Positions 1 to 64,000 of a stretch of 64,000 nucleotides of DNA are shown piece after piece. Under the pieces are notes generated by a model. It was not told where the DNA came from. It saw only the letters and a program-made list of their open reading frames with translations, and made no database searches. The first letter of the stretch is position 1. Each line of letters opens with the position of its first letter. The position numbers were made by a program, and so were the translations under genes. The stretch is from an uncultured Alphaproteobacteria bacterium (GTDB lineage: Bacteria; Pseudomonadota; Alphaproteobacteria; HIMB59; GCA-002718135): contig CABXIT010000003.1 of assembly GCA_902512325.1 (NCBI GenBank), positions 4,416 to 68,415 on the forward strand. Direction: 5' to 3'.

Positions 1-1
1 A

Positions 2-1255
2 GAACAAACAGGTATAGATGCAAATTTGATACGTGAAGTTGCACATCTTTATGCAAAAACTAGTAAGGGAATTATTTTTTGGGGTATGGGTGTATCACAA
101 CATGTTCATGGTACTGATAATGCAAGATGTTTGATTTCATTAGCTTTGATGACTGGTAATGTTGGCAGAATGGGATCAGGCCTTCATCCTTTGAGAGGTC
201 AAAATAATGTTCAAGGTGCTTCTGATGCTGGTTTAATTCCAATGATGTATCCAGATTATCAGCTAGTTGAAAAAGATGATAAAAAAGATTTTTTTGAAAA
301 ATTTTGGAATACACCTCTTGATGACAAAAAAGGATTAACTGTTGTAGAGATTATGGATGCGATTCACGAAAACATAATAAAAGGCATGTACATACTTGGA
401 GAAAATCCAGCAATGTCAGACCCAGATTTGAATCACGCAAGAGAAGCTCTTCAAATGCTAGAGCATTTAGTTGTTCAAGATATTTTTTTAACGGAAACTG
501 CAACTTATGCAGATGTAATTTTTCCTGCTTCAGCATGGCCTGAAAAAAATGGAACTGCTACAAATACTAATCGACAAGTTCAAATGGGTCGCAAGGCTAT
601 TGATGCACCTGGTGCTGCAAAAGAAGATTGGTGGATTACAAATGAATTAGGAAAAAGAATGGGCCTGGATTGGAAGTATGAACACCCCAGTGAAATTTAT
701 GAAGAGATGTCTAAAACCATGCCTTCATTAAATAATATTACTTGGGATAGATTAGAAAATGAAAACTCAGTAACTTATCCTAGTAGATCACCAACTACTC
801 CAGGTGAGGAAATAGTATTTGGAGATAAATTTCCAAATGAATCTGGAAGAGGTAAATTTGTTCCAGCAAGTGTTACATCTCCAAATGAAGTTCCGGATGA
901 AGAATTTGAAATGATCCTTACTACTGGAAGGCAGCTTGAGCATTGGCATACAGGAGCTATGACAAGAAAAGCTTCTAATTTAGATGCAATTGAACCTGAA
1001 GCAACAGTATCAATATCTCCAAATGAAATTTTAAAGAAAGATATGAAACCAGGAGATAAGATTAAAGTATCAACTAGACGAGGAACGGTTAACATAAGAG
1101 TAAGAGAAGATAGATCCATTCCTGAAGGCGTGATTTTTATCCCCTTTTGTTACAATGAGGCTGCTGCAAACCTTCTAACTAATCCAGCCTTAGATCCTTA
1201 TGGAAAAATTCCTGAATTTAAATATTGCGCTGCGAAAATAGAAAAGATAAATTAG
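2..1255 (+). CDS. Formate dehydrogenase alpha subunit (molybdopterin oxidoreductase), C-terminal ~417 aa; 5' end lies upstream of the window
   Basis: Frame 2 is open from the window edge, with no stop before nt 26. C-terminal molybdopterin-dinucleotide-binding hallmarks are present (LTTGRQLEHWHTGAMTRK, IPFCYNEAAANLLTNPALDP, PEFKYCAAKIEKI), typical of FdsA/FdhF-type enzymes. Confidence 0.85.
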   Translation, partial: EQTGIDANLIREVAHLYAKTSKGIIFWGMGVSQHVHGTDNARCLISLALMTGNVGRMGSGLHPLRGQNNVQGASDAGLIPMMYPDYQLVEKDDKKDFFEKFWNTPLDDKKGLTVVEIMDAIHENIIKGMYILGENPAMSDPDLNHAREALQMLEHLVVQDIFLTETATYADVIFPASAWPEKNGTATNTNRQVQMGRKAIDAPGAAKEDWWITNELGKRMGLDWKYEHPSEIYEEMSKTMPSLNNITWDRLENENSVTYPSRSPTTPGEEIVFGDKFPNESGRGKFVPASVTSPNEVPDEEFEMILTTGRQLEHWHTGAMTRKASNLDAIEPEATVSISPNEILKKDMKPGDKIKVSTRRGTVNIRVREDRSIPEGVIFIPFCYNEAAANLLTNPALDPYGKIPEFKYCAAKIEKIN

Positions 1256-1259
1256 AGGT

Positions 1260-1379
1260 ATGAGAAAATTAATATTAATATTTTTTTTACTTACTGCACC
1301 TTTAACGGCTTGCTCAACTCTTACTGAAATTAATGAAAAAGCTAAAGGTGACGGCGTCCCTTATATTCCTGGTATTTAA
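1260..1379 (+). CDS. Small putative lipoprotein (39 aa), below the length cut-off of the supplied ORF track
   Basis: ATG lies 4 nt after the fdh stop. MRKLILIFFLLTAPLTAC gives a basic n-region, a hydrophobic core and the lipobox L-T-A-C, followed by a short polar tail. Stop TAA is at 1377-1379. Confidence 0.45.
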   Translation: MRKLILIFFLLTAPLTACSTLTEINEKAKGDGVPYIPGI

Positions 1380-1431
1380 GATATAAATTACTTGTCGAAT
1401 TTTTAATTTAATTGTAAATGGCTCTCTAAGT

Positions 1432-1507
<76 letters not shown>

Positions 1508-1521
1508 TTTAAAAAATAAAA

Positions 1522-2286
1522 TTAAGATTTAAAAAATTCGTAAAGAGCAATTGTAGCAGCGTTTGATACGTTTAAGCTGTCAATTTGATAATGTTTATTT
1601 TCTTGCATCTTTAGTTTAATAATTTCGTCACATTCTTTTTTTACTAGGTCTCTCATTCCCTTCCCTTCAGAACCAAAAACTAATACTGATTTTTTTGTAA
1701 AATTTATATTGGAAGACTCATTGTCTTTAGAAGAATCAAATCCATAAGCCCAATAACCATATTTTTTTAATTCAGAAATGCTTCTCTTTAAATTTGTAAC
1801 TCTAAAGTAATTTACAATTTCTGCTGCACCTGATGCAGCTTTATATAATGAAGGCGTGAGATCTGGAGCATTATCTTTTGCTACTATTATTCCTTTGCAA
1901 TTAAATAAAGCACATGAGCGCATTATTGATCCTATATTTTGAGGGTCAGTTATCTGGTCCAAGGCCATTAATACTGATTTAGCATTTGCATTTTCATTTT
2001 TGAGAAATTGTTGAAGATTTGGTCTTTCAAAATCATTAGTTTTAAGAACAATTCCTTGAGTAGATTTTTCGCCCCCATAAAGTTTTTTAAATTCTTTTTG
2101 ATCTAGAATAGTAATTTTTTTAATTATTGATTTATAATTATTAGCAATTTCATGATTATTTTCATTAATGTGAAGCTCTTGATGAACTCTCTTAGTATTT
2201 AATAGAGCAGCTCTAACAGCATGCATCCCATATATTATCTGTATTTTCCCAGTATTTAGGGATTTCTGGAAGTTATTTTTTGGCAT
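1522..2286 (-). CDS. rlmB: TrmH/SpoU-family RNA 2'-O-methyltransferase (23S rRNA Gm2251 methyltransferase RlmB-like)
   Basis: 254 aa. SpoU motifs DPQNIGSIMRSCALF, VFGSEGKGMR and SLNVSNAATIALYEF, plus an N-terminal substrate-binding domain. Confidence 0.8.
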   Translation of the reverse strand: MPKNNFQKSLNTGKIQIIYGMHAVRAALLNTKRVHQELHINENNHEIANNYKSIIKKITILDQKEFKKLYGGEKSTQGIVLKTNDFERPNLQQFLKNENANAKSVLMALDQITDPQNIGSIMRSCALFNCKGIIVAKDNAPDLTPSLYKAASGAAEIVNYFRVTNLKRSISELKKYGYWAYGFDSSKDNESSNINFTKKSVLVFGSEGKGMRDLVKKECDEIIKLKMQENKHYQIDSLNVSNAATIALYEFFKS

Positions 2287-2413
2287 TTTTGTTTATCACA
2301 GATTTGTCTATTAAATACAATCTAGATATATACAAATTCTGATTTTTTGTCTAAAAGGGGCGCGCTTTTAAGAACTTTCGTATCTTAGAGGGTGGAAGGT
2401 AAGTTGTTTTAGA

Positions 2414-2443
2414 TTGACAATCATACTAATTAATTAGTATGTG
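2414..2443 (+). promoter_or_regulatory. Candidate sigma70-type promoter of the tRNA-Tyr/tRNA-Gly/tuf operon, overlapped by a perfect 20-bp palindrome
   Basis: TTGACA (2414-2419), 17-nt spacer, then GTATGT/TATGTG (2437-2443), about 18 nt upstream of the tRNA-Tyr 5' end. The palindrome CATACTAATTAATTAGTATG spans 2422-2441. Confidence 0.5.
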
Positions 2444-2460
2444 CCATTTTCTTCAAATTT

Positions 2461-2546
2461 GGAGGGGTGGTCGAGTGGTTAAAGGCAGCGGACTGTAAAT
2501 CCGCCCGCGTGAGCGTACGTAGGTTCGAATCCTACCCCCTCCACCA
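2461..2546 (+). tRNA. tRNA-Tyr (anticodon GUA)
   Basis: 86 nt. Acceptor GGAGGGG/CCCCTCC, anticodon loop CT-GTA-AA, long variable arm, T arm GTAGG-TTCGAAT-CCTAC, encoded CCA. Confidence 0.95.
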
Positions 2547-2596
2547 TATTTGGAGAGTAGGAATAAAGGCGATGAGTGAGTGAGTCGGTTTCAAAA

Positions 2597-2670
2597 GCGG
2601 GTGTAGCTTAGTGGTAAAGCTCCAGCCTTCCAAGCTGGCTACGAGGGTTCGATTCCCTTCACCCGCTCCA
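2597..2670 (+). tRNA. tRNA-Gly (anticodon UCC)
   Basis: 74 nt. Acceptor GCGGGTG/CACCCGC, anticodon stem CCAGC/GCTGG with loop CT-TCC-AA, T loop TTCGATT, encoded CCA. Confidence 0.95.
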
Positions 2671-2701
2671 AAACGAAAATTTAATACTGGGGTAAAATAA
2701 A

Positions 2702-3892
2702 ATGGCTAAAGCAAAATTTGAAAGAAATAAACCGCATTGTAATATCGGTACTGTTGGACACGTTGATCACGGAAAAACTACATTAACTGCTGCAATTACT
2801 AAAGTGTTAGCAGAATCAGGAGGAGCAGAATTTACTGACTATGCAAATATAGATAAAGCTCCTGAAGAGAGAGAACGTGGAATTACAATTTCTACAGCTC
2901 ATGTAGAGTATGAAACTGAAGCAAGACATTATGCACACGTTGATTGTCCTGGTCACGCGGATTATGTAAAAAATATGATTACAGGCGCTGCTCAAATGGA
3001 TGGTGGAATTCTTGTTGTTAATGCAGCTGATGGACCTATGCCCCAAACAAGAGAGCATATCCTTTTAGCAAGACAGGTAGGAGTACCTGCACTTGTTGTT
3101 TACATGAACAAAGTTGATCAAGTTGATGATAAAGAATTAATAGATTTAGTTGAAATGGAAATTAGAGAACTTCTAACCTCTTATGAATTCCCTGGTGATA
3201 CTATCCCAATCATTAAGGGTTCTGCATTAGCAGCGTTAGAAGGAAGAGATGATGAAATTGGAAAAAATTCGATTATCGAATTAATGAAAGCTGTTGATGA
3301 GTCTATTCCTCAACCTTCTAGACCAATTGATCAGCCATTTTTGATGCCAGTTGAGGATGTATTTTCTATTTCAGGAAGAGGAACAGTTGTGACTGGTCGT
3401 ATTGAACAAGGCCAAGTTAAGGTTGGTGAAGAAATAGAGATCTTAGGAATAAGAGAAGCACAAAAAACCACATGTACTGGTGTAGAAATGTTTAGAAAAC
3501 TTTTAGACTCAGGTGAAGCAGGTGATAACGTTGGTGTTTTACTTAGAGGAACTAAAAGAGAAGAGGTTGAAAGAGGTCAAGTTTTAGCTAAGCCTGGATC
3601 TATTAAACCTCATACTAAGTTTAAAGCTGAAGCTTATGTTCTTAAAAAAGAAGAAGGTGGAAGACACACGCCTTTCTTTTCAAACTATAGACCTCAGTTT
3701 TATTTTAGAACAACAGATGTAACAGGTACAATTAAACTTCCTGAAGGAACTGAAATGGTTATGCCTGGAGATAACATCGCAATGGAAGTTACTTTGCTTT
3801 CCCCTATTGCTATGGACAAAGGTCTAAAATTTGCAATAAGAGAGGGCGGTAGAACCGTTGGTGCTGGAGTTGTAGCTGAAATTATTGAATAG
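2702..3892 (+). CDS. tuf: Elongation factor Tu
   Basis: 396 aa. [17 protein letters not shown] and NKVD GTPase motifs, with EF-Tu sequence conserved over the full length. Confidence 0.99.
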
Positions 3893-3934
3893 GTATTTGA
3901 GACCTCTCTATTAGTTTTAGCTATATTTAAAAAT

Positions 3935-4010
3935 AGGAGTGTAGCTCAACTGGTAGAGCACCGGTCTCCAAAACCGGGGGCTGCGGGTTCAAGTCCTGCC
4001 ACTCCTGCCA
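3935..4010 (+). tRNA. tRNA-Trp (anticodon CCA)
   Basis: 76 nt. Acceptor AGGAGTG/CACTCCT, anticodon stem CCGGT/ACCGG with loop CT-CCA-AA, T loop TTCAAGT, encoded CCA. Confidence 0.95.
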
Positions 4011-4029
4011 ATAATTATTTGAAAAAAAT

Positions 4030-4239
4030 ATGGAAAATAAAAAAACATCACCTGCACTCTTTGTTAGGCAAGTTAGACAAGAATTACAAAAAGTTACATG
4101 GCCTTCTAGAAGAGACACATTTATTTCTTCTTTAATAGTCATTTTGTTAATTTTTTTATTCTCACTATTTTTTCTTTTAAGTGATCAGATTTGGTCTTTT
4201 TCAATAAAAAAAATTATAGAGATAGGCTCAGGTTTATAA
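4030..4239 (+). CDS. secE: Preprotein translocase subunit SecE (single-TM form)
   Basis: 69 aa. Conserved ELQKVTWPSRRD motif followed by one TM helix. It occupies the canonical position between tRNA-Trp and nusG. Confidence 0.9.
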   Translation: MENKKTSPALFVRQVRQELQKVTWPSRRDTFISSLIVILLIFLFSLFFLLSDQIWSFSIKKIIEIGSGL

Positions 4240-4240
4240 A

Positions 4241-4774
4241 ATGATAAAATGTAGATGGTATGTTCTTCATGCTTACTCAGGCTATGAAAAAAAAGTTGCT
4301 GATAGCATTTTAGATCAAGCAAATAAACTTGGTATATCTGATCATATTGAAGAGGTTTCTGTTCCGACTCAAAATATTGTAGAGGTAAAAAGAGGTGTTA
4401 GAATAAATACCGAAAGAAAAATATTTCCAGGCTATATTCTTATTAAAATGAATCTTAATGATGACACATGGCACATAATTAAAAACACACCTAAATTATC
4501 TGGGTTTTTAGGAAACAAAGGACAGCCAGTTCCAATAAGTAATGCTGAAGCTAAAAGAATATCAGAGCAAGTAATAGATGGAGTTGAAAAGTCTAGACCA
4601 GCTGTAATGTATGATGTTGGTGAACAAGTGAAGGTAATTGATGGTCCTTTTGCTTCTTTTAATGGTGAAATAGAGCAAATTGATGAAGAAAAAGCTAGAT
4701 TAAGAGTGGCAGTTTCTATATTTGGCAGGTCAACACCTGTAGATTTAGAGTATTCACAAGTTGAAAAGGCATAA
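4241..4774 (+). CDS. nusG: Transcription termination/antitermination factor NusG
   Basis: 177 aa. NGN domain (WYVLHAYSGYEKKV) and a C-terminal KOW domain (GEQVKVIDGPFASFNGEI). Confidence 0.95.
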   Translation: MIKCRWYVLHAYSGYEKKVADSILDQANKLGISDHIEEVSVPTQNIVEVKRGVRINTERKIFPGYILIKMNLNDDTWHIIKNTPKLSGFLGNKGQPVPISNAEAKRISEQVIDGVEKSRPAVMYDVGEQVKVIDGPFASFNGEIEQIDEEKARLRVAVSIFGRSTPVDLEYSQVEKA

Positions 4775-4793
4775 ATAAAAATTAGGAGTTAAT

Positions 4794-5222
4794 ATGGCAA
4801 AAGAGGTACTTGGATTAATTAAACTTCAAATTCCTGCAGGCGGTGCAAATCCTTCTCCTCCAGTAGGTCCTGCTTTAGGTCAAAGAGGTTTAAATATAAT
4901 GGATTTTTGTAAAGCTTTTAATGACAAAACTAAGGATGTGGAAAAAGGTGCCCCTGTTCCAGTTATCATAACTGCTTATAAAGACAGGTCTTTTGATTTT
5001 ATTACTAAACTACCTCCGGTAAGTTACTATTTAAAAAAAGCAGCTAAAATTAAAAAAGGTAATTCAACCCCAGGCCGTTCACTTGTTGGAAAAGTTTCAG
5101 TTGCTGATATAGAAAAGATTGCTAAAGATAAAATGCAAGATTTAAATGCAGTTAATTTAGAAGGTGCAGTTAATATGGTTAAAGGCTCTGCAGTTTCAAT
5201 GGGTATGGAGATTTTAAAATAG
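4794..5222 (+). CDS. rplK: 50S ribosomal protein L11
   Basis: 142 aa. [34 protein letters not shown] is the L11 signature. Confidence 0.98.
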
Positions 5223-5223
5223 C

Positions 5224-5913
5224 ATGAAGAAAACAAAAAATAATAAGAAATTATTAGAGGCAATTGATGTTTCTAAAATATATGAGCCAATTGAAGCTAT
5301 TAAAATTTTAAAAGATAATAAATATACTAAATTTAATGAAACTCTTGAAGTTGCTATTAACTTAGGAATTGATCCAAATAAAACTGATCAAGGTATCAGA
5401 GGTGTTACTAGTCTCCCTAAAGGAACAGGTAAATCTATTAATGTAGCCGTTATTACAAAAGGTGACAAACAAGCTGAAGCTAAAGAAGCTGGTGCAGATT
5501 TAGTTGGTGACAATGATTTGATTGATTCTATCTCATCAGGTAAGATTTTGTTTGATTTACTTATTGCTTCTCCAGATATGATGCCTTCTGTTGGGAAGGT
5601 TGCAAAAATATTAGGCCCAAAGGGTTTAATGCCAAATCCAAAACTTGGAACTGTAACACAAGATATTGCTACTGCAGTTAAAAATGTAAAAGCAGGACAA
5701 GTACAATTTAAGAATGATAAAGGTGGGATTGTTCATGCTGGTATTGGAAAAATTAATTTTGAAGACAATGATCTATTAGAAAACTTAAAGTTTTTTTTCT
5801 CTTCAATCAATAAGAGTAAACCTGAGAGTGTAAAAGGATCATTTATAAAAAAAGTTACCATAGCTTCAACTATGGGAGTTGGATTAGAAATTAACTTAGC
5901 CAGTCTTCGTTAG
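5224..5913 (+). CDS. rplA: 50S ribosomal protein L1
   Basis: 229 aa. L1 motifs are present (LGPKGLMPNPKLGTVT) and it follows rplK by 1 nt. Confidence 0.97.
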   Translation: MKKTKNNKKLLEAIDVSKIYEPIEAIKILKDNKYTKFNETLEVAINLGIDPNKTDQGIRGVTSLPKGTGKSINVAVITKGDKQAEAKEAGADLVGDNDLIDSISSGKILFDLLIASPDMMPSVGKVAKILGPKGLMPNPKLGTVTQDIATAVKNVKAGQVQFKNDKGGIVHAGIGKINFEDNDLLENLKFFFSSINKSKPESVKGSFIKKVTIASTMGVGLEINLASLR

Positions 5914-6100
5914 CTAGTTCAACGGATAGTTTCTTATAGAAGCTATCACCTGTCAAAGACTGCAGGGGCGTAAGCTTAATAACCTGCACAGACTGAAGCG
6001 AGTCCATTGATTAGCTTCTTGGCAGGCTTGTCTTATGTTTGATTAGCAAACTTAAGGCAGCTAATTTTAGGTGAATACCTAATAATAAACCGAGGTAAAA
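5914..6100 (+). promoter_or_regulatory. Probable ribosomal protein L10 leader (autoregulatory structured 5' UTR of rplJL)
   Basis: 187-nt spacer, by far the longest in the ribosomal gene block and visibly more GC-rich than its surroundings. It contains complementary segments (TGCAGG/CCTGCA; GATTAGC x2 versus GCTAATT). Its position upstream of rplJ matches the known L10(L12)4-binding leader. Confidence 0.5.
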
Positions 6101-6622
6101 GTGAACCGTTCTGAAAAAAAAGATTTTGTACAAAAACTTAAAGAAGAATTAAGTTCTTCTTCTTCAGTTATTGTTGCTCATTATTCTGGGATTACTGTTG
6201 ATGAAACAGAGCAGTTAAGAAAAGAGATGAGAAATAATGGTGCAAAATTTAAGGTAACTAAGAACAGACTCACTAAGCTAGCTTTGGAAGATACTCAGTT
6301 TAATAGTATAACTGATCTATTTACAGGACCTACTGCAATAGCATATTCAGAAGATCCTGTAGCCCCAGCTAAAGTTGCAGTTAGTTTTGAGAAGCAAATC
6401 GAAAACTTTAAAATTATTGGTGGTAGTTATGATGGTGAGAAAATAGATAATAATAAAATTAATTTTCTTGCAACATTACCATCAATGGATGAATTAAGAG
6501 GTAAGATTTTAGGGCTTATATCAGCTCCAGCTCAAAAAATTGCATCAGTAGTTAAGGAACCTGCCGGAAAAATGGCAAGAATGATGAGTGCACAAAGTAA
6601 AAAACTTGAAGAGTCTAACTAG
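6101..6622 (+). CDS. rplJ: 50S ribosomal protein L10
   Basis: 173 aa. GTG start preceded by GAGG (6092-6095). L10 sequence (VIVAHYSGITVDETEQLRKEMR). Confidence 0.96.
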   Translation: MNRSEKKDFVQKLKEELSSSSSVIVAHYSGITVDETEQLRKEMRNNGAKFKVTKNRLTKLALEDTQFNSITDLFTGPTAIAYSEDPVAPAKVAVSFEKQIENFKIIGGSYDGEKIDNNKINFLATLPSMDELRGKILGLISAPAQKIASVVKEPAGKMARMMSAQSKKLEESN

Positions 6623-6640
6623 GTTTAAAAGGAGATAAAA

Positions 6641-7018
6641 ATGGCTGATTTAAATAAGATAGTTGATGATTTATCATCACTAACAGTTCTAGAAGCAGCA
6701 GAATTAAGCAAAATGCTTGAAGAAAAATGGGGTGTTTCAGCGGCAGCACCTGTTGCAGTGGCATCTGCCCCAGGAACAGGTGGAGGAGAGGCAGCAGTAG
6801 AAGAAAAATCTGAATTTGATGTTGTTCTTGCTGAAGCTGGTTCAAACAAAATTGCAGTAATAAAAGAAGTTAGAACTATTACTGCTCTAGGTCTTAAAGA
6901 GGCAAAAGATTTAGTTGAAGGAGCCCCTAAACCATTAAAGCAGGGTGTTGCTAAGGCTGAAGCAGAAGAGATGAAAAAAGCTTTAGAAGCAGCGGGAGCT
7001 AAAGTAGAGCTAAAATAA
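6641..7018 (+). CDS. rplL: 50S ribosomal protein L7/L12
   Basis: 125 aa. Ala-rich hinge and a conserved C-terminal domain ([23 protein letters not shown]). Confidence 0.98.
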
Positions 7019-7025
7019 TTTTAAT

Positions 7026-7062
7026 AAGACCTCCATACTTGGGGGTCTTAATTAACTTTTTT
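7026..7062 (+). terminator. rplL-rpoB intergenic hairpin (attenuator-type partial terminator)
   Basis: 9-bp stem AAGACCTCC / GGGGGTCTT (7026-7034 / 7041-7049), 6-nt loop, with a T6 run at 7057-7062. An attenuator is known at this position in E. coli rplJL-rpoBC. Confidence 0.55.
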
Positions 7063-7077
7063 AAAAAGGGTATATGC

Positions 7078-10000
7078 ATGAGTTTAGACTATATTAATTC
7101 AAAAAAAATTAGAAAATCTTTTGGAAAAATTCCACTAGTGTCATCACTACCAAACTTAGTTGAGGTTCAAAAAAGATCTTATGATAATTTTTTACAATTA
7201 ACAGTTGATCCTGATAAAAAGGAAGATACTGGTCTTCATGCTATCTTTAAGTCTGTATTTCCAATTAATGATTATACGGAAAGAGCAACTGTTGATTATG
7301 TAAGTTTTGATATCGGTATTCCAAAGTACGATGTCGATGAATGTTCACAAAGAGGCATGACATATGGAGCGCCTTTGTTAGTAAATTTTAGATTGATTAT
7401 TTGGGATATTGATGAAATTGCAGGCACAAAATCTGTAAGGGACATCAAAGAGCAGGAAGTTTTTATGGGAGATATTCCTCTTATGACCAAAGATGCAACT
7501 TTTGTAGTTAATGGTACTGAGAGAGTTGTTGTTAGTCAAATGCATCGATCCCCAGGTGTTTTTTTTGATCATGATTATGGTAAGACTCATACAAGTGGGA
7601 AGTATTTATATAATTCAAGAATAATCCCATATAGAGGATCATGGTTAGATTTTGAGCATGATGCTAAAAACAATATTCATGCAAGAATAGATAGAAAGAG
7701 AAAATTTCCTGTAACAACATTGCTTAAATGTTTACTAGGCTCAAGATCTGAGAGTTATATTAGTGAATGTGAAGAAAAGAAAATTGACCCAGATCCAAAA
7801 AAAATACTTGGTATGAGTGGTGAAGAAATTCTTTCAACTTTTTATAAAAGCATTCAATATAAAAAAGATAAATTTGGATGGAAATATAAAATTGATCTAT
7901 CTTTTTATAAAGGCAAAATATTAAACTATGATTTAATAGATCAAAAAAATGGTAAAATTCTTATTTCAAAAGGCACAAAAGTTAATCTAAAAAATATTAG
8001 AGAATTAGATTCTAAAGTAGGAAAAAATCTTTGTATAGAGAGCAATTCTATGCTTGGAATGTACATAGCATCAGATCTTATAGATGAAAAATCTGGTAAA
8101 ATTTTTTATGAGGCAGGTTATGAAATTGATCAAGAATTCCTAGATTTTATTGAAAGTAGTAAAATAAATAAAATTGATATTTTAAAAATTGATAATATTG
8201 AAATAGGATCATATATTAGAAGTTCACTTCAGCTTGATAAAGCCAGATCGAGGGAAGAGGCTTTATTTGAAGTATTTAAAATTCTAAGACCAGGTGAACC
8301 ACCTACAATTGAGACTGCAGAACTTCTATTTAATAACTTATTTTTTAATAAAGACAGATATGATTTATCTTCAGTAGGAAGATTAAAGATTAATTCTAAA
8401 TTTAAGAAAAATACTGAAATTACAAAAAGAGTTTTAGATAAAACAGACATAATTGATGTAGTTAAACACATGCATGACCTTATTGATGGAAAAGGTGAAG
8501 TTGACGATATTGATCATCTTGCAAACAGGAGGGTAAGGTCAGTTGGTGAGCTTCTAGAAAACCAATATCGTGTTGGTTTATTAAAAATGGATAGAGCAAT
8601 AAAAGAAAGATTAAGTTCACTTGAGGTTGATAATATAATGCCACAGGACATTATTAATTCGAAGCCAGTAGCTGCTTCAATTAAAGAGTTTTTTGGTACT
8701 AGTCAGTTAAGTCAATTTATGGATCAAACTAATCCCTTAAGTGAAATAACCCACAAAAGAAGAGTTTCTGCTTTAGGTCCGGGTGGTTTAAATAGAGAAA
8801 GAGCTGGTTTTGAGGTTCGTGATGTTCATCAAACTCATTACGGAAGGATATGTCCAATAGAAACTCCTGAAGGTGCTAATATTGGTTTGATTAACAGTCT
8901 TGCATCTTATTCTAGAATCAATCATTATGGTTTTATTGAAACTCCTTATAGGATCGTAAATAACGGTAAGGTCACAGATAAAGTAATATATTTGAGTGCT
9001 ATCAATGAGGAAGATTTTGTAATAGCACAAGCAAATTCAGAAGTTGATAATAAGGGAATTTTTTTAAATGAAGTAATTAGCTGTAGGAAGAATGGAGAAT
9101 TTATTAATGCCCAAGTTAATGCAATTGATTTAATGGATGTTTCTCCTCAGCAACTAGTCTCTGTTGCTTCATCATTAATACCTTTTTTAGAAAATGATGA
9201 TGCAAATAGAGCTTTAATGGGATCAAATATGATGAGACAAGCTGTTCCACTCATAAAGCCAAAAGCACCTTTAGTTGGTACAGGAATGGAATTTACAGTT
9301 GCAAAAGATAGCGGCTCAACTGTTGTTGCCAAACGTGAGGGTGTAGTTGATCAACTTGATGCAAATAGAATAGTCATTAGAGTAACTGATAAGAAAGACG
9401 ATTCTCTAAATAAAATAGATATTTATAACTTATTAAAATTTCAAAGATCTAATCAAAATACATGTATTAATCAAAGGCCTTTGGTAAGTGTTGGGGACAA
9501 AGTTTTTAAAAACCAAGTTATTGCGGATGGCCCAGCAACTGAATTAGGTGAATTAGCTCTTGGTAGAAACGTCTTAGTAGCATTTATGCCATGGAATGGT
9601 TATAATTTTGAAGACTCGATTTTAATTTCTGAAAAAGTAGTTCAAGATGATGTCTTTACCTCAATTCATGTTGAAGAGTTTGAAGTTATGGCCAGGGACA
9701 CCAAACTAGGTCCAGAGGATATTACTAGGGATATACCGAATGCTGGTGAAGAAATGTTAATTAATCTTGATGAAACTGGAATAGTCTATATCGGAGCTGA
9801 AGTATCATCAGGGGATATACTTGTTGGCAAAGTTACACCTAAGGGTGAATCTCCAATGACTCCTGAAGAAAAGCTTTTGAGAGCTATATTTGGTGAAAAA
9901 GCTGCTGATGTTAAGGATACTAGTCTTCGTGTACCTCCAGGAGTAAAGGGTACTGTTGTTGAAATTAGAGTTTTTTCAAGAAGAGGGATTGAAAAAGACG

Positions 10001-11286
10001 AGAGAGCAGTAAGTATAGAAAATTCTCAAATTGAAATGATTTCTAGAGATAGAGATGATGAACTAGATATTTTAAGAAAAAGTTTTGGTAACCATTTAAA
10101 AGAAATTCTAATAGGTAAAACATATATATCTGGTTTAAGTAATCTTGAAAAAAATAGCAAACTCAGATTTGATGAACTAGATTTATTAAATGTAAATGAT
10201 TTAATGAAAATTAATATTCAAGAAGAAAAAACAACATCACAAGTTGAATCTTTAATAAAAAATTATGAAAATCAACTAGGTAATATTAATCAGAAGTTTG
10301 AAAATAAAATTGATAAAATACAAAGTGGAGATGAACTTTTACCTGGTGTTTTAAAACTTATTAAGGTTTTTATTGCAGTTAAAAGAAAACTTCAGCCAGG
10401 AGATAAAATGGCAGGCAGACATGGAAATAAAGGTGTAATATCAAAAATTTGTCCCGTTGAAGACATGCCGTATCTTGAAGATGGAAGGCCTGTTGATATT
10501 GTGCTCAATCCATTAGGTGTGCCTAGCAGAATGAACATTGGTCAAATATTAGAAACACATTTAGGCTGGGCATCTGCATCCCTTGGCAAACAAGTATCTG
10601 AAATGATTTCAAAAATGAAAATTGAAGGTCAAACAAATGATTTAAAAGATAAATTACTTCAAATTTATGAGCAAAAAAATCATAAAGATAAAATAAATAC
10701 AATGAATGAAGATGAATTGCTTGAACTTGCTGAAAATTTAAAAGATGGTGTTCCTTTTGCGACCCCGGTATTTGATGGTGCGAAAGAGAAGGATATAACT
10801 TCACTTCTTCAACAATCTGGAATGTCTACATCGGGACAGGAAATTTTATATGATGGTATAACAGGAGAAAAATTTGAAAGACCTGTAACTGTTGGGTATG
10901 TTTATATGTTAAAACTTCATCATTTAGTAGATGAAAAAATTCATGCGAGATCTATTGGCCCTTATAGTTTAGTAACGCAACAACCTCTAGGGGGAAAGGC
11001 GCAATTTGGTGGTCAAAGGTTTGGTGAAATGGAAGTTTGGGCTTTAGAAGCTTACGGAGCTGCATACACATTACAAGAGATTTTAACAATAAAATCTGAT
11101 GATGTTGCTGGTAGAACAAAAGTTTATGAGTCAATTGTCAAGGGGGATAATAATTTTGAATCTGGAACTCCAGAATCATTTAATGTTATGGTTAAAGAGT
11201 TAAGATCTTTGGGATTAAACCTTGAGTTTAAACAAAGTAAAGAAGAATTAAATAAAATAGAAGCAATGGTGACTAATAATGAATAA
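7078..11286 (+). CDS. rpoB: DNA-directed RNA polymerase beta subunit
   Basis: About 1402 aa from the ATG at 7078 ([16 protein letters not shown]). The track's TTG at 7039 lies inside the hairpin loop. Full-length RpoB conservation ([26 protein letters not shown]). Confidence 0.98.
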
Positions 11287-14200
11287 AGAATTAATGAATA
11301 TTTTTAACCAAAATTTAGGTGTTCAAAACTTTAACAGCCTAAAAATTTCAATAGCTAGTCCTGATGACATAAGGTCATGGTCGTTTGGTGAGATTAAAAA
11401 ACCAGAAACCATTAATTACAGAACATTTAAACCCGAAAAAGATGGATTGTTTTGTTCAAGAATTTTCGGACCTGTAAAAGATTATGAATGTTTATGTGGA
11501 AAATACAAAAGAATGAAGTTTAGAGGCATTATTTGTGAAAAATGTGGAGTAGAAGTAACATTGTCAAAAGTTAGACGTGACAGAATGGGCCATATTGAGC
11601 TTGCTGCACCAGTTTCACATATATGGTTTATGAAGTCTCTTCCAAGTAGAATAGCTACATTGCTTGATATGACAATTAAAAATTTAGAGAAGGTTCTTTA
11701 TTTTGAACAGTTTATTGTTGTTGAGCCAGGTTTAACAGATTTAAAAAAAGGTGATATTATTTCTGAAGATCAATTTATTGATTATCAAGACGAATATGGC
11801 GAAGATTCATTTAGCGCAGCAATTGGAGCTGAAGCAATTGAACAAATGCTTATAAATATTGATCTTGAAGCTGATTTTAATCAAACAAAAAATGATCTTC
11901 TAGAAACAAAATCTGAACTAAAAAAAACAAAACTAACGAAAAGATTAAAATTACTTGAGTCTTTTATAGTTTCAAAAAACAAACCCGAATGGATGATATT
12001 AAGAGTATTGCCAGTCATACCACCAGAATTAAGACCATTAGTACCTCTAGATGGTGGAAGATTTGCTACTAGTGATTTAAATGATCTTTATAGAAGAGTT
12101 ATAAATAGAAATAATAGGTTAAAAAGACTAATTGATCTACGAGCTCCAGATATAATTATAAGAAATGAAAAAAGAATGCTTCAGGAGTCTGTAGATGCTT
12201 TATTTGATAACGGAAGAAGAGGGCGGATAATAACTTCTACAAATAAACGTCCATTAAAATCTCTATCTGATATGCTTAAAGGTAAGCAAGGCAGATTTAG
12301 ACAGAACCTTTTAGGTAAAAGAGTTGATTACTCAGGAAGATCAGTAATTGTAGTAGGTCCAAATCTTAAATTACACCAATGCGGTCTTCCAAAAAAAATG
12401 GCATTAGAATTATTTAAGCCTTTTATTTTTCATAAACTGGATATTTATGGCTGGGCCAATACTATTAAAGCTGCAAAAAAATTAGTTGAAAAAGAAGATC
12501 CAAGGGTATGGGATATACTTGAGGAGGTAATTAGAGAGCATCCTGTTCTGCTAAATAGAGCACCTACTTTACATAGATTGGGTATTCAGGCTTTTGAACC
12601 AGTTTTAATAGAAGGAAAATCAATTCAGTTACATCCTTTAGTATGTACAGCTTTTAATGCCGATTTCGATGGCGATCAAATGGCTGTTCACGTTCCTTTA
12701 AGTCTCGAAGCTCAATTAGAGGCTCGAGTACTTATGATGAGTACTAACAATATACTTTCTCCATCTAGTGGAAAGCCTATAATTGTGCCATCTCAGGATA
12801 TTGTTTTAGGAATTTATTATTTATCGATTATGAGAAATAATCAAAAAGGTGAAGGTAGAAATTTTCTTGATACAAATGAAATATTAAAAGCAGTTGAATT
12901 AAAAGATATTAGTCTTCACTCAAAAATCAATGTAAGAATTAAAAACTTTGATGGTTCATTTGCAAAGGTAGAGACAACCGCAGGAAGAATGTTATTAGCT
13001 GACTCTCTACCTAATAATGAAAAAATAAATTTCAGTTTAATTAATAAAATTCTTACAAAAAAAGAAGTTAGTAATTTAATCGATACAGTTTATCGTTTTT
13101 GTGGACAAAAAGAAACAGTTCTTTTTGCAGATAGTATAATGCAAATAGGTTTTAAATACGCAGCTATTGCAGGCATTTCATTTGGAAAAGATGATTTAAT
13201 TATTCCAGAAGAAAAACAAATACTACTTGATGAAACTCAATCCAAAGTTCAAGAATATGAAAATCAATATCAAGATGGTCTGATTACTCAGGGTGAAAAA
13301 TATAACAAAGTAGTTGATGCATGGTCAGAATGTACAAATAAGGTTGCTGATAAAATGCTAGATGTAATTTCAAATCCAGAAGATGATAAGCCTATTAACT
13401 CAGTATATATGATGGCTCATTCGGGAGCTCGTGGTTCTGCTGCTCAATTAAAGCAACTTGCTGGTATGAGAGGCTTAATGGCAAAGCCATCTGGTGAGAT
13501 TATTGAGAACCCTATCAAATCTAATTTTAAAGAAGGTTTGTCAGTTTTAGAATATTTCACTTCAACGCATGGAGCTAGGAAAGGTCTTGCCGACACAGCT
13601 TTAAAAACAGCTAGTAGTGGATATTTAACAAGACGGTTGGTAGATGTTGCTCAAGATGCTGTTATAAGAGAGTTAGATTGTGGAACTAATAATGGTGTAA
13701 TGGTTGAAGAAATTGTTGACTCTGGCAATATAACATCACCATTATCAGAAAGAGTTCTTGGAAGAACACCTTCAGATGATATTCAAGGTATAAAAAATAA
13801 TATTATTATACAAGCTGGTCAAATAATTGAAGAAAAACATCTTGAGGAAATTAAGGATTCAGGATTGAGATCAATGAAAATTAGATCTGTATTAACATGT
13901 GAAACTGAAGATGGAATTTGTTCAAAGTGTTATGGAAGAGATTTAGCAAGAGGAACTGAAGTTAACATTGGTGAGGCTGTAGGGATTATTGCTGCTCAAT
14001 CAATTGGAGAACCTGGTACACAGCTAACAATGAGGACATTCCATATTGGCGGAGCTGCAAGTTCTTCTGTTGAACAATCTAATGCTGCTGCTCCTATACA
14101 AGGAACTGTTAAATTTGAAAATATAAGATTTATTAACAATAAAGCTAATAATAAAATTACACTTAGTCGAAATGCTAAAATTAAAATACTGTTAGATGAT

Positions 14201-15409
14201 GATGAAAAATTTTCATTTAACATACCTTTCGGCTCAAAGTTATTTGTAGAGGACAACCAGAAAGTTAAAGTTAATGATCTTTTAGCAGAGTGGGATCCTT
14301 ATACTCTTCCAATTATAGCTGAAAAAGATGGGATAATAAATTATGTTGATCTTCAACAAGGAATTTCTTTTAGAGAATCAATTGATGATACAACAGGAAT
14401 TTCAAGTAAGATAGTTATAGATTGGAGCCAGAATCCAAAATCAAAGAATTTTAAGCCAGCTATAAATATTGTTAAATTTTCCGATGAAAAAAATGAAATT
14501 GAGGAAGATTTTATTAATTACCCTATGTCAATTGATTCAATTCTTAGTGTTGAGGATGATCAAGAAGTTTCAGCTGGACAGGTTTTAGCAAGAATTCCAA
14601 AAGAATCTTCTAAGACTAAAGATATAACTGGAGGCCTTCCAAGAGTTGCTGAATTATTTGAGGCCAGAAAACCAAAAGACCCGGCGATAATGTGTGAAAT
14701 TGATGGACAAATTTCTTTTGGAAAGGATTATAAAAATAAAAGAAGATTAGTAATAACAGGCGTTGATGAAGAAAATACTTTTGAGACTTTAATACCCAGA
14801 TCTAAATATTTAAATGTACAGGAAGGTGATTTTGTAAAAAAAGGTGATATATTAGTTGAGGGAACACCTGTGCCTCATGACATTTTACGAATTTTAGGTG
14901 TTGAAGAACTCGCAAGATACTTAGTTAAAGAAGTACAAGCTGTATATAAACTTCAAGGTGTTTATATTAATGATAAACACATAGAAACTATTGCCAGACA
15001 AATGTTGCAAAAAGTTCTAATTAAAGATCCAGGAGACTCATCTTTAATTGCAGGGGAGCAGATTCAGAAAAGGGATGCTCTAAAGATAAATAAAATACTA
15101 GAATCTGAAGGTAAAAAAATTGTTATTTCTGAACCTGTTCTTTTAGGTATTACAAAAGCAAGTCTTCAAACTTCTTCATTTATATCTGCTGCATCATTTC
15201 AAGAAACTACAAAAGTTTTAACTGATGCTGCAACAGTTGGTAAAATTGATACTTTATCTGGACTTAAAGAGAATGTTATAGTTGGACGATTAATTCCTGC
15301 AGGAACTGGGAAAATGACTTCTGAGTATGAAAAAATTGCTAAAGTTAGAGATCAAGAAATAACAGAGCAAAGAAGTAACTTGAAAGAAAATAATGAAATA
15401 TCATCATGA
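11279..15409 (+). CDS. rpoC: DNA-directed RNA polymerase beta' subunit
   Basis: 1376 aa. Zn-finger [16 protein letters not shown] and catalytic [12 protein letters not shown]. Overlaps rpoB by 8 nt. Confidence 0.99.
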
Positions 15410-15423
15410 TTTGCATATATTTC

Positions 15424-15452
15424 TTGACTTTTTAGCCCTCAATTAATAAAGA
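15424..15452 (+). promoter_or_regulatory. Candidate promoter of the str/ribosomal supercluster
   Basis: TTGACT (15424-15429), 17 nt, then TAAAGA (15447-15452), within the 103-nt gap upstream of rpsL. The -10 element is weak. Confidence 0.35.
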
Positions 15453-15512
15453 CCTGCTACTTTTTGTTGATGGTAGTGGAAAATTAATTCCAAACACTTA
15501 ACAGGGGAAAAT

Positions 15513-15884
15513 ATGCCGACTATAAACCAGTTAGTTAGAAAAGGAAGAACTACCCAGAAGAAAAGGAATAAAGTTCCGGCTTTGGGTGCTTGTCCTCAAA
15601 AAAGAGGCGTATGTACTAGAGTTTATACAACCACTCCAAAAAAACCAAATTCAGCGCTTCGTAAAGTAGCTAGGGTTAAACTTACTAATGGACAGGAGGT
15701 ATCTGCATACATACCTGGAGAGGGCCATAATCTTCAAGAGCACTCTGTTGTTCTACTTAGAGGAGGTAGAGTAAAAGATTTACCTGGTGTTAGATACCAC
15801 ATTTTAAGAGGAACTTTAGACACACAAGGTGTCAGTGCACGAAAACAAAGACGTTCTTTATACGGCGCAAAAAAACCTAAATAA
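15513..15884 (+). CDS. rpsL: 30S ribosomal protein S12
   Basis: 123 aa. [12 protein letters not shown] and [14 protein letters not shown] are S12 signatures. Confidence 0.99.
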
Positions 15885-15886
15885 AT

Positions 15887-16357
15887 ATGTCAAGAAGAAG
15901 AGCTGCAGAGAAAAGAATTGTATTACCTGATCACAAATTTAAGGACATTATACTTGCAAAATTTATGAATAGAATCATGATTGATGGAAAAAAATCTACT
16001 TCAGAAAGAATAGTATACGGCGCATTTAAGATTTTGTCAGAAAAAACTGATAAAAGTCCAATTGATTTTTTCCATGAAGCACTTGACAACGTAAAACCAA
16101 GTCTTGAAGTACGATCGAGAAGAGTTGGTGGAGCTACATATCAGGTACCAATGGAAGTTAGACCCAGAAGAGCCCAAACTTTAGCAATGAAATGGATGGT
16201 GGATTCAGCAACTAAAAGAAATGAAAAAACTATGCGAGAGAGAGTTGCAAATGAGATTTTGGATGCATTTAATAATAAAGGTAATTCAGTAAAAAAACGT
16301 GAAGAAACTCATAAAATGGCAGAAGCAAACAGAGCCTTCTCTCATTTTAGATGGTAG
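15887..16357 (+). CDS. rpsG: 30S ribosomal protein S7
   Basis: 156 aa. Conserved S7 sequence ([16 protein letters not shown]) and str operon order. Confidence 0.98.
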
Positions 16358-16363
16358 CAAAAA

Positions 16364-18442
16364 ATGTCTAGAACCCATAATTTAGAAAAATATAGAAATA
16401 TTGGTATTATGGCACATATTGATGCGGGGAAGACAACAACAACAGAAAGAATTTTATATTACACGGGAAAATCACACAAAATAGGTGAGGTTCATGATGG
16501 TGCAGCAACTATGGATTGGATGGAACAGGAGCAAGAAAGAGGTATTACAATTACCTCTGCCGCTACTACCTGTTTTTGGAATGATTATAGGGTAAATATT
16601 ATTGATACACCTGGACATGTTGATTTTACAATCGAAGTTGAGAGATCTCTTAAGGTGCTTGATGGTGCAGTAGCTGTTTTTGATGGTGTGGCAGGTGTTG
16701 AACCACAATCAGAAACTGTTTGGCGTCAAGCAGATAAATATAATGTCCCTAGGATGTGTTTTATAAATAAATTAGATAGAACTGGAGCAAACTTTTTTAT
16801 GTGTGTAGACATGATACCTGAAAGATTAGGCTCTTATCCTCTTGTATTACAACTCCCCATAGGTATTGAGAGTGATTTAAAAGGTGTAGTTGATTTAGTA
16901 TCAAACAATGCTATCGTTTGGCATGATGAAAGTCTTGGTGCGAAATTTGATATTGTTGAAATACCTGAAGATCTAAAAGAACAAGCGAAAGAATATAGAG
17001 AAAAATTAATTGAAAAGGTCGTTGAAGAAGATGATAGTATTATGGAGTCATATTTAGATGGAAATGAGCCTTCAATTGATGATTTAAAAAAATGTATTAG
17101 AAAAGGAACAATTAAGGGATCATTTGTGCCTGTATTAACAGGTTCAGCATTTAAAAATAAAGGAGTACAGCCTTTACTTGATGCAGTAATTGATTACATG
17201 CCATCACCTATTGATGTTGCTAGTGTTCGAGGAGTAGATGTAGATGATGATTCTAAAGAACTTACTAGAAAATGTGATGATAGCGAACCTTTTAGTGCTT
17301 TAGCCTTTAAAATTATGACCGATCCTTTTGTAGGTAGTTTAACATTTACAAGAATTTATTCTGGAACAATAAATACAAAAGATACTGTTTTAAATTCTAA
17401 TTCTGGAAAAAAAGAAAATATTGGTAGAATGCTTTTAATGCATGCAAACAATAGAGAGGAAATTAAAACTGCTAATGCTGGCGATATTGTAGCTTTAGTT
17501 GGTTTGAAAGACGTAACAACAGGAGAAACATTATGTTCAACTAATGAACCAATAGTTTTGGAGAGAATGGATTTCCCTGACCCTGTTATTGAAGTAGCTG
17601 TTGAACCAAAAACAAAAGCAGACCATGAAAAAATGGGCACAGCTCTCGGTAGGTTGGCTCAAGAAGACCCAAGCTTTAGAGTTACCACTGATCATGAAAG
17701 TGGGCAAACAATTATAAAAGGTATGGGTGAGCTTCATCTTGAGATTTTGGTAGATAGAATGAAAAGAGAGTTTAAAGTAGAAGCTAATGTTGGAGCGCCT
17801 CAAGTTGCTTATAGAGAGACAATATCTAGCTCATTTGATGTTGATTATACACATAAAAAACAATCTGGTGGAGCGGGACAATTTGCAAGGGTAAAGATAA
17901 CTTTTGAGCCTGGTGAACCAGGTAGTGGATACGAATTTATTAATAAGATCAAAGGTGGAAATATTCCTACTGAATTAATACCTGGAGTGCAAAAAGGATT
18001 AGTTGCACAACAACAAACTGGTGTTATGGCGAGCTTTCCTTGTATAGACTTTAAAGCAACTTTAACTGATGGTGCTTACCATGATGTAGATTCAAGCGTT
18101 CTAGCATTTGAAATTGCTGCAAGAGCTGCATTTAGAGAAGGTATTGCTAAAGCAAATCCTGTTCTTTTAGAACCAATGATGAAAGTTGAAGTTGTAACAC
18201 CTGAAGAATATATGGGTGATGTTATTGGAGATTTAAATAGTAGAAGAGGTCAAGTTCAGGAGATGTCAACTAGAGGAAATGCAAATGTTGTAGATGCAAT
18301 GGTTCCCCTTGCAAATATGTTTGGATACGTAAATAATCTTAGATCTCTAACTCAAGGTAGAGCTAATTACTCAATGCAATTTGATCATTATGAGCAAGTA
18401 CCATCAAATGTTGCAGATGAAGTAAAGGCAAAGTTAGCATAA
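16364..18442 (+). CDS. fusA: Elongation factor G
   Basis: 692 aa. [17 protein letters not shown] and NKLD motifs, with EF-G domains II-V. Confidence 0.99.
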
Positions 18443-18750
18443 TGGAATCTCAAAACATTAGAATTAGATTAAGAGCTTTCGACAATACACTTCTTGATAA
18501 TAGTACAGGAGAAATAATTGATACTGCAAAAAGAACTGGAGCAAAAGTAAAGGGTCCAATACCTTTACCAACTAGATTCGAAAAATTTACAGTAAACAAG
18601 TCTCCACATGTAGATAAAAAAAGTCGTGATCAATTTGAGATAAGAACACACAATAGATTAATTGATATTATTGATCCAACACCACAAACAGTTGATGCTC
18701 TAATGAAACTTGATTTATCAGCTGGTGTAGAAGTAGATATAAAGATTTAA
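18442..18750 (+). CDS. rpsJ: 30S ribosomal protein S10
   Basis: 102 aa. IRIRLRAFD...[13 protein letters not shown]. Its start overlaps the fusA stop (TAATG). Confidence 0.98.
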
Positions 18751-18752
18751 AC

Positions 18753-19400
18753 ATGAAAAAAAGAACTGGTTTAATCGCGACAAAAATTGGCAATAGTTCA
18801 TATTACAATGAAAATGGAAATGTCATTCCTGTCACAGTGCTTAAAGTTGATGAATGTATTGTATCAAATATTAAAACTTTAGAAAAAGATGGCTACTCTT
18901 CAATCCAAGTAGTTTCAATCAATGGCAAATCTGATATTAAAAAAATAAAAAAACCTCAACAAAAATTATTTGCAAATATAAAATCAGATCCAAAAAAAGT
19001 TATTAAAGAATTCAGAATTGATCCAGAAAATAAATTAGAGATTGGAACAAAATTAAATGTATCTCATTTTAAAAAAGACCAATATGTTGATATTACATCC
19101 AAATCAATAGGTAAGGGTTTTGCTGGAGTAATGAAAAGGCACAATTTTGGGGGATTACGAGCTTCTCACGGAGTTTCAGTATCACATAGATCTCATGGTT
19201 CTACTGGTCAAAATCAGGATCCAGGAAAAGTGTTTAAAGGAAAAAAAATGGCAGGGCACATGGGATCAAAACAAGTAACTAAACAAAATCTTAAAGTCAT
19301 AGATGTAGATGAAGAAAATAAAATTCTTATCATTAATGGTTCTGTCCCCGGAAGAAAAAATTCGGTTGTTTTTGTAAATGACTCTGTAAAGAAAAATTAA
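18753..19400 (+). CDS. rplC: 50S ribosomal protein L3
   Basis: 215 aa. L3 motif (GKGFAGVMKRHNFGG) and S10 operon order. Confidence 0.97.
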   Translation: MKKRTGLIATKIGNSSYYNENGNVIPVTVLKVDECIVSNIKTLEKDGYSSIQVVSINGKSDIKKIKKPQQKLFANIKSDPKKVIKEFRIDPENKLEIGTKLNVSHFKKDQYVDITSKSIGKGFAGVMKRHNFGGLRASHGVSVSHRSHGSTGQNQDPGKVFKGKKMAGHMGSKQVTKQNLKVIDVDEENKILIINGSVPGRKNSVVFVNDSVKKN

Positions 19401-19401
19401 A

Positions 19402-20025
19402 ATGAAAAAACAAGTTGTGAATCTAGAAAATAAAAAAGTAAAAGATTTAGATATCAATATAAACGTTTTTGGAATTAAGCTTTTTCCAGATATCATTCAT
19501 CAATACATTAGATATCAAAACGCTAAATCAAGACAAGGCACTCATAAAACTAAATCCAGATCTGAGGTAAACGGAAGAGCAAAAAAACCTTTTGCTCAAA
19601 AAGGCACTGGTAATGCAAGGCAAGGAAGTAGTAAACCGCCTCACTTTAGAGGTGGAGCAATATCTATGGGACCTGTTCAAAGAGATCATTCATTTTCACT
19701 AAATAAAAAAGAAAAAAAACTAGCTTTAAAATCTGCACTATCCTCAAAGTTACTTGAAGACAATATTATATTCTTAGACACGTTGGAAATTAAAAATTAT
19801 AAAACAAAAGAGTTAGTTGCTAAACTTAATAATTTTAATTTTAATACTGCATTGTTTGTTTATGGGGATGAAAAAATTGATGATAATTTTAAAAAAGCAT
19901 CTTCAAATATACCTCATGTTTCAATTCTTAGTTGCAGTGGAATAAATGTTAAGGATTTAATTTCAAATCATAAAATTTTTATTGATGAAAAATCAATAAA
20001 TCAAATAACTAAAAGATTATCATGA
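19402..20025 (+). CDS. rplD: 50S ribosomal protein L4
   Basis: 207 aa. L4 motif (KPFAQKGTGNARQGS) and operon order. Confidence 0.96.
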   Translation: MKKQVVNLENKKVKDLDININVFGIKLFPDIIHQYIRYQNAKSRQGTHKTKSRSEVNGRAKKPFAQKGTGNARQGSSKPPHFRGGAISMGPVQRDHSFSLNKKEKKLALKSALSSKLLEDNIIFLDTLEIKNYKTKELVAKLNNFNFNTALFVYGDEKIDDNFKKASSNIPHVSILSCSGINVKDLISNHKIFIDEKSINQITKRLS

Positions 20026-20336
20026 AAATAAAAAAAACAATATCTGATGAAAAAGCATTTAGCATTATCCATAAACCTATGTTGACAGAGAAATCAACAA
20101 ACCTTAATCAATTTAATCAATATACGTTTGTAGTTGATAAAAACTCTAATTCTCATGAAATTCAGCAAGCAATTGAAAAAATATTTAAAGTTAAGGTTAC
20201 CAAAATCAATACTTCAATAATTAGAGGAAAGGTAAAGTCTTTCAAAGGCAATATAGGATATAAAAAAGATTTAAAAAAAGCAATTGTGACTCTAGCTGAT
20301 GGAAATACAATTGATTCATCATTGGAGATCAAATAA
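20022..20336 (+). CDS. rplW: 50S ribosomal protein L23
   Basis: 104 aa. L23-like sequence ([11 protein letters not shown]...[10 protein letters not shown]). 4-nt overlap with rplD. Confidence 0.95.
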
Positions 20337-21157
20337 TGTTAATAAAACTAAAACCTAACACACCAGGTCAAAGAGGCACTGTTTTAGTATCCAAAAAACA
20401 TTTATCTAAAGACAAGCCTTACAAAGCACTTACAAAATCAAAACATTCTACTGGCGGAAGAAATAATCAGGGAAGAATTACATCACGAAGAATGGGTGGT
20501 GGTGTAAAAAGAAAATATAGAATTATAGATTTTAAAAGAAATAAATTTGATATTAATGCTGAAGTTATTAGAAACGAATATGATCCTAATAGATCTTCAT
20601 TTATTTCACTTATAAAATATGAAGATGGTGAATTCAGATATATTTTGTCTCCAAAAAATATATCTGTAGGAGATAAAGTTTCTTCAGGAATTAATGTTGA
20701 GATAAAAGATGGAAACTGTCTACCACTAAAAAATATACCCATTGGTACATATGTTCATAATATTGAATTAAAGCCAGGCGCTGGAGGACAACTAGTAAGA
20801 TCCGCAGGAACATCTGCTCAAATTGTTTCAAAAGAAGATCTTTATGTGCAAATAAAATTAGTTTCAGGTGAGATAAGATTGATAAATAAAAATTCTATGG
20901 CTACTGTTGGAGTTTTATCTAATGCAGACAATAAAAATGTTAAACTAGGTAAGGCCGGTAGAAAAAGATATTTGGGATCTCGGCCAAAAGTCAGAGGTGT
21001 TGTTATGAATCCTGTAGATCACCCTCATGGTGGTGGTGAGGGAAGAACATCAGGAGGTAGACACCCAGTAACTCCATGGGGAGTATCTACAAAAGGAAAG
21101 AAAACAAGAAGTAATAAAAAAACTAACACATTTATTATTAGAAGAAGGAAAAAATAA
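20336..21157 (+). CDS. rplB: 50S ribosomal protein L2
   Basis: 273 aa. [17 protein letters not shown] is the L2 signature. Confidence 0.98.
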
Positions 21158-21435
21158 TGGCAAGATCTGTTTGGAAAGGACCATTTGTTGATATTAATTT
21201 GCTTAAAAAAGCAGAAAAGGTATCTGAGTCTGGTAGAAAAGAAGTTATTAAAACTTGGTCAAGAAGATCAACTGTCCTTCCTCAATTTGTTGGACTAACA
21301 TTTGGTGTATACAATGGTCAAAAATTCGTTCCTGTAAGCGTTACTGAGCATATGGTTGGACATAAATTGGGAGAATTTTCACCAACAAGAAATTTTAAAG
21401 GGCACACTGCTGCAGATAAGAAAGCAGGTAAATAG
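21157..21435 (+). CDS. rpsS: 30S ribosomal protein S19
   Basis: 92 aa. [12 protein letters not shown]...[11 protein letters not shown]. Confidence 0.98.
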
Positions 21436-21438
21436 TTT

Positions 21439-21807
21439 ATGAGTTTGGAAAATACATCAATCGCTAGAGATAACACAGTTAGAGTTAGTCAGCTAAAACT
21501 GGCTAATATAACTAGACTGATTGTTAATCAAAAGGTTAATAAGGCAGTTGAACAACTAAAATTTTCAAATAAAAGAGTTTCTCAAAATGTTTTAAAAGTA
21601 TTAAATTCAGCAATAGCGAATGCAGAAAATAATAAGCAATTAGATATTGATAATTTATATGTAAAAGAAGCATATGTTGGAAAAAGTTTAAGTATGAAAA
21701 GGTTTCGCCCAAGAGCCAAAGGTAGAGCTTCTTCCATTTTAAAACCTTTTAGCAAGTTAACTATAATCTTAGAAGAGAGAACAATTAATAAAGAAGGAAA
21801 AAAATAA
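21439..21807 (+). CDS. rplV: 50S ribosomal protein L22
   Basis: 122 aa. L22-like sequence ([17 protein letters not shown]) and operon order. Confidence 0.95.
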
Positions 21808-21809
21808 TT

Positions 21810-22487
21810 ATGGGACAAAAAGTTAATCCAAACGGTATCAGATTAGGAATTAATAAGACATGGTCATCAAGATGGTTTTCAAATTCTGAGTATTCAAAGC
21901 TCTTACATCAAGATTTAGAAATTAAGAATTTTGTTGAAAAAAAATTAAAAAATGCCAGTATTGCAAAAGTTAATATTGAAAGAGCCGCAAAAAAATTGAG
22001 AATTTCAATTTATAGTTCTAGACCCGGTATTATTATTGGAAAAAAGGGCGCAGATATAGAAAGTCTTAAAAAGAAATTATCATCCTTATCAAATTTAGAA
22101 GTCTTCCTTGATATTAAAGAAGTTAGAAAACCAGAAGTTGAAGCTAAGCTTGTAGCTGAAAATATAGCAAACCAACTTGAAAGGCGTATATCTTTTAGAA
22201 GGGCTATGAAAAAAGCTGTTCAATCATCTATGAGATTAGGAGCAAAAGGAGTTAAAGTTGTATGTAGTGGAAGATTAGGTGGAGCAGAAATTGCTAGAAC
22301 TGAAAAATATCACGAAGGGAGCGTTCCTCTTCATACACTTAGAAGTGACATAGATTATGCTCAAGCTGAAGCAGAAACTACATACGGTATATGTGGAATA
22401 AAAGTTTGGATTAACAAAGGGGACATACTTGCGAAAGATCCCTATGCAAGTGAAAAAAAACAAATTGAAATGGGAAGTGTAAGATAA
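21810..22487 (+). CDS. rpsC: 30S ribosomal protein S3
   Basis: 225 aa. [13 protein letters not shown] with a KH domain, and [10 protein letters not shown]. Confidence 0.98.
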
Positions 22488-22903
22488 TGAATATGCTATC
22501 TCCAAAAAAGACTAAGTTTAGAAAACAATTTAAAGGAAGAATTCATGGCAATGCTAAAGGTAATTATGCTCTTAATTATGGGAGTTTTGGTCTAAAAGCT
22601 ATGCAACCAGAAAGAATTACTTCAAGACAAATTGAGTCTGCCAGAAAAGCAATTACAAGACATTTAAAAAGAGCAGGAAAAATGTGGATTAGAATATTTC
22701 CAGATGTTCCAGTTTCAAAAAAACCCGCAGAGGTAAGAATGGGTAAGGGAAAAGGTTCAAATGAATATTGGGCATGTCGTGTTAAACCTGGAAGAATTAT
22801 GTTTGAGATTGACGGTGTAAATGTTGATGATGCTAAAAAAGCTATGACTTTAGCAGCAGCCAAATTACCAATTAAATGTAAATTTGTTGAGAGAAATATA
22901 TGA
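22487..22903 (+). CDS. rplP: 50S ribosomal protein L16
   Basis: 138 aa. [15 protein letters not shown]...RMGKGKG. Confidence 0.98.
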
Positions 22904-23100
22904 TAGAAAAAAAATCAAACAAAACTGATTTAACAAAAATAAGAGCAGAAGTTATTGATCTTAAAAAAGCGCTTATGAATTTAAAATTTCAGAAATCTAC
23001 TGGTCAATTAGAAAAAACTTCAGAGATTAAAAAAACAAAATTAAAAATAGCTAGACTTAAAACAAATATCACAAAAATTTTAGGAGTCCAAAATGCCTAA
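22900..23100 (+). CDS. rpmC: 50S ribosomal protein L29
   Basis: 66 aa basic helical protein in the canonical slot between rplP and rpsQ. Confidence 0.9.
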
Positions 23101-23335
23101 AAGAGTATTATCCGGAACTGTAATTTCATCAAACTCTAATAAAACGATTGTAGTTAAAGTTACTCGAAGGGTTAAGCATAAATTATATAAAAAGATTATT
23201 AGTTTATCTAAAAATTATCATGTACACGATGAAGACAATCAATTTAAGAGTGGTGATACAGTTAATATAATTGAATCAAAACCAATATCAAAATTAAAAA
23301 AATGGATTGTTTTTAACAATAAAGGTGATCAATAA
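23093..23335 (+). CDS. rpsQ: 30S ribosomal protein S17
   Basis: 80 aa. [16 protein letters not shown]...[13 protein letters not shown] is S17-like. Confidence 0.95.
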
Positions 23336-23703
23336 TGATACAGATGCAATCAAATCTTTTTGTGGCTGATAACTCTGGAGCTAGAAGGGTTCAGTGCATT
23401 AAAGTATTAGGTGGGTCTAAAAGAAGATTTGCTTCTATAGGTGACATAATTGTTGTTTCTATTAAAGACGCTATTCCGCGTGCAAAAGTAAAAAAAGGTG
23501 AAGTTTTTAAAGCAGTTATAGTAAGAACGACTAAGGCTTTTGGTAGATCTGATGGTTCATCAATAAAATTTGATAAGAATGCAGCAGTGCTTTTGGATAA
23601 GCAAGAAGAACCAATTGCAACTAGAATTTTTGGCCCAGTCACAAGAGAGCTTAGAACAAAAAAATTTATGAAAATAATTAGTCTTGCTCCAGAGGTACTT
23701 TAA
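23335..23703 (+). CDS. rplN: 50S ribosomal protein L14
   Basis: 122 aa. [17 protein letters not shown]...[11 protein letters not shown]. Confidence 0.99.
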
Positions 23704-24021
23704 ATGAACATTAAATTTAAAATTAAAAAAGGTGATGAAGTGATAGTCTTGGCAGGTAAAGACAAAGGGAAAAAAGGAAAAATTGTCAAACTTCTTCCAA
23801 AATTAAATAAAGCAATCGTTTCAGATATTAATAAAGTTAAAAAACATCAAAAACCTGGAAATAATGAACCCGGTGGAATTGTTGAAAAGGAAATGCCCAT
23901 TCAAATATCTAATCTAAACTTTTTTGATCCAAAATCTAATAAAGGTGTCAGAATAGGTTTTAAATTAAATAAAGATGGAAAAAAAGTAAGAATTAACAAA
24001 AAAACTGGAACAGAAATTTAG
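23704..24021 (+). CDS. rplX: 50S ribosomal protein L24
   Basis: 105 aa. KOW motif ([20 protein letters not shown]). Confidence 0.96.
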
Positions 24022-24022
24022 T

Positions 24023-24574
24023 ATGAGCAGACTTTTAGAAAATTATAAAGCAAACATAATTGAAGATCTTAAGAATAAATTAAGCGTTAGTAATCTTCAT
24101 CAAGTTCCAAAGATAAGTAAGATTGTAATTAATATGGGAATCGGTGATGCAAAAGATGATTCAAAATTAATTGATAAAGCACAAGAGGAACTGTCCTTAA
24201 TATCAGGTCAAAAAGCTGTAAAAACTAAAGCGAAAAAAGCAATCGCTGGTTTTAAAATTAGAGCTGGTATGCCTCTAGGAGCATCAGTAACTTTAAGAAA
24301 CAAAAAAATGTATGAGTTTTTGGATAGATTAGTTAACATTGCTATTCCTAGAATAAGGGATTTCAGAGGATTAAATCCTAATAGTTTTGATGGTAATGGT
24401 AATTATTCTATGGGTATAAAGGAGCAAATTATATTCCCAGAAATTAATTATGACAAGATAGATAAAGTTAGAGGTCTGAATATTACAATTTGCACTACAG
24501 CAAAAAATAATATTGATGCCCTAGAATTGCTTAAATGTTTTAACATGCCTTTTTCAGGCAGAGAGGAAAGTTAA
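24023..24574 (+). CDS. rplE: 50S ribosomal protein L5
   Basis: 183 aa. Conserved L5 sequence (PRIRDFRGLNPNSFDGNGNYSMGIKEQ). Confidence 0.98.
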   Translation: MSRLLENYKANIIEDLKNKLSVSNLHQVPKISKIVINMGIGDAKDDSKLIDKAQEELSLISGQKAVKTKAKKAIAGFKIRAGMPLGASVTLRNKKMYEFLDRLVNIAIPRIRDFRGLNPNSFDGNGNYSMGIKEQIIFPEINYDKIDKVRGLNITICTTAKNNIDALELLKCFNMPFSGREES

Positions 24575-24579
24575 TTTAA

Positions 24580-24885
24580 ATGGCAAAATTAAGTTCAGTT
24601 CAAAAAAATCTAAACAGATTAAAGTTAATTGATAAATTTAGTAATAAAAGAAAAATTCTTAAGAAAAAAATAATGGATAAAACAATATCTATTGAAGAGA
24701 GGTTAAAATTACAAAATAAATTAAATGATCTTCCTAGAAATAGTTCAAATATTAGGTATCGTAATAGATGCAAGTTAACAGGAAGAACAAGAGGTGTTTA
24801 CAGAAAGTTCGGTCTTTCAAGAATTAAAATTAGGGAATTATCAATGTCTGGCGATTTACCAGGCATGGTAAAATCTAGCTGGTAG
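24580..24885 (+). CDS. rpsN: 30S ribosomal protein S14 (long form)
   Basis: 101 aa. RNRCKLTGRTRGVYRKFGLSRIKIRE...GMVKSSW. Confidence 0.97.
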   Translation: MAKLSSVQKNLNRLKLIDKFSNKRKILKKKIMDKTISIEERLKLQNKLNDLPRNSSNIRYRNRCKLTGRTRGVYRKFGLSRIKIRELSMSGDLPGMVKSSW

Positions 24886-24894
24886 GAGGAAAAT

Positions 24895-25293
24895 ATGGCT
24901 TTTAATGATTCTTTATCAGACATGTTAGCAAGAATAAAAAATGCTCATAGAGCAAGAAAATTAATTACTTCTTGTTATAAATCAAATCTTAATATGAATG
25001 TTTTATCAGTATTAAAAGATGAGGGGTATATAAGGGATTTTCAAGATGTAGAGATTAGAAAAGGAATTAATTCTATTCAAATTAATCTTAAATATTATAA
25101 TGGTATTCCTGTTATAAAAAATATTAAAAGGGTTTCAAAACCTGGTATTAGAGTTTATTCAAAAATTTCAGACTTACCAAAAACTTATGGCGGTCTAGGT
25201 ATATCAATCCTTTCAACTCCAATGGGCGTTATGTCAGATAATAAAGCAAGGCAAAAAAATGTTGGCGGTGAAGTATTGTGTGAGGTTTTCTAA
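24895..25293 (+). CDS. rpsH: 30S ribosomal protein S8
   Basis: 132 aa. DMLARIKNA...GGEVLCEVF. Confidence 0.98.
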   Translation: MAFNDSLSDMLARIKNAHRARKLITSCYKSNLNMNVLSVLKDEGYIRDFQDVEIRKGINSIQINLKYYNGIPVIKNIKRVSKPGIRVYSKISDLPKTYGGLGISILSTPMGVMSDNKARQKNVGGEVLCEVF

Positions 25294-25294
25294 A

Positions 25295-25828
25295 ATGTCA
25301 AGAATAGCAAAAAATAGCATAAATATTTCTGATAACGTAACCTGCAAATATGAAAATGGTAACTTTTATGCAAAAGGAAAATTAGGAGAAATGACCCTAT
25401 CTATTAATGATTTATTTAAATTAGAAATTAAGGATAAAGAAATTTATGTCTTACCAAAAGATGATAAAGACAAGCTTAATCCAAACTGGGGAACAACAAG
25501 ATCTCTTATATACAATATTGTCCAAGGTGTTGATAAAGGTTTTACTAAAATACTAGAATTAAATGGCACTGGATATAGAGCAAGTGTTTCTGGGTCTAAA
25601 TTAAAATTACAATTAGGTTTTAGTCATGATATTGATTATGAAGTACCTAAACAAGTAAAAGTTGAATGCCCAAAACAAAATATAATTAAATTATTTAGTT
25701 TCAATAAAGAAATTCTAGGTGCTACTGCAGCAAAAATTCGCTCTTATAGGAAGCCTGAGCCTTTTAAGGGAAAAGGAATTAAATATGAGAATGAATATAT
25801 TTTTAGAAAAGAAGGTAAGAAAAAATAG
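25295..25828 (+). CDS. rplF: 50S ribosomal protein L6
   Basis: About 177 aa from the ATG at 25295 (MSRIAKNSI), 1 nt after the rpsH stop. The track start at 25259 would overlap rpsH by 35 nt. Confidence 0.95.
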   Translation: MSRIAKNSINISDNVTCKYENGNFYAKGKLGEMTLSINDLFKLEIKDKEIYVLPKDDKDKLNPNWGTTRSLIYNIVQGVDKGFTKILELNGTGYRASVSGSKLKLQLGFSHDIDYEVPKQVKVECPKQNIIKLFSFNKEILGATAAKIRSYRKPEPFKGKGIKYENEYIFRKEGKKK

Positions 25829-25840
25829 TTTGGTAAAATT

Positions 25841-26176
25841 ATGATCAAAAAAAGAACAAAAAGAACAAGGTATAAACTGAAAAAAGTTTCTAATAGAAAA
25901 AGACTAACAGTATTTAGGTCTAATAAGCATTTATATGCACAAGTTATCGATGATAGTGTTGGTAAAACTTTAGCTAGCGCCTCTACAAAAGAAAAAAATA
26001 TGGATATTGAAAATAAAGATAGAAAATCTTTAGCTCAAATTATTGGCAAAAATATTGCTCAAAGATCAATTGAAAAGGGTATAAAGGAAGTAGCTTTTGA
26101 TAAAGGCAAATATAAATATCATGGTTTAATTAAAATTCTTGCTGACTCTGCTAGAACTGAAGGATTAATTTTTTAA
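25841..26176 (+). CDS. rplR: 50S ribosomal protein L18
   Basis: 111 aa. RLTVFRSNKHLYAQVIDD...FDKGKYKYHG. Confidence 0.97.
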   Translation: MIKKRTKRTRYKLKKVSNRKRLTVFRSNKHLYAQVIDDSVGKTLASASTKEKNMDIENKDRKSLAQIIGKNIAQRSIEKGIKEVAFDKGKYKYHGLIKILADSARTEGLIF

Positions 26177-26185
26177 GGGAAATAT

Positions 26186-26698
26186 ATGTTTGAAAATGAA
26201 AATAAAGAATTTAATGAGCGCCTAGTAACAATAAACAGAGTTGCTAAGGTTGTTAAGGGTGGAAGACGTTTTGGATTTGCAGCAATTATGATTGTAGGAG
26301 ATAATAAAGGAAGAGTTGGTTATGGTACTGGTAAAGCAAAAGAAGTTCCTGAGGCTGTCAGAAAGGCATCAGAAAATGCAAAAAATAAAATGATAAGAGT
26401 TTCTTTAAAGGATAATAGAACACTACATCATGACGTTGTTGGCAGATATGGTGCTGGTAAAGTTATACTAAGATCTGCTGCTCCAGGTACAGGAATAATA
26501 GCGGGTGGAGCAATGAGAGCTCTTTTTGAATCTTTGGGAATTAAAGATGTGGTAGCGAAATCTATGGGTACATCTAATCCACACAATATGTTAAAAGCTA
26601 CTTTTGATGCGTTCATAAAATCAGAGTCACCTAAATCAGTAGCCGCAAAGAGATCAAAAAAAGTTACAGATATAATTAAAAATAATAAAAAGTCTTAA
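26186..26698 (+). CDS. rpsE: 30S ribosomal protein S5
   Basis: 170 aa. [18 protein letters not shown]...[11 protein letters not shown]. Confidence 0.98.
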
Positions 26699-26710
26699 GG
26701 ATTATAACTT

Positions 26711-27172
26711 ATGAAAATTAATCAAATACCATCAAACTTAACTTCTGGTTCTAAAAGAAAAAGAAGAGGACGTGGCTCAGGATCAGGATTAGGTAAAACA
26801 GCAGGTAGGGGTGTAAAGGGTCAAAAATCAAGATCTGGAGTATCTATTAATGGTTTTGAAGGTGGGCAGATGCCTCTTTATAGGCGATTACCCAAGAGAG
26901 GGTTTAAAAATAAGTTTAAGAAAAAAATTCAAACAGTTAATTTTAATAGACTTAACTCAATTATTTCTAAGCATGGTATTGAATCAACTAACATTAAAGA
27001 ATCTGAATTATTTGATAAAAAAATTTTCAATAAATCTAAAGGAGATTTAAAACTTCTAAACTCAGGAGATTTAAAAGAGATTATTAATATTGAAATTTCT
27101 TTTGCTACAAAAAAAGCAATTGAAAAAATTGAAAAATTAGGTGGAAAGATTAAAATAACTAAAAATTTATAA
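26711..27172 (+). CDS. rplO: 50S ribosomal protein L15
   Basis: 153 aa. [25 protein letters not shown]. It starts 12 nt after rpsE, so no rpmD lies between them. Confidence 0.97.
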
Positions 27173-28512
27173 TGGCTACAGCAGCAGAAAAACTTGCAGG
27201 AAATTTAAATTTTGGAGCTTTCGGAAAAGCAACTGAGTTAAAAAACAGATTATTATTCACTTTAGGTGCATTAATAGTATTTAGGCTTGGTACATTTTTG
27301 CCAATTCCAGGTATTAATCCAATTTCTCTTCAGCAGTTTTTTGAGCAACAATCTTCAGGTATTTTAGGTATATTTGATACTTTTTCCGGAGGTGCATTAG
27401 GCAGAATGGGGATATTTGCTTTAGGAGTGATGCCTTATATTTCTTCATCAATTATTATGACTTTAATGCAGGGATCAATACCATATATGAAAAGTTTAAA
27501 AGAACAAGGTTCAAAAGGGCAGAGACAACTTCGTCAAATTACGAGATATGTAACTGTTTTAATTGCTGCTCTTCAAGGTTACGGAGTATCTATTGGCTTG
27601 GAGTCTATGCAAACTACATATGGAAATATTGTTATTGATCCTGGTTTATTTTTTAGATTAACGACAGTAGTTACATTAGTTGGTGGAACCGTTTTTTTAA
27701 TGTGGTTAGGAGAGCAGATTAGTTCTAGGGGTGTTGGTAATGGGATATCTCTAATAATTACTGCTGGTATACTTGCTAATTTACCAAGTGCTTTTGTTAG
27801 TACATTACAGTTAGGAAGAACCGGTGAGTTAAGCACTGTTTTTATTTTAGGTATTATAATTCTGATATTGGCTCTAATATTTTTTATTGTCTTCATAGAA
27901 AAAGGACAAAGAAGATTAATTGTTCAATATCCAAAAAGGCAGGTTGGAAATAAAATTTATGGTGGTCAAAGTTCTCATTTACCTCTTAAAATAAATACAG
28001 CTGGAGTAATTCCTGTTATTTTTGCATCATCAATCTTGCTACTCCCTAACACAATGTCAGGTTTTGGCGCAGGATCATCAAGTGATATTTTTTTATTTAT
28101 ATCTAGCTATCTTGGCCGAGGACAACCATTGTATTTGGGATTATTTGCAGCAATGATTATTTTCTTTGGATTCTTTTATACTGGAATTGTTTTTAATCCC
28201 GATGAACAAGCAGAGAATCTTAGAAAATATGGAGGATTTATACCTGGTATAAGGCCTGGAGAAAATACATCTAAATATATTGATTATGTGTTAACTCGAT
28301 TAACGACAATAGGAACAATTTATTTAGCTCTAGTAGCACTTTTACCAGAATTTTTAATTTCAAAAACATCTATCCCCTTTTACTTAGGAGGAACGAGCTT
28401 ACTAATTGTAGTTGTGGTAATGATTGATTTTATTAACCAGGTACAATCTCATCTATTTCAACACCAATATGAAGGCTTATTAAATAAAACAAAACTTAAG
28501 GGTAGAAGATAA
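27172..28512 (+). CDS. secY: Preprotein translocase subunit SecY
   Basis: 446 aa with 10 predicted TM helices. Conserved SecY motifs (GIFALGVMPYISSSII, WLGEQISSRGVGNGISL). Confidence 0.98.
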   Translation: MATAAEKLAGNLNFGAFGKATELKNRLLFTLGALIVFRLGTFLPIPGINPISLQQFFEQQSSGILGIFDTFSGGALGRMGIFALGVMPYISSSIIMTLMQGSIPYMKSLKEQGSKGQRQLRQITRYVTVLIAALQGYGVSIGLESMQTTYGNIVIDPGLFFRLTTVVTLVGGTVFLMWLGEQISSRGVGNGISLIITAGILANLPSAFVSTLQLGRTGELSTVFILGIIILILALIFFIVFIEKGQRRLIVQYPKRQVGNKIYGGQSSHLPLKINTAGVIPVIFASSILLLPNTMSGFGAGSSSDIFLFISSYLGRGQPLYLGLFAAMIIFFGFFYTGIVFNPDEQAENLRKYGGFIPGIRPGENTSKYIDYVLTRLTTIGTIYLALVALLPEFLISKTSIPFYLGGTSLLIVVVVMIDFINQVQSHLFQHQYEGLLNKTKLKGRR

Positions 28513-28515
28513 TCA

Positions 28516-29088
28516 ATGAAGTTGGTTTTATTTGGACCTCCTGGTTCTGGAAAAGGTACACAAGCAGCTTTATTAGCTAAGAAAAACAATATACCACATC
28601 TCTCGACAGGAGATATTTTAAGAACTAGATTTAATAAAAATGATAATTTGGCTCAAGAATTATCTGAAATAATATCAAGTGGTAATCTAGTTCCAGATTC
28701 AATTTTAAATCCAATAATTACTGAAAAATTACTAAGTAATGATTGTAAAAATGGTTTTATCCTTGATGGTTATCCGCGTAATAAATCGCAGTCTAATTTT
28801 TTAATAGATTTTTTAACCAAAAATAAATTAGATCTTGATTTAATAATAGATTTCAGAGCTGACTTAAATACAATAAAACAAAGAATTCTGGATAGATCAA
28901 AAATTGAAAATAGACCAGATGATAATTTAGAAGTAATTAAAACGAGATTGGAAAAATATTTTGCTGAAACTCAACCATTAGCAGACATATTCAAAGAAAA
29001 ATTTAAAGGAAAGTTTTTTGAGATAAATGCGATGCAGGATATAACTCAAATTCAATATGATATTGAAAATAGGCTTAAAAATGGCTAA
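28516..29088 (+). CDS. adk: Adenylate kinase (short-LID type)
   Basis: 190 aa. P-loop GPPGSGKGTQ, STGDILR and GFILDGYPRN. Confidence 0.95.
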   Translation: MKLVLFGPPGSGKGTQAALLAKKNNIPHLSTGDILRTRFNKNDNLAQELSEIISSGNLVPDSILNPIITEKLLSNDCKNGFILDGYPRNKSQSNFLIDFLTKNKLDLDLIIDFRADLNTIKQRILDRSKIENRPDDNLEVIKTRLEKYFAETQPLADIFKEKFKGKFFEINAMQDITQIQYDIENRLKNG

Positions 29089-29116
29089 ATTTGAGCCAAA
29101 ATCCCTGTATCAACGC

Positions 29117-29146
29117 TTGACTTTTATATTAATATTAATGTATGCA
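29117..29146 (+). promoter_or_regulatory. Candidate internal promoter for the alpha operon (rpsM-rpsK-rpoA-rplQ...)
   Basis: TTGACT (29117-29122), 17 nt, then GTATGC/TATGCA (29140-29146), the same architecture as the tRNA-Tyr/tuf promoter. The spacer contains the palindromic ATTAATATTAAT (29128-29139). Confidence 0.45.
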
Positions 29147-29180
29147 CCCTCATTCAATTTTTTAATGGACAAATATTAGT

Positions 29181-29561
29181 ATGGCTAGAATTTCAGGTGT
29201 CAATATACCAACAGGAAAAAAAATCCATATCGCACTAACATATATTTTCGGAATTGGACCAAAGATAGCTAATGATTTATGTAATCAAGCATCAATTGAT
29301 AAAGCAAAAAGAGTTAATGAATTAAATGATGATGAATTAAATAAGATAAGAGAAATCATTGATCAGAAACATATGGTTGAAGGTGATCTTAGGAGAAAAG
29401 TCTCAATGGACATAAAAAGATTAAATGATCTTGGGTGCTACAGAGGATTAAGACACAGAAAAAAATTACCTGTTAGAGGTCAAAGAACCCATACAAATGC
29501 AAGAACAAGAAAAGGTAAGGCAGTCGCAATTGCAGGTAAGAAAAAAGTAACTAAAGGATAA
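29181..29561 (+). CDS. rpsM: 30S ribosomal protein S13
   Basis: 126 aa. [10 protein letters not shown]...[29 protein letters not shown]. Confidence 0.99.
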
Positions 29562-29562
29562 A

Positions 29563-29949
29563 ATGGCTGATAAGAAAAAAACTAAATCAAAAATCAAAAA
29601 AAAAGTATCATCTGGAGTAGCGCATGTTGTATCTTCTTTTAATAATACAATAATAACTATTACAGATGAAAATGGCAATGCTTTAGCTTGGTCATCAGCT
29701 GGTCATAAAGGTTTTAAAGGTTCGCGTAAGTCTACTCCTTATGCAGCTCAAATTGCAGCAGAGGATGTAGGAAATAAAGCAAAAGAATATGGACTTAAAT
29801 CATTAAAAGTAGAAGTTTCTGGTCCTGGTTCTGGAAGAGAGTCAGCTCTTAGGTCTCTCCAGGCAATTGGATATATTATAACTTCAATAAAGGATGTGAC
29901 TCCAATACCACATAATGGTTGCAGACCTCGGAAAAGAAGAAGAGTTTAA
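29563..29949 (+). CDS. rpsK: 30S ribosomal protein S11
   Basis: 128 aa. [18 protein letters not shown]...[13 protein letters not shown]. Confidence 0.99.
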
Positions 29950-29966
29950 ATTACAAGGAGATTAAC

Positions 29967-30989
29967 GTGCTACAAAAAAATTGGATGGAATTAATTAAAC
30001 CAAGCAAAATGGATGTGAATGTTCAGAATGATAGTGATAAAAAAGGTGTATTAATAGCTGAGCCTTTAGAAAGAGGATTTGGACTTACATTAGGTAATGC
30101 AATTAGAAGAGTATTACTTTCTTCTTTACAAGGAGCAGCAATAACTTCTGTTAAAATAAAAGGAGTTGTTCATGAATTTACAACAATACCAGGGGTAAAA
30201 GAAGATTTAACTGACATATTATTAAATCTTAAATCTGTAGCAGTTAAAGTTCACTCAGCAGGATTAAAAAAAATGTATATAAAATCATCTGGTTCTGGTG
30301 AAATAAGGGCGGGAAACTTTGAAACTGACTCTGAAACTGAAATTATGAATCCTGATCAACTAATAATGACTCTTGATTCAAATGCAGATATTGAAATAGA
30401 AGCAAATATAGAAACAGGGAAAGGTTATGTTTCTGCTGAAGTAGCTGAAGATGAAGAAAAGATCATTGGTGAAATTAAGTTAGATGCAATGTTTAGCCCT
30501 GTAATTAGAGCTTCATATAAAGTTGAAAATAGTAGAGTGGGACAAGTTACTGACTATGATAAATTAATTTTTGAGGTCGAAACAAATGGAGTTATAACTC
30601 CTGACGATGCAATTGCTCTTGCTTCAAGAATATTACAAGATCAATTACAGCCATTTATTAATTTTGATGAGCCAGAAATCCAACATGATCAATCATCTGG
30701 AGAAAAACTCTCATTTAACTCAAATCTTCTAAAAAAAGTTGAAGAATTAGAATTATCTGTAAGATCAGCTAATTGCCTAAAAAATGATAATATTATTTAT
30801 ATTGGTGATTTGGTTCAAAAATCAGAATCTGAAATGTTAAGAACACCAAACTTTGGTAGAAAATCTTTAAATGAAATTAAGGAAGTTTTACAACAAATGG
30901 AACTTAATCTAGGTATGTCTGTACCTGATTGGCCCCCAGAGAATATTGATGATCTTGCAAAAAAATATGAGGACCCATTTAATAAATAA
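29967..30989 (+). CDS. rpoA: DNA-directed RNA polymerase alpha subunit
   Basis: About 340 aa from the GTG at 29967 ([12 protein letters not shown]), preceded by AAGGAG at 29955-29960. The track's ATG at 29919 would overlap rpsK. The C-terminal domain is present ([22 protein letters not shown]). Confidence 0.95.
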
Positions 30990-30994
30990 ATAAT

Positions 30995-31429
30995 ATGAAA
31001 CATAACATTAAACATAGAAAATTAAATAGGACTTCTTCCCATAGAAAAGCATTGTTAATGAATTTATCCAATGCTCTTTTAAAGCATGAACAAATTACAA
31101 CAACTGTGCCTAAAGCAAAAGAGCTCAGACCTTTTGTTGAAAAATTGATATCATTGGGTAAAAAAGGAGATTTAGCTGCAAGAAAAAAAACTATATCTAT
31201 TCTTCAAGATGAAAAAATGTCAAAAAAAATTTTTGATATACTAGCTGATAGATATAAGAATCGTAATGGCGGTTATACAAGAATTGTGAAGCTTGGTAAT
31301 AGATATGGAGATAACGCGCCTACAGCTGTTATAGAGCTTGTTGATAGAGATGAGGATGCTAAGGGTTTAGACTCCGGCCCAGTTATAGAAAAGAAAACAA
31401 CTGAAGAAGAACAACTTCCTCAGAATTAA
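30995..31429 (+). CDS. rplQ: 50S ribosomal protein L17
   Basis: 144 aa. [18 protein letters not shown]...[18 protein letters not shown]. Confidence 0.98.
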
Positions 31430-31431
31430 AT

Positions 31432-31812
31432 TTGCTTAATTTTTTATTTGTTGCCATAGGCGGATCTATTGGGGCTTCATTAAGATACTCGTCCTATATT
31501 TTTTTCAAAAACTATCTATTTTCAAACTATATTTTTCTAAATACACTTTTTGTAAATATTGCTGGTTCTTTTCTAATTGGTTATGCGATTATGTTAATGG
31601 AAAGTAAAAATTTATCTGTAGATTTTATAAAGTATTTTTTAATAATAGGAGTTTTAGGATCTTTTACAACATTTTCTACTTTTTCAATAGAAAGTGTTGA
31701 TTTGCTATTAAGTAAAAAATTTTTGCAAGCATTCTCTTATATGTTTTTATCATTATCTTTGTGTTTATTATTTACTTTCATAGGTTTAAATTTTAATAAA
31801 TTGATAAATTGA
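31432..31812 (+). CDS. crcB: Fluoride ion channel CrcB/FluC
   Basis: 126 aa with 4 TM helices. N-terminal VAIGGSIGASLRY and mid GSFTTFSTFS motifs are typical of CrcB. TTG start lies 2 nt after the rplQ stop. Confidence 0.85.
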   Translation: MLNFLFVAIGGSIGASLRYSSYIFFKNYLFSNYIFLNTLFVNIAGSFLIGYAIMLMESKNLSVDFIKYFLIIGVLGSFTTFSTFSIESVDLLLSKKFLQAFSYMFLSLSLCLLFTFIGLNFNKLIN

Positions 31813-32699
31813 TAAAAAAAATAAAGATAATTACAGACTCAGAAAATCAAAGACTTGATAAATTTTTAAAAAAATCTTTTTCAAGTTTAACTCAAAGCTT
31901 TATTGAAAAAAATTTAAGAAAAAAAAATATTTTAGTAAATAATAAAGCGTCAAAATCTAAATATTTAATAAATAAAGATGATATAATAATAATAAAAAAT
32001 TTTTCTACAGAAATATATTCCGACAATAAAATAAAGAAAATAAATAAAAAAATTGATAATTATTTAATTAAAGATTTTAAAAAATCTATTCTGCATGAAA
32101 ATGATAATTTTTTAGTTATTGATAAATGGTCTGGAATATCTACTCAAGGCGGAACTAATATTAGTATTTCTATTGATACTATTATTAAAAATATATCTTT
32201 TAATTATAATTTAGTTCATAGGTTAGACAGAGATACATCTGGACTTTTATTAATTGCTAAAAATCTTAAATATACCAAAATTTTTGGTAAACTTTTTAAA
32301 TTTCAAAAGATAAAAAAAACTTATTTAGCTTTGTGTGATGGTAAACCTAAATTAAAAGAGTCGTATGTTGATTTAACAATAAAAGATAAAGATAAGAATA
32401 ATAGCGTTCACACAAAAACTTATTATAAATTAATATCATATAATCAAAAAACATCACTGATACAATTTGAGCCAAAAACAGGTAAAAAACATCAGTTACG
32501 AATTGTTGCTAAAAATCTTGGCTGCCCAATCGTTGGTGATAATAAATATAATCTTAATAAATCAAACAAGCAAGAGAACTTAAAACTAAATGCTCATAAA
32601 TTAGAATTTAATATAGAAAATTTTACTTTTAATTATAAATCAAAACTGCCAAAAGACTTTACTGATTTTATAAAAAATAAACAAATGAGTTTTTTTTGA
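31809..32699 (+). CDS. RluA-family rRNA pseudouridine synthase (RluC/RluD-like) with N-terminal S4 domain
   Basis: 296 aa. Catalytic HRLDRDTSGLLLIAK and KTGKKHQLR motifs. TTG start overlaps the crcB stop by 4 nt. Confidence 0.85.
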   Translation: MIKKIKIITDSENQRLDKFLKKSFSSLTQSFIEKNLRKKNILVNNKASKSKYLINKDDIIIIKNFSTEIYSDNKIKKINKKIDNYLIKDFKKSILHENDNFLVIDKWSGISTQGGTNISISIDTIIKNISFNYNLVHRLDRDTSGLLLIAKNLKYTKIFGKLFKFQKIKKTYLALCDGKPKLKESYVDLTIKDKDKNNSVHTKTYYKLISYNQKTSLIQFEPKTGKKHQLRIVAKNLGCPIVGDNKYNLNKSNKQENLKLNAHKLEFNIENFTFNYKSKLPKDFTDFIKNKQMSFF

Positions 32700-32704
32700 T
32701 AATA

Positions 32705-33355
32705 CTATTTAAGATTTCTTATGTTATTTAAAAATATTAATGAAAATTCCTTATCAAATATTTCTTCAGTTATTTCAATCCCTAATTCATGTAATGATGT
32801 ATTTTTAAAATTTTTAAGTCCACAAGCATTTATAAATTTATAATTATTCATGATAGGGTTTATATTAAAACTTAACCCATGATAAGTAATCCAATTTTTT
32901 AATCTTAATCCAATAGCGCCAATTTTTTCTTCTTTATTAAATTTTTTTCCATTCTTGCCAGTGACCCAAATTCCTACTCTTTCTTTATAAGTTGTAGAAT
33001 CTATATGATAGTTTTTTAAAAAATCCATAAGTGATTTTTCAATAACTGTAATAAATTTTCTGATATCTTTTTTTTTGTTATTAAGATCTATCATAAAATA
33101 AACTATTCTTTGTCCTGGTCCATGATATGTTGTTTTTCCTCCTCGATTTGTTTTGACTATTCTTATTTTATTTTTTTTGATAATTTCATTTTCAGTAGCG
33201 CTAGTTCCTTGCGTATAAATATGATCATGATTTAAAAACCATATAAGTTCATTTTTAGATTTATTAAATATTTCACCAACTCTTTGCTGCATAAATTCTA
33301 TAGAATTTTCGTACTCAACTAAATCATACTGTTTTTTTATTTCTATAGTCATCAA
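32705..33355 (-). CDS. lipB: Octanoyltransferase (lipoyl(octanoyl) transferase)
   Basis: 216 aa. RGGKTTYHGPGQ and a conserved GIW...KIGAIGLR motif. Confidence 0.9.
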   Translation of the reverse strand: MMTIEIKKQYDLVEYENSIEFMQQRVGEIFNKSKNELIWFLNHDHIYTQGTSATENEIIKKNKIRIVKTNRGGKTTYHGPGQRIVYFMIDLNNKKKDIRKFITVIEKSLMDFLKNYHIDSTTYKERVGIWVTGKNGKKFNKEEKIGAIGLRLKNWITYHGLSFNINPIMNNYKFINACGLKNFKNTSLHELGIEITEEIFDKEFSLIFLNNIRNLK

Positions 33356-33407
33356 TTTAACTTTATTGATATTATTAACTTATCTGCTATTTAATTCTAG
33401 TAAATAT

Positions 33408-33494
33408 GCGGCTGTGGCGGAATTGGTATACGCGCAGCGTTGAGGTCGCTGTGGGATTTATCCTGTGGAAGTTCAAGTCTTCTCAGCCGCACCA
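33408..33494 (+). tRNA. tRNA-Leu (anticodon GAG)
   Basis: 87 nt. Acceptor GCGGCTG/CAGCCGC, anticodon stem CAGCG/CGCTG with loop TT-GAG-GT, long variable arm, T loop TTCAAGT, encoded CCA. Confidence 0.92.
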
Positions 33495-33528
33495 CCTACT
33501 TATTTAAAAAACATGATATAAGATAATA

Positions 33529-34866
33529 ATGATTAATAAAAACCATCTAATTGAGTATTTTTATGAAGGTATTAAATCCAAAACTAAATTAAAAATTGGT
33601 GTTGAGCATGAAAAATTTATCTTAAATAAAGATACACTTCTTCCAGTTTCTTATGATGAAAAAAATGGCATTAAAAAAATTTTAGAAAAAATAACTTTAA
33701 ATGGATGGAACGCTTTATATGATGATAACCAACAAACTGTTATTGCTCTTAAAAAAGGAAAAACAGCAATTACATTAGAACCAGGAGGACAAATTGAATT
33801 ATCAGGTGCTCCTTTAGATAATATTCATGAAACCTGTGAAGAAACTACTAATCATCTTATAGAGTTAAAAAAGCTTGGTAATGAATTAAACTTTATTTTA
33901 TTAGGAATGGGCGTTGAACCTAATTTAGGATTAGATGATTTTCCATGGATGCCCAAGCAACGTTATGGAATAATGAAAAAATACATGCATAAAGTTGGCA
34001 CACAAGGTCATCATATGATGAAACGTACATGCACTAATCAGGTTAATATAGACTATTCTTCTGAGGAAGATATGGTTGAAAAATTTAGAGTAATGTTAAA
34101 TCTTGAAGCTATTGCAACAGCTATGTTCTCTAACTCCCCTTTCGATCAAGGAAAAATTTCTAAATATAAAAGTTTACGTTCTCATTTTTGGCATCATACA
34201 GACCCTGATAGAACAGGATTACTGCCATTTGTTTTTGAAAAAGATTTTAATTTTGAAAATTATACAAATTATGCATTAAATGTACCAATGTACTTCATAA
34301 ACAGAGATCATAAATACATAGATATGACAAATTATACTTTTAAAGATTACCTTGAAGGCAGATCAACAGACATTGAGTATGAAGCTACTTTGAAAGATTG
34401 GGAAGATCACTTAACAACTTTATTTCCTCAGGCAAGATTAAAACAGTATTTGGAAATACGATCAATGGATGCATGCAATTGGGATTTAATTTGCTCTCAA
34501 CCAGCTTTTTGGGTTGGAATTATATATGATGATGAAATAATTGATAAAATAAAAGAAATTACAGAAGATTGGTCTGAAGAAGATAGAGAATATTTAAATA
34601 AAAGAGTTCCAGAGGAAGGATTACAAACTGGATTTAAAGGAAAAAAATTAATTTCTTATGCAAAAGAATTTTTTAACCTATCAAAAAAAGGTTTAATTAA
34701 AAGAAATTTTTTGTCCAAGAATGGTGAGTTTGATGAGTCTATACATATGAAAGATTTGGAGAAAAATTTAGAAAATGGCTTTTCACCAGCTGATTGTCTA
34801 ATCAATAAATTTAATTCAAGTTGGGAAAAATCTTTAATGCCAATTTATAAAGAATTAATTTTCTAA
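33529..34866 (+). CDS. gshA: Glutamate--cysteine ligase, plant/alphaproteobacterial type (GCS2 family)
   Basis: 445 aa. It resembles plant-type gamma-glutamylcysteine synthetases (GVEHEKF..., LEPGGQIELSG, YLEIRSMDA) and is followed directly by gshB. Confidence 0.85.
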   Translation: MINKNHLIEYFYEGIKSKTKLKIGVEHEKFILNKDTLLPVSYDEKNGIKKILEKITLNGWNALYDDNQQTVIALKKGKTAITLEPGGQIELSGAPLDNIHETCEETTNHLIELKKLGNELNFILLGMGVEPNLGLDDFPWMPKQRYGIMKKYMHKVGTQGHHMMKRTCTNQVNIDYSSEEDMVEKFRVMLNLEAIATAMFSNSPFDQGKISKYKSLRSHFWHHTDPDRTGLLPFVFEKDFNFENYTNYALNVPMYFINRDHKYIDMTNYTFKDYLEGRSTDIEYEATLKDWEDHLTTLFPQARLKQYLEIRSMDACNWDLICSQPAFWVGIIYDDEIIDKIKEITEDWSEEDREYLNKRVPEEGLQTGFKGKKLISYAKEFFNLSKKGLIKRNFLSKNGEFDESIHMKDLEKNLENGFSPADCLINKFNSSWEKSLMPIYKELIF

Positions 34867-35807
34867 TGAGACACAAAATTGCAATTCAAATGGATGACAT
34901 AAGAACCATCGACTATGCTTATGACTCTTCTTTCATGATCGGTTTAGAAGGCCAAAAAAGAAATTATGAATTATTCTTTTATCATCCAGATGATTTATTT
35001 TTAGATTCAGGAATTGTAAAGGCTAATGGATTTTATATAGAGCTATTTGATCAAGATAAAGATTATTTTAAATTCATATCCGATAAAATTGAAATCGAAT
35101 TGGCAGAATTTATTTTCATTTTTTTAAGGCAAGATCCTCCATTTAATATGCATTATATTACCTCTACTTACTTGCTGGATTGTTTACCTAAAAATACAAT
35201 AGTTATAAATAATCCAACAGCAGTTAGAAATTGTGCAGAAAAAATTCTTCCATTTAAATTTAAAGAATTTATGCCCCCAACTTTAATTTCACAAAAAGTT
35301 GATGATATTAATATTTTTTTAAATATTCATAAAGATATCATAACAAAACCTTTATATGGTAATGGGGGCGAAGGTATACACAGAAGTAAAGAGGGGCATT
35401 TGGAAGGACTTGATACAGCTAGTGAATATTTTGAGATGCCAATCATTGCTCAAAAATATATTTCTGAAATAACTGAAGGTGATAGAAGGATAATTTTTAT
35501 TGATGGAGAATATGTTGGATCTGTTGCAAGAATTCCATCCAAGGGAAGTATTAAAGCAAACTTTCATGCTGGTGGTGTAGCTAAAAAGACTGATCTAGTT
35601 TATCGTGATAAGGAAATAGTTGAAGTAATTGGAAAAGAATTAAAAGAGCTAGATCTTTTTTTTGTAGGAATTGATATTATTGGTAATTATCTTACTGAAA
35701 TTAACGTAACTTCACCAACTGGTATTAAGCAAATCAACAACTTAAATAACGTTAAATTAGAGGAAGTTTTCTGGGATAAACTTGAAGCAAAATATAAAAT
35801 AGTTTAA
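34866..35807 (+). CDS. gshB: Glutathione synthetase (ATP-grasp)
   Basis: 313 aa. Prokaryotic GshB N-domain plus ATP-grasp (KPLYGNGGEGI, GDRRIIFIDGE, EINVTSPTG). 1-nt overlap with gshA. Confidence 0.9.
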   Translation: MRHKIAIQMDDIRTIDYAYDSSFMIGLEGQKRNYELFFYHPDDLFLDSGIVKANGFYIELFDQDKDYFKFISDKIEIELAEFIFIFLRQDPPFNMHYITSTYLLDCLPKNTIVINNPTAVRNCAEKILPFKFKEFMPPTLISQKVDDINIFLNIHKDIITKPLYGNGGEGIHRSKEGHLEGLDTASEYFEMPIIAQKYISEITEGDRRIIFIDGEYVGSVARIPSKGSIKANFHAGGVAKKTDLVYRDKEIVEVIGKELKELDLFFVGIDIIGNYLTEINVTSPTGIKQINNLNNVKLEEVFWDKLEAKYKIV

Positions 35808-35831
35808 AGAGTAGTCAATAAAGGAACTTAT

Positions 35832-36395
35832 ATGAATAATAGTAGAATATTAATTAATAATTTAAAAATCTTTCAGGGCATTAATCAAAATGTAATTAAT
35901 GTACTTCTAATTCTTTTTGGGACACTTTTATTAACTATTTCAGCAAAAGTACAAGTTCCTTTCTGGCCAGTTCCAATGACTATGCAAACATTTGTAGTAT
36001 TTTTAATTGGTTCAACATATGGTGTTCGTTTATCTCTTTTAACTTTAGTTGCTTATTTGATTGAAGGCGCTATAGGATTGCCGGTTTTTGCTGCTGGAGG
36101 AGGTATTATGTATCTTACTGGACCAACTGCAGGATACTTGTATGGTATGACTATAGCGGCAGTTGTTATAAGTTACTTTGCTAATGAAGGTTACAGCTCA
36201 TCCTACTTAAAATCTTTTATAAGTATTATAGTTGGTTCTGCTATAATTTTTGCTTTAGGAGTTTTGTATTTAGGTTCAATCATTGGATATAATAAAGCAA
36301 TACAAGCAGGTTTATTACCATTTATTCCAAGTGAATTATTTAAAATAGCTCTAGCTGTTTTATTAATACCTACTCTAAATAAATTTATAAAATAA
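35832..36395 (+). CDS. bioY: Biotin transporter BioY (solitary S component)
   Basis: 187 aa with about 6 TM helices. BioY-like motifs (VPFWPVPMTMQTF, GPTAGYL). No bioM/bioN genes are adjacent. Confidence 0.8.
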   Translation: MNNSRILINNLKIFQGINQNVINVLLILFGTLLLTISAKVQVPFWPVPMTMQTFVVFLIGSTYGVRLSLLTLVAYLIEGAIGLPVFAAGGGIMYLTGPTAGYLYGMTIAAVVISYFANEGYSSSYLKSFISIIVGSAIIFALGVLYLGSIIGYNKAIQAGLLPFIPSELFKIALAVLLIPTLNKFIK

Positions 36396-36402
36396 ATTTT
36401 AC

Positions 36403-37293
36403 ATGAAAATAGGTATTGATCTCGGTGGGACGAAGACCGAAGGTATTTTAATTGATGATTCAGGAAAAGAGCTTTCAAGAACTAGAATTAAAACTGAAAA
36501 AAATTATGATGGAACAATACAGGGTATAATTTCAATAGTTAAACAATTTGAAAGTGATTTTGGAAACGCAAAATCTGTTGGTATTGGAATGCCAGGAGCA
36601 GTATCTACAGATTCAGCCTTAGTAAAGAATGCTAATTCTATATGGTTAAATGGCAAACCATTTAAAAAAGATTTAGAAAAAGAACTTGATAAAAGTGTAA
36701 ATTTAGAAAATGATGCTAACTGCTTTACTTTATCAGAAGCAGTTGATGGATCGGGAAAAGGCCATGCTGTTGTATTTGGTGTAATCATTGGTACCGGTAC
36801 TGGTGGTGGAATTTCTATAAACCAAAAAGTTCTTACTGGTAAAAATAATATTGCTGGAGAATGGGGACATATAAGTTTACCTAATAGATCTGATGATGAA
36901 AAAAAATTTGTAAAACGATGTTATTGTGAAAAAAGTGGTTGCATGGAAACATATGTTTCCGGCCCTGGTTTTGCGAGCTGTTTCAATCTTAAACATAAAA
37001 CTAATTATGATTCCCACGCAATTTTAGAAGAATTTAAGAATAATGATCAAAGAGCAATTGAAGCATTAGACATTTATGTTGATCATTTAGCAAGAGGATT
37101 GTCTTTAGTCTGCAATATTTTAGATCCAGATATTATTGTTTTAGGTGGTGGAATGTCTAATATCTCTTACATTTACGATCATATAGATACTTCATTAAAA
37201 AAATATATTTTTAGTGATACATTTAATACAAAAGTTGTAAAAAATATACACGGTGACTCTGGAGGCGTAAGAGGAGCTGCTTGGCTATCTTAA
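36403..37293 (+). CDS. ROK-family sugar kinase (N-acetylglucosamine kinase NagK / fructokinase-like)
   Basis: 296 aa. Begins directly with the ATP-binding IGIDLGGTK, so there is no HTH domain. Has LENDANCF and the Zn motif GEWGH...C.C.KSGC. Strong by-eye similarity to E. coli NagK. Confidence 0.8.
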   Translation: MKIGIDLGGTKTEGILIDDSGKELSRTRIKTEKNYDGTIQGIISIVKQFESDFGNAKSVGIGMPGAVSTDSALVKNANSIWLNGKPFKKDLEKELDKSVNLENDANCFTLSEAVDGSGKGHAVVFGVIIGTGTGGGISINQKVLTGKNNIAGEWGHISLPNRSDDEKKFVKRCYCEKSGCMETYVSGPGFASCFNLKHKTNYDSHAILEEFKNNDQRAIEALDIYVDHLARGLSLVCNILDPDIIVLGGGMSNISYIYDHIDTSLKKYIFSDTFNTKVVKNIHGDSGGVRGAAWLS

Positions 37294-38741
37294 ATACCAG
37301 CCATTGAAATGTATTTAATATTTAAATAATCATCTAAACCATATCTAGAACCTTCTCTTCCAAGTCCAGATTCTTTGACTCCTCCAAAAGGTATTTCTGC
37401 TTTTGTTGTTAAACCAGTATTTACACCTACCATTCCGTATTCTAAAGCTTCAGCTACCCTCCATATTCTTCCAATATCTCTTGAATAAAAATATGAAGCA
37501 AGACCATAAGGAGTATTATTAGCAAGCTTAATTACTTCCTCATCTGTGCTAAATTTGTACAAAGGAGCTACTGGACCAAAAGTTTCTTCATAAGTAATTT
37601 TTGCTTCAGTTGTTACATTAGAGAGAACGGTTGGTTGAAAGAAGTTGCCACCAAGTGGGTGTATGTCTCCTCCTACGGCAATTTTTGCTCCTTGATTTAC
37701 TGCATCTTTAACTTGATCAAGAACTTTCATTAAAGAGGGCTGATCAATAAGTGGACCGGACACTATTCCTTCTTCTAATCCATTTCCAACTTTTATTTTA
37801 TTTACTTCTTGAGTGAATTTATCCAAAAATTTATCATAAACTTTTTCATGAACAAAAATTCTATTAGCGCATATGCAAGTTTGACCAGAATTTCTAAACT
37901 TACTCTGCATCGCTCCTATCACTGCCTCATCTATATTAGCATCTTCAAACACTACAAATGGTGCATGACCTCCTAATTCCATTGATACTTTTTTAACAGT
38001 AGATGCACTTTGTTTTAAAAGAATTTTTCCAACTTCTGTAGAGCCTGTAAATGATATTTTTTTAACTATTGGATTTTCAGTTAATTCTTTACCAATTGCT
38101 GCTGCAGATCCAGTGATAATATTAATTACTCCATCAGGGAATCCTGCTTCTTTAGCTAAAACACCAAGAGCAAGTGCTGAATATGGTGTTTGACTAGCTG
38201 GTTTAATAACAACAGTACATCCAACAGCAAGTGCTGGAGCACATTTTCTAGTAATCATTGTACTTGGAAAATTCCATGGAGTAATTGCACCTACGACACC
38301 AACAGGTTGTTTTATAATTACAATTCTTCTATCCGGCATTGGATCAGAGATGATATCACCATAAACTCTTTTTCCTTCTTCAGCATAAAAATCAATATAT
38401 GAAACTCCCATCAAGATTTCACCTTTTGCTTCAGCTAAAGGCTTACCTTGCTCTAAAGTCATAATTTTAGCTAAGTCATCGGCATTTTGCTCAATTAATC
38501 TAGCCCATTTTTGTAATATAATAGACCTTTCCTTTGCAGTTTTATCTCTCCAATTAGGAAATGCAGCTTGAGCTTCATCTATTGCCTTAGTAGTTTCTGA
38601 GGTTGAGCATTTAGGAACTTCGCCGATTATTTCATTGTTAGCAGGATTGTCGACTTTAATCTTTTCACCAGAATTGCTCTCTATCCATTTACCACCAACA
38701 AAACAATTTTCTTTAAAAAGTGCTTTATTTTTTAGTTCCAT
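37290..38741 (-). CDS. gabD: NAD(P)+-dependent succinate-semialdehyde dehydrogenase family aldehyde dehydrogenase
   Basis: 483 aa. ALDH motifs VSMELGGHAP (catalytic Glu) and FRNSGQTCICANR (catalytic Cys). GabD-like throughout. Confidence 0.85.
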   Translation of the reverse strand: MELKNKALFKENCFVGGKWIESNSGEKIKVDNPANNEIIGEVPKCSTSETTKAIDEAQAAFPNWRDKTAKERSIILQKWARLIEQNADDLAKIMTLEQGKPLAEAKGEILMGVSYIDFYAEEGKRVYGDIISDPMPDRRIVIIKQPVGVVGAITPWNFPSTMITRKCAPALAVGCTVVIKPASQTPYSALALGVLAKEAGFPDGVINIITGSAAAIGKELTENPIVKKISFTGSTEVGKILLKQSASTVKKVSMELGGHAPFVVFEDANIDEAVIGAMQSKFRNSGQTCICANRIFVHEKVYDKFLDKFTQEVNKIKVGNGLEEGIVSGPLIDQPSLMKVLDQVKDAVNQGAKIAVGGDIHPLGGNFFQPTVLSNVTTEAKITYEETFGPVAPLYKFSTDEEVIKLANNTPYGLASYFYSRDIGRIWRVAEALEYGMVGVNTGLTTKAEIPFGGVKESGLGREGSRYGLDDYLNIKYISMAGI

Positions 38742-38807
38742 ATTTACTCCTCTAATTTATGTATTTACTAGATTACTCTTTTTAACTTTTAATTTATAGA
38801 GGTAAAT

Positions 38808-39911
38808 ATGACAATTGTTAACTCTTGGAATGAATGGGATACCTTAAAGCATGTTATTGTAGGTACAGTAGAAAATTCAAATGTGCCACCGATGGAGCCT
38901 GCATTGGAACCAAAAATAAGTAAAGATAGTGGGATGGTTGGTTCACACGGACCAAGAAAACAAGAGTCTGTTGATAAAGCGAACATTCAACTTGATAGTT
39001 TTGTAAAAATTTTGGAGTCTCACGGAGTGCAGGTTGATCGTCCAACTCCTATAGATTTTACAAAAGCAATCTCTACACCAGATTGGAAAAATGATGGCCA
39101 ATTTGGATCAATGCCACCAAGAGATGTGATCTTAACTGTTGGTAATGAAATGCTAGAAGCACCAATGTCTTACCGCTGTAGGTGGTTTGAATATCTTGCA
39201 TACAGACCATTACTTGAAAAGTATTATGATGAAGATCCTAATATGCGATGGGAGTCAGCACCCAAGCCACGTCTTACATCTAAAACTTATAAATCAAATT
39301 ATTTACCTGAAGGTATAACTGAAGAAGACAGATATAAAAAAATTGAAGACAGAGATATGATTTTAACTGAACAAGAACCTCTTTTTGATGCAGCTGAAGT
39401 GCTACGCTTCGGAAAAGATTTATTTTATCATAATAATTTTACTTCAAATTTAAAGGGTTTGAATTGGTTAAGAAGACATTTTCCCAATCATCGTGTTCAT
39501 CAAATAAATTTACCAGGAGAATTAATTCCCACTCATATTGATGCATGTTTTACACCTATTAAACCTGGTGTAATAATTATCAATCCAAATAGAAAAATAT
39601 CTGAAGAGCAAAGAAAAATATTTGATAACAATAAATGGGAAATTCATGCTGCAGCACCTTCTGTTCATAATACTCCTCCACCAATGTGCTATTCAACAAT
39701 TTGGTTATCAATGAATGTTTTAATTTTAAATCCTTCAACTATTTGTGTAGAGGCAAGTGAAGAAAAAATGATTAAACAAATGGAAAGCTTTGGTATGAAT
39801 GTGATTCCAGTTCCTTTTCGAGATGTATATGCTTTTGGTGGTAGTCTTCATTGTGCGACTACAGATGTTTACCGAGAAGGAGATTGTGAAGATTACTTTC
39901 CAAATCAATAA
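38808..39911 (+). CDS. Glycine amidinotransferase (AGAT/StrB1)-family amidinotransferase
   Basis: 367 aa, collinear by eye with human AGAT. NSWNEWDTLKHVIVG (versus SSYNEWDPLEEVIVG). The catalytic triad contexts are conserved: FDAAE, PTHIDACF and GGSLHCATTDV. Confidence 0.8.
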   Translation: MTIVNSWNEWDTLKHVIVGTVENSNVPPMEPALEPKISKDSGMVGSHGPRKQESVDKANIQLDSFVKILESHGVQVDRPTPIDFTKAISTPDWKNDGQFGSMPPRDVILTVGNEMLEAPMSYRCRWFEYLAYRPLLEKYYDEDPNMRWESAPKPRLTSKTYKSNYLPEGITEEDRYKKIEDRDMILTEQEPLFDAAEVLRFGKDLFYHNNFTSNLKGLNWLRRHFPNHRVHQINLPGELIPTHIDACFTPIKPGVIIINPNRKISEEQRKIFDNNKWEIHAAAPSVHNTPPPMCYSTIWLSMNVLILNPSTICVEASEEKMIKQMESFGMNVIPVPFRDVYAFGGSLHCATTDVYREGDCEDYFPNQ

Positions 39912-40663
39912 TGAATAATTTTATACAAAACGATTTAAAACCAATAATACAAAGTACAACTAATCCCAGAATTGGCGTTATTACTCTTTCAACTGATTTT
40001 ACAATAGAGCAAGATTTTAGAAAAATATGCCATTCTCTTCCGATAGATATATTTTTTAACAGAATACCTTTTATTAATCCTTTAAATCATGAAAATTATT
40101 TAAAAATGGCAGAGCATATACCTGAGGTATCTGATCAGATTTTACCTGGAGAAAAAATTGATGTTATTGCATATGGATGTACTTCTGGGACTATTGCAAT
40201 CGGAGAAGAACATATATCAAGTCAGGTTCAAAAATCAAAACCTGAGGCCAAAGTTACAACCCCTATAACAGCAGCATTAAAGGCATTTAAAAAATTAAAT
40301 TTAAAAAATATAGCTGTATTAACGCCTTATCCCAAAGATGTTAATGTAACAGTTTTTGATTATTTAAGTAAAAATGATTTAACAATAGATTCTTTTAATT
40401 CTTTTAATTTAAATTATGACTCTGAAATTGCACAAGTAAGTTTAGAAAGTTTAAAAGAAAGCATAGCTAATATAAATTTAGATAATGTTGACGGATTGTT
40501 TGTCTCTTGTACAGCTCTTAAAATTGTCGATATTCTTGATGAGGTTGAAAAAAAATTTAATACAACTGTCATTTCTAGTAATCAGGCAATAATATGGGAT
40601 TGCTTACAATTGTTAGATATAAATATTAAAGTTCCAGGTTATGGAAAATTATTTAATAATTAA
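39911..40663 (+). CDS. Asp/Glu racemase-superfamily protein (maleate isomerase / arylmalonate decarboxylase-like; EutA-like)
   Basis: 250 aa with two Cys motifs (YGCTSGT and VSCTALK) at the spacing typical of this superfamily. It sits immediately upstream of EutB- and EutC-like genes. Confidence 0.65.
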   Translation: MNNFIQNDLKPIIQSTTNPRIGVITLSTDFTIEQDFRKICHSLPIDIFFNRIPFINPLNHENYLKMAEHIPEVSDQILPGEKIDVIAYGCTSGTIAIGEEHISSQVQKSKPEAKVTTPITAALKAFKKLNLKNIAVLTPYPKDVNVTVFDYLSKNDLTIDSFNSFNLNYDSEIAQVSLESLKESIANINLDNVDGLFVSCTALKIVDILDEVEKKFNTTVISSNQAIIWDCLQLLDINIKVPGYGKLFNN

Positions 40664-41614
40664 ATGATTTCTTTAGATCAAATTAAAGAGGCACATAAAA
40701 AAATTTCACCTCATATTAATTACACACCTTTAATTCATTCAGATTTTTTATCTAAAAATAGAAATGTAAAATTAAAATTAGAATCACTTCAAAAAACAGG
40801 ATCATTTAAATTAAGAGGAGCGCTTAATAAATTACTGTCACTTTCCAAAGATGAAAAAAGCAAAGGAGTGATAGCTGTTTCTACTGGCAATCATGGTAAG
40901 GGAGTAGCTTATGCTTCAAGTTTATTAGGTGTCAAATCAACTATTTATATGTCTTCTATGGTTCCAGAATACAGAAAATTAGCTATAGAAGCTTTAGGAG
41001 CTAATGTAGAAATAGTAGGTCAAAATAGTGATGAGGCAGATTTATATGCAAGAAATATTTCAGAAAAAGAAAATATAACTCTTATACATCCATTCGATGA
41101 TGAAGATGTTATTATAGGTCAGGGAACTACAGGTCTAGAAATGATTAATGATTTTCCTGAAGTTGATACAGTAATTATTCCTACCTCAGGTGGTGGGTTG
41201 ATTGGTGGAATTGCACTTGCGTTAAAATTACAAAAACCTAGTATTAAAGTAATAGCTGTTTCAATGGAAAGAGGACCCTCAATGTATGAAAGTTTGAAAC
41301 AAGGGAAACCAGTAGATGTAGAGGAATTAGAAACACTTGCTGATTGTTTGGGGGGGAGTATAGGTTTGAATAATAAATTTACGTTTAATATAGCTAAGGA
41401 AACAATAGATGATTTTGTACTAGTTAATGAAGATAAGATTGCCGAAGGTATAAAGTTAAATTTTACTGAACATAGAATAGTGACCGAAGGAGCTGCAGCA
41501 ACGAGCGTTATGGTAGCAAAAGATAATTTATCATCACATCTAGGAAAAAATATTATATGTCTAATTTGTGGAGGTAATATTGAGAAAAATTTATTTAATA
41601 AAATAATTTCATGA
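40664..41614 (+). CDS. PLP-dependent threonine/serine dehydratase-family enzyme (EutB-like)
   Basis: 316 aa. PLP-lysine motif GSFKLRGA and Gly-rich loop PTSGGGLIGG. Confidence 0.75.
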   Translation: MISLDQIKEAHKKISPHINYTPLIHSDFLSKNRNVKLKLESLQKTGSFKLRGALNKLLSLSKDEKSKGVIAVSTGNHGKGVAYASSLLGVKSTIYMSSMVPEYRKLAIEALGANVEIVGQNSDEADLYARNISEKENITLIHPFDDEDVIIGQGTTGLEMINDFPEVDTVIIPTSGGGLIGGIALALKLQKPSIKVIAVSMERGPSMYESLKQGKPVDVEELETLADCLGGSIGLNNKFTFNIAKETIDDFVLVNEDKIAEGIKLNFTEHRIVTEGAAATSVMVAKDNLSSHLGKNIICLICGGNIEKNLFNKIIS

Positions 41615-42591
41615 CATTAGTATTAAATTCTAGTGAAATAAAAAAATGTGTTCAGTTAAATGAGCAACTTATTCCTATAATTGAAGATGCTTTTAAAAGT
41701 TTAGCTTTGGGAAAAACAACGATGCCTCCAATCCTCCGTCTTGATATAGAAAAATATCATGGAGAATCTGATGTTAAGGCTGCTTATATAGAAGGATTAG
41801 ATAGTTACGCTATTAAGATTGCATCAGGTTTTTTTAATAATCCAAATTTAGGTCTTCCATCTAGTAATGGTTTAATGATTTTATTAGATTCAAAAACTGG
41901 TGTGTTAAAATCTGTGTTGTTGGATAAAGGATATTTAACAGATGTACGAACAGCTATAGCAGGTGCAATCGCAGCAAAACATTTATCAAATCCTGATTCT
42001 ACTAAAGCAGGTATTATAGGAGCAGGAATTCAAGCTAAATTACAACTTGAGGCATTAACTCTGGTTAGAAATATTGATACAGCATTTATATGGGCAAGAA
42101 ATTCTGAAAAAGTTAATCAATTTATTAAAGATGTTAGCAAATTAAAAATTAATTATAAAGTATGCTCTTCACCAGAAGAAGTTGTAAAACATTCAGAAAT
42201 TGTTGTGACAACCACTCCTAGTAAATCTTTTTTAATAAAAAATGAATGGTTAAAAAAAGGATTGCATATAACTGCAATGGGATCTGATGCTGAGCAAAAA
42301 AATGAATTAGAACCTCTTATAATAAAAAATTGTGATCAATACATTCCAGATAGTTTATCTCAAACAAGGATTTTAGGAGAGTTACATCATGCAATAGATA
42401 AAAATATAATCTTACCTAATGAGAATTTTAATGAGCTTGGTAATATTATTCTTGATTCTAATTTAGGTAGAAAAAATAAAGAAGACATAACTGTATGTGA
42501 CTTGACTGGAACTGGAGTTCAAGATACAGCCATTGCCAAACAAACATATGAAATAGCTATGAATTTAAAATTAGGAACAAATATTAATTAA
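41611..42591 (+). CDS. Ornithine cyclodeaminase / mu-crystallin family NAD(P) enzyme (EutC-like)
   Basis: 326 aa. OCD-family features (TDVRTAIAGAIAAKHL, Rossmann GIIGAGIQA). 4-nt overlap with the upstream gene. Confidence 0.75.
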   Translation: MTLVLNSSEIKKCVQLNEQLIPIIEDAFKSLALGKTTMPPILRLDIEKYHGESDVKAAYIEGLDSYAIKIASGFFNNPNLGLPSSNGLMILLDSKTGVLKSVLLDKGYLTDVRTAIAGAIAAKHLSNPDSTKAGIIGAGIQAKLQLEALTLVRNIDTAFIWARNSEKVNQFIKDVSKLKINYKVCSSPEEVVKHSEIVVTTTPSKSFLIKNEWLKKGLHITAMGSDAEQKNELEPLIIKNCDQYIPDSLSQTRILGELHHAIDKNIILPNENFNELGNIILDSNLGRKNKEDITVCDLTGTGVQDTAIAKQTYEIAMNLKLGTNIN

Positions 42592-42593
42592 TC

Positions 42594-44036
42594 ATGAACC
42601 AAGCCATTGTTAATAAAACTTCTGAATATTTCAAAAAAAAAGGAGTAATTTTACCTACAATTTCAGAACTTCGTGATCCTCATTCAATAGATGGAGATAT
42701 AAAAAATAAACTAAAAAATATTGATAAGAATACAATTGATCCACTAAATTTATTTAGAGTGCATTGGTTTAATAATAGAGATCACTCTTCTTTTTCGCAG
42801 GTTCCAGAACATATTGTACTTCCTAGTGAATTTACAGGAGTTGAAGCAAAAATAATTGTTAATATTGGTAGATTATTTCCATTAATAACTGCACATAAAG
42901 TTTTAGCAGCCTACGGATGTTTATTGCCAAGAATTTTAAATGGTACTTTTGATTATGAAAATCATAAAGCTGTTTGGCCTTCTACAGGTAATTATTGTCG
43001 AGGAGGAGTCGCTATTTCAAGAATACTCGGTTTAAAAAGTGTAGCTATCTTACCTGAAGGTATGAGTAAAGAACGCTTTGCTTGGTTAGAGAAATGGGTA
43101 GAGGATAAAAACGATATTATTAAAACAACCGGTACAGAGAGTAATGTAAAAGAAATATATGATGCTTGTAATGAATTAAAAAAAGATACAAAAAATGATA
43201 TTATTAATCAATTTGATGAATATTATAATTATGCAATTCATCGATCAGTAACAGGACCTTCATTTGAAAAATCATTTTTAAAAGTAAAAGGTGATTCAAG
43301 TTTAACACTAAGATTTTATGTAAGTGCCTCAGGCTCAAGTGGAACGCTTGCTGCAGGAGATTATTTAAAAGAACATTTAAATACAAAAATTGCAGTTGTT
43401 GAAGCAACAGAGTGCCCAACTTTGCTTAATAATGGTTACGGTGAACATAATATTCAAGGTATTGGTGATAAACATGTTCCATTAATTCACAATGTAATGA
43501 ATACTGATTTTGTTGTTGGTATTTCTGATCAAGCTACAAATAATCTTAACCTCATGTTTAATACAGAAATTGGAAAAAAATATTTAATTTCAAAAAAAGG
43601 TTTTGATAGTAATTTTGTTAATAGATTGCCTGAATTTGGGTTTTCAACAATTGCAAATATACTAGCTTCTATAAAATTAGCTCAATATATGAAATTAGGA
43701 GCTGATGATGCGATTATTACTGTTGCTACTGACGGTGCTGATTTGTATGCTTCTGAATTGCAAAAAACAAAAGATGATTTTAAAGGGATTTATGATGAAA
43801 CTGCATGTGCAGAGATATATGGCCAATATCTCAAAGGAATTTCTACAGATAATACTTTAGAGCTTACTCAAAGAGAAAGAGAAAGAATTTTTAATCTTGG
43901 ATATTATACCTGGGTAGAACAACAAGGCATTGATATTAATGAATTTGAGAAAAGAAGAGATCAAAATTTCTGGAATGAACATCATAATTATATGCTTTCT
44001 CTTGATAATCAAATTAAAGAATTTAATAGTATGTAA
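42594..44036 (+). CDS. Fold-type II (cysteine synthase / Trp synthase beta-like) PLP-dependent enzyme with extensions, specific function unknown
   Basis: 480 aa. Candidate PLP-lysine in LITAHKV, followed by WPSTGNYCRGGV (cf. the S-x-G-N loop) and GSSGTLAAG (Gly-rich phosphate loop). It is about 150 aa longer than CysK/SbnA. Confidence 0.55.
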   Translation: MNQAIVNKTSEYFKKKGVILPTISELRDPHSIDGDIKNKLKNIDKNTIDPLNLFRVHWFNNRDHSSFSQVPEHIVLPSEFTGVEAKIIVNIGRLFPLITAHKVLAAYGCLLPRILNGTFDYENHKAVWPSTGNYCRGGVAISRILGLKSVAILPEGMSKERFAWLEKWVEDKNDIIKTTGTESNVKEIYDACNELKKDTKNDIINQFDEYYNYAIHRSVTGPSFEKSFLKVKGDSSLTLRFYVSASGSSGTLAAGDYLKEHLNTKIAVVEATECPTLLNNGYGEHNIQGIGDKHVPLIHNVMNTDFVVGISDQATNNLNLMFNTEIGKKYLISKKGFDSNFVNRLPEFGFSTIANILASIKLAQYMKLGADDAIITVATDGADLYASELQKTKDDFKGIYDETACAEIYGQYLKGISTDNTLELTQRERERIFNLGYYTWVEQQGIDINEFEKRRDQNFWNEHHNYMLSLDNQIKEFNSM

Positions 44037-44039
44037 TCT

Positions 44040-45197
44040 ATGAAGACCCAAAGTTTACATAATCAATTAGTTGATTGGAGACATGATTTGCACATGAATC
44101 CACAAATAAGTTTTGAAGAAGAATATGCCTCAAATAAAGTAGCAAATTTGATGAAAGATTTTGGAATAGAAGTTCATCAAGGGATTGCTAAAACTGGTGT
44201 AGTGGGAGTTTTAAAAAAAGGAAACAGTAATAAAAGCATAGGTATCAGAGCGGATATGGATGCTTTACCAATTAATGAGATAAATACATTTTCTTATAAA
44301 TCTACAATTGAAAATAGAATGCACGCTTGTGGTCATGATGGACATATGACAATGTTATTAGGTGCAGCAAAATATTTAGCAGAACAGGGAAACTTTGATG
44401 GCACTATATATTTTATCTTTCAACCTGATGAAGAAAATACTTTTGGTGCAAAAACAATGATTGAGGAAGGTTTATTTACAAAATTTTCAATTGATGAAGT
44501 TTACGGTATGCATAACATTCCTGGTATGGAAACTGGAACATTTGGCACTAGAAAAGGAGGTATTACCACTAGTGAAAATTTATTTGAAATTTCAATTGAG
44601 GGTAAGGGCGGTCATGCAGCTTTACCCCATATGAGTAAAGATACAATAACAATTGGTAGTCAAATAATTATAGCTTTACAAACTATTGTTTCTCGTAAAT
44701 TAAATCCTGTAGAAGCAGGTGTAGTATCTGTTACTGAATTTATTACTGATGGAAAAAAAAATGTACTCGCTGGTAATGGTTTAATAAAAGGAGATGCAAG
44801 GGCATTTTCTGAAAAAACTAATACAATGATTGAGCAAAGCATGCGCCAACTAGTCAAAGGAATTTGTGATGCACATGGTGTTTCCTATGAAGTTAAATAT
44901 GAAACTACTTGTCCCATGACTTTTAATCAACCCGAACAAGCTAAATCAGCAACAAAAGCTGCAATCTCTTTATTAGGAACGGATAAATGCAATAGTGATA
45001 TTGAACCTAGATCTTTCTCAGAAGATTTTTCTATTATGTCAAAATCAACACCTGGATGTTTTGTATTGATGGGTAATGGCATCTCTGGATCAAATGGCAG
45101 ACCTTTGCACTCAGCGGACTATGATTTTAATGATGAATTATTAGTTAAAGGGTCTTCATATTGGGTTGAGTTAGCAGAACAACAATTAACATCATAA
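44040..45197 (+). CDS. M20D-family amidohydrolase (hippurate hydrolase / N-acyl-amino-acid deacylase-like)
   Basis: 385 aa. MHACGHDGH metal motif with typical ILR1/HipO-like architecture. Confidence 0.8.
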   Translation: MKTQSLHNQLVDWRHDLHMNPQISFEEEYASNKVANLMKDFGIEVHQGIAKTGVVGVLKKGNSNKSIGIRADMDALPINEINTFSYKSTIENRMHACGHDGHMTMLLGAAKYLAEQGNFDGTIYFIFQPDEENTFGAKTMIEEGLFTKFSIDEVYGMHNIPGMETGTFGTRKGGITTSENLFEISIEGKGGHAALPHMSKDTITIGSQIIIALQTIVSRKLNPVEAGVVSVTEFITDGKKNVLAGNGLIKGDARAFSEKTNTMIEQSMRQLVKGICDAHGVSYEVKYETTCPMTFNQPEQAKSATKAAISLLGTDKCNSDIEPRSFSEDFSIMSKSTPGCFVLMGNGISGSNGRPLHSADYDFNDELLVKGSSYWVELAEQQLTS

Positions 45198-45220
45198 ACT
45201 TTTGAAAGGGAAATATTAAG

Positions 45221-46375
45221 ATGTTTAAAAATAATTTAAATAAATTAGTAGAAAGAATGAAAGAGAGTAATATTGATCTAGCTGTTATTACTGATGATGA
45301 CAGTTTGTATTATTTTACTGGATACCACGACTTTCTTCACATGGATTTTAATCGTCCAACAATCCTTCTTGTTTCAAAAGATGGTGAAAGTACTTTGATC
45401 ACCCCTTTATTAGATGTACTTTTAGTTCCAGATGATACACCAGTAGGTAAAATAGAAACATGGAATGATGGTATTGGTGAGGAGTGGAGAGAATTTTTAC
45501 CAAAAATAATAAATAAACATAATAAAATTTTTTGTGAAAAATATAAAATAAATGCAACTGTAAATAATTATTTGTATGAATTAATGAATGGCAAACCTCT
45601 TGAAAATATTACACCGATTGTCAGTGAAATTCGTATGATTAAATCAGATGAAGAATTAAAAATAGCAAGACATACGGGTGAAGTAGCAATGGCAATGATG
45701 GAAGGAGCAAAATCTGTTATTGGCCACAATGTACCAGAATTTGAAATTGCTATAGCTCAATCTCAAGCGGGGACAAGAAAAGCAGCTCAGTTACTGCAAG
45801 ACCATTATCCTAAAAGTATCAACATGTCTCCAAATATACATTTTTTATCAGCTATTTCCTCAGGTAAGGATTTACCCAAAACACATCATCGTGCTTCAAC
45901 AAAATTAGTAAAGAAAGGTGATCCTATATTTGTTTGTTATTGTGGATCTGCTAATTTTCATAGATTTAAATTAGGCTTTGATCGTATTTTTTGGGTTGAA
46001 GAAATAAAAGATAAAAATCAAATAAAAGCTTTTGAAGTGGCAGTAAAATCACAACAAGCTGCTTTAAATGTTCTTCGCCCTGGTGTAACTGCTGAAGAGG
46101 TTCATGCAGCTTATGCAGAAACTATACAATCTGAAGGCTACCCATATCCTACTTTTAGATGTGGAAGAGGAACAGGTTTTAGTTTTTTAGAAGAGCCTCA
46201 ACTTGTTGTAGGAAATAAAACAGTTCTAAAACCTGGCATGGTTTTTGCAGTTGATGGTGGGAGTAGTGCAAAAGATTTTAGAGGTCAAGTAGGTGATAGT
46301 TTTATTATTACAGAAGATGGATATGAACAAATTACACATCACTCGAAAGCTATTGAAGATTTAATAATTAACTAA
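45221..46375 (+). CDS. M24-family (Xaa-Pro peptidase / creatinase fold) hydrolase, paralogue 1
   Basis: 384 aa. Creatinase-like N-domain plus a pita-bread C-domain (GDPIFVCYCG..., GMVFAVDGG). The second canonical Asp ligand position appears substituted. Confidence 0.7.
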   Translation: MFKNNLNKLVERMKESNIDLAVITDDDSLYYFTGYHDFLHMDFNRPTILLVSKDGESTLITPLLDVLLVPDDTPVGKIETWNDGIGEEWREFLPKIINKHNKIFCEKYKINATVNNYLYELMNGKPLENITPIVSEIRMIKSDEELKIARHTGEVAMAMMEGAKSVIGHNVPEFEIAIAQSQAGTRKAAQLLQDHYPKSINMSPNIHFLSAISSGKDLPKTHHRASTKLVKKGDPIFVCYCGSANFHRFKLGFDRIFWVEEIKDKNQIKAFEVAVKSQQAALNVLRPGVTAEEVHAAYAETIQSEGYPYPTFRCGRGTGFSFLEEPQLVVGNKTVLKPGMVFAVDGGSSAKDFRGQVGDSFIITEDGYEQITHHSKAIEDLIIN

Positions 46376-47397
46376 TGGAAAAAATTAAACTCTACAACGC
46401 ACATTGTTGTGGTGAAATAGGTGATGTCATTGTATCTGGAAAAATAAATTTAGAAGGCAATACTATATTAGAACAATCAAAATATTTATTTGATGACAAA
46501 AAACTAAGAAAATTTTTACTTAATGAGCCTAGAGGAGGGGTATTTAAGCATTATAATTTATTAGTTCCTCCAAAAAATGAAAAAGCAAAAGCGGCTTTTA
46601 TAATAATGGAGCCTGAAGATAATCCTCCAATGAGTGGTTCAAATAGTATTTGTGTAGCTACTGTTCTGCTTGAAAAAGGAATTATAGATATAAAAGAACC
46701 AACAACAGAATTCTTACTTGAAGCACCGGGTGGCATTATTCCAATAAAAGCATTTGTTGAAAATAAAAAAGTAAACTTTGTTGAAATTCACAATCTACCA
46801 TCATTCGTTGATAAAGTAGATGTGCAACTTCAAACATCTTCATTTGGAGAAATAATAGTTAGCACAGTTTTTGGAGGTGATAGTTTTGTTATCTGTAATG
46901 CACAAGATTTTGATTTAAGTATTAAACCTGAGAATGCCAAAAAATTTGTTGAAATTTCTAAAGAAATTGTAAAGGAAGCAAATTATCATTTGGGTTTTCA
47001 ACATCCAAGCTTACCTGATTTAAATTTCATTTCTTTTTGTCAATTTATTGAACCTATAAAAATAAATCATCTAAATCAAAAAGAAGGTTGGAATACTGTG
47101 TGTATTAGACCAGGAAAATTGGACAGATCTCCATGTGGTACAGGCACCTCTGCTAGGTTGGCCCTCATGCATGAAAAAAAAGAAATCGATATAAATGAAA
47201 AATTTATCTCAAGATCTATTATTGGTTCTACTTTTGAATCATATATTGCTAAAGAGTACATAGAGGAAAATAAAAAAATGATTATTCCTTCAATTAAAGG
47301 ATCAGCTTTTATAACTGGTGAACAAGAAATGTATATTTCTAATGATGATCCTTTTCCAGAAGGTTATCAACTAAATGATACATGGCCAACAGATTAG
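46375..47397 (+). CDS. Proline racemase / hydroxyproline epimerase superfamily protein with predicted Ser/Cys catalytic pair
   Basis: 340 aa. The second catalytic motif DRSPCGTGTSA is intact. The first motif reads PMSGSNS where canonical members have MCGH. Confidence 0.75.
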   Translation: MEKIKLYNAHCCGEIGDVIVSGKINLEGNTILEQSKYLFDDKKLRKFLLNEPRGGVFKHYNLLVPPKNEKAKAAFIIMEPEDNPPMSGSNSICVATVLLEKGIIDIKEPTTEFLLEAPGGIIPIKAFVENKKVNFVEIHNLPSFVDKVDVQLQTSSFGEIIVSTVFGGDSFVICNAQDFDLSIKPENAKKFVEISKEIVKEANYHLGFQHPSLPDLNFISFCQFIEPIKINHLNQKEGWNTVCIRPGKLDRSPCGTGTSARLALMHEKKEIDINEKFISRSIIGSTFESYIAKEYIEENKKMIIPSIKGSAFITGEQEMYISNDDPFPEGYQLNDTWPTD

Positions 47398-47418
47398 AAG
47401 GTTAAATTATTTGAATTT

Positions 47419-48420
47419 TTATTCTGATAAAGATTTTATCTTATCAACGAGTTCTTTGTTTATATTTCGCGCACCGCTATCTAATCTATTTTTATGCCTT
47501 CTTTCTCCTGGTAGTCTAACACCTTCAAGAGATTTCATTTGATCAAAAAATTTTTCAGCATGTTCATTCCAGTTATCACCAGCAATTAATTGAGGAGATA
47601 AAGCCATAATAAATTCACCACCCCTAGCTGGTCCACCATCGTTATTATCTGCTTCTTTTGCTTCAAAACTGAATAAATCACCAACTAATCCTGCGGCTAA
47701 TAACTCTATCATCATAGCAATAGCTGATCCTTTATAATCACCAAAAGTTAATAAAACACCGCCATTAGCAATTTCAGATGGGTTATCTGTTTTTTCACCA
47801 TCTTTATTTAGTCCTGTCCCATAAGGAACTTTATGACCATCTCTAGCAGCAACTTGAACCTCGCCCATTGCCATTGTTGAAGTTGCCATGTCATATACTA
47901 CTGGCGTATTATTCTTTCTTGGCCATGCAAATGAAATTGGATTAGTTCCAAACAAAGGTTTTTTTGCACCAGCAGGTGCAACACTTGGTTTGTAGGCTGT
48001 ACATGCAATTCCTATTAATTCATTTTCTGCTAAAGCTTCAGTCTCATGCCATAAAGCAGCAAAGTGATGAGTGTTGGTAATAGTTAGAACGCCCACGCCA
48101 TGTTTTTTGGTGACTTCTACTAACGCAGGAATACCAACTCCAATTGCTGTAGGAGCAAATCCATAATCACCCTCTACCTTAATTGCGTTTTGCGTTAAAA
48201 AATTATTCTTTGGTCTAGCATTACCTTTAACTTTTTTACTTTTTAAAGCTGCAATATACCCAGGTATTCTGAAAAGCCCATGTGATACACTTCCATCTCT
48301 TTCAGCATTCGTTACAGTATGTGCAACAGCTTCTGCGTTAAGTTCATCGCAACCATTAAATTTAAGTGTTTTTAGGGCTAGATTATATATTTCTTCCAAG
48401 GATAGGTCGGTAGTTGTCAT
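47419..48420 (-). CDS. Ldh_2 (malate/L-lactate dehydrogenase 2) family oxidoreductase; candidate delta1-pyrroline/piperideine-2-carboxylate reductase
   Basis: Ldh_2-family features (SHGLFRIPGY, GTNPISFAWP, MATSTMAMGEV). The preferred start is the ATG at 48420 (MTTTDLS), preceded by AAGGA 7 nt upstream. The maximal ORF extends to 48465. Confidence 0.75.
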   Translation of the reverse strand: MTTTDLSLEEIYNLALKTLKFNGCDELNAEAVAHTVTNAERDGSVSHGLFRIPGYIAALKSKKVKGNARPKNNFLTQNAIKVEGDYGFAPTAIGVGIPALVEVTKKHGVGVLTITNTHHFAALWHETEALAENELIGIACTAYKPSVAPAGAKKPLFGTNPISFAWPRKNNTPVVYDMATSTMAMGEVQVAARDGHKVPYGTGLNKDGEKTDNPSEIANGGVLLTFGDYKGSAIAMMIELLAAGLVGDLFSFEAKEADNNDGGPARGGEFIMALSPQLIAGDNWNEHAEKFFDQMKSLEGVRLPGERRHKNRLDSGARNINKELVDKIKSLSE

Positions 48421-48568
48421 AATATTCCTTTTATAAATTTGAGCTAAAGTATCTATATAGCGCATTTACAATTAGGATTAAATGGCTAAAGATATAAGTT
48501 TATTTTAAATTGTTTCAAAATCAGAAACTTTTTATTTTACGTAAAATATTTGAGGATATAGAAATTTT

Positions 48569-49834
48569 ATGACTCGTTTTAATGCATGGAATGTATTTAA
48601 AAATGGTTTTACTGGTCAAAAAAACTGGGATCGTCAATGGCGTGACCCAGAACCAAAAAAACAATATGATATAATAATAGTAGGAGGTGGCCTTCATGGT
48701 TTAGCTACTGCTTATTATTTAGCAAAAAATCATAATAAAAAAAATATAGCAGTTTTAGAAAAGGGATGGATAGGTGGTGGAAACGCTGGACGGAACACAA
48801 CTATAGTACGCTCAAATTATATGTTGCCCGGTAATCATGAATTTTATGAACATTCATTAAAGCTTTGGGAGAATTTGAGTCACGAATTAAATTATAATGT
48901 TATGTTTAGTCAAAGAGCACATGTCTCACTTTTTCATAGCCCCGGAGCAAAAGATGGGGCAGCAAGAAGATATAATATTATGCGCTTATATGGTACTGAT
49001 GCTGAATTGTGGGACTTAGATACTTTAAAAAAAAATATTCCTCATTTAAATTATTATGATGCAAGATTTCCAATTATGGGTGCTGCGGTACAAAGGAGAG
49101 CAGGAAATGCTAGACATGATTCAGCAGTATGGGGATATGCAAGAGCTGCTGATAGTTTAGGAGTAGATATATTACAAAATTGTGAAGTAACTGGTGTTAA
49201 GAGATCACAAAATAATATTGAAAGTTTAGAAACTTCAAGAGGAACTATTAAAGCTAAAAAAGTGGGTTTTGCTGTTGCAGGACATACTTCTGTTTTATGG
49301 CAAATGGCTGGACTTGGAAATTTACCTATTGAGTCACACAAGCTTCAAGCATTCGTAACAGAGTCAGTTAAACCTCTTTTAGATCATGTAGTTGTGTATG
49401 GTGTTGGAGGAGCTCATTTTTATATTTCCCAATCTGATAAGGGTAGTATGGTTTTTGGTGGAGATTTAGATTGGTATAAATCATATGCTCAAAGAGGAAA
49501 TTTACCAATGGTGCAAGATACTGCGGAAGCGGCTATGGCTATAATGCCTTGTTTAGGCAGAATTCGGCTTTTACGTCACTGGGCTGGCGTCATGGATATG
49601 TCTATGGATGGCTCTTTTTTCATATGCAAAACTCCTTTATCAAATTTGTATCTCAATGCTGGATGGAATTATGGAGGCTTCAAAGCAAGTCCTGCTTCAG
49701 GTTGGTATTTTGCTGATTTAATTGCTAGTGAACAACCTCATAAACATATTCAAAATCATAATTTAGAGAGATTTGAAAAAGGAATTAACATTGATGAGCG
49801 GGGCGCTGGTCCTGATCCAAAGTTGCACGGTTGA
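48569..49834 (+). CDS. soxB: Sarcosine oxidase beta subunit
   Basis: 421 aa. FAD motif IIIVGGGLHGLATAY and a SoxB-like N-terminus (WRDPEPKKQYD). First gene of soxBDAG. Confidence 0.92.
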   Translation: MTRFNAWNVFKNGFTGQKNWDRQWRDPEPKKQYDIIIVGGGLHGLATAYYLAKNHNKKNIAVLEKGWIGGGNAGRNTTIVRSNYMLPGNHEFYEHSLKLWENLSHELNYNVMFSQRAHVSLFHSPGAKDGAARRYNIMRLYGTDAELWDLDTLKKNIPHLNYYDARFPIMGAAVQRRAGNARHDSAVWGYARAADSLGVDILQNCEVTGVKRSQNNIESLETSRGTIKAKKVGFAVAGHTSVLWQMAGLGNLPIESHKLQAFVTESVKPLLDHVVVYGVGGAHFYISQSDKGSMVFGGDLDWYKSYAQRGNLPMVQDTAEAAMAIMPCLGRIRLLRHWAGVMDMSMDGSFFICKTPLSNLYLNAGWNYGGFKASPASGWYFADLIASEQPHKHIQNHNLERFEKGINIDERGAGPDPKLHG

Positions 49835-49835
49835 T

Positions 49836-50120
49836 ATGATAAGAATTAAATGTCCATATTGTGGTGAGAGAGATCATAGCGAGTTCACTTATGGAGGTGA
49901 TGCGTCTATTAAATATCCAGCGCTTGATGCACCTGAGTCAGAATGGACAAAGGCTATTTTTTTTCGCGAAAATATAAGAGGAATGCAAAAAGAAACTTGG
50001 CATCACACAAATGGTTGCAGACTCTGGCTAGAAGTAGAGAGATCTACGATTACGCATGAAATTAAAAGTGTTAAAGCATGTCATCCACAAATTGAAAAAA
50101 TTACAAAAAGTAAGTCATGA
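49836..50120 (+). CDS. soxD: Sarcosine oxidase delta subunit
   Basis: 94 aa from the ATG at 49836 (MIRIKCPYCGERDHSEF, the Zn-ribbon typical of SoxD). The track's upstream start overlaps soxB. Confidence 0.9.
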   Translation: MIRIKCPYCGERDHSEFTYGGDASIKYPALDAPESEWTKAIFFRENIRGMQKETWHHTNGCRLWLEVERSTITHEIKSVKACHPQIEKITKSKS

Positions 50121-53074
50121 CATCTGTAAGAAAAGAAAAGTATGGTAAAATAAATAGAGGTAAGGTTCTTGGATTTACTTGGGATAATAAAGAGTATTTT
50201 GGATATGAAGGAGACTCTCTAGCTTCTGCACTTTTAGCAAATAACATTAATATAGTTGGTAGAAGTTTTAAATATCATCGTCCACGTGGAGTTATGTCTT
50301 GTGGAGTTGAAGAATCAGGTGCCCTTGTAACTATTGGATCTGGTAGTAAGATAGATCCCAACGTTCGTGCGACTACTCAGGAACTCTATTCTGGATTAAA
50401 CGCAAAAGGACAAAATGCTTTTCCGAGTGTAAATTTTGATTTCGGAGGTGTTAATAATTATCTAGGCCGTTTTTTTGCAGCAGGCTTTTATTACAAAACA
50501 TTTATGGGTTTACCTCCATTTGAGTGGGGTAAAGGCACTGGAATCTGGATGGTTTTTGAAAAAATTATTCGAAAAGCAGCTGGTATGGGTAAAGCTTCAA
50601 GAGAACCTGATCCAGATAGCTATGAACATGCTAATGATTTCTGCGATGTACTAGTTGTAGGTTCTGGCCCCGCTGGGATTGCAGCTGCTCAAGAAGTAGC
50701 AAATAAGAATCTGGATGTTATTTTAATTGAACAGGACTCTTTATTGGGAGGAAATAGTTTATCTAAAAAAGAATTTGATGCTACTCTTTTACATAATGAA
50801 CTAAAAAGTAGTGGTGTAAGAGTCATGTCTCGAACAACAGCCTTTGGTGTTTATGATAATACTGTAGTTGGAGCTTTAGAAAGAGTCACTGATCATCTAC
50901 CTAATCCAGATGTGAAGTTGCCACGTCAACGTTTTTGGACAATTAGAGCAAAGCATATAATTTTGGCAAGCGGAGCTTTAGAACGACATGTAGCTTTTAA
51001 TAATAATGATGTTCCTGGTGCAATGACAGTAAATGCTTCCAGACAATATTTAAATAGATACGGTGTATTGACTGGAAACAATATTGTTATTTCAACAAAT
51101 AATGACTCTGTGTATCAAACAGCTGTAGAACTTCATGAAGCTGGGTCAAAAGTTACAATTTTAGACTCAAGAGAAAATATAAATCATGATTTACCTAAAG
51201 AAATAAATCTTCATTTAAATACTTTACCTTTTAACATTAATGGTAGAAAAAAAATTGATGGTATAGATGTTTGTAAAACAAAAGATCTATCAAAGAAGAA
51301 TACAATTATCTGTGACCAAGTTTTAATATCAGGAGGATGGTCTCCAATAGTAAATCTTATCTCTCACCGAGGAATTAAACCAGTTTGGAATCAAGAAAAT
51401 CTCTGTTTTACACCAGGAGATATTAAAGAAAATATTTCAGTAGTAGGTTCGGCAAAAGGTATTTGGAATGAAAGGGATTGCGTAGAGTCTGGTCTTATTG
51501 GAGCTAATGAAGCAATGAATACTTTAGGTATTCACAAAAAAGAAATTTCTTTTCCTAGCGCTGGAGGTTGGTCAAATCCAATAGAACCTCTCTTTGAAGT
51601 TAAATCAAATAAATTCCCATCCAAAAGTTTTGTAGACTTTCAACATGATGTAACTGCTGAGGATGTGAGATTAGCACACAGAGAAGGTTTTATTTCTGTC
51701 GAACATCTTAAAAGGTACACAACTTTAGGAATGGCAAATGATCAGGGTAAAATGGGCAATATAATTGGTTTATCTTTAATGGCTGAGCAGTTAGATAAAA
51801 CTATACCAGAAGTTGGAACAACAGTTTTTAGACCACCTTACACTCCAGTGCCAATTGGTGCGTTAACAGGTAGAAATGTTGGAAAACATTTCAGACCCTT
51901 AAGAGTCACCCCAATGCATCAATGGAATATTGATCATGGAGCAAAAATGATTGAAGTTGGTTTATACCAAAGACCTTGGTACTATCCTAAAAAAAATGAA
52001 ACATTAAGTGACTCATATATTAGAGAAACAACAATTGTTAGAAAAACTGTCGGCATTTGTGATGTAACATCGCTGGGTAAAATTGCTATTCAAGGCCCTG
52101 ATGCAACTGAATTTGTAAATCGTATATACACAAACCTTTTTGCTAAACTTCCTATAGGAAAGGCTCGCTATGGAATTATGTTACGAGATGATGGTATTGT
52201 AATGGATGATGGTACCTCATGGAGACTTGGAGAGAATGAATATTTTATGACGACTTCAACTGCTGCAGCAGCAAAAGTAATGTCATGGTTAGAGGAACTA
52301 CTTCAAACAAGATGGACAGATTTAAAAGTTAATGTAACAAGTGTTTCAGAACAATGGGCAGGTGCAGCAATTGCCGGTCCTAAATCAAGAGATGTATTGA
52401 ATGAATGTGTTTTAGATCCTAGTGAAATTACGAAAGAAAATTTACCTTTCATGGGAATTTTACAAACTAAACTTAAGGATGACACCCCTTGCAGAATTGT
52501 AAGAATAAGTTTTTCAGGTGAGCTTGCTTATGAAATGTATATTGAATCAGATTATGCTCACGGAATGATGGATATATTATGGCAAAGCGCCCAAAAATAT
52601 GATGGCTGCTTATATGGTCTAGAAGCACTTGGGGCATTAAGAGTTGAAAAAGGCCATGTAACTGCAGCTGAGCTTGATGGAAGAGTAACGATTGATGATG
52701 CAGGATTAGGAAAAATGGCATCAACAAAAAAATCTTATATAGGAAGTGCTATGCGTAAAAGGGGAGTTCTGATTGCAGATGATAGAGAAATGCTAGTTGG
52801 GTTTTTTCCTATTAATGAAAAAGAAACTTTTAATGCTGGAACAATTGTTTGTGAAAAAAATAATATTCAAGGTTCAGGCATAGGTCGTATCACATCAGTT
52901 ACCCATTCTCCAGAATTAGGACATTGGATTGGTATTGGGTTTGTCAAAGGAGGTCTTGAAAAATGGAAAGAAATAACTTTGGTAGGCGCTGATCCTGTAA
53001 GAAATAAACAAATGGAAATAAAAGTTGTATCACCCCATATGATAGATCCAGAAGGTAAAAGAATGTATGCTTGA
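50117..53074 (+). CDS. soxA: Sarcosine oxidase alpha subunit
   Basis: 985 aa. N-terminal 2Fe-2S-like/NAD domain (VVGSGPAGIAAA) and a C-terminal GcvT-like folate-binding domain. Confidence 0.92.
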   Translation: MTSVRKEKYGKINRGKVLGFTWDNKEYFGYEGDSLASALLANNINIVGRSFKYHRPRGVMSCGVEESGALVTIGSGSKIDPNVRATTQELYSGLNAKGQNAFPSVNFDFGGVNNYLGRFFAAGFYYKTFMGLPPFEWGKGTGIWMVFEKIIRKAAGMGKASREPDPDSYEHANDFCDVLVVGSGPAGIAAAQEVANKNLDVILIEQDSLLGGNSLSKKEFDATLLHNELKSSGVRVMSRTTAFGVYDNTVVGALERVTDHLPNPDVKLPRQRFWTIRAKHIILASGALERHVAFNNNDVPGAMTVNASRQYLNRYGVLTGNNIVISTNNDSVYQTAVELHEAGSKVTILDSRENINHDLPKEINLHLNTLPFNINGRKKIDGIDVCKTKDLSKKNTIICDQVLISGGWSPIVNLISHRGIKPVWNQENLCFTPGDIKENISVVGSAKGIWNERDCVESGLIGANEAMNTLGIHKKEISFPSAGGWSNPIEPLFEVKSNKFPSKSFVDFQHDVTAEDVRLAHREGFISVEHLKRYTTLGMANDQGKMGNIIGLSLMAEQLDKTIPEVGTTVFRPPYTPVPIGALTGRNVGKHFRPLRVTPMHQWNIDHGAKMIEVGLYQRPWYYPKKNETLSDSYIRETTIVRKTVGICDVTSLGKIAIQGPDATEFVNRIYTNLFAKLPIGKARYGIMLRDDGIVMDDGTSWRLGENEYFMTTSTAAAAKVMSWLEELLQTRWTDLKVNVTSVSEQWAGAAIAGPKSRDVLNECVLDPSEITKENLPFMGILQTKLKDDTPCRIVRISFSGELAYEMYIESDYAHGMMDILWQSAQKYDGCLYGLEALGALRVEKGHVTAAELDGRVTIDDAGLGKMASTKKSYIGSAMRKRGVLIADDREMLVGFFPINEKETFNAGTIVCEKNNIQGSGIGRITSVTHSPELGHWIGIGFVKGGLEKWKEITLVGADPVRNKQMEIKVVSPHMIDPEGKRMYA

Positions 53075-53633
53075 TAGAAATTCAGCGATAAAAGAAAAAT
53101 ATAAAGTTGGTAAGTGTCCTTTTGAAGACAAAGTTGAAATAATATTTTCTGAAAATCACAATCTTGTAATTCAACAAATTGCCTCTTGGCCTGATGAAAT
53201 ATCAAATCTAGAAAAATTATTTTTTAATGAGTTAGGTTTTAAACAAAATACAGATTTTAATAGAGGGGAAATTTTAAAAAATAATTCATTGTGGAGAATG
53301 GAGCCTCTTAAGTGGTGGTTATTAGGTAATATTATTGATGTACCAGAGAATTTAGGAACATCACTTGAACTATCTCACGCCTTTACATCAATAATGATTG
53401 ATGGTGAAAAAAGTGAAATTTTACTAAACAAACACTTACCACTTGATCTACGTTTAGATTATTTTCCAATAAATTCATCAGCTAGTTCAGCCATTCATCA
53501 TGTTAGTATTAAACTTTTTAGACTTAATGAGAAAAAATTTAATCTTCTTATACCTAGAGGCTTTGCTTTGTCTATTTGGGAAATTTTAATTGAGTCAGCA
53601 TTTCAATTTGGATACGAAATAAAAGATAATTAA
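53067..53633 (+). CDS. soxG: Sarcosine oxidase gamma subunit
   Basis: 188 aa. The call rests on position and size in the soxBDAG operon. 8-nt overlap with soxA. Confidence 0.8.
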   Translation: MLDRNSAIKEKYKVGKCPFEDKVEIIFSENHNLVIQQIASWPDEISNLEKLFFNELGFKQNTDFNRGEILKNNSLWRMEPLKWWLLGNIIDVPENLGTSLELSHAFTSIMIDGEKSEILLNKHLPLDLRLDYFPINSSASSAIHHVSIKLFRLNEKKFNLLIPRGFALSIWEILIESAFQFGYEIKDN

Positions 53634-53675
53634 ACTTAATAGACATTATTCTTTTTCCATATTAAACCATTAGAA

Positions 53676-54851
53676 ATGATTTTTACTAAAACAGAATACT
53701 TATCAAGATTATCAAAAGTTAAAAATGTAATGGATCAAAAAAATATGGATGTAATCATCCTAACCGATCCATCGAATATGAATTATTTAACAGGTTATGA
53801 TGGTTGGTCTTTTTATGTTCCTCAAGGGGTGATCGTTTCACTTGATAAAGACGAACCCATTTGGTTTGGTAGAAAACAAGACTCAAAAGGCGCGATGATA
53901 ACAACTTATCTTAATAATGATAATATACTTGGTTACCCTGAACATCTAATTCAGGCTCCTCCAAAACATCCATATGATTTTGTTACTGATTTTATTAATG
54001 AAAATAATTGGAGTAATAAAAATATTGGTGTCGAAATGGATAGTTATTATTACACTGCTGAAATTCATAATCGTCTGTTAACACAATGTTCTAATGCAAA
54101 ATTTAAAAATGCTCATTTGTTAGTAAATTGGATACGGTATGTAAAATCTGATGCAGAAATTGCATATATGAAAGAAGGAGCAAAGTTAGTTGAAGCTGGC
54201 ATGCAAACAGCCTTTGATGAAATAAAACCAGGTGTTAGACAAAGTACTGTCGCAGGTAAAATTCAAAATACGCTGTTAGGAGGTAATAAAGAGATTAATA
54301 TAGGGGGTGAATATGGCGGGTTAAATATGATTTTAGCAAGTGGCAAGTCTGCTTCTGCATCTCATTTGACACCCACAGATAAAAAGTTCAATAATAATGA
54401 AGGAACTATTATTGAGTTGGGAGGAGTAAAACATAGATATCACTGTGCTTTATCAAGAACAGTCTACATTGGTGAGCCAGATAAAAAACTTGCAGATACT
54501 TTGAAGGTTACAAATGAAGGAATTGAAAGAGCTATAGAAGCAACTAAACCAGGTAATACATGTCATGATGTTGCCATTGCCTTTTGGAGTGTTTTAGAAA
54601 AGCACGGTGTAGAAAAAGAATCAAGGGCTGGTTATTCAATAGGTCTTGGCTATCCTCCTGATTGGGGAGAACATACGTTAAGTATTAGAAAAAACGAAAT
54701 GACAGTTTTAGAACCTAATGTTACCTATCATCTTATGTGCGGAATGTGGATGGATACATGGGGGTTAGAGCTTAGTGAGAGCATCAGAGTTACAAATGAT
54801 GGGTGTGAATTATTTTGTAATTTTTCAAGAGATTTGCACATAGTAAAATAA
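53676..54851 (+). CDS. M24-family hydrolase, paralogue 2; creatinase / ectoine hydrolase (DoeA/EutD)-like
   Basis: 391 aa. N-terminal creatinase domain (DPSNMNYLTGYDGWSFYVPQ) and a pita-bread C-domain whose Asp-Asp metal positions read GTIIELGG. Size matches EutD/DoeA. Confidence 0.6.
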   Translation: MIFTKTEYLSRLSKVKNVMDQKNMDVIILTDPSNMNYLTGYDGWSFYVPQGVIVSLDKDEPIWFGRKQDSKGAMITTYLNNDNILGYPEHLIQAPPKHPYDFVTDFINENNWSNKNIGVEMDSYYYTAEIHNRLLTQCSNAKFKNAHLLVNWIRYVKSDAEIAYMKEGAKLVEAGMQTAFDEIKPGVRQSTVAGKIQNTLLGGNKEINIGGEYGGLNMILASGKSASASHLTPTDKKFNNNEGTIIELGGVKHRYHCALSRTVYIGEPDKKLADTLKVTNEGIERAIEATKPGNTCHDVAIAFWSVLEKHGVEKESRAGYSIGLGYPPDWGEHTLSIRKNEMTVLEPNVTYHLMCGMWMDTWGLELSESIRVTNDGCELFCNFSRDLHIVK

Positions 54852-54852
54852 A

Positions 54853-55533
54853 TTAATCATTAGCATCTCCACCACCAGCACCTTTAGATCTAGATTCCTC
54901 AGACTCAGGTACATAAGATTTAAAAGCAAGTGCTGCAACTTTATCCCAACTGATTTGATTTGGACTTAATCCTACAGATAAATATTTTTTAGAGTCTATT
55001 AAATTAATGTCTATATCTAATTTTTGATTTCTATTAGGAGTATTAGATAAAATAATTTTAATAGAATTATTTATTTTTTTTTCAAATAATTTTTTATTGA
55101 TTGAAATTTTTTCTTTATTCACCACACAAAGTATTTCATTATCATTTAATATTTTTCCATAAATATCTTTTTTTATATATCTACTAAGTAGTGGGATTAG
55201 AAATATTGGATCATAACAGTTTATTAAACTGAACTCACTTACATTGCTTGTATTGAATATTGATACAATATAATCAATTACTCCTGGACCAGTAATTAAA
55301 TTAGATTTATTATTTAAGTCAATAACTCTTTCATTTTTAAATAGATTAATTTTATAGTTATATTGCTCATCATTTGTTTCAATAAATGAACAAAATAAAT
55401 CTATACCTTTGAGATTATATAATTCAAACCAGGTTATTATATAAGCAGCATCTTCATCAGCACCGTATGGAAATCCTAAGCATGAAAATGCTCTTTGAGC
55501 ATTTGTATATACTTCATAGTATGAGTAACTCAC
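54853..55533 (-). CDS. Hypothetical protein (226 aa), no recognisable family
   Basis: Long open frame in AT-rich DNA, 3 nt downstream of the preceding ORF. Soluble, with an acidic Gly-rich C-terminus (SKGAGGGDAND). Confidence 0.7.
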   Translation of the reverse strand: MSYSYYEVYTNAQRAFSCLGFPYGADEDAAYIITWFELYNLKGIDLFCSFIETNDEQYNYKINLFKNERVIDLNNKSNLITGPGVIDYIVSIFNTSNVSEFSLINCYDPIFLIPLLSRYIKKDIYGKILNDNEILCVVNKEKISINKKLFEKKINNSIKIILSNTPNRNQKLDIDINLIDSKKYLSVGLSPNQISWDKVAALAFKSYVPESEESRSKGAGGGDAND

Positions 55534-55536
55534 AAA

Positions 55537-57195
55537 TTAATTATAGGAATTCATTGTAGCAAAACCCCAGCTATCAACGTTATGTTTATTTAAATTTGAT
55601 AGAAAAGGAGCTCCTGAAAAAAAACTCACACGTAACCATCTATCTGATTTTGGATCATATCTGTTAGCTCCAAAAAAAGATAATTTAAACCTCAACATGT
55701 TTATTGGTATTGTGTCTTTACCAAGGATATTATCTTGAACTTCTGCAAACGGGTATTTTGTAAGAGATTGAATTCTTCTTATAATTCCTCTAAATTCTGG
55801 ATTTAATAACAAATATTCAGCAACAGATAAATCAAGATTTTCTGTTCGTATTTTTGAATATAAACTTTGAACCATTTTTGCAACACCCAGATTTTGTTCT
55901 AATTCACTTCCATCTTCATTATATCTTTCCCCTAATCTAGGTTCAAGTTTTGCGGCTGAAATATACCAAAACAAAAAATTATTATCTTTTTTTACAAAAT
56001 CAACTTTTAACGCCCAACTATATTTATTTTCAATCACACTGTTTAATTCTTTTAATGTTTGTGTCTCATTAATTTCCATTACCTCATTATCTGACATGTC
56101 TTCAGCAAAATTTTCAGAATCTTCTGGATATAATTCTAGAAGTTGAACTTTCGCAATTTCCTGAGTATCATAATTAAAATTTTTGGTTGCATAATTTATT
56201 AAATCTATCCAATGAATGTAATTATAGTTTTTAATATGATCGATAAATTTTTTTAAATCCTCAAGAGTTTTTGCATTTTTTTTAATTTGATATTCATCAA
56301 ATGTTGTAACTTCTTTTAAATAGAGAAGAGCTTTTTCAAGTAACTTTGAATAATTAGAAAGCTTTATTGGATCTATATTTTTATTGATTACTTGAGTTAA
56401 AGATTTAGTGTATTGATCCATCCATTTATTAATTAACTTTGGATGTTTAATGATAAAAGGTGCCATCCCTAAACCAGTTGAATTACCAATACCGAGGTGT
56501 TGTTTAATTGTATTTTCAAGTTTTACAGCTTTATTAGGATTTTTTTTTCTTGCTACATGCTCAACTAAGTGAACACTAAATTCCCTGATAATATACACTG
56601 CAAGCATTTCTGCTCTAAAAGGTTGATTAAAGTCTGTCACCTCTTTTGTATTATTAAAGTCTGACAATCCAAATTTTCCGCTACCATATACAGCTGTTGT
56701 ACGTAAAAGATAACCCACTTTATTAATTTCATTTATGTCAGGTTGTTTACCTTTAGATAAGCAGTTTACGACATGCTCGAATAAACGAACACTTTTATTT
56801 GCTCTGCTTAAAACTAATTCTTTTGAGGAATTACGTCCTGATTCTTGTAGTGGCACATTCTTTCTTAATCTACCTAGTTCATCATCATTCAATTTTCCAC
56901 TGATCAATGAATAGGCAGTATCCCATTTTTCTGCGATTACTCTATCACTTCTATCTGCACTATCTAGATGTTGTGAGAAACAAACTAAAGAGTAAATATT
57001 ATTATTTATAAAGATTTCATAAACTACTGTTCCAAAGCCTTCGTCATTTAAGTCAAACTTTGATTTTGAGATTTTCCAATTATCAAACAATAATCTTCTA
57101 AGCATGCTTCTAGAAAAACTTAATCTGGAAGGATATCTAGACCCCATCTTATCTAGAGTCATAACATCTAAGGAATTTATGTTTTGTTGTAACAT
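55537..57195 (-). CDS. Hypothetical protein (about 552 aa; 564 aa if the GTG at 57231 is used), no recognisable family
   Basis: 1.7-kb open frame. The ATG at 57195 (MLQQNINS) is preferred over the GTG at 57231, which would leave only 21 nt for two divergent promoters. Soluble, with no known motif recognised. Confidence 0.7.
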   Translation of the reverse strand: MLQQNINSLDVMTLDKMGSRYPSRLSFSRSMLRRLLFDNWKISKSKFDLNDEGFGTVVYEIFINNNIYSLVCFSQHLDSADRSDRVIAEKWDTAYSLISGKLNDDELGRLRKNVPLQESGRNSSKELVLSRANKSVRLFEHVVNCLSKGKQPDINEINKVGYLLRTTAVYGSGKFGLSDFNNTKEVTDFNQPFRAEMLAVYIIREFSVHLVEHVARKKNPNKAVKLENTIKQHLGIGNSTGLGMAPFIIKHPKLINKWMDQYTKSLTQVINKNIDPIKLSNYSKLLEKALLYLKEVTTFDEYQIKKNAKTLEDLKKFIDHIKNYNYIHWIDLINYATKNFNYDTQEIAKVQLLELYPEDSENFAEDMSDNEVMEINETQTLKELNSVIENKYSWALKVDFVKKDNNFLFWYISAAKLEPRLGERYNEDGSELEQNLGVAKMVQSLYSKIRTENLDLSVAEYLLLNPEFRGIIRRIQSLTKYPFAEVQDNILGKDTIPINMLRFKLSFFGANRYDPKSDRWLRVSFFSGAPFLSNLNKHNVDSWGFATMNSYN

Positions 57196-57252
57196 ATAGA
57201 AATATATATAGTGGATTATGATCTTTTTCACTATTAGAAGTTAATTAAAAAT

Positions 57253-58230
57253 ATGGATATTGATAATATACTCATAGATGGTCTTGAATATGTAAACTGG
57301 AATAGAGACTTGTTTGAAAAGGCTCACGCTGGAGGCTTAACAGCCATTCATGCAACTCTAGTATATTGGGAGGATACCAAAGAGTCTTTTGAAAAAATAG
57401 ATTATTGGGATAATCTTATACAATCAAATAGCGATATCTTAACTCATGTTAAAAAATCTGCAGATATTCTTGAAGCTAAAAAATCAAAAAAACTTGGCAT
57501 AATTTATGGTTTTCAAAACTCAGCACCAATAGCAAATGATATATTTTTTGTAGAAAAATTTTATTCACGAGGTCTTCGTTTTATGCAACTGACATACAAC
57601 AATCAGACTCCTTTAGCTGGTGGATGCTTTGAAAAAAATGACTCTGGTGTATCACGTTTTGGTAAAATGGTAATTGAAGAAATGAATCATCTTGGAATGA
57701 TTGTGGATTTAAGTCATGCAGGAAAAAAAACATGTTTAGACGCAATAAACTTTTCAAAAAAACCTGTAGCAATATCTCATGCCAATCCAACTTTTTTTTA
57801 TAAATCAATTCGAAACATAGATGATGAAGTTTTGAAAAAATTAGCAAATAAAGACGGATTTATAGGTTTAAGCATGTACCCTTATCATTTAAAAAATCAT
57901 GATGATTGTAAATTAGAAGAATTTTGTGAAATGATTAAACAGCTAGTAAATATGATCGGAGAAGATAATATTGGTATAGGATCTGACCTATGTGTCAATT
58001 GGCCAGATAGCGTAGTAATGTGGATGCGAAATGGAAAGTGGACAAAAAAAATTGATTATGGAGAGTCTAAAGATAAAAACATTCGTTGGCCTAAACCAGT
58101 ATCATGGTATTCAAAACCCGAAGACTTATCAAGTTTTCTATCAGAAATGATTTCAAATGGTATTAACGAAAAAATAGCATACAAAATAGCTGGTCAAAAC
58201 TGGCTTAACTTTATGACAAATCATTTTTAA
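57253..58230 (+). CDS. Peptidase M19 (renal dipeptidase)-family homologue with substituted metal ligands
   Basis: 325 aa. M19-like TIM-barrel sequence (RFMQLTYNNQTP, MIVDLSHAG, VAISHANP, IGIGSDL). However, DGHND is replaced by DGLEY and the VEGG Glu by FQN. Confidence 0.7.
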   Translation: MDIDNILIDGLEYVNWNRDLFEKAHAGGLTAIHATLVYWEDTKESFEKIDYWDNLIQSNSDILTHVKKSADILEAKKSKKLGIIYGFQNSAPIANDIFFVEKFYSRGLRFMQLTYNNQTPLAGGCFEKNDSGVSRFGKMVIEEMNHLGMIVDLSHAGKKTCLDAINFSKKPVAISHANPTFFYKSIRNIDDEVLKKLANKDGFIGLSMYPYHLKNHDDCKLEEFCEMIKQLVNMIGEDNIGIGSDLCVNWPDSVVMWMRNGKWTKKIDYGESKDKNIRWPKPVSWYSKPEDLSSFLSEMISNGINEKIAYKIAGQNWLNFMTNHF

Positions 58231-59090
58231 TTTTTTCTTGTTACCAAAGTTGAAGCTGCAAGACTTATCAAAACAATAGCAGTTCCTAATAATTGGACAG
58301 AAGTCAATTTTTCATTAAGAATCAAAACTGCTCCAAATATTCCAGTGATTGGTTCTAAATACAAGAATAATGCAGTATTAGTTTGTCCTATCCTAGGTAT
58401 TGCTAACAACTGAAGGAACAGCGCAATGGCATAAGAGCAAGATGGAATTAATAAAATTAAAAAAGCATTAAGAGTTACATCAGTATCTATTTTGTAGAAT
58501 AAACTTAATATTATAAAAAAGAAAATTGTATTAAAAAAATTAATAAAAATATTGATTTGTATAGGTGAAATATTTTTTTTCGACATAGTTTGATTTGTAA
58601 CAATCATTATTGACGCTCCTAATGATGCAATCAAAGCAAAAACTATACCTTCAATTTTTAAATCCTCAGTTGACGGGCTTAATGCTAAAAATAAACCAAT
58701 AAAAGTAGTGAAAAATAAAAACTTAATAATATTTTTTATTTTTTCTTTTGTTATAAAAATAGAAATTGTCAAAACTATAATTGGGTAGGTACAAAATATA
58801 ATTATCGTTAAGCTTACGTTAATATAAGTAACAGATGTTAGTAAACCTGTTGTAAGCATTATAGAAGCAATGGTGATTAAAAAAAAATAACTAAAATTTT
58901 TTTTATATGTAGATATTAAATTTTGCTGTCTTGGAATAAGTGGTGATACAATTAATAAAGCTACAATATATCGTAAGAAAATTGCAAGACCTACGCCAGC
59001 GCCAAGATTATAGGCAGTTTTAGTTACTGGACCAATAATTCCAAAAAATACTCCTGCTGCTAAAGCAAATATTATGCCTAAAATATTCAT
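58227..59090 (-). CDS. EamA/DMT-superfamily permease
   Basis: 287 aa with 10 predicted TM helices in two EamA-like repeats. Confidence 0.8.
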   Translation of the reverse strand: MNILGIIFALAAGVFFGIIGPVTKTAYNLGAGVGLAIFLRYIVALLIVSPLIPRQQNLISTYKKNFSYFFLITIASIMLTTGLLTSVTYINVSLTIIIFCTYPIIVLTISIFITKEKIKNIIKFLFFTTFIGLFLALSPSTEDLKIEGIVFALIASLGASIMIVTNQTMSKKNISPIQINIFINFFNTIFFFIILSLFYKIDTDVTLNAFLILLIPSCSYAIALFLQLLAIPRIGQTNTALFLYLEPITGIFGAVLILNEKLTSVQLLGTAIVLISLAASTLVTRKN

Positions 59091-59107
59091 ATTATATAAA
59101 TTTTTTT

Positions 59108-59136
59108 TTGACTAATGCTCTTATGACAGGTATTCA
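59108..59136 (+). promoter_or_regulatory. Candidate promoter of the ABC importer operon
   Basis: TTGACT (59108-59113), 17 nt, then TATTCA (59131-59136), 30 nt upstream of the ATPase ATG. Confidence 0.45.
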
Positions 59137-59166
59137 CTCTACAACAACTAAAAAGTAATCAAATAA

Positions 59167-60264
59167 ATGAATACAGAAACAGAAAAAACCTTTGTAAAGT
59201 TTGAGAAAATTGACAAAAGTTATGATGGTGAAGTTCTCGTAGTTAAAAACTTAAATTTAGATATTGCCAAAGGTGAATTTGTAACAATGCTTGGTCCTTC
59301 AGGTTCAGGCAAAACGACAACACTTATGATGCTTGCTGGTTTTGAAACTCCTACGAATGGAGAAATCTTTCTTGATGGCATGCCTATTAGTAAGATACCT
59401 CCTTATGAAAGAGAAATTGGTATGGTTTTTCAAAATTATGCACTCTTTCCGCATATGACTGTTCAAGAAAATTTAGCTTTTCCACTTGAGGTCAGAAAAA
59501 TGTCAAAAGATGAAACAAAAGACAAAGTTAAAAAAGCTCTTGATATGGTTGAGCTTGGTGATTTTGGAACTCGTTTTCCTGCACAATTATCAGGAGGACA
59601 ACAACAAAGAGTGGCACTCGCAAGAGCACTAGTATTTGAACCAAGGCTTGTCTTAATGGATGAACCTCTTGGTGCCTTAGATAAAAATCTTAGAGAGCAA
59701 ATGCAATATGAGATTAAACACATACATGACAGAATAGGTATTACTGTTGTTTACGTAACACATGATCAAAGTGAGGCTCTAACAATGTCAAATAGAATTG
59801 CTGTTTTTAATGATGGTTTAGTTCAGCAATTATCAACTCCAGATATATTATATGAAAAACCCGAAAACTCTTTTGTAGCACAGTTTATTGGGGAGAATAA
59901 TAGAATGACTGGCTCAATAAAAAGTATGGAAAATAATTATTGTTCGGTCGAACTCGACAATGGTGCCGGTATTGTAAAAGCTTTAAAAGTCAATGTGGGT
60001 GATGTTGGAGAAAAAACTCAACTATCCGTAAGACCAGAAAGAGTATCTTTAGGATCTGATGGAGATGGAGAAAATGTTTTCACTGGTAAGGTTGAGGAAC
60101 TTATTTATTTAGGCGATCATATCAGAGTAAGACTTGATGTTTGTGGTAATAATGAATTTATTGTTAAGGTTCCTAACGAGGGTTCTTTTAATTATAATGA
60201 GGGTGACTCCATAAAATTAAATTGGAATCCTGATGATATACGAGCTTTAGACCTTCCAAAATAG
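59167..60264 (+). CDS. ABC transporter ATP-binding protein, PotA-like (spermidine/putrescine-type importer)
   Basis: 365 aa. Walker A GPSGSGKTT, signature LSGGQQQRVALARAL, Walker B LVLMDEP, and a C-terminal TOBE-like domain. Confidence 0.9.
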   Translation: MNTETEKTFVKFEKIDKSYDGEVLVVKNLNLDIAKGEFVTMLGPSGSGKTTTLMMLAGFETPTNGEIFLDGMPISKIPPYEREIGMVFQNYALFPHMTVQENLAFPLEVRKMSKDETKDKVKKALDMVELGDFGTRFPAQLSGGQQQRVALARALVFEPRLVLMDEPLGALDKNLREQMQYEIKHIHDRIGITVVYVTHDQSEALTMSNRIAVFNDGLVQQLSTPDILYEKPENSFVAQFIGENNRMTGSIKSMENNYCSVELDNGAGIVKALKVNVGDVGEKTQLSVRPERVSLGSDGDGENVFTGKVEELIYLGDHIRVRLDVCGNNEFIVKVPNEGSFNYNEGDSIKLNWNPDDIRALDLPK

Positions 60265-60383
60265 TAATAGCACCAATTTCTGCGGTATTTTTGCCCTTTT
60301 TTTTAATTTTCCTACATGTTAATAGGACTATATATATCGACATATAATCTTAAGATTAAATAATTTAAAACAGGAGGAAACAT

Positions 60384-61487
60384 ATGTCAAAATTACTTAA
60401 AGTTTTCTTGATAGCATCTTTCGCTGTTGCATCTTTTTCTGCTAAAGCAGTTACAGTTGCATCATGGGGTGGTGCTTATACAGAAAGTCAACAAAAAGCA
60501 TATGCTGATACTTATACAGACCCGGGTTCAATTCAGTTTGAAAACTACAACGGTGGTCTAGGTGAAGTAAGAGCACAGGTTGAAAGTGGAAGTGTTACTT
60601 GGGACTTAGTAGACGCACTACCAGGTGATGCAATCACTGGTTGTGATGAAGGTTTGTTCGAAGACATTACTACAGAAATCGCTGATTTATCAACTCCAGG
60701 ACCTGATGGTGAGACTATGTTAGAAGATATGGAGAACAATGGTCTTGAATATCATTCTGGATGGGATTGTTGTGTTCCACAAATTTTCTGGACATATGTA
60801 GTATTCTACGATCCAGATGCTTTCCCTGGTGATAAACCATCTAGCATGGCTGATTTCTTTGACGTGGAAAAATTTCCAGGTAAAAGAGGAATTCACACAT
60901 GGGCAACAGGTATTGTTGAAAAAGCTATGGTGGCTGACGGTGTAAAACCAAGTGCAGTTCCAACAGTTTTAAGAGACCAAACTGGTGCACTTGATAGAGC
61001 ATTTGCAAAATTAGACACAATTAAAGATCATATTGTATTTTGGTCTTCAGGAGCTAAACCACTTGAATTAGTTAAAAGTGGAGAGGTTGTAATGTCTATT
61101 GCTTATAATGGTCGTGTAGGTGCAGCTAATCTTGCAGAAGGTGAAAATTTTGAATATATTTGGGAAGGTCAAGTTTTAGACCAAGAATATTTATGTTTAG
61201 TGGCTGGTGCTCCTAATAGAGATGCAGCTGTTGATTTCATGATGCATGCTTCAACTCCTGAAGCACAAGCTGAACAAGCTAAATATATTACTTATGGACC
61301 TATGAGAGCTTCTGGTATTCCGATCATTCAAGCTAATGAACCTTGGGGACCAGGTGGAGTAGATATTATGCCTCATATGCCTAACACGCCTGAGCGTTTA
61401 AAAGTTTCTATCGTTAGTGATCCACAATGGTGGTCTGATAACGGTGCAGAAATTAACGAACGTTATTCAGCGTGGATGGGTAACTAA
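60384..61487 (+). CDS. Periplasmic substrate-binding protein, PotD/PotF-like family
   Basis: 367 aa. Sec signal peptide ending AKA, strong AGGAGG SD at 60372-60377, and codon usage visibly different from its neighbours (more G/C-ending and GGT/GCT codons). Confidence 0.85.
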   Translation: MSKLLKVFLIASFAVASFSAKAVTVASWGGAYTESQQKAYADTYTDPGSIQFENYNGGLGEVRAQVESGSVTWDLVDALPGDAITGCDEGLFEDITTEIADLSTPGPDGETMLEDMENNGLEYHSGWDCCVPQIFWTYVVFYDPDAFPGDKPSSMADFFDVEKFPGKRGIHTWATGIVEKAMVADGVKPSAVPTVLRDQTGALDRAFAKLDTIKDHIVFWSSGAKPLELVKSGEVVMSIAYNGRVGAANLAEGENFEYIWEGQVLDQEYLCLVAGAPNRDAAVDFMMHASTPEAQAEQAKYITYGPMRASGIPIIQANEPWGPGGVDIMPHMPNTPERLKVSIVSDPQWWSDNGAEINERYSAWMGN

Positions 61488-61518
61488 GCTTGATAAAGTA
61501 ACTAAATTAATTTAATTT

Positions 61519-61545
61519 AAAGGCGAGATTTATCTCGCCTTTTTA
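61519..61545 (+). terminator. Rho-independent terminator/attenuator after the binding-protein gene
   Basis: GGCGAGA-TTTA-TCTCGCC hairpin (61522-61539) flanked by AAA and TTTTT. It is the clearest intrinsic terminator in the window. Confidence 0.8.
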
Positions 61546-61578
61546 TTTAGGGAGGTTTGTATTTCTACTGCAGAATTA

Positions 61579-62826
61579 TTGACAACTGACGGCGTACCTT
61601 TAAAGCAAAGTCTTAAGAAAGCGGAGCGCAAAAACAAAATCAGAGCTTTTCTTTTAGTTTTTCCTTTATTGTTATTTATCATCGTTACTTTTGTAATGCC
61701 AATTGGTGATATGTTATTAAGAAGTGTTGATGATACTCAAATTAATACTGTCTTCCCTAATACATTTGAAGAGTACAAAAAGTGGGATAAAGAACAAGAC
61801 CAACTTCCTCCTGAGGAAGTATATAAAGCTTTATTTCAAGAACTAGCATACGGTAATAAAATTCAGGTAGGTAGAGCGCTTACGAGAATGAATTATTCTA
61901 AGTCTGGATGGAAAAGTTTGATAAAAAATACATCTAGAGCAATCAAGAAAGCAGTAAAAAAAGATGAATTTCCTGATTCATACAAAGATTTTTTAATAGC
62001 TGCTAATGAGAAATGGGCAGATCCAACTTTTTGGTATGCTATGGGTCAAATGGTAAACAACCAGACTCCAATTTATTACTATAATGCAATCGATATGACA
62101 TATGATCAGGATCAAAATGTCATTAGGCAAAAGGAAAATAGAAGGGTGTATGTTCAAACTTGGATTAAGACACTAAAGGTTAGTGTTTATGTAACTTTCT
62201 TTTGTTTGATATTAGGTTTTCCAGTTGCTCATCTTTTAGCAAATTTACCCCTTCGTTACAGTAATCTTCTCATGATTTTTGTGTTACTTCCTTTTTGGAC
62301 GTCTTTATTAGTGAGAACGACTGCATGGATTGTTATGCTTCAACAACAAGGCGTAATTAATGGAATATTAGTGTGGCTTGGCATTCTAAGTGACGATGGA
62401 AGACTTTCAATGGTATATAATGAAACAGGAACGCTCATTGCTATGACTCAAATATTACTACCTTTTATGATACTTCCTTTATATAGCGTGATGAGAGTAA
62501 TACCAAAAAGTCATATGAGAGCAGCGCAAAACTTAGGCGCTAAACCAGCAACTGCATTTTGGAAAGTATATTTACCTCAAACTATACCTGGCATGAGTGC
62601 TGGTGGATTGTTGGTTTTTGTATTAGCAATTGGATATTTTATAACACCTGAATTGGTAGGTGGAAAAGATGGTAAATTGATAGGTAGCTGGATAGCTTAT
62701 CATCTTAAAACAACTTTAAATTGGGGTTTATGTGCAGCTCTTGGAGCAATACTTCTTGCAGTAATGCTTATTTTTTATTGGCTTTACAATAAAATTGTTG
62801 GCATAGATAATATTAAACTAGGATAG
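61579..62826 (+). CDS. ABC transporter permease (PotB-like) with a large (~170 aa) insertion after TM1
   Basis: 415 aa from the TTG at 61579. An in-frame ATT at 61561 lies 5 nt after GGAGG (61551-61555) and is an alternative start. Has an EAA-type motif region (AAQNLGAKPATAFWKVYLPQ). Confidence 0.85.
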   Translation: MTTDGVPLKQSLKKAERKNKIRAFLLVFPLLLFIIVTFVMPIGDMLLRSVDDTQINTVFPNTFEEYKKWDKEQDQLPPEEVYKALFQELAYGNKIQVGRALTRMNYSKSGWKSLIKNTSRAIKKAVKKDEFPDSYKDFLIAANEKWADPTFWYAMGQMVNNQTPIYYYNAIDMTYDQDQNVIRQKENRRVYVQTWIKTLKVSVYVTFFCLILGFPVAHLLANLPLRYSNLLMIFVLLPFWTSLLVRTTAWIVMLQQQGVINGILVWLGILSDDGRLSMVYNETGTLIAMTQILLPFMILPLYSVMRVIPKSHMRAAQNLGAKPATAFWKVYLPQTIPGMSAGGLLVFVLAIGYFITPELVGGKDGKLIGSWIAYHLKTTLNWGLCAALGAILLAVMLIFYWLYNKIVGIDNIKLG

Positions 62827-62828
62827 AT

Positions 62829-63725
62829 ATGGCATTACCAAGTTACGCGACACCTGTACAAAGAACTTATTACTACGCATATTTATTTTTTTGTGGTGTT
62901 GTTTTCTTTTTTCTTGTCGCACCTTTAATTGCAATTGTACCTCTTTCATTCAGTGTTTCTCCATTTATGGTATTTACTGAGGGTATGCTTGCATGGCCTC
63001 CAGATCCAGACGCATGGTCATTAAGATGGTACCAAAATATGATTGGTAATTGTAGCGCTGATGTTGTGTCATCTACAGTGCCATGTTCACATAAATGGAT
63101 GACAGGAACAATTAATAGTTTTTTCATAGGCCTTACAGCAACTTTTATTGCCACAACTCTAGGCACTATAGCTGCTCTTGGTCTTAGTAGACCACACATG
63201 CCATATAAAGGTATAATAATGGCTATACTTATTTCCCCAATGATAGTTCCTTTGATCATTACTGCTGCGGGAATGTTCTTTTTTTATGCTAGAATAAATC
63301 TTGTTTACACATTTACAGGTGTTATTCTGGCGCATGTAGCGTTAGCCACTCCTTTTGTGGTAATTACTGTTACTGCGACTTTAGTTGGTTTTGATATGAA
63401 TATGGTTAAAGCATCACAAAGTTTGGGGGCAAGACCTGTTAGAACTTTTTTTAAAGTAATAATGCCTTTAATTTTACCTGGTGTTATATCAGGTGCTTTA
63501 TTTGCATTCATTACTTCTTTTGATGAAGTTGTAATAGTTATGTTTATGGCAAGCTTAGATCAGCTGACAATTCCAAAACAAATGTGGGCGGGAATTCGTC
63601 AAGAAATAAGCCCAGTAATTTTATGTATGGCAACTTGCTTAGTAGCACTATCTATTTTCTTATTAACTACAGTTGAAATATTACGAAGACGATCAGAGCG
63701 ACTACGCGGTATTAAATCAAGATAA
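62829..63725 (+). CDS. ABC transporter permease (PotC-like)
   Basis: 298 aa with 6 TM helices and an EAA loop (ASQSLGARPVRTFFKVIMP). Confidence 0.88.
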   Translation: MALPSYATPVQRTYYYAYLFFCGVVFFFLVAPLIAIVPLSFSVSPFMVFTEGMLAWPPDPDAWSLRWYQNMIGNCSADVVSSTVPCSHKWMTGTINSFFIGLTATFIATTLGTIAALGLSRPHMPYKGIIMAILISPMIVPLIITAAGMFFFYARINLVYTFTGVILAHVALATPFVVITVTATLVGFDMNMVKASQSLGARPVRTFFKVIMPLILPGVISGALFAFITSFDEVVIVMFMASLDQLTIPKQMWAGIRQEISPVILCMATCLVALSIFLLTTVEILRRRSERLRGIKSR

Positions 63726-63731
63726 ATTATT

Positions 63732-64000
63732 ATGACTAAACCGCATATTGCTGTGGTAGGTGCTGGCATAGTTGGTATATGTTCAGCATATTTCTTAAAT
63801 AAATCTGGTTTTCAAGTAACATTAATTGATAAAAATGATCCAGGTTCTATGACAAGTTATGGTCATGCATGTACATTTGCTGATTATGCTTGTATCCCAG
63901 TTAATTCACCAGATTTATTTAAAGACATCCCCTCAATGTTACTGAGAAGTGATGGGCCATTGGCTATTGATATTTTTTATTTGTTAAAAAATCTGAATTG
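63732..64000 (+). CDS. FAD-dependent oxidoreductase (D-amino-acid dehydrogenase DadA-like), N-terminal 89 aa; continues beyond the window
   Basis: ATG at 63732. The dinucleotide-binding motif IAVVGAGIVGICSAYFL is followed by a D at the end of beta2. Confidence 0.7.
   Translation, partial: MTKPHIAVVGAGIVGICSAYFLNKSGFQVTLIDKNDPGSMTSYGHACTFADYACIPVNSPDLFKDIPSMLLRSDGPLAIDIFYLLKNLN

Follow-up and report, generated by a model that had tools for sequence, protein, structure and literature searches.

Do the nine tightly packed genes at positions 38808-48465 of this window (the whole 64,000-nucleotide stretch of alphaproteobacterial DNA that was analysed) form a mosaic of eutABC-like and unrelated genes, as a sequence-only reading proposed, or the core of a shared catabolic system? 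The nine open reading frames and their packing were as that reading described. Eight lie on the forward strand and the last on the reverse strand, successive junctions measuring -1, 0, -4, +2, +3, +23, -1 and +21 nt (computed spacing -4 to +23 nt), and the family assignments were borne out for all nine proteins by profile and PDB matches (Table 1). Overlapping start and stop codons run from AGAT through ProRac, and these genes constitute one operon. In-situ metatranscriptome contigs cover all genes; these contigs are short and no proof of a single mRNA. The housekeeping flanks (gshAB, bioY, ROK) are unrelated to the cluster.

Table 1. Coordinates of the genes discussed, the matches that place them, and the fraction of assessable related loci that carry them.
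Feature	Position	Strand	Basis	Loci
Ssd-type NAD(P)-dependent semialdehyde dehydrogenase, SSADH subfamily	37290..38741	-	Pfam Aldedh; TIGR01780 709 > 646 bits	49/56
AGAT-family amidinotransferase, first gene of the operon	38808..39911	+	PDB human AGAT 1jdx, E 3e-73, full length	53/56
EutA-family (Asp/Glu-racemase / arylmalonate-decarboxylase fold), putative epimerase	39911..40663	+	TIGR02990 213 bits (cutoff 318)	52/56
EutB-like fold-II PLP beta-hydroxy-amino-acid dehydratase	40664..41614	+	NF005680 373, TIGR02991 345 bits (cutoff 413)	56/56
EutC-clade ornithine-cyclodeaminase/mu-crystallin family NAD(P) enzyme	41611..42591	+	NF006141 457 > 408 bits	56/56
PLP480, divergent CysK/CBS-fold PLP enzyme, 480 aa	42594..44036	+	PDB CysK at 2e-15 only	
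M20D aminoacylase-type amidohydrolase	44040..45197	+	TIGR01891 313 > 154 bits	55/56
M24a, creatinase/ectoine-hydrolase-like 'pita-bread' hydrolase	45221..46375	+	Pfam Peptidase_M24 + Creatinase_N	
ProRac, proline-racemase-superfamily enzyme	46375..47397	+	Pfam Pro_racemase; NF047722 T3LHyp dehydratase 439 bits (cutoff 550)	
DpkA-type delta1-pyrroline-/piperideine-2-carboxylate reductase (Ldh_2), convergent, accessory	47419..48465	-	PDB 1wtj/2cwf DpkA, E 2e-70	10/56
soxB, soxD, soxA, soxG, heterotetrameric sarcosine-oxidase-family N-demethylase	48569..53633	+	TIGR01373 600 > 529 bits; SoxD Pfam	42/47
EutD/DoeA-like ectoine hydrolase, accessory	53676..54851	+	PDB DoeA 6twk, E 5e-110, full length	14/47

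The mosaic is not peculiar to the window. The same gene order was found in 65 independent SAR11/HIMB59-type loci, so that the arrangement is far beyond chance and the locus represents a conserved core of SAR11-type genomes. Presence was counted over 56 assessable loci for the core genes and over 47 loci for sox, EutD, EhuABCD and DUF3726. The order AGAT-EutA-EutB-EutC-PLP480-M20-M24a-ProRac-(sox) held in ~85-100% of the 56 SAR11-type loci, with intergenic gaps of -5 to +33 nt, and EutB, EutC, PLP480 and M20 were near-universal (55-56 of the 56). Departures from this pattern were modular: M24a through sox is missing from L028-type loci, AGAT and EutA are missing from L005, L007 and L008, ProRac is missing from some loci, and Ldh_2 and EutD are restricted to minorities (Table 1). 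Together with the unrelated flanks and the probable homarine genes next door, this modularity favors a mere concatenation of independent modules (EutBC-type, hydroxyproline, sarcosine oxidase, amidinotransferase, homarine) packed by genome streamlining and sharing no pathway or substrate class. We consider this unlikely, given that the M20-fold-II PLP lyase, M24a-racemase-sox and PLP480-M20-M24a combinations recur in distant, large-genome, unstreamlined Alphaproteobacteria, where they adjoin dedicated transporters and regulators, and given the codon overlaps that run through the operon.

We propose instead, with belief evenly balanced, that this SAR11/HIMB59-type genome carries here a catabolic island for nitrogen-rich zwitterionic osmolytes, fused from three layers (A to C), and that the nine genes make up its conserved core. 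Gene families, conservation of order, transporter links and active-site states are observed; from these we infer substrates and reaction order.

Layer A would be an ectoine/hydroxyectoine-type branch. The trio indeed stands in the alphaproteobacterial eutA-eutB-eutC order and belongs to families used in hydroxyectoine/ectoine clusters (EutA more weakly), and ectoine-pathway NCBIfam models are the top matches for EutB, EutC and EutD. The identification of the trio as EutABC held in part. These models put EutC within the EutC clade (TIGR02992 423 < 472 bits; next family 269 bits; 47-50% identity to canonical EutC), EutB is intermediate (308 bits for the next-best family after the EutB models; best PLSDB matches all annotated EutB, at ~45% identity), and 'EutA' is placed at family level only; EutA, EutB and EutD score under equivalog cutoffs. 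Since the TIGR02990 score of EutA lies near those of paralogues from unrelated contexts (180-186 bits, against 412 for canonical EutA), orthology of the whole trio is not shown. The EutC-clade protein is predicted to be an imine reductase or cyclodeaminase. Even for model organisms, proof of what EutABC do biochemically is lacking (PMC5924519).

An EutD-type hydrolase, overlooked by the sequence-only reading, does occur in the neighborhood: a homologue lies ~5 kb downstream, beyond the nine genes (TIGR02993 468 bits, cutoff 613; 42-45% identity to canonical-cluster EutD). The implied absence of EutE, a DABA transaminase (Atf) and EnuR/AsnC regulators was correct, none occurring in the window or in 80 related loci; the TRAP transporter was likewise missing from both. 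The gabD-like gene, divergently oriented upstream of the operon, had been suggested as the semialdehyde dehydrogenase; this is supported by its resemblance to the Ssd encoded in the canonical Leisingera eut cluster (47.8% identity across 477 aa, much as EutB and EutC match their counterparts at 45-48%), identity to a HomD-like ALDH being only 32%. In three sister loci (L064, L065, L077) ehuABCD is inserted between EutC and PLP480, 2 nt separating the end of ehuD from the start of PLP480, and EhuA, B, C and D pass all four NCBIfam equivalog cutoffs; EhuABCD occurs at this site in 3/47 loci and is not encoded in the window.

In layer A, the substrate would be imported by EhuABCD, encoded within the operon of sister genomes, its ring would be opened by EutD, and its N-acetyl group would be removed by the M20 aminoacylase, EutE being missing. 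The 3-hydroxy-diaminobutyrate would be processed by EutB as dehydratase, EutC as NAD(P) imine reductase and the EutA-family protein as epimerase, and the carbon would reach aspartate through the Ssd-type ALDH and a transaminase whose gene lies elsewhere. The M20 aminoacylase probably takes the place of EutE as N-acetyl-diamino-acid deacetylase. NCBIfam includes an M20 'DoeB2' (N-acetyl-DABA deacetylase) model, on which it scores 306 bits (cutoff 550), and an M20-type replacement for EutE has been proposed in Bacillota (PMC13188858). Because EutD and EhuABCD are so much rarer than the universal EutB and EutC, the core may act on non-ectoines, or on N-acetyl-diamino acids imported directly. Also against the ectoine scheme, it holds no role for AGAT or PLP480, and no locus carries a DABA transaminase, EutE or regulator.

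PLP480, M20, M24a and soxBDAG are a second unit, which recurs in Rhodobacterales beside Ehu-like or TRAP transporters. PLP480, with extensions of ~100 aa (N-terminal) and ~90 aa (C-terminal), is predicted to be a beta-eliminating or beta-replacing lyase. Its AF2 model (pLDDT 74) gave CBS/CysK/SbnA as top Foldseek matches at ~20% identity, and conserved motifs can be read as the PLP lysine ('HK'), phosphate loop (SASGSSGT) and Asn loop (STGNY). It has >8000 close relatives in metagenomes, and in independent contexts it is associated with Ehu or Ehu-like transporters, M20, M24a and AGAT. Distant homologues in Rhizobium and Bosea lie near TauE/SafE-type exporters and, in Bosea, beside a ThDP enzyme, which hints at different chemistry. 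M24a had been called simply an M24 hydrolase; the family, with Creatinase_N, is right, but the metal site is lost and the protein is no peptidase. Each of the five metal ligands of prolidase has given way to another residue (C, G, R, D and G), without variation across 140 sequences. Homologues of M24a (54-56% identity) head M24a-EutA-family-soxBDAG operons in Rhodobacterales, and on Roseovarius and Aminobacter plasmids they co-occur with homologues of SoxB (77%), Ehu-like transporters and M20 homologues (50-51%) that adjoin a fold-II PLP lyase. A PLP480 homologue is present in 8/57 Rhodobacterales-type loci, and a compact arrangement, Amdase-M20-M24a-M24c-PLP480 between TRAP and AmtB, also exists.

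Layer B would comprise PLP480, M20, M24a, the cofactor-independent racemase and SoxBDAG. Its logic would parallel that of layer A (non-metallo M24 hydrolase, deacylase, epimerase and fold-II PLP lyase, plus an N-demethylase), acting on a different substrate, probably an N-methylated amidino or amino acid. SoxBDAG, whose SoxA carries a GCV_T folate domain, is predicted to demethylate sarcosine or another N-methyl amino acid.

The same genes could be taken mainly as a creatine/guanidino-acid route meeting the glycine need of SAR11, with the Eut-like genes as unrelated passengers: M24a would convert creatine to sarcosine and urea and Sox would turn the sarcosine into glycine, with AGAT interconverting guanidinoacetate/ornithine and arginine/glycine. 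M24a, as a non-metallo M24 protein with Creatinase_N, lies directly 5' of sox in SAR11 and Rhodobacterales, and SoxB is close to characterized sarcosine oxidases (TSOX beta 2gag_B, E 1e-120). AGAT, which has no Pfam match, retains its Asp-His-Cys triad (motifs FDAAE, THID and GGSLHC, conserved in 58 orthologues) and, in the 1jdx alignment, the donor-binding equivalents Asp170, Asp305, Arg322 and Ser355, with flap residues Asn300 and Met302 replaced. Furthermore, a 'creatinase' annotation exists for SAR11 and metagenomes have been noted to contain creatine-to-glycine genes (PMC3686209), and creatine use was predicted for AEGEAN-169 (PMC11366302). However, M24a matches true creatinases weakly (1chm 2e-16, 7yto 2e-7, 1kp0 3e-5) and no better than archaeal prolidases, the conserved racemase-type gene between M24a and sox does not suit an achiral substrate such as creatine, the Rhodobacterales units lack AGAT, and the most conserved genes (M20, PLP480, EutB, EutC) have no role. 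We judge this route decidedly improbable.

Probable homABC (homarine) genes lie just downstream of soxG/EutD, and the sox operon could alternatively be an N-methylglutamate dehydrogenase (mgdABCD) serving them, outside the nine-gene cluster. Homarine catabolism yields N-methylglutamate and needs this enzyme, often misannotated as soxBDAG (PMC13236597), and the two sox-like operons of SAR11 have no settled function (PMC3160333). DUF3726 follows soxG in 22/47 loci, and in the window the convergent Ldh_2 gene cuts sox off from the main operon. However, the roseobacter copies to which SoxB is 77% identical lie after M24a in M24a-Amdase-sox-Rieske units near DMGDH-like genes and without hom genes, hom-like genes occur in just 3-4 of 57 Rhodobacterales-type loci, and SoxB scores 407 bits against crystallized sarcosine oxidases. 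This assignment strikes us as very improbable.

Layer C of the proposed island would consist of lineage-specific additions: ProRac and the DpkA-type reductase, taking 3-hydroxyproline or an imino acid to proline, and the arginine-type amidinotransferase. ProRac, a putative 3-hydroxyproline dehydratase and/or imino-acid 2-epimerase, matches PDB 4k8l/1tm0/4k7g at ~1e-105, and the Ldh_2 protein matches sulfolactate dehydrogenase (5e-38) more weakly than DpkA. The pair had been counted as part of a novel combination, but it resembles an already characterized module (trans-3-hydroxy-L-proline to Pyr2C to proline), with the caveat that ProRac has a Ser/Cys catalytic pair (51/51 orthologues), whereas characterized 3-hydroxyproline dehydratases have Ser/Thr or Cys/Thr and the three structures carry Thr at its Cys. 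That the whole operon serves to break down imino acids or peptides containing hydroxyproline (M20 and the supposed prolidase M24a as di-/tripeptidases, EutB deaminating hydroxy-amino acids, and ProRac, DpkA and EutC, a second Pyr2C reductase, turning 3-hydroxyproline into proline) accords with ProRac being closest to bacterial t3Hyp dehydratases, with the OCD- and Ldh_2-family Pyr2C reductases known beside proline-racemase-superfamily genes (PMC4113996) and with a nearby M19 'dipeptidase', but is highly improbable given the lost metal ligands of M24a, the Ser/Cys pair, the rarity of Ldh_2, the 457 bits of EutC on EutC models against 144 on Pyr2C-reductase models, and an M19 gene better explained as homC.

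The combination proved as unfamiliar as claimed, its partner genes matching no described pathway in the literature searched. Ectoine/hydroxyectoine-type breakdown genes are here joined to a second hydrolase-lyase-demethylase unit in one conserved operon, which points to a route, not yet assigned, for the consumption of nitrogen-rich osmolytes by the ocean's most abundant bacteria. The canonical Leisingera cluster is ordered enuR-TRAP-usp-eutABCD(E)-asnC-ssd-atf, and the window proteins share with it 37% (EutA), 45% (EutB), 47-48% (EutC), 42-45% (EutD) and 48% (Ssd) identity. In R. tropici, an M20 gene adjoins eutB-eutC in a neighborhood that also contains atf, an ALDH and two EutD-like M24 genes.

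All nine open reading frames of the cluster proposed by the sequence-only reading were recovered at exactly the same coordinates, and searches of Pfam, NCBIfam and PDB sequences upheld its family assignments. Junctions between the genes from AGAT to ProRac (38808-47397) measure -1, 0, -4, +2, +3, +23 and -1 nt, and the convergent reductase gene ends 21 nt past ProRac. The window has a GC content of about 30% and is most closely related to genomes of the Pelagibacterales and of the HIMB59/MarineAlpha5 group that were obtained from single cells or assembled from metagenomes. Upstream of the cluster lie a ribosomal-protein operon, lipB, gshA, gshB, bioY and a ROK kinase gene; a tRNA gene sits at the border between this ribosomal and housekeeping block and the catabolic island. 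The operon genes bear generic public annotations, and our literature search found no paper on this locus, on ectoine catabolism in SAR11 or on a SAR11 amidinotransferase.

Features of the window and their presence among assessable SAR11/HIMB59-type loci
Feature	Position	Strand	Family or remark	Loci with gene
Four tRNA genes	1432-4007
tRNA gene	33408-33491	+	between lipB and gshA
ALDH	37290-38741	-	divergent; SSADH subfamily	49/56
AGAT	38808-39911	+	AGAT-type	53/56
EutA	39911-40663	+	EutA/arylmalonate-decarboxylase family	52/56
EutB	40664-41614	+	threonine-dehydratase-like PLP enzyme	56/56
EutC	41611-42591	+	ornithine-cyclodeaminase family	56/56
PLP480	42594-44036	+	480-aa CysK-like PLP enzyme
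M20	44040-45197	+	M20D	55/56
M24a	45221-46375	+	M24 + Creatinase_N	51/56
ProRac	46375-47397	+	proline-racemase superfamily	48/56
Ldh2	47419-48465	-	Ldh_2	10/56
soxBDAG	48569-53633		downstream of the nine genes	42/47 (soxB)
EutD/DoeA homologue	53676-54851	+	second M24; directly after soxG	14/47 (site after soxG)
Candidate homA	54853-55533	-	DUF3726
Candidate homB	55537-57231	-	564 aa; no Pfam match
Candidate homC	57253-58230	+	M19 dipeptidase
EamA exporter	58227-59090	-
ABC transporter	59167-63725	+	PotA-type ATPase, SBP_bac_8 binding protein, two permeases; downstream

With PLP480 as probe, relatives were found in 248 species-level genomes, and the best 80 of these loci were fetched and mapped for synteny with tblastn. 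The map shows the order gshAB-bioY-ROK-ALDH(-)-AGAT-EutA-EutB-EutC-PLP480-M20-M24a-ProRac-[Ldh2(-)]-soxBDAG-[EutD]-DUF3726(-), in which EutB-EutC-PLP480-M20 forms an invariant core. Median gaps in the related loci range from -1 to +21 nt between AGAT and ProRac and reach about 88 nt between ProRac and soxB. EutD is a presence/absence polymorphism at its site, and EhuB was present in 3 of 47 assessable loci. Catalytic motifs are kept across the orthologues, including the AGAT triad, the putative PLP lysine and phosphate loop of PLP480, and the ProRac catalytic pair. The cluster is real and more conserved than had been supposed; the label 'mosaic', under which it was originally described, does not fit so conserved a locus.

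Variant layouts were also observed. The operon stops at M20 in five loci of one SAR11 subgroup (L028, L034, L037, L046 and L076), where the PotA-type ABC transporter comes directly after it and the M24a-ProRac-sox-hom segment is wholly missing. Three MarineAlpha5/HIMB59-type loci (L005, L007 and L008) are without AGAT and EutA, and two of them (L005 and L008) carry two additional M24 genes 5' of EutB. The top NCBIfam match of the extra M24 genes in L008 is 'ectoine hydrolase DoeA_2', far under the cutoff, and an Ehu-like binding protein, an ArgE-type deacetylase and a GATase lie in the vicinity. The SBP_bac_8 binding protein of the window's own transporter block received no NCBIfam assignment; its ligand may be relevant to the substrates of the island.

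The Eut-like proteins were compared with a canonical reference, the Leisingera cluster enuR-TRAP-usp-eutA-eutB-eutC-eutD-(eutE)-asnC-ssd-atf. The NCBIfam scores were calibrated against those of canonical proteins, and members of the EutA-EutB-EutC trio claimed by the sequence-only reading are graded separately. EutC passes one of its two equivalog models, runs about 190 bits ahead of the next family and falls securely inside the EutC clade. The EutB models are the top family for the window EutB, yet its score stays below cutoff and it leads the next family by 65 bits as against about 250 for canonical EutB; the best PLSDB matches, about 45% identical to it, all bear the annotation EutB (the hydroxyectoine dehydratase), and we regard it as intermediate. 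EutA misses its equivalog cutoff, EutA-family paralogues from unrelated contexts score 180-186 bits on the same model, and the protein is assigned at family level only. The A-B-C gene order agrees with that described for Alphaproteobacteria (PMC13188858).

Window proteins compared with Leisingera counterparts and NCBIfam models
Protein	Identity to Leisingera	Model	Window bits	Canonical bits	Cutoff
EutA	37%	TIGR02990	213	412	318
EutB	45%	EutB models	345-373	508-554	413
EutC	47-48%	NF006141; TIGR02992	457; 423	520-569	408; 472
EutD	42-45%	TIGR02993	468		613
ALDH (vs Ssd)	48%	TIGR01780	passes
M20		DoeB2 (M20 N-acetyl-DABA deacetylase)	306		550

The cluster had been described as continuing without an EutD hydrolase, but a DoeA/EutD homologue had been overlooked beyond the coordinates then considered, and it gives a full-length match to the crystallised ectoine hydrolase DoeA (PDB 6twk, E 5e-110). 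Other canonical partners were absent from the regions searched. No EutE was detected with the Leisingera protein by tblastn (E 1e-5) in the window or the 80 related loci, and no match to Atf, the gene for which could lie elsewhere in the genome, was found in the same set. AsnC and EnuR had no counterpart in the window or the 80 loci, nor had the TRAP binding protein except for a weak match of 23% identity in L071, a related locus; EhuABCD, UehABC and TeaABC are all missing from the window.

Three sister loci (L064, L065 and L077), whose flanking genes are 94-98% identical to those of the window, carry ehuABCD between EutC and PLP480, each gene product passing the NCBIfam EhuA/B/C/D equivalog cutoff. 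The insert, which also holds a molybdopterin S/N-oxide reductase of the bisC/TorA family, spans about 4590-9998 in L064 (corresponding window region 41611-44036), and PLP480 starts 2 nt past ehuD. Unlike the flanks, EutC and PLP480 of these loci are only 76-77% identical to those of the window, and the EutC-PLP480 segment with ehuABCD looks like one that was recombined or replaced inside the operon. In Rhizobium tropici (CIAT 899 pRtrCIAT899b) an M20 gene adjoins eutB-eutC, together with two EutD-like M24 genes, atf and an ALDH gene, and an M20-type (abgB) substitute for EutE has been proposed in Bacillota (PMC13188858). The M20 proteins of these non-canonical clusters are just 30% identical to the window M20. 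Given the EhuABCD sets in sister operons, the M20-eutBC arrangement of R. tropici, the abgB proposal and the match of M20 to DoeB2, we infer that an ectoine/hydroxyectoine-type branch is supported, in which the M20D enzyme may stand in for the absent EutE.

A second set of genes has its own distribution. The top non-SAR11 homologues of M20 (50-51% identity) and M24a (54-56%) share a plasmid in Roseovarius pelagicus and likewise in Aminobacter sp. SR38. Each of the two plasmids has an operon of M24a, an EutA-family gene, soxB (77% identical to the window), soxD, soxA (58%) and (soxG); an Ehu-like ABC transporter (EhuA about 54%, binding protein about 30%); LysR and AsnC regulators; and an operon of M20 with a 'diaminopropionate ammonia-lyase', a fold-II PLP enzyme. 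When genomes were scanned with the Roseovarius M24a, 332 species-level relatives were found; 80 loci were fetched, and the 57 of them that reach at least 15 kb were assessed. An EutA-family gene lay near M24a in 34 of the 57, an Ehu-like transporter in 20-30, a third M24 gene (M24c) in 28, M20 in 27, soxBDAG in 21 (with a Rieske protein after soxG in 20 loci), a DpaL-like lyase in 15, a pair of Asp/Glu-racemase and DMGDH-like genes in 15, and a PLP480 homologue (53-57%) in 8. A compact version reads Amdase-M20-M24a-M24c-PLP480, with TRAP genes on one side and AmtB on the other. These 57 Rhodobacterales-type loci contained no EutB or EutC (bar one weak EutC-like match), AGAT or ProRac. PLP480 or DpaL, M20 and M24a, with a racemase-type protein and in many cases Sox, therefore form a functional association that is not confined to SAR11. 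Since Leisingera species hold both this second unit and a canonical eut cluster, the arrangement suggests that the two act on different substrates. On the R. pelagicus plasmid (L087, 17507-20766) and in many of the Rhodobacterales-type loci L091-L170, the gene for an 816-aa DMGDH-like flavoprotein forms a pair with a second EutA-family gene ('Asp/Glu racemase'), and soxG is followed by a Rieske protein gene; EutA-family proteins are thus found repeatedly beside N-demethylating enzymes.

Two enzymes of the second unit are unusual. When M24a was aligned to the Pyrococcus furiosus prolidase 1pv9, with the residue numbers that we take to be those of its metal ligands, all five ligands (Asp, Asp, His, Glu, Glu) were found changed to Cys, Gly, Arg, Asp and Gly. 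All of 140 sequences have the same replacement residues, and invariance of 97% or more extends to 150 of the 384 positions. Because the ligands are replaced and the replacements are invariant, the alignment indicates a re-purposed and strongly constrained active site, probably of the creatinase/ectoine-hydrolase kind. A role as prolidase or Xaa-Pro peptidase was ruled out, every metal ligand having been replaced.

In PLP480 we recognise retained motifs that would correspond, in CysK/CBS enzymes, to the PLP lysine, the phosphate loop and the Asn loop that binds the carboxylate. Its AlphaFold model is of moderate confidence (pLDDT 74), and Foldseek returned generic CysK/CBS/SbnA matches only, at about 20% identity, and none to the extensions. 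Close relatives form more than 8000 protein clusters in metagenomes, in a search of 5.8 billion proteins that was filled by relatives of more than 80% identity. The plasmid collection contained two homologues only, both of about 50% identity, from Rhizobium sp. NXC24 (L083) and Bosea vaviloviae (L084); they lie near TauE/SafE 'sulfite exporter' genes and M20 genes, in Bosea with a ThDP enzyme too, a context that hints at a sulfonated or other beta-substituted amino acid as a possible substrate. A second SAR11 copy (77%) lies in another related locus (L067, 5094-20395) with a divergently transcribed Ehu-like transporter, two PhyH/chlorinase-like dioxygenase genes, an AGAT paralogue (61%), EamA, an LLM monooxygenase, an Xsc/ALS-like ThDP enzyme, an alpha/beta hydrolase and ALDH, so that PLP480 and AGAT also travel together without EutABC.

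A tentative proposal, to which we give rather less than even credence, is that PLP480-M20-M24a-(racemase)-SoxBDAG, a unit conserved between SAR11 and Rhodobacterales and linked to import through Ehu-like or TRAP transporters, constitutes an undescribed pathway for an abundant marine nitrogenous osmolyte, e.g., an N-methylated cyclic amidine, a guanidino acid or a related ectoine analogue, with a metal-free Cys/Arg/Asp M24 hydrolase and a new CysK-fold lyase as key enzymes. Were it true, one of the two unexplained sox operons of SAR11 would gain a function.

AGAT has no Pfam match; it aligns over residues 4-364 to human AGAT (1jdx, E 3e-73) as a full-length pentein fold, its Asp-His-Cys triad is intact and its motifs are kept in 58 orthologues. 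On the same alignment the residues that we take to bind arginine are also kept. Homologues outside SAR11 (Photobacterium) had no cluster genes nearby. ProRac is nearest to bacterial t3Hyp dehydratases (1e-105) and scores 439 bits on NF047722 (cutoff 550); it has neither dehydratase-type pair (Cys/Thr or Ser/Thr), and Ser ('MSGSN') and Cys ('DRSPCGTG') occupy these positions in 51 of 51 orthologues, as against the Ser/Thr of those dehydratases. Ser/Cys members of the proline-racemase superfamily include 4-Hyp 2-epimerases (PMC4113996). Ldh_2 matches DpkA (1wtj/2cwf) at E 2e-70 and the next family member at 5e-38, which places it closer to DpkA than to malate, sulfolactate or ureidoglycolate dehydrogenases. 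Because of this DpkA-like character, ProRac and Ldh_2 as a pair resemble the known module leading from t3Hyp through Pyr2C to proline; the reductase is accessory.

The sox operon has a rival explanation. SoxB scores over its family cutoff and matches crystallised sarcosine oxidases at 1e-120 (about 400 bits to TSOX beta subunits), SoxA has a folate-binding domain, and the order is B-D-A-G. SAR11 Ia genomes carry two paralogous soxBDAG operons whose functions have been called unclear (PMC3160333; PMC9321204). Just past soxG and EutD lie candidate homABC genes, matched by size and family to the published homarine operon with HomA of about 700 nt, HomB of about 1,700 nt and a HomC peptidase (PMC13236597). 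On pPGA1_262 of Phaeobacter inhibens the order is LysR-ALDH-M19-567 aa-DUF3726, and the 564-aa and M19 proteins of the window are 40% identical to their counterparts; no homD-type ALDH adjoins the candidate genes in the window. We consider them probable homarine genes. Because homarine breakdown requires an N-methylglutamate dehydrogenase that is often annotated soxBDAG (PMC13236597), we retain as a rival the possibility that the window sox serves these neighbours. The window SoxB is also close to the roseobacter copies behind M24a. Two further assignments were ruled out: the ALDH is not the HomD of the neighbouring genes (32% identity, against 48% to Ssd), and the nine-gene cluster is not the published hom operon, which corresponds to the neighbouring 54853-58230.

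Logan contigs from public metatranscriptomes cover every gene of the operon, one of them spanning M20 and M24a, which shows that the genes are expressed in situ; being short and of low depth, these contigs cannot establish a single mRNA. An Rfam scan of 37000-55600 gave no element even at E <= 1, glycine or guanidine riboswitches included, and control by a riboswitch or other RNA was dropped as an explanation. Promoter and terminator scans gave counts no higher than in shuffled DNA and are uninformative at 30% GC.

Taken together, the cluster is best described as a SAR11-lineage variant of an ectoine/hydroxyectoine-type catabolic operon, its substrates being predictions from gene content. The ectoine-type part would comprise EutB, EutC, the EutA-family protein, M20 for EutE, Ssd and, optionally, EutD and EhuABCD; a hydrolase-lyase-demethylase unit of M24a, PLP480 and Sox would have been fused onto it, with AGAT, ProRac and DpkA as putative lineage-specific additions. 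The nine genes sit in a larger nitrogenous-osmolyte island with the probable homarine genes. No other heterotrophs in the ocean are as abundant as SAR11 and its relatives, in whose small genomes operons this large are few; this one is near-universal among the 80 SAR11/HIMB59-type loci retrieved (the best 80 of 248). The literature to date credits SAR11 genomes with ectoine transport only. If the operon degrades ectoines, SAR11 catabolism would be a further sink for an osmolyte that is widespread and rich in nitrogen. The second unit joins two enzymes of new type to a sarcosine-oxidase paralogue for which the question of the substrate dates back to 2011 (PMC3160333), and offers concrete candidates for substrate finding with orthologues in genetically tractable roseobacters. 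The locus also bears on the biochemistry of EutABC, whose role is a proposal even for model organisms (PMC5924519; PMC13188858).

Comparison with known systems delimits these readings. Window AGAT shares full-length homology, the triad and the arginine-binding residues with the AGAT family (AGAT, StrB1, CyrA, SxtG, AmtA), but it differs at the flap positions Asn300 and Met302, and the operon that it heads looks catabolic, not one for the synthesis of a toxin, an antibiotic or creatine. The bacterial t3Hyp pathway is said, in work attributed to Watanabe and to Zhao in 2014, to combine the dehydratase LhpH with a Pyr2C reductase, LhpD/DpkA or LhpI. The window likewise has a proline-racemase gene beside a DpkA-type Ldh_2 and an OCD-family gene in the cluster; however, it has an epimerase-capable Ser/Cys pair in place of Ser/Thr or Cys/Thr, most orthologous loci are without the reductase, and ProRac lies between M24a and sox. 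M24a has the Creatinase_N + M24 architecture of creatinase and ectoine hydrolase, the non-metallo branch of the M24 'pita-bread' fold, with which it also shares the lack of a dinuclear metal site, but it is not EutD-like, its matches to true creatinases (1chm, 2e-16; 7yto, 2e-7; 1kp0, 3e-5) and to DoeA (1e-7) are weak, and an invariant set of residues peculiar to M24a (Cys239, Asp254, Arg316, Asp345, Asp359) occupies the sites of the lost metal ligands. The sox genes have the four-subunit order and folate-binding SoxA of heterotetrameric sarcosine oxidase and N-methylglutamate dehydrogenase (soxBDAG/mgdABCD), whereas their partners (M24a, racemase, PLP480, M20) differ from those of glycine-betaine and methylamine pathways.

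The rhizobial M20-eutB-eutC cluster of R. tropici and the Bacillota eutD-eutC-atf/abgB clusters (PMC13188858) are like the window in having M20 next to eutB-eutC, several EutD-like M24 genes and no EutE. They differ from the window in retaining atf aminotransferases along with AsnC-type regulators and in having no PLP480, AGAT, ProRac or sox. The eut/doe clusters of Ruegeria pomeroyi, Sinorhizobium meliloti and Halomonas elongata, whose layouts we take to be enuR-uehABC/ehuABCD-usp-eutABCDE-asnC-ssd-atf and doeABXCD, differ in several respects. Here EutE, Atf, EnuR, AsnC, Usp and the TRAP transporter are absent, an M20 aminoacylase occupies the deacetylase position, EutD is accessory and 11 kb from EutABC, the genes for AGAT, PLP480, M24a, ProRac and Sox are interleaved, and every Eut-like protein except EutC falls under its equivalog cutoff. 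The window nevertheless shares with them an EutC-clade, an EutB-like and an EutA-family protein in A-B-C order, an EutD/DoeA homologue and an Ssd-type ALDH, with EhuABCD in sister loci, and a common chemical logic that would run from M24 ring hydrolase through deacylase to fold-II PLP lyase.
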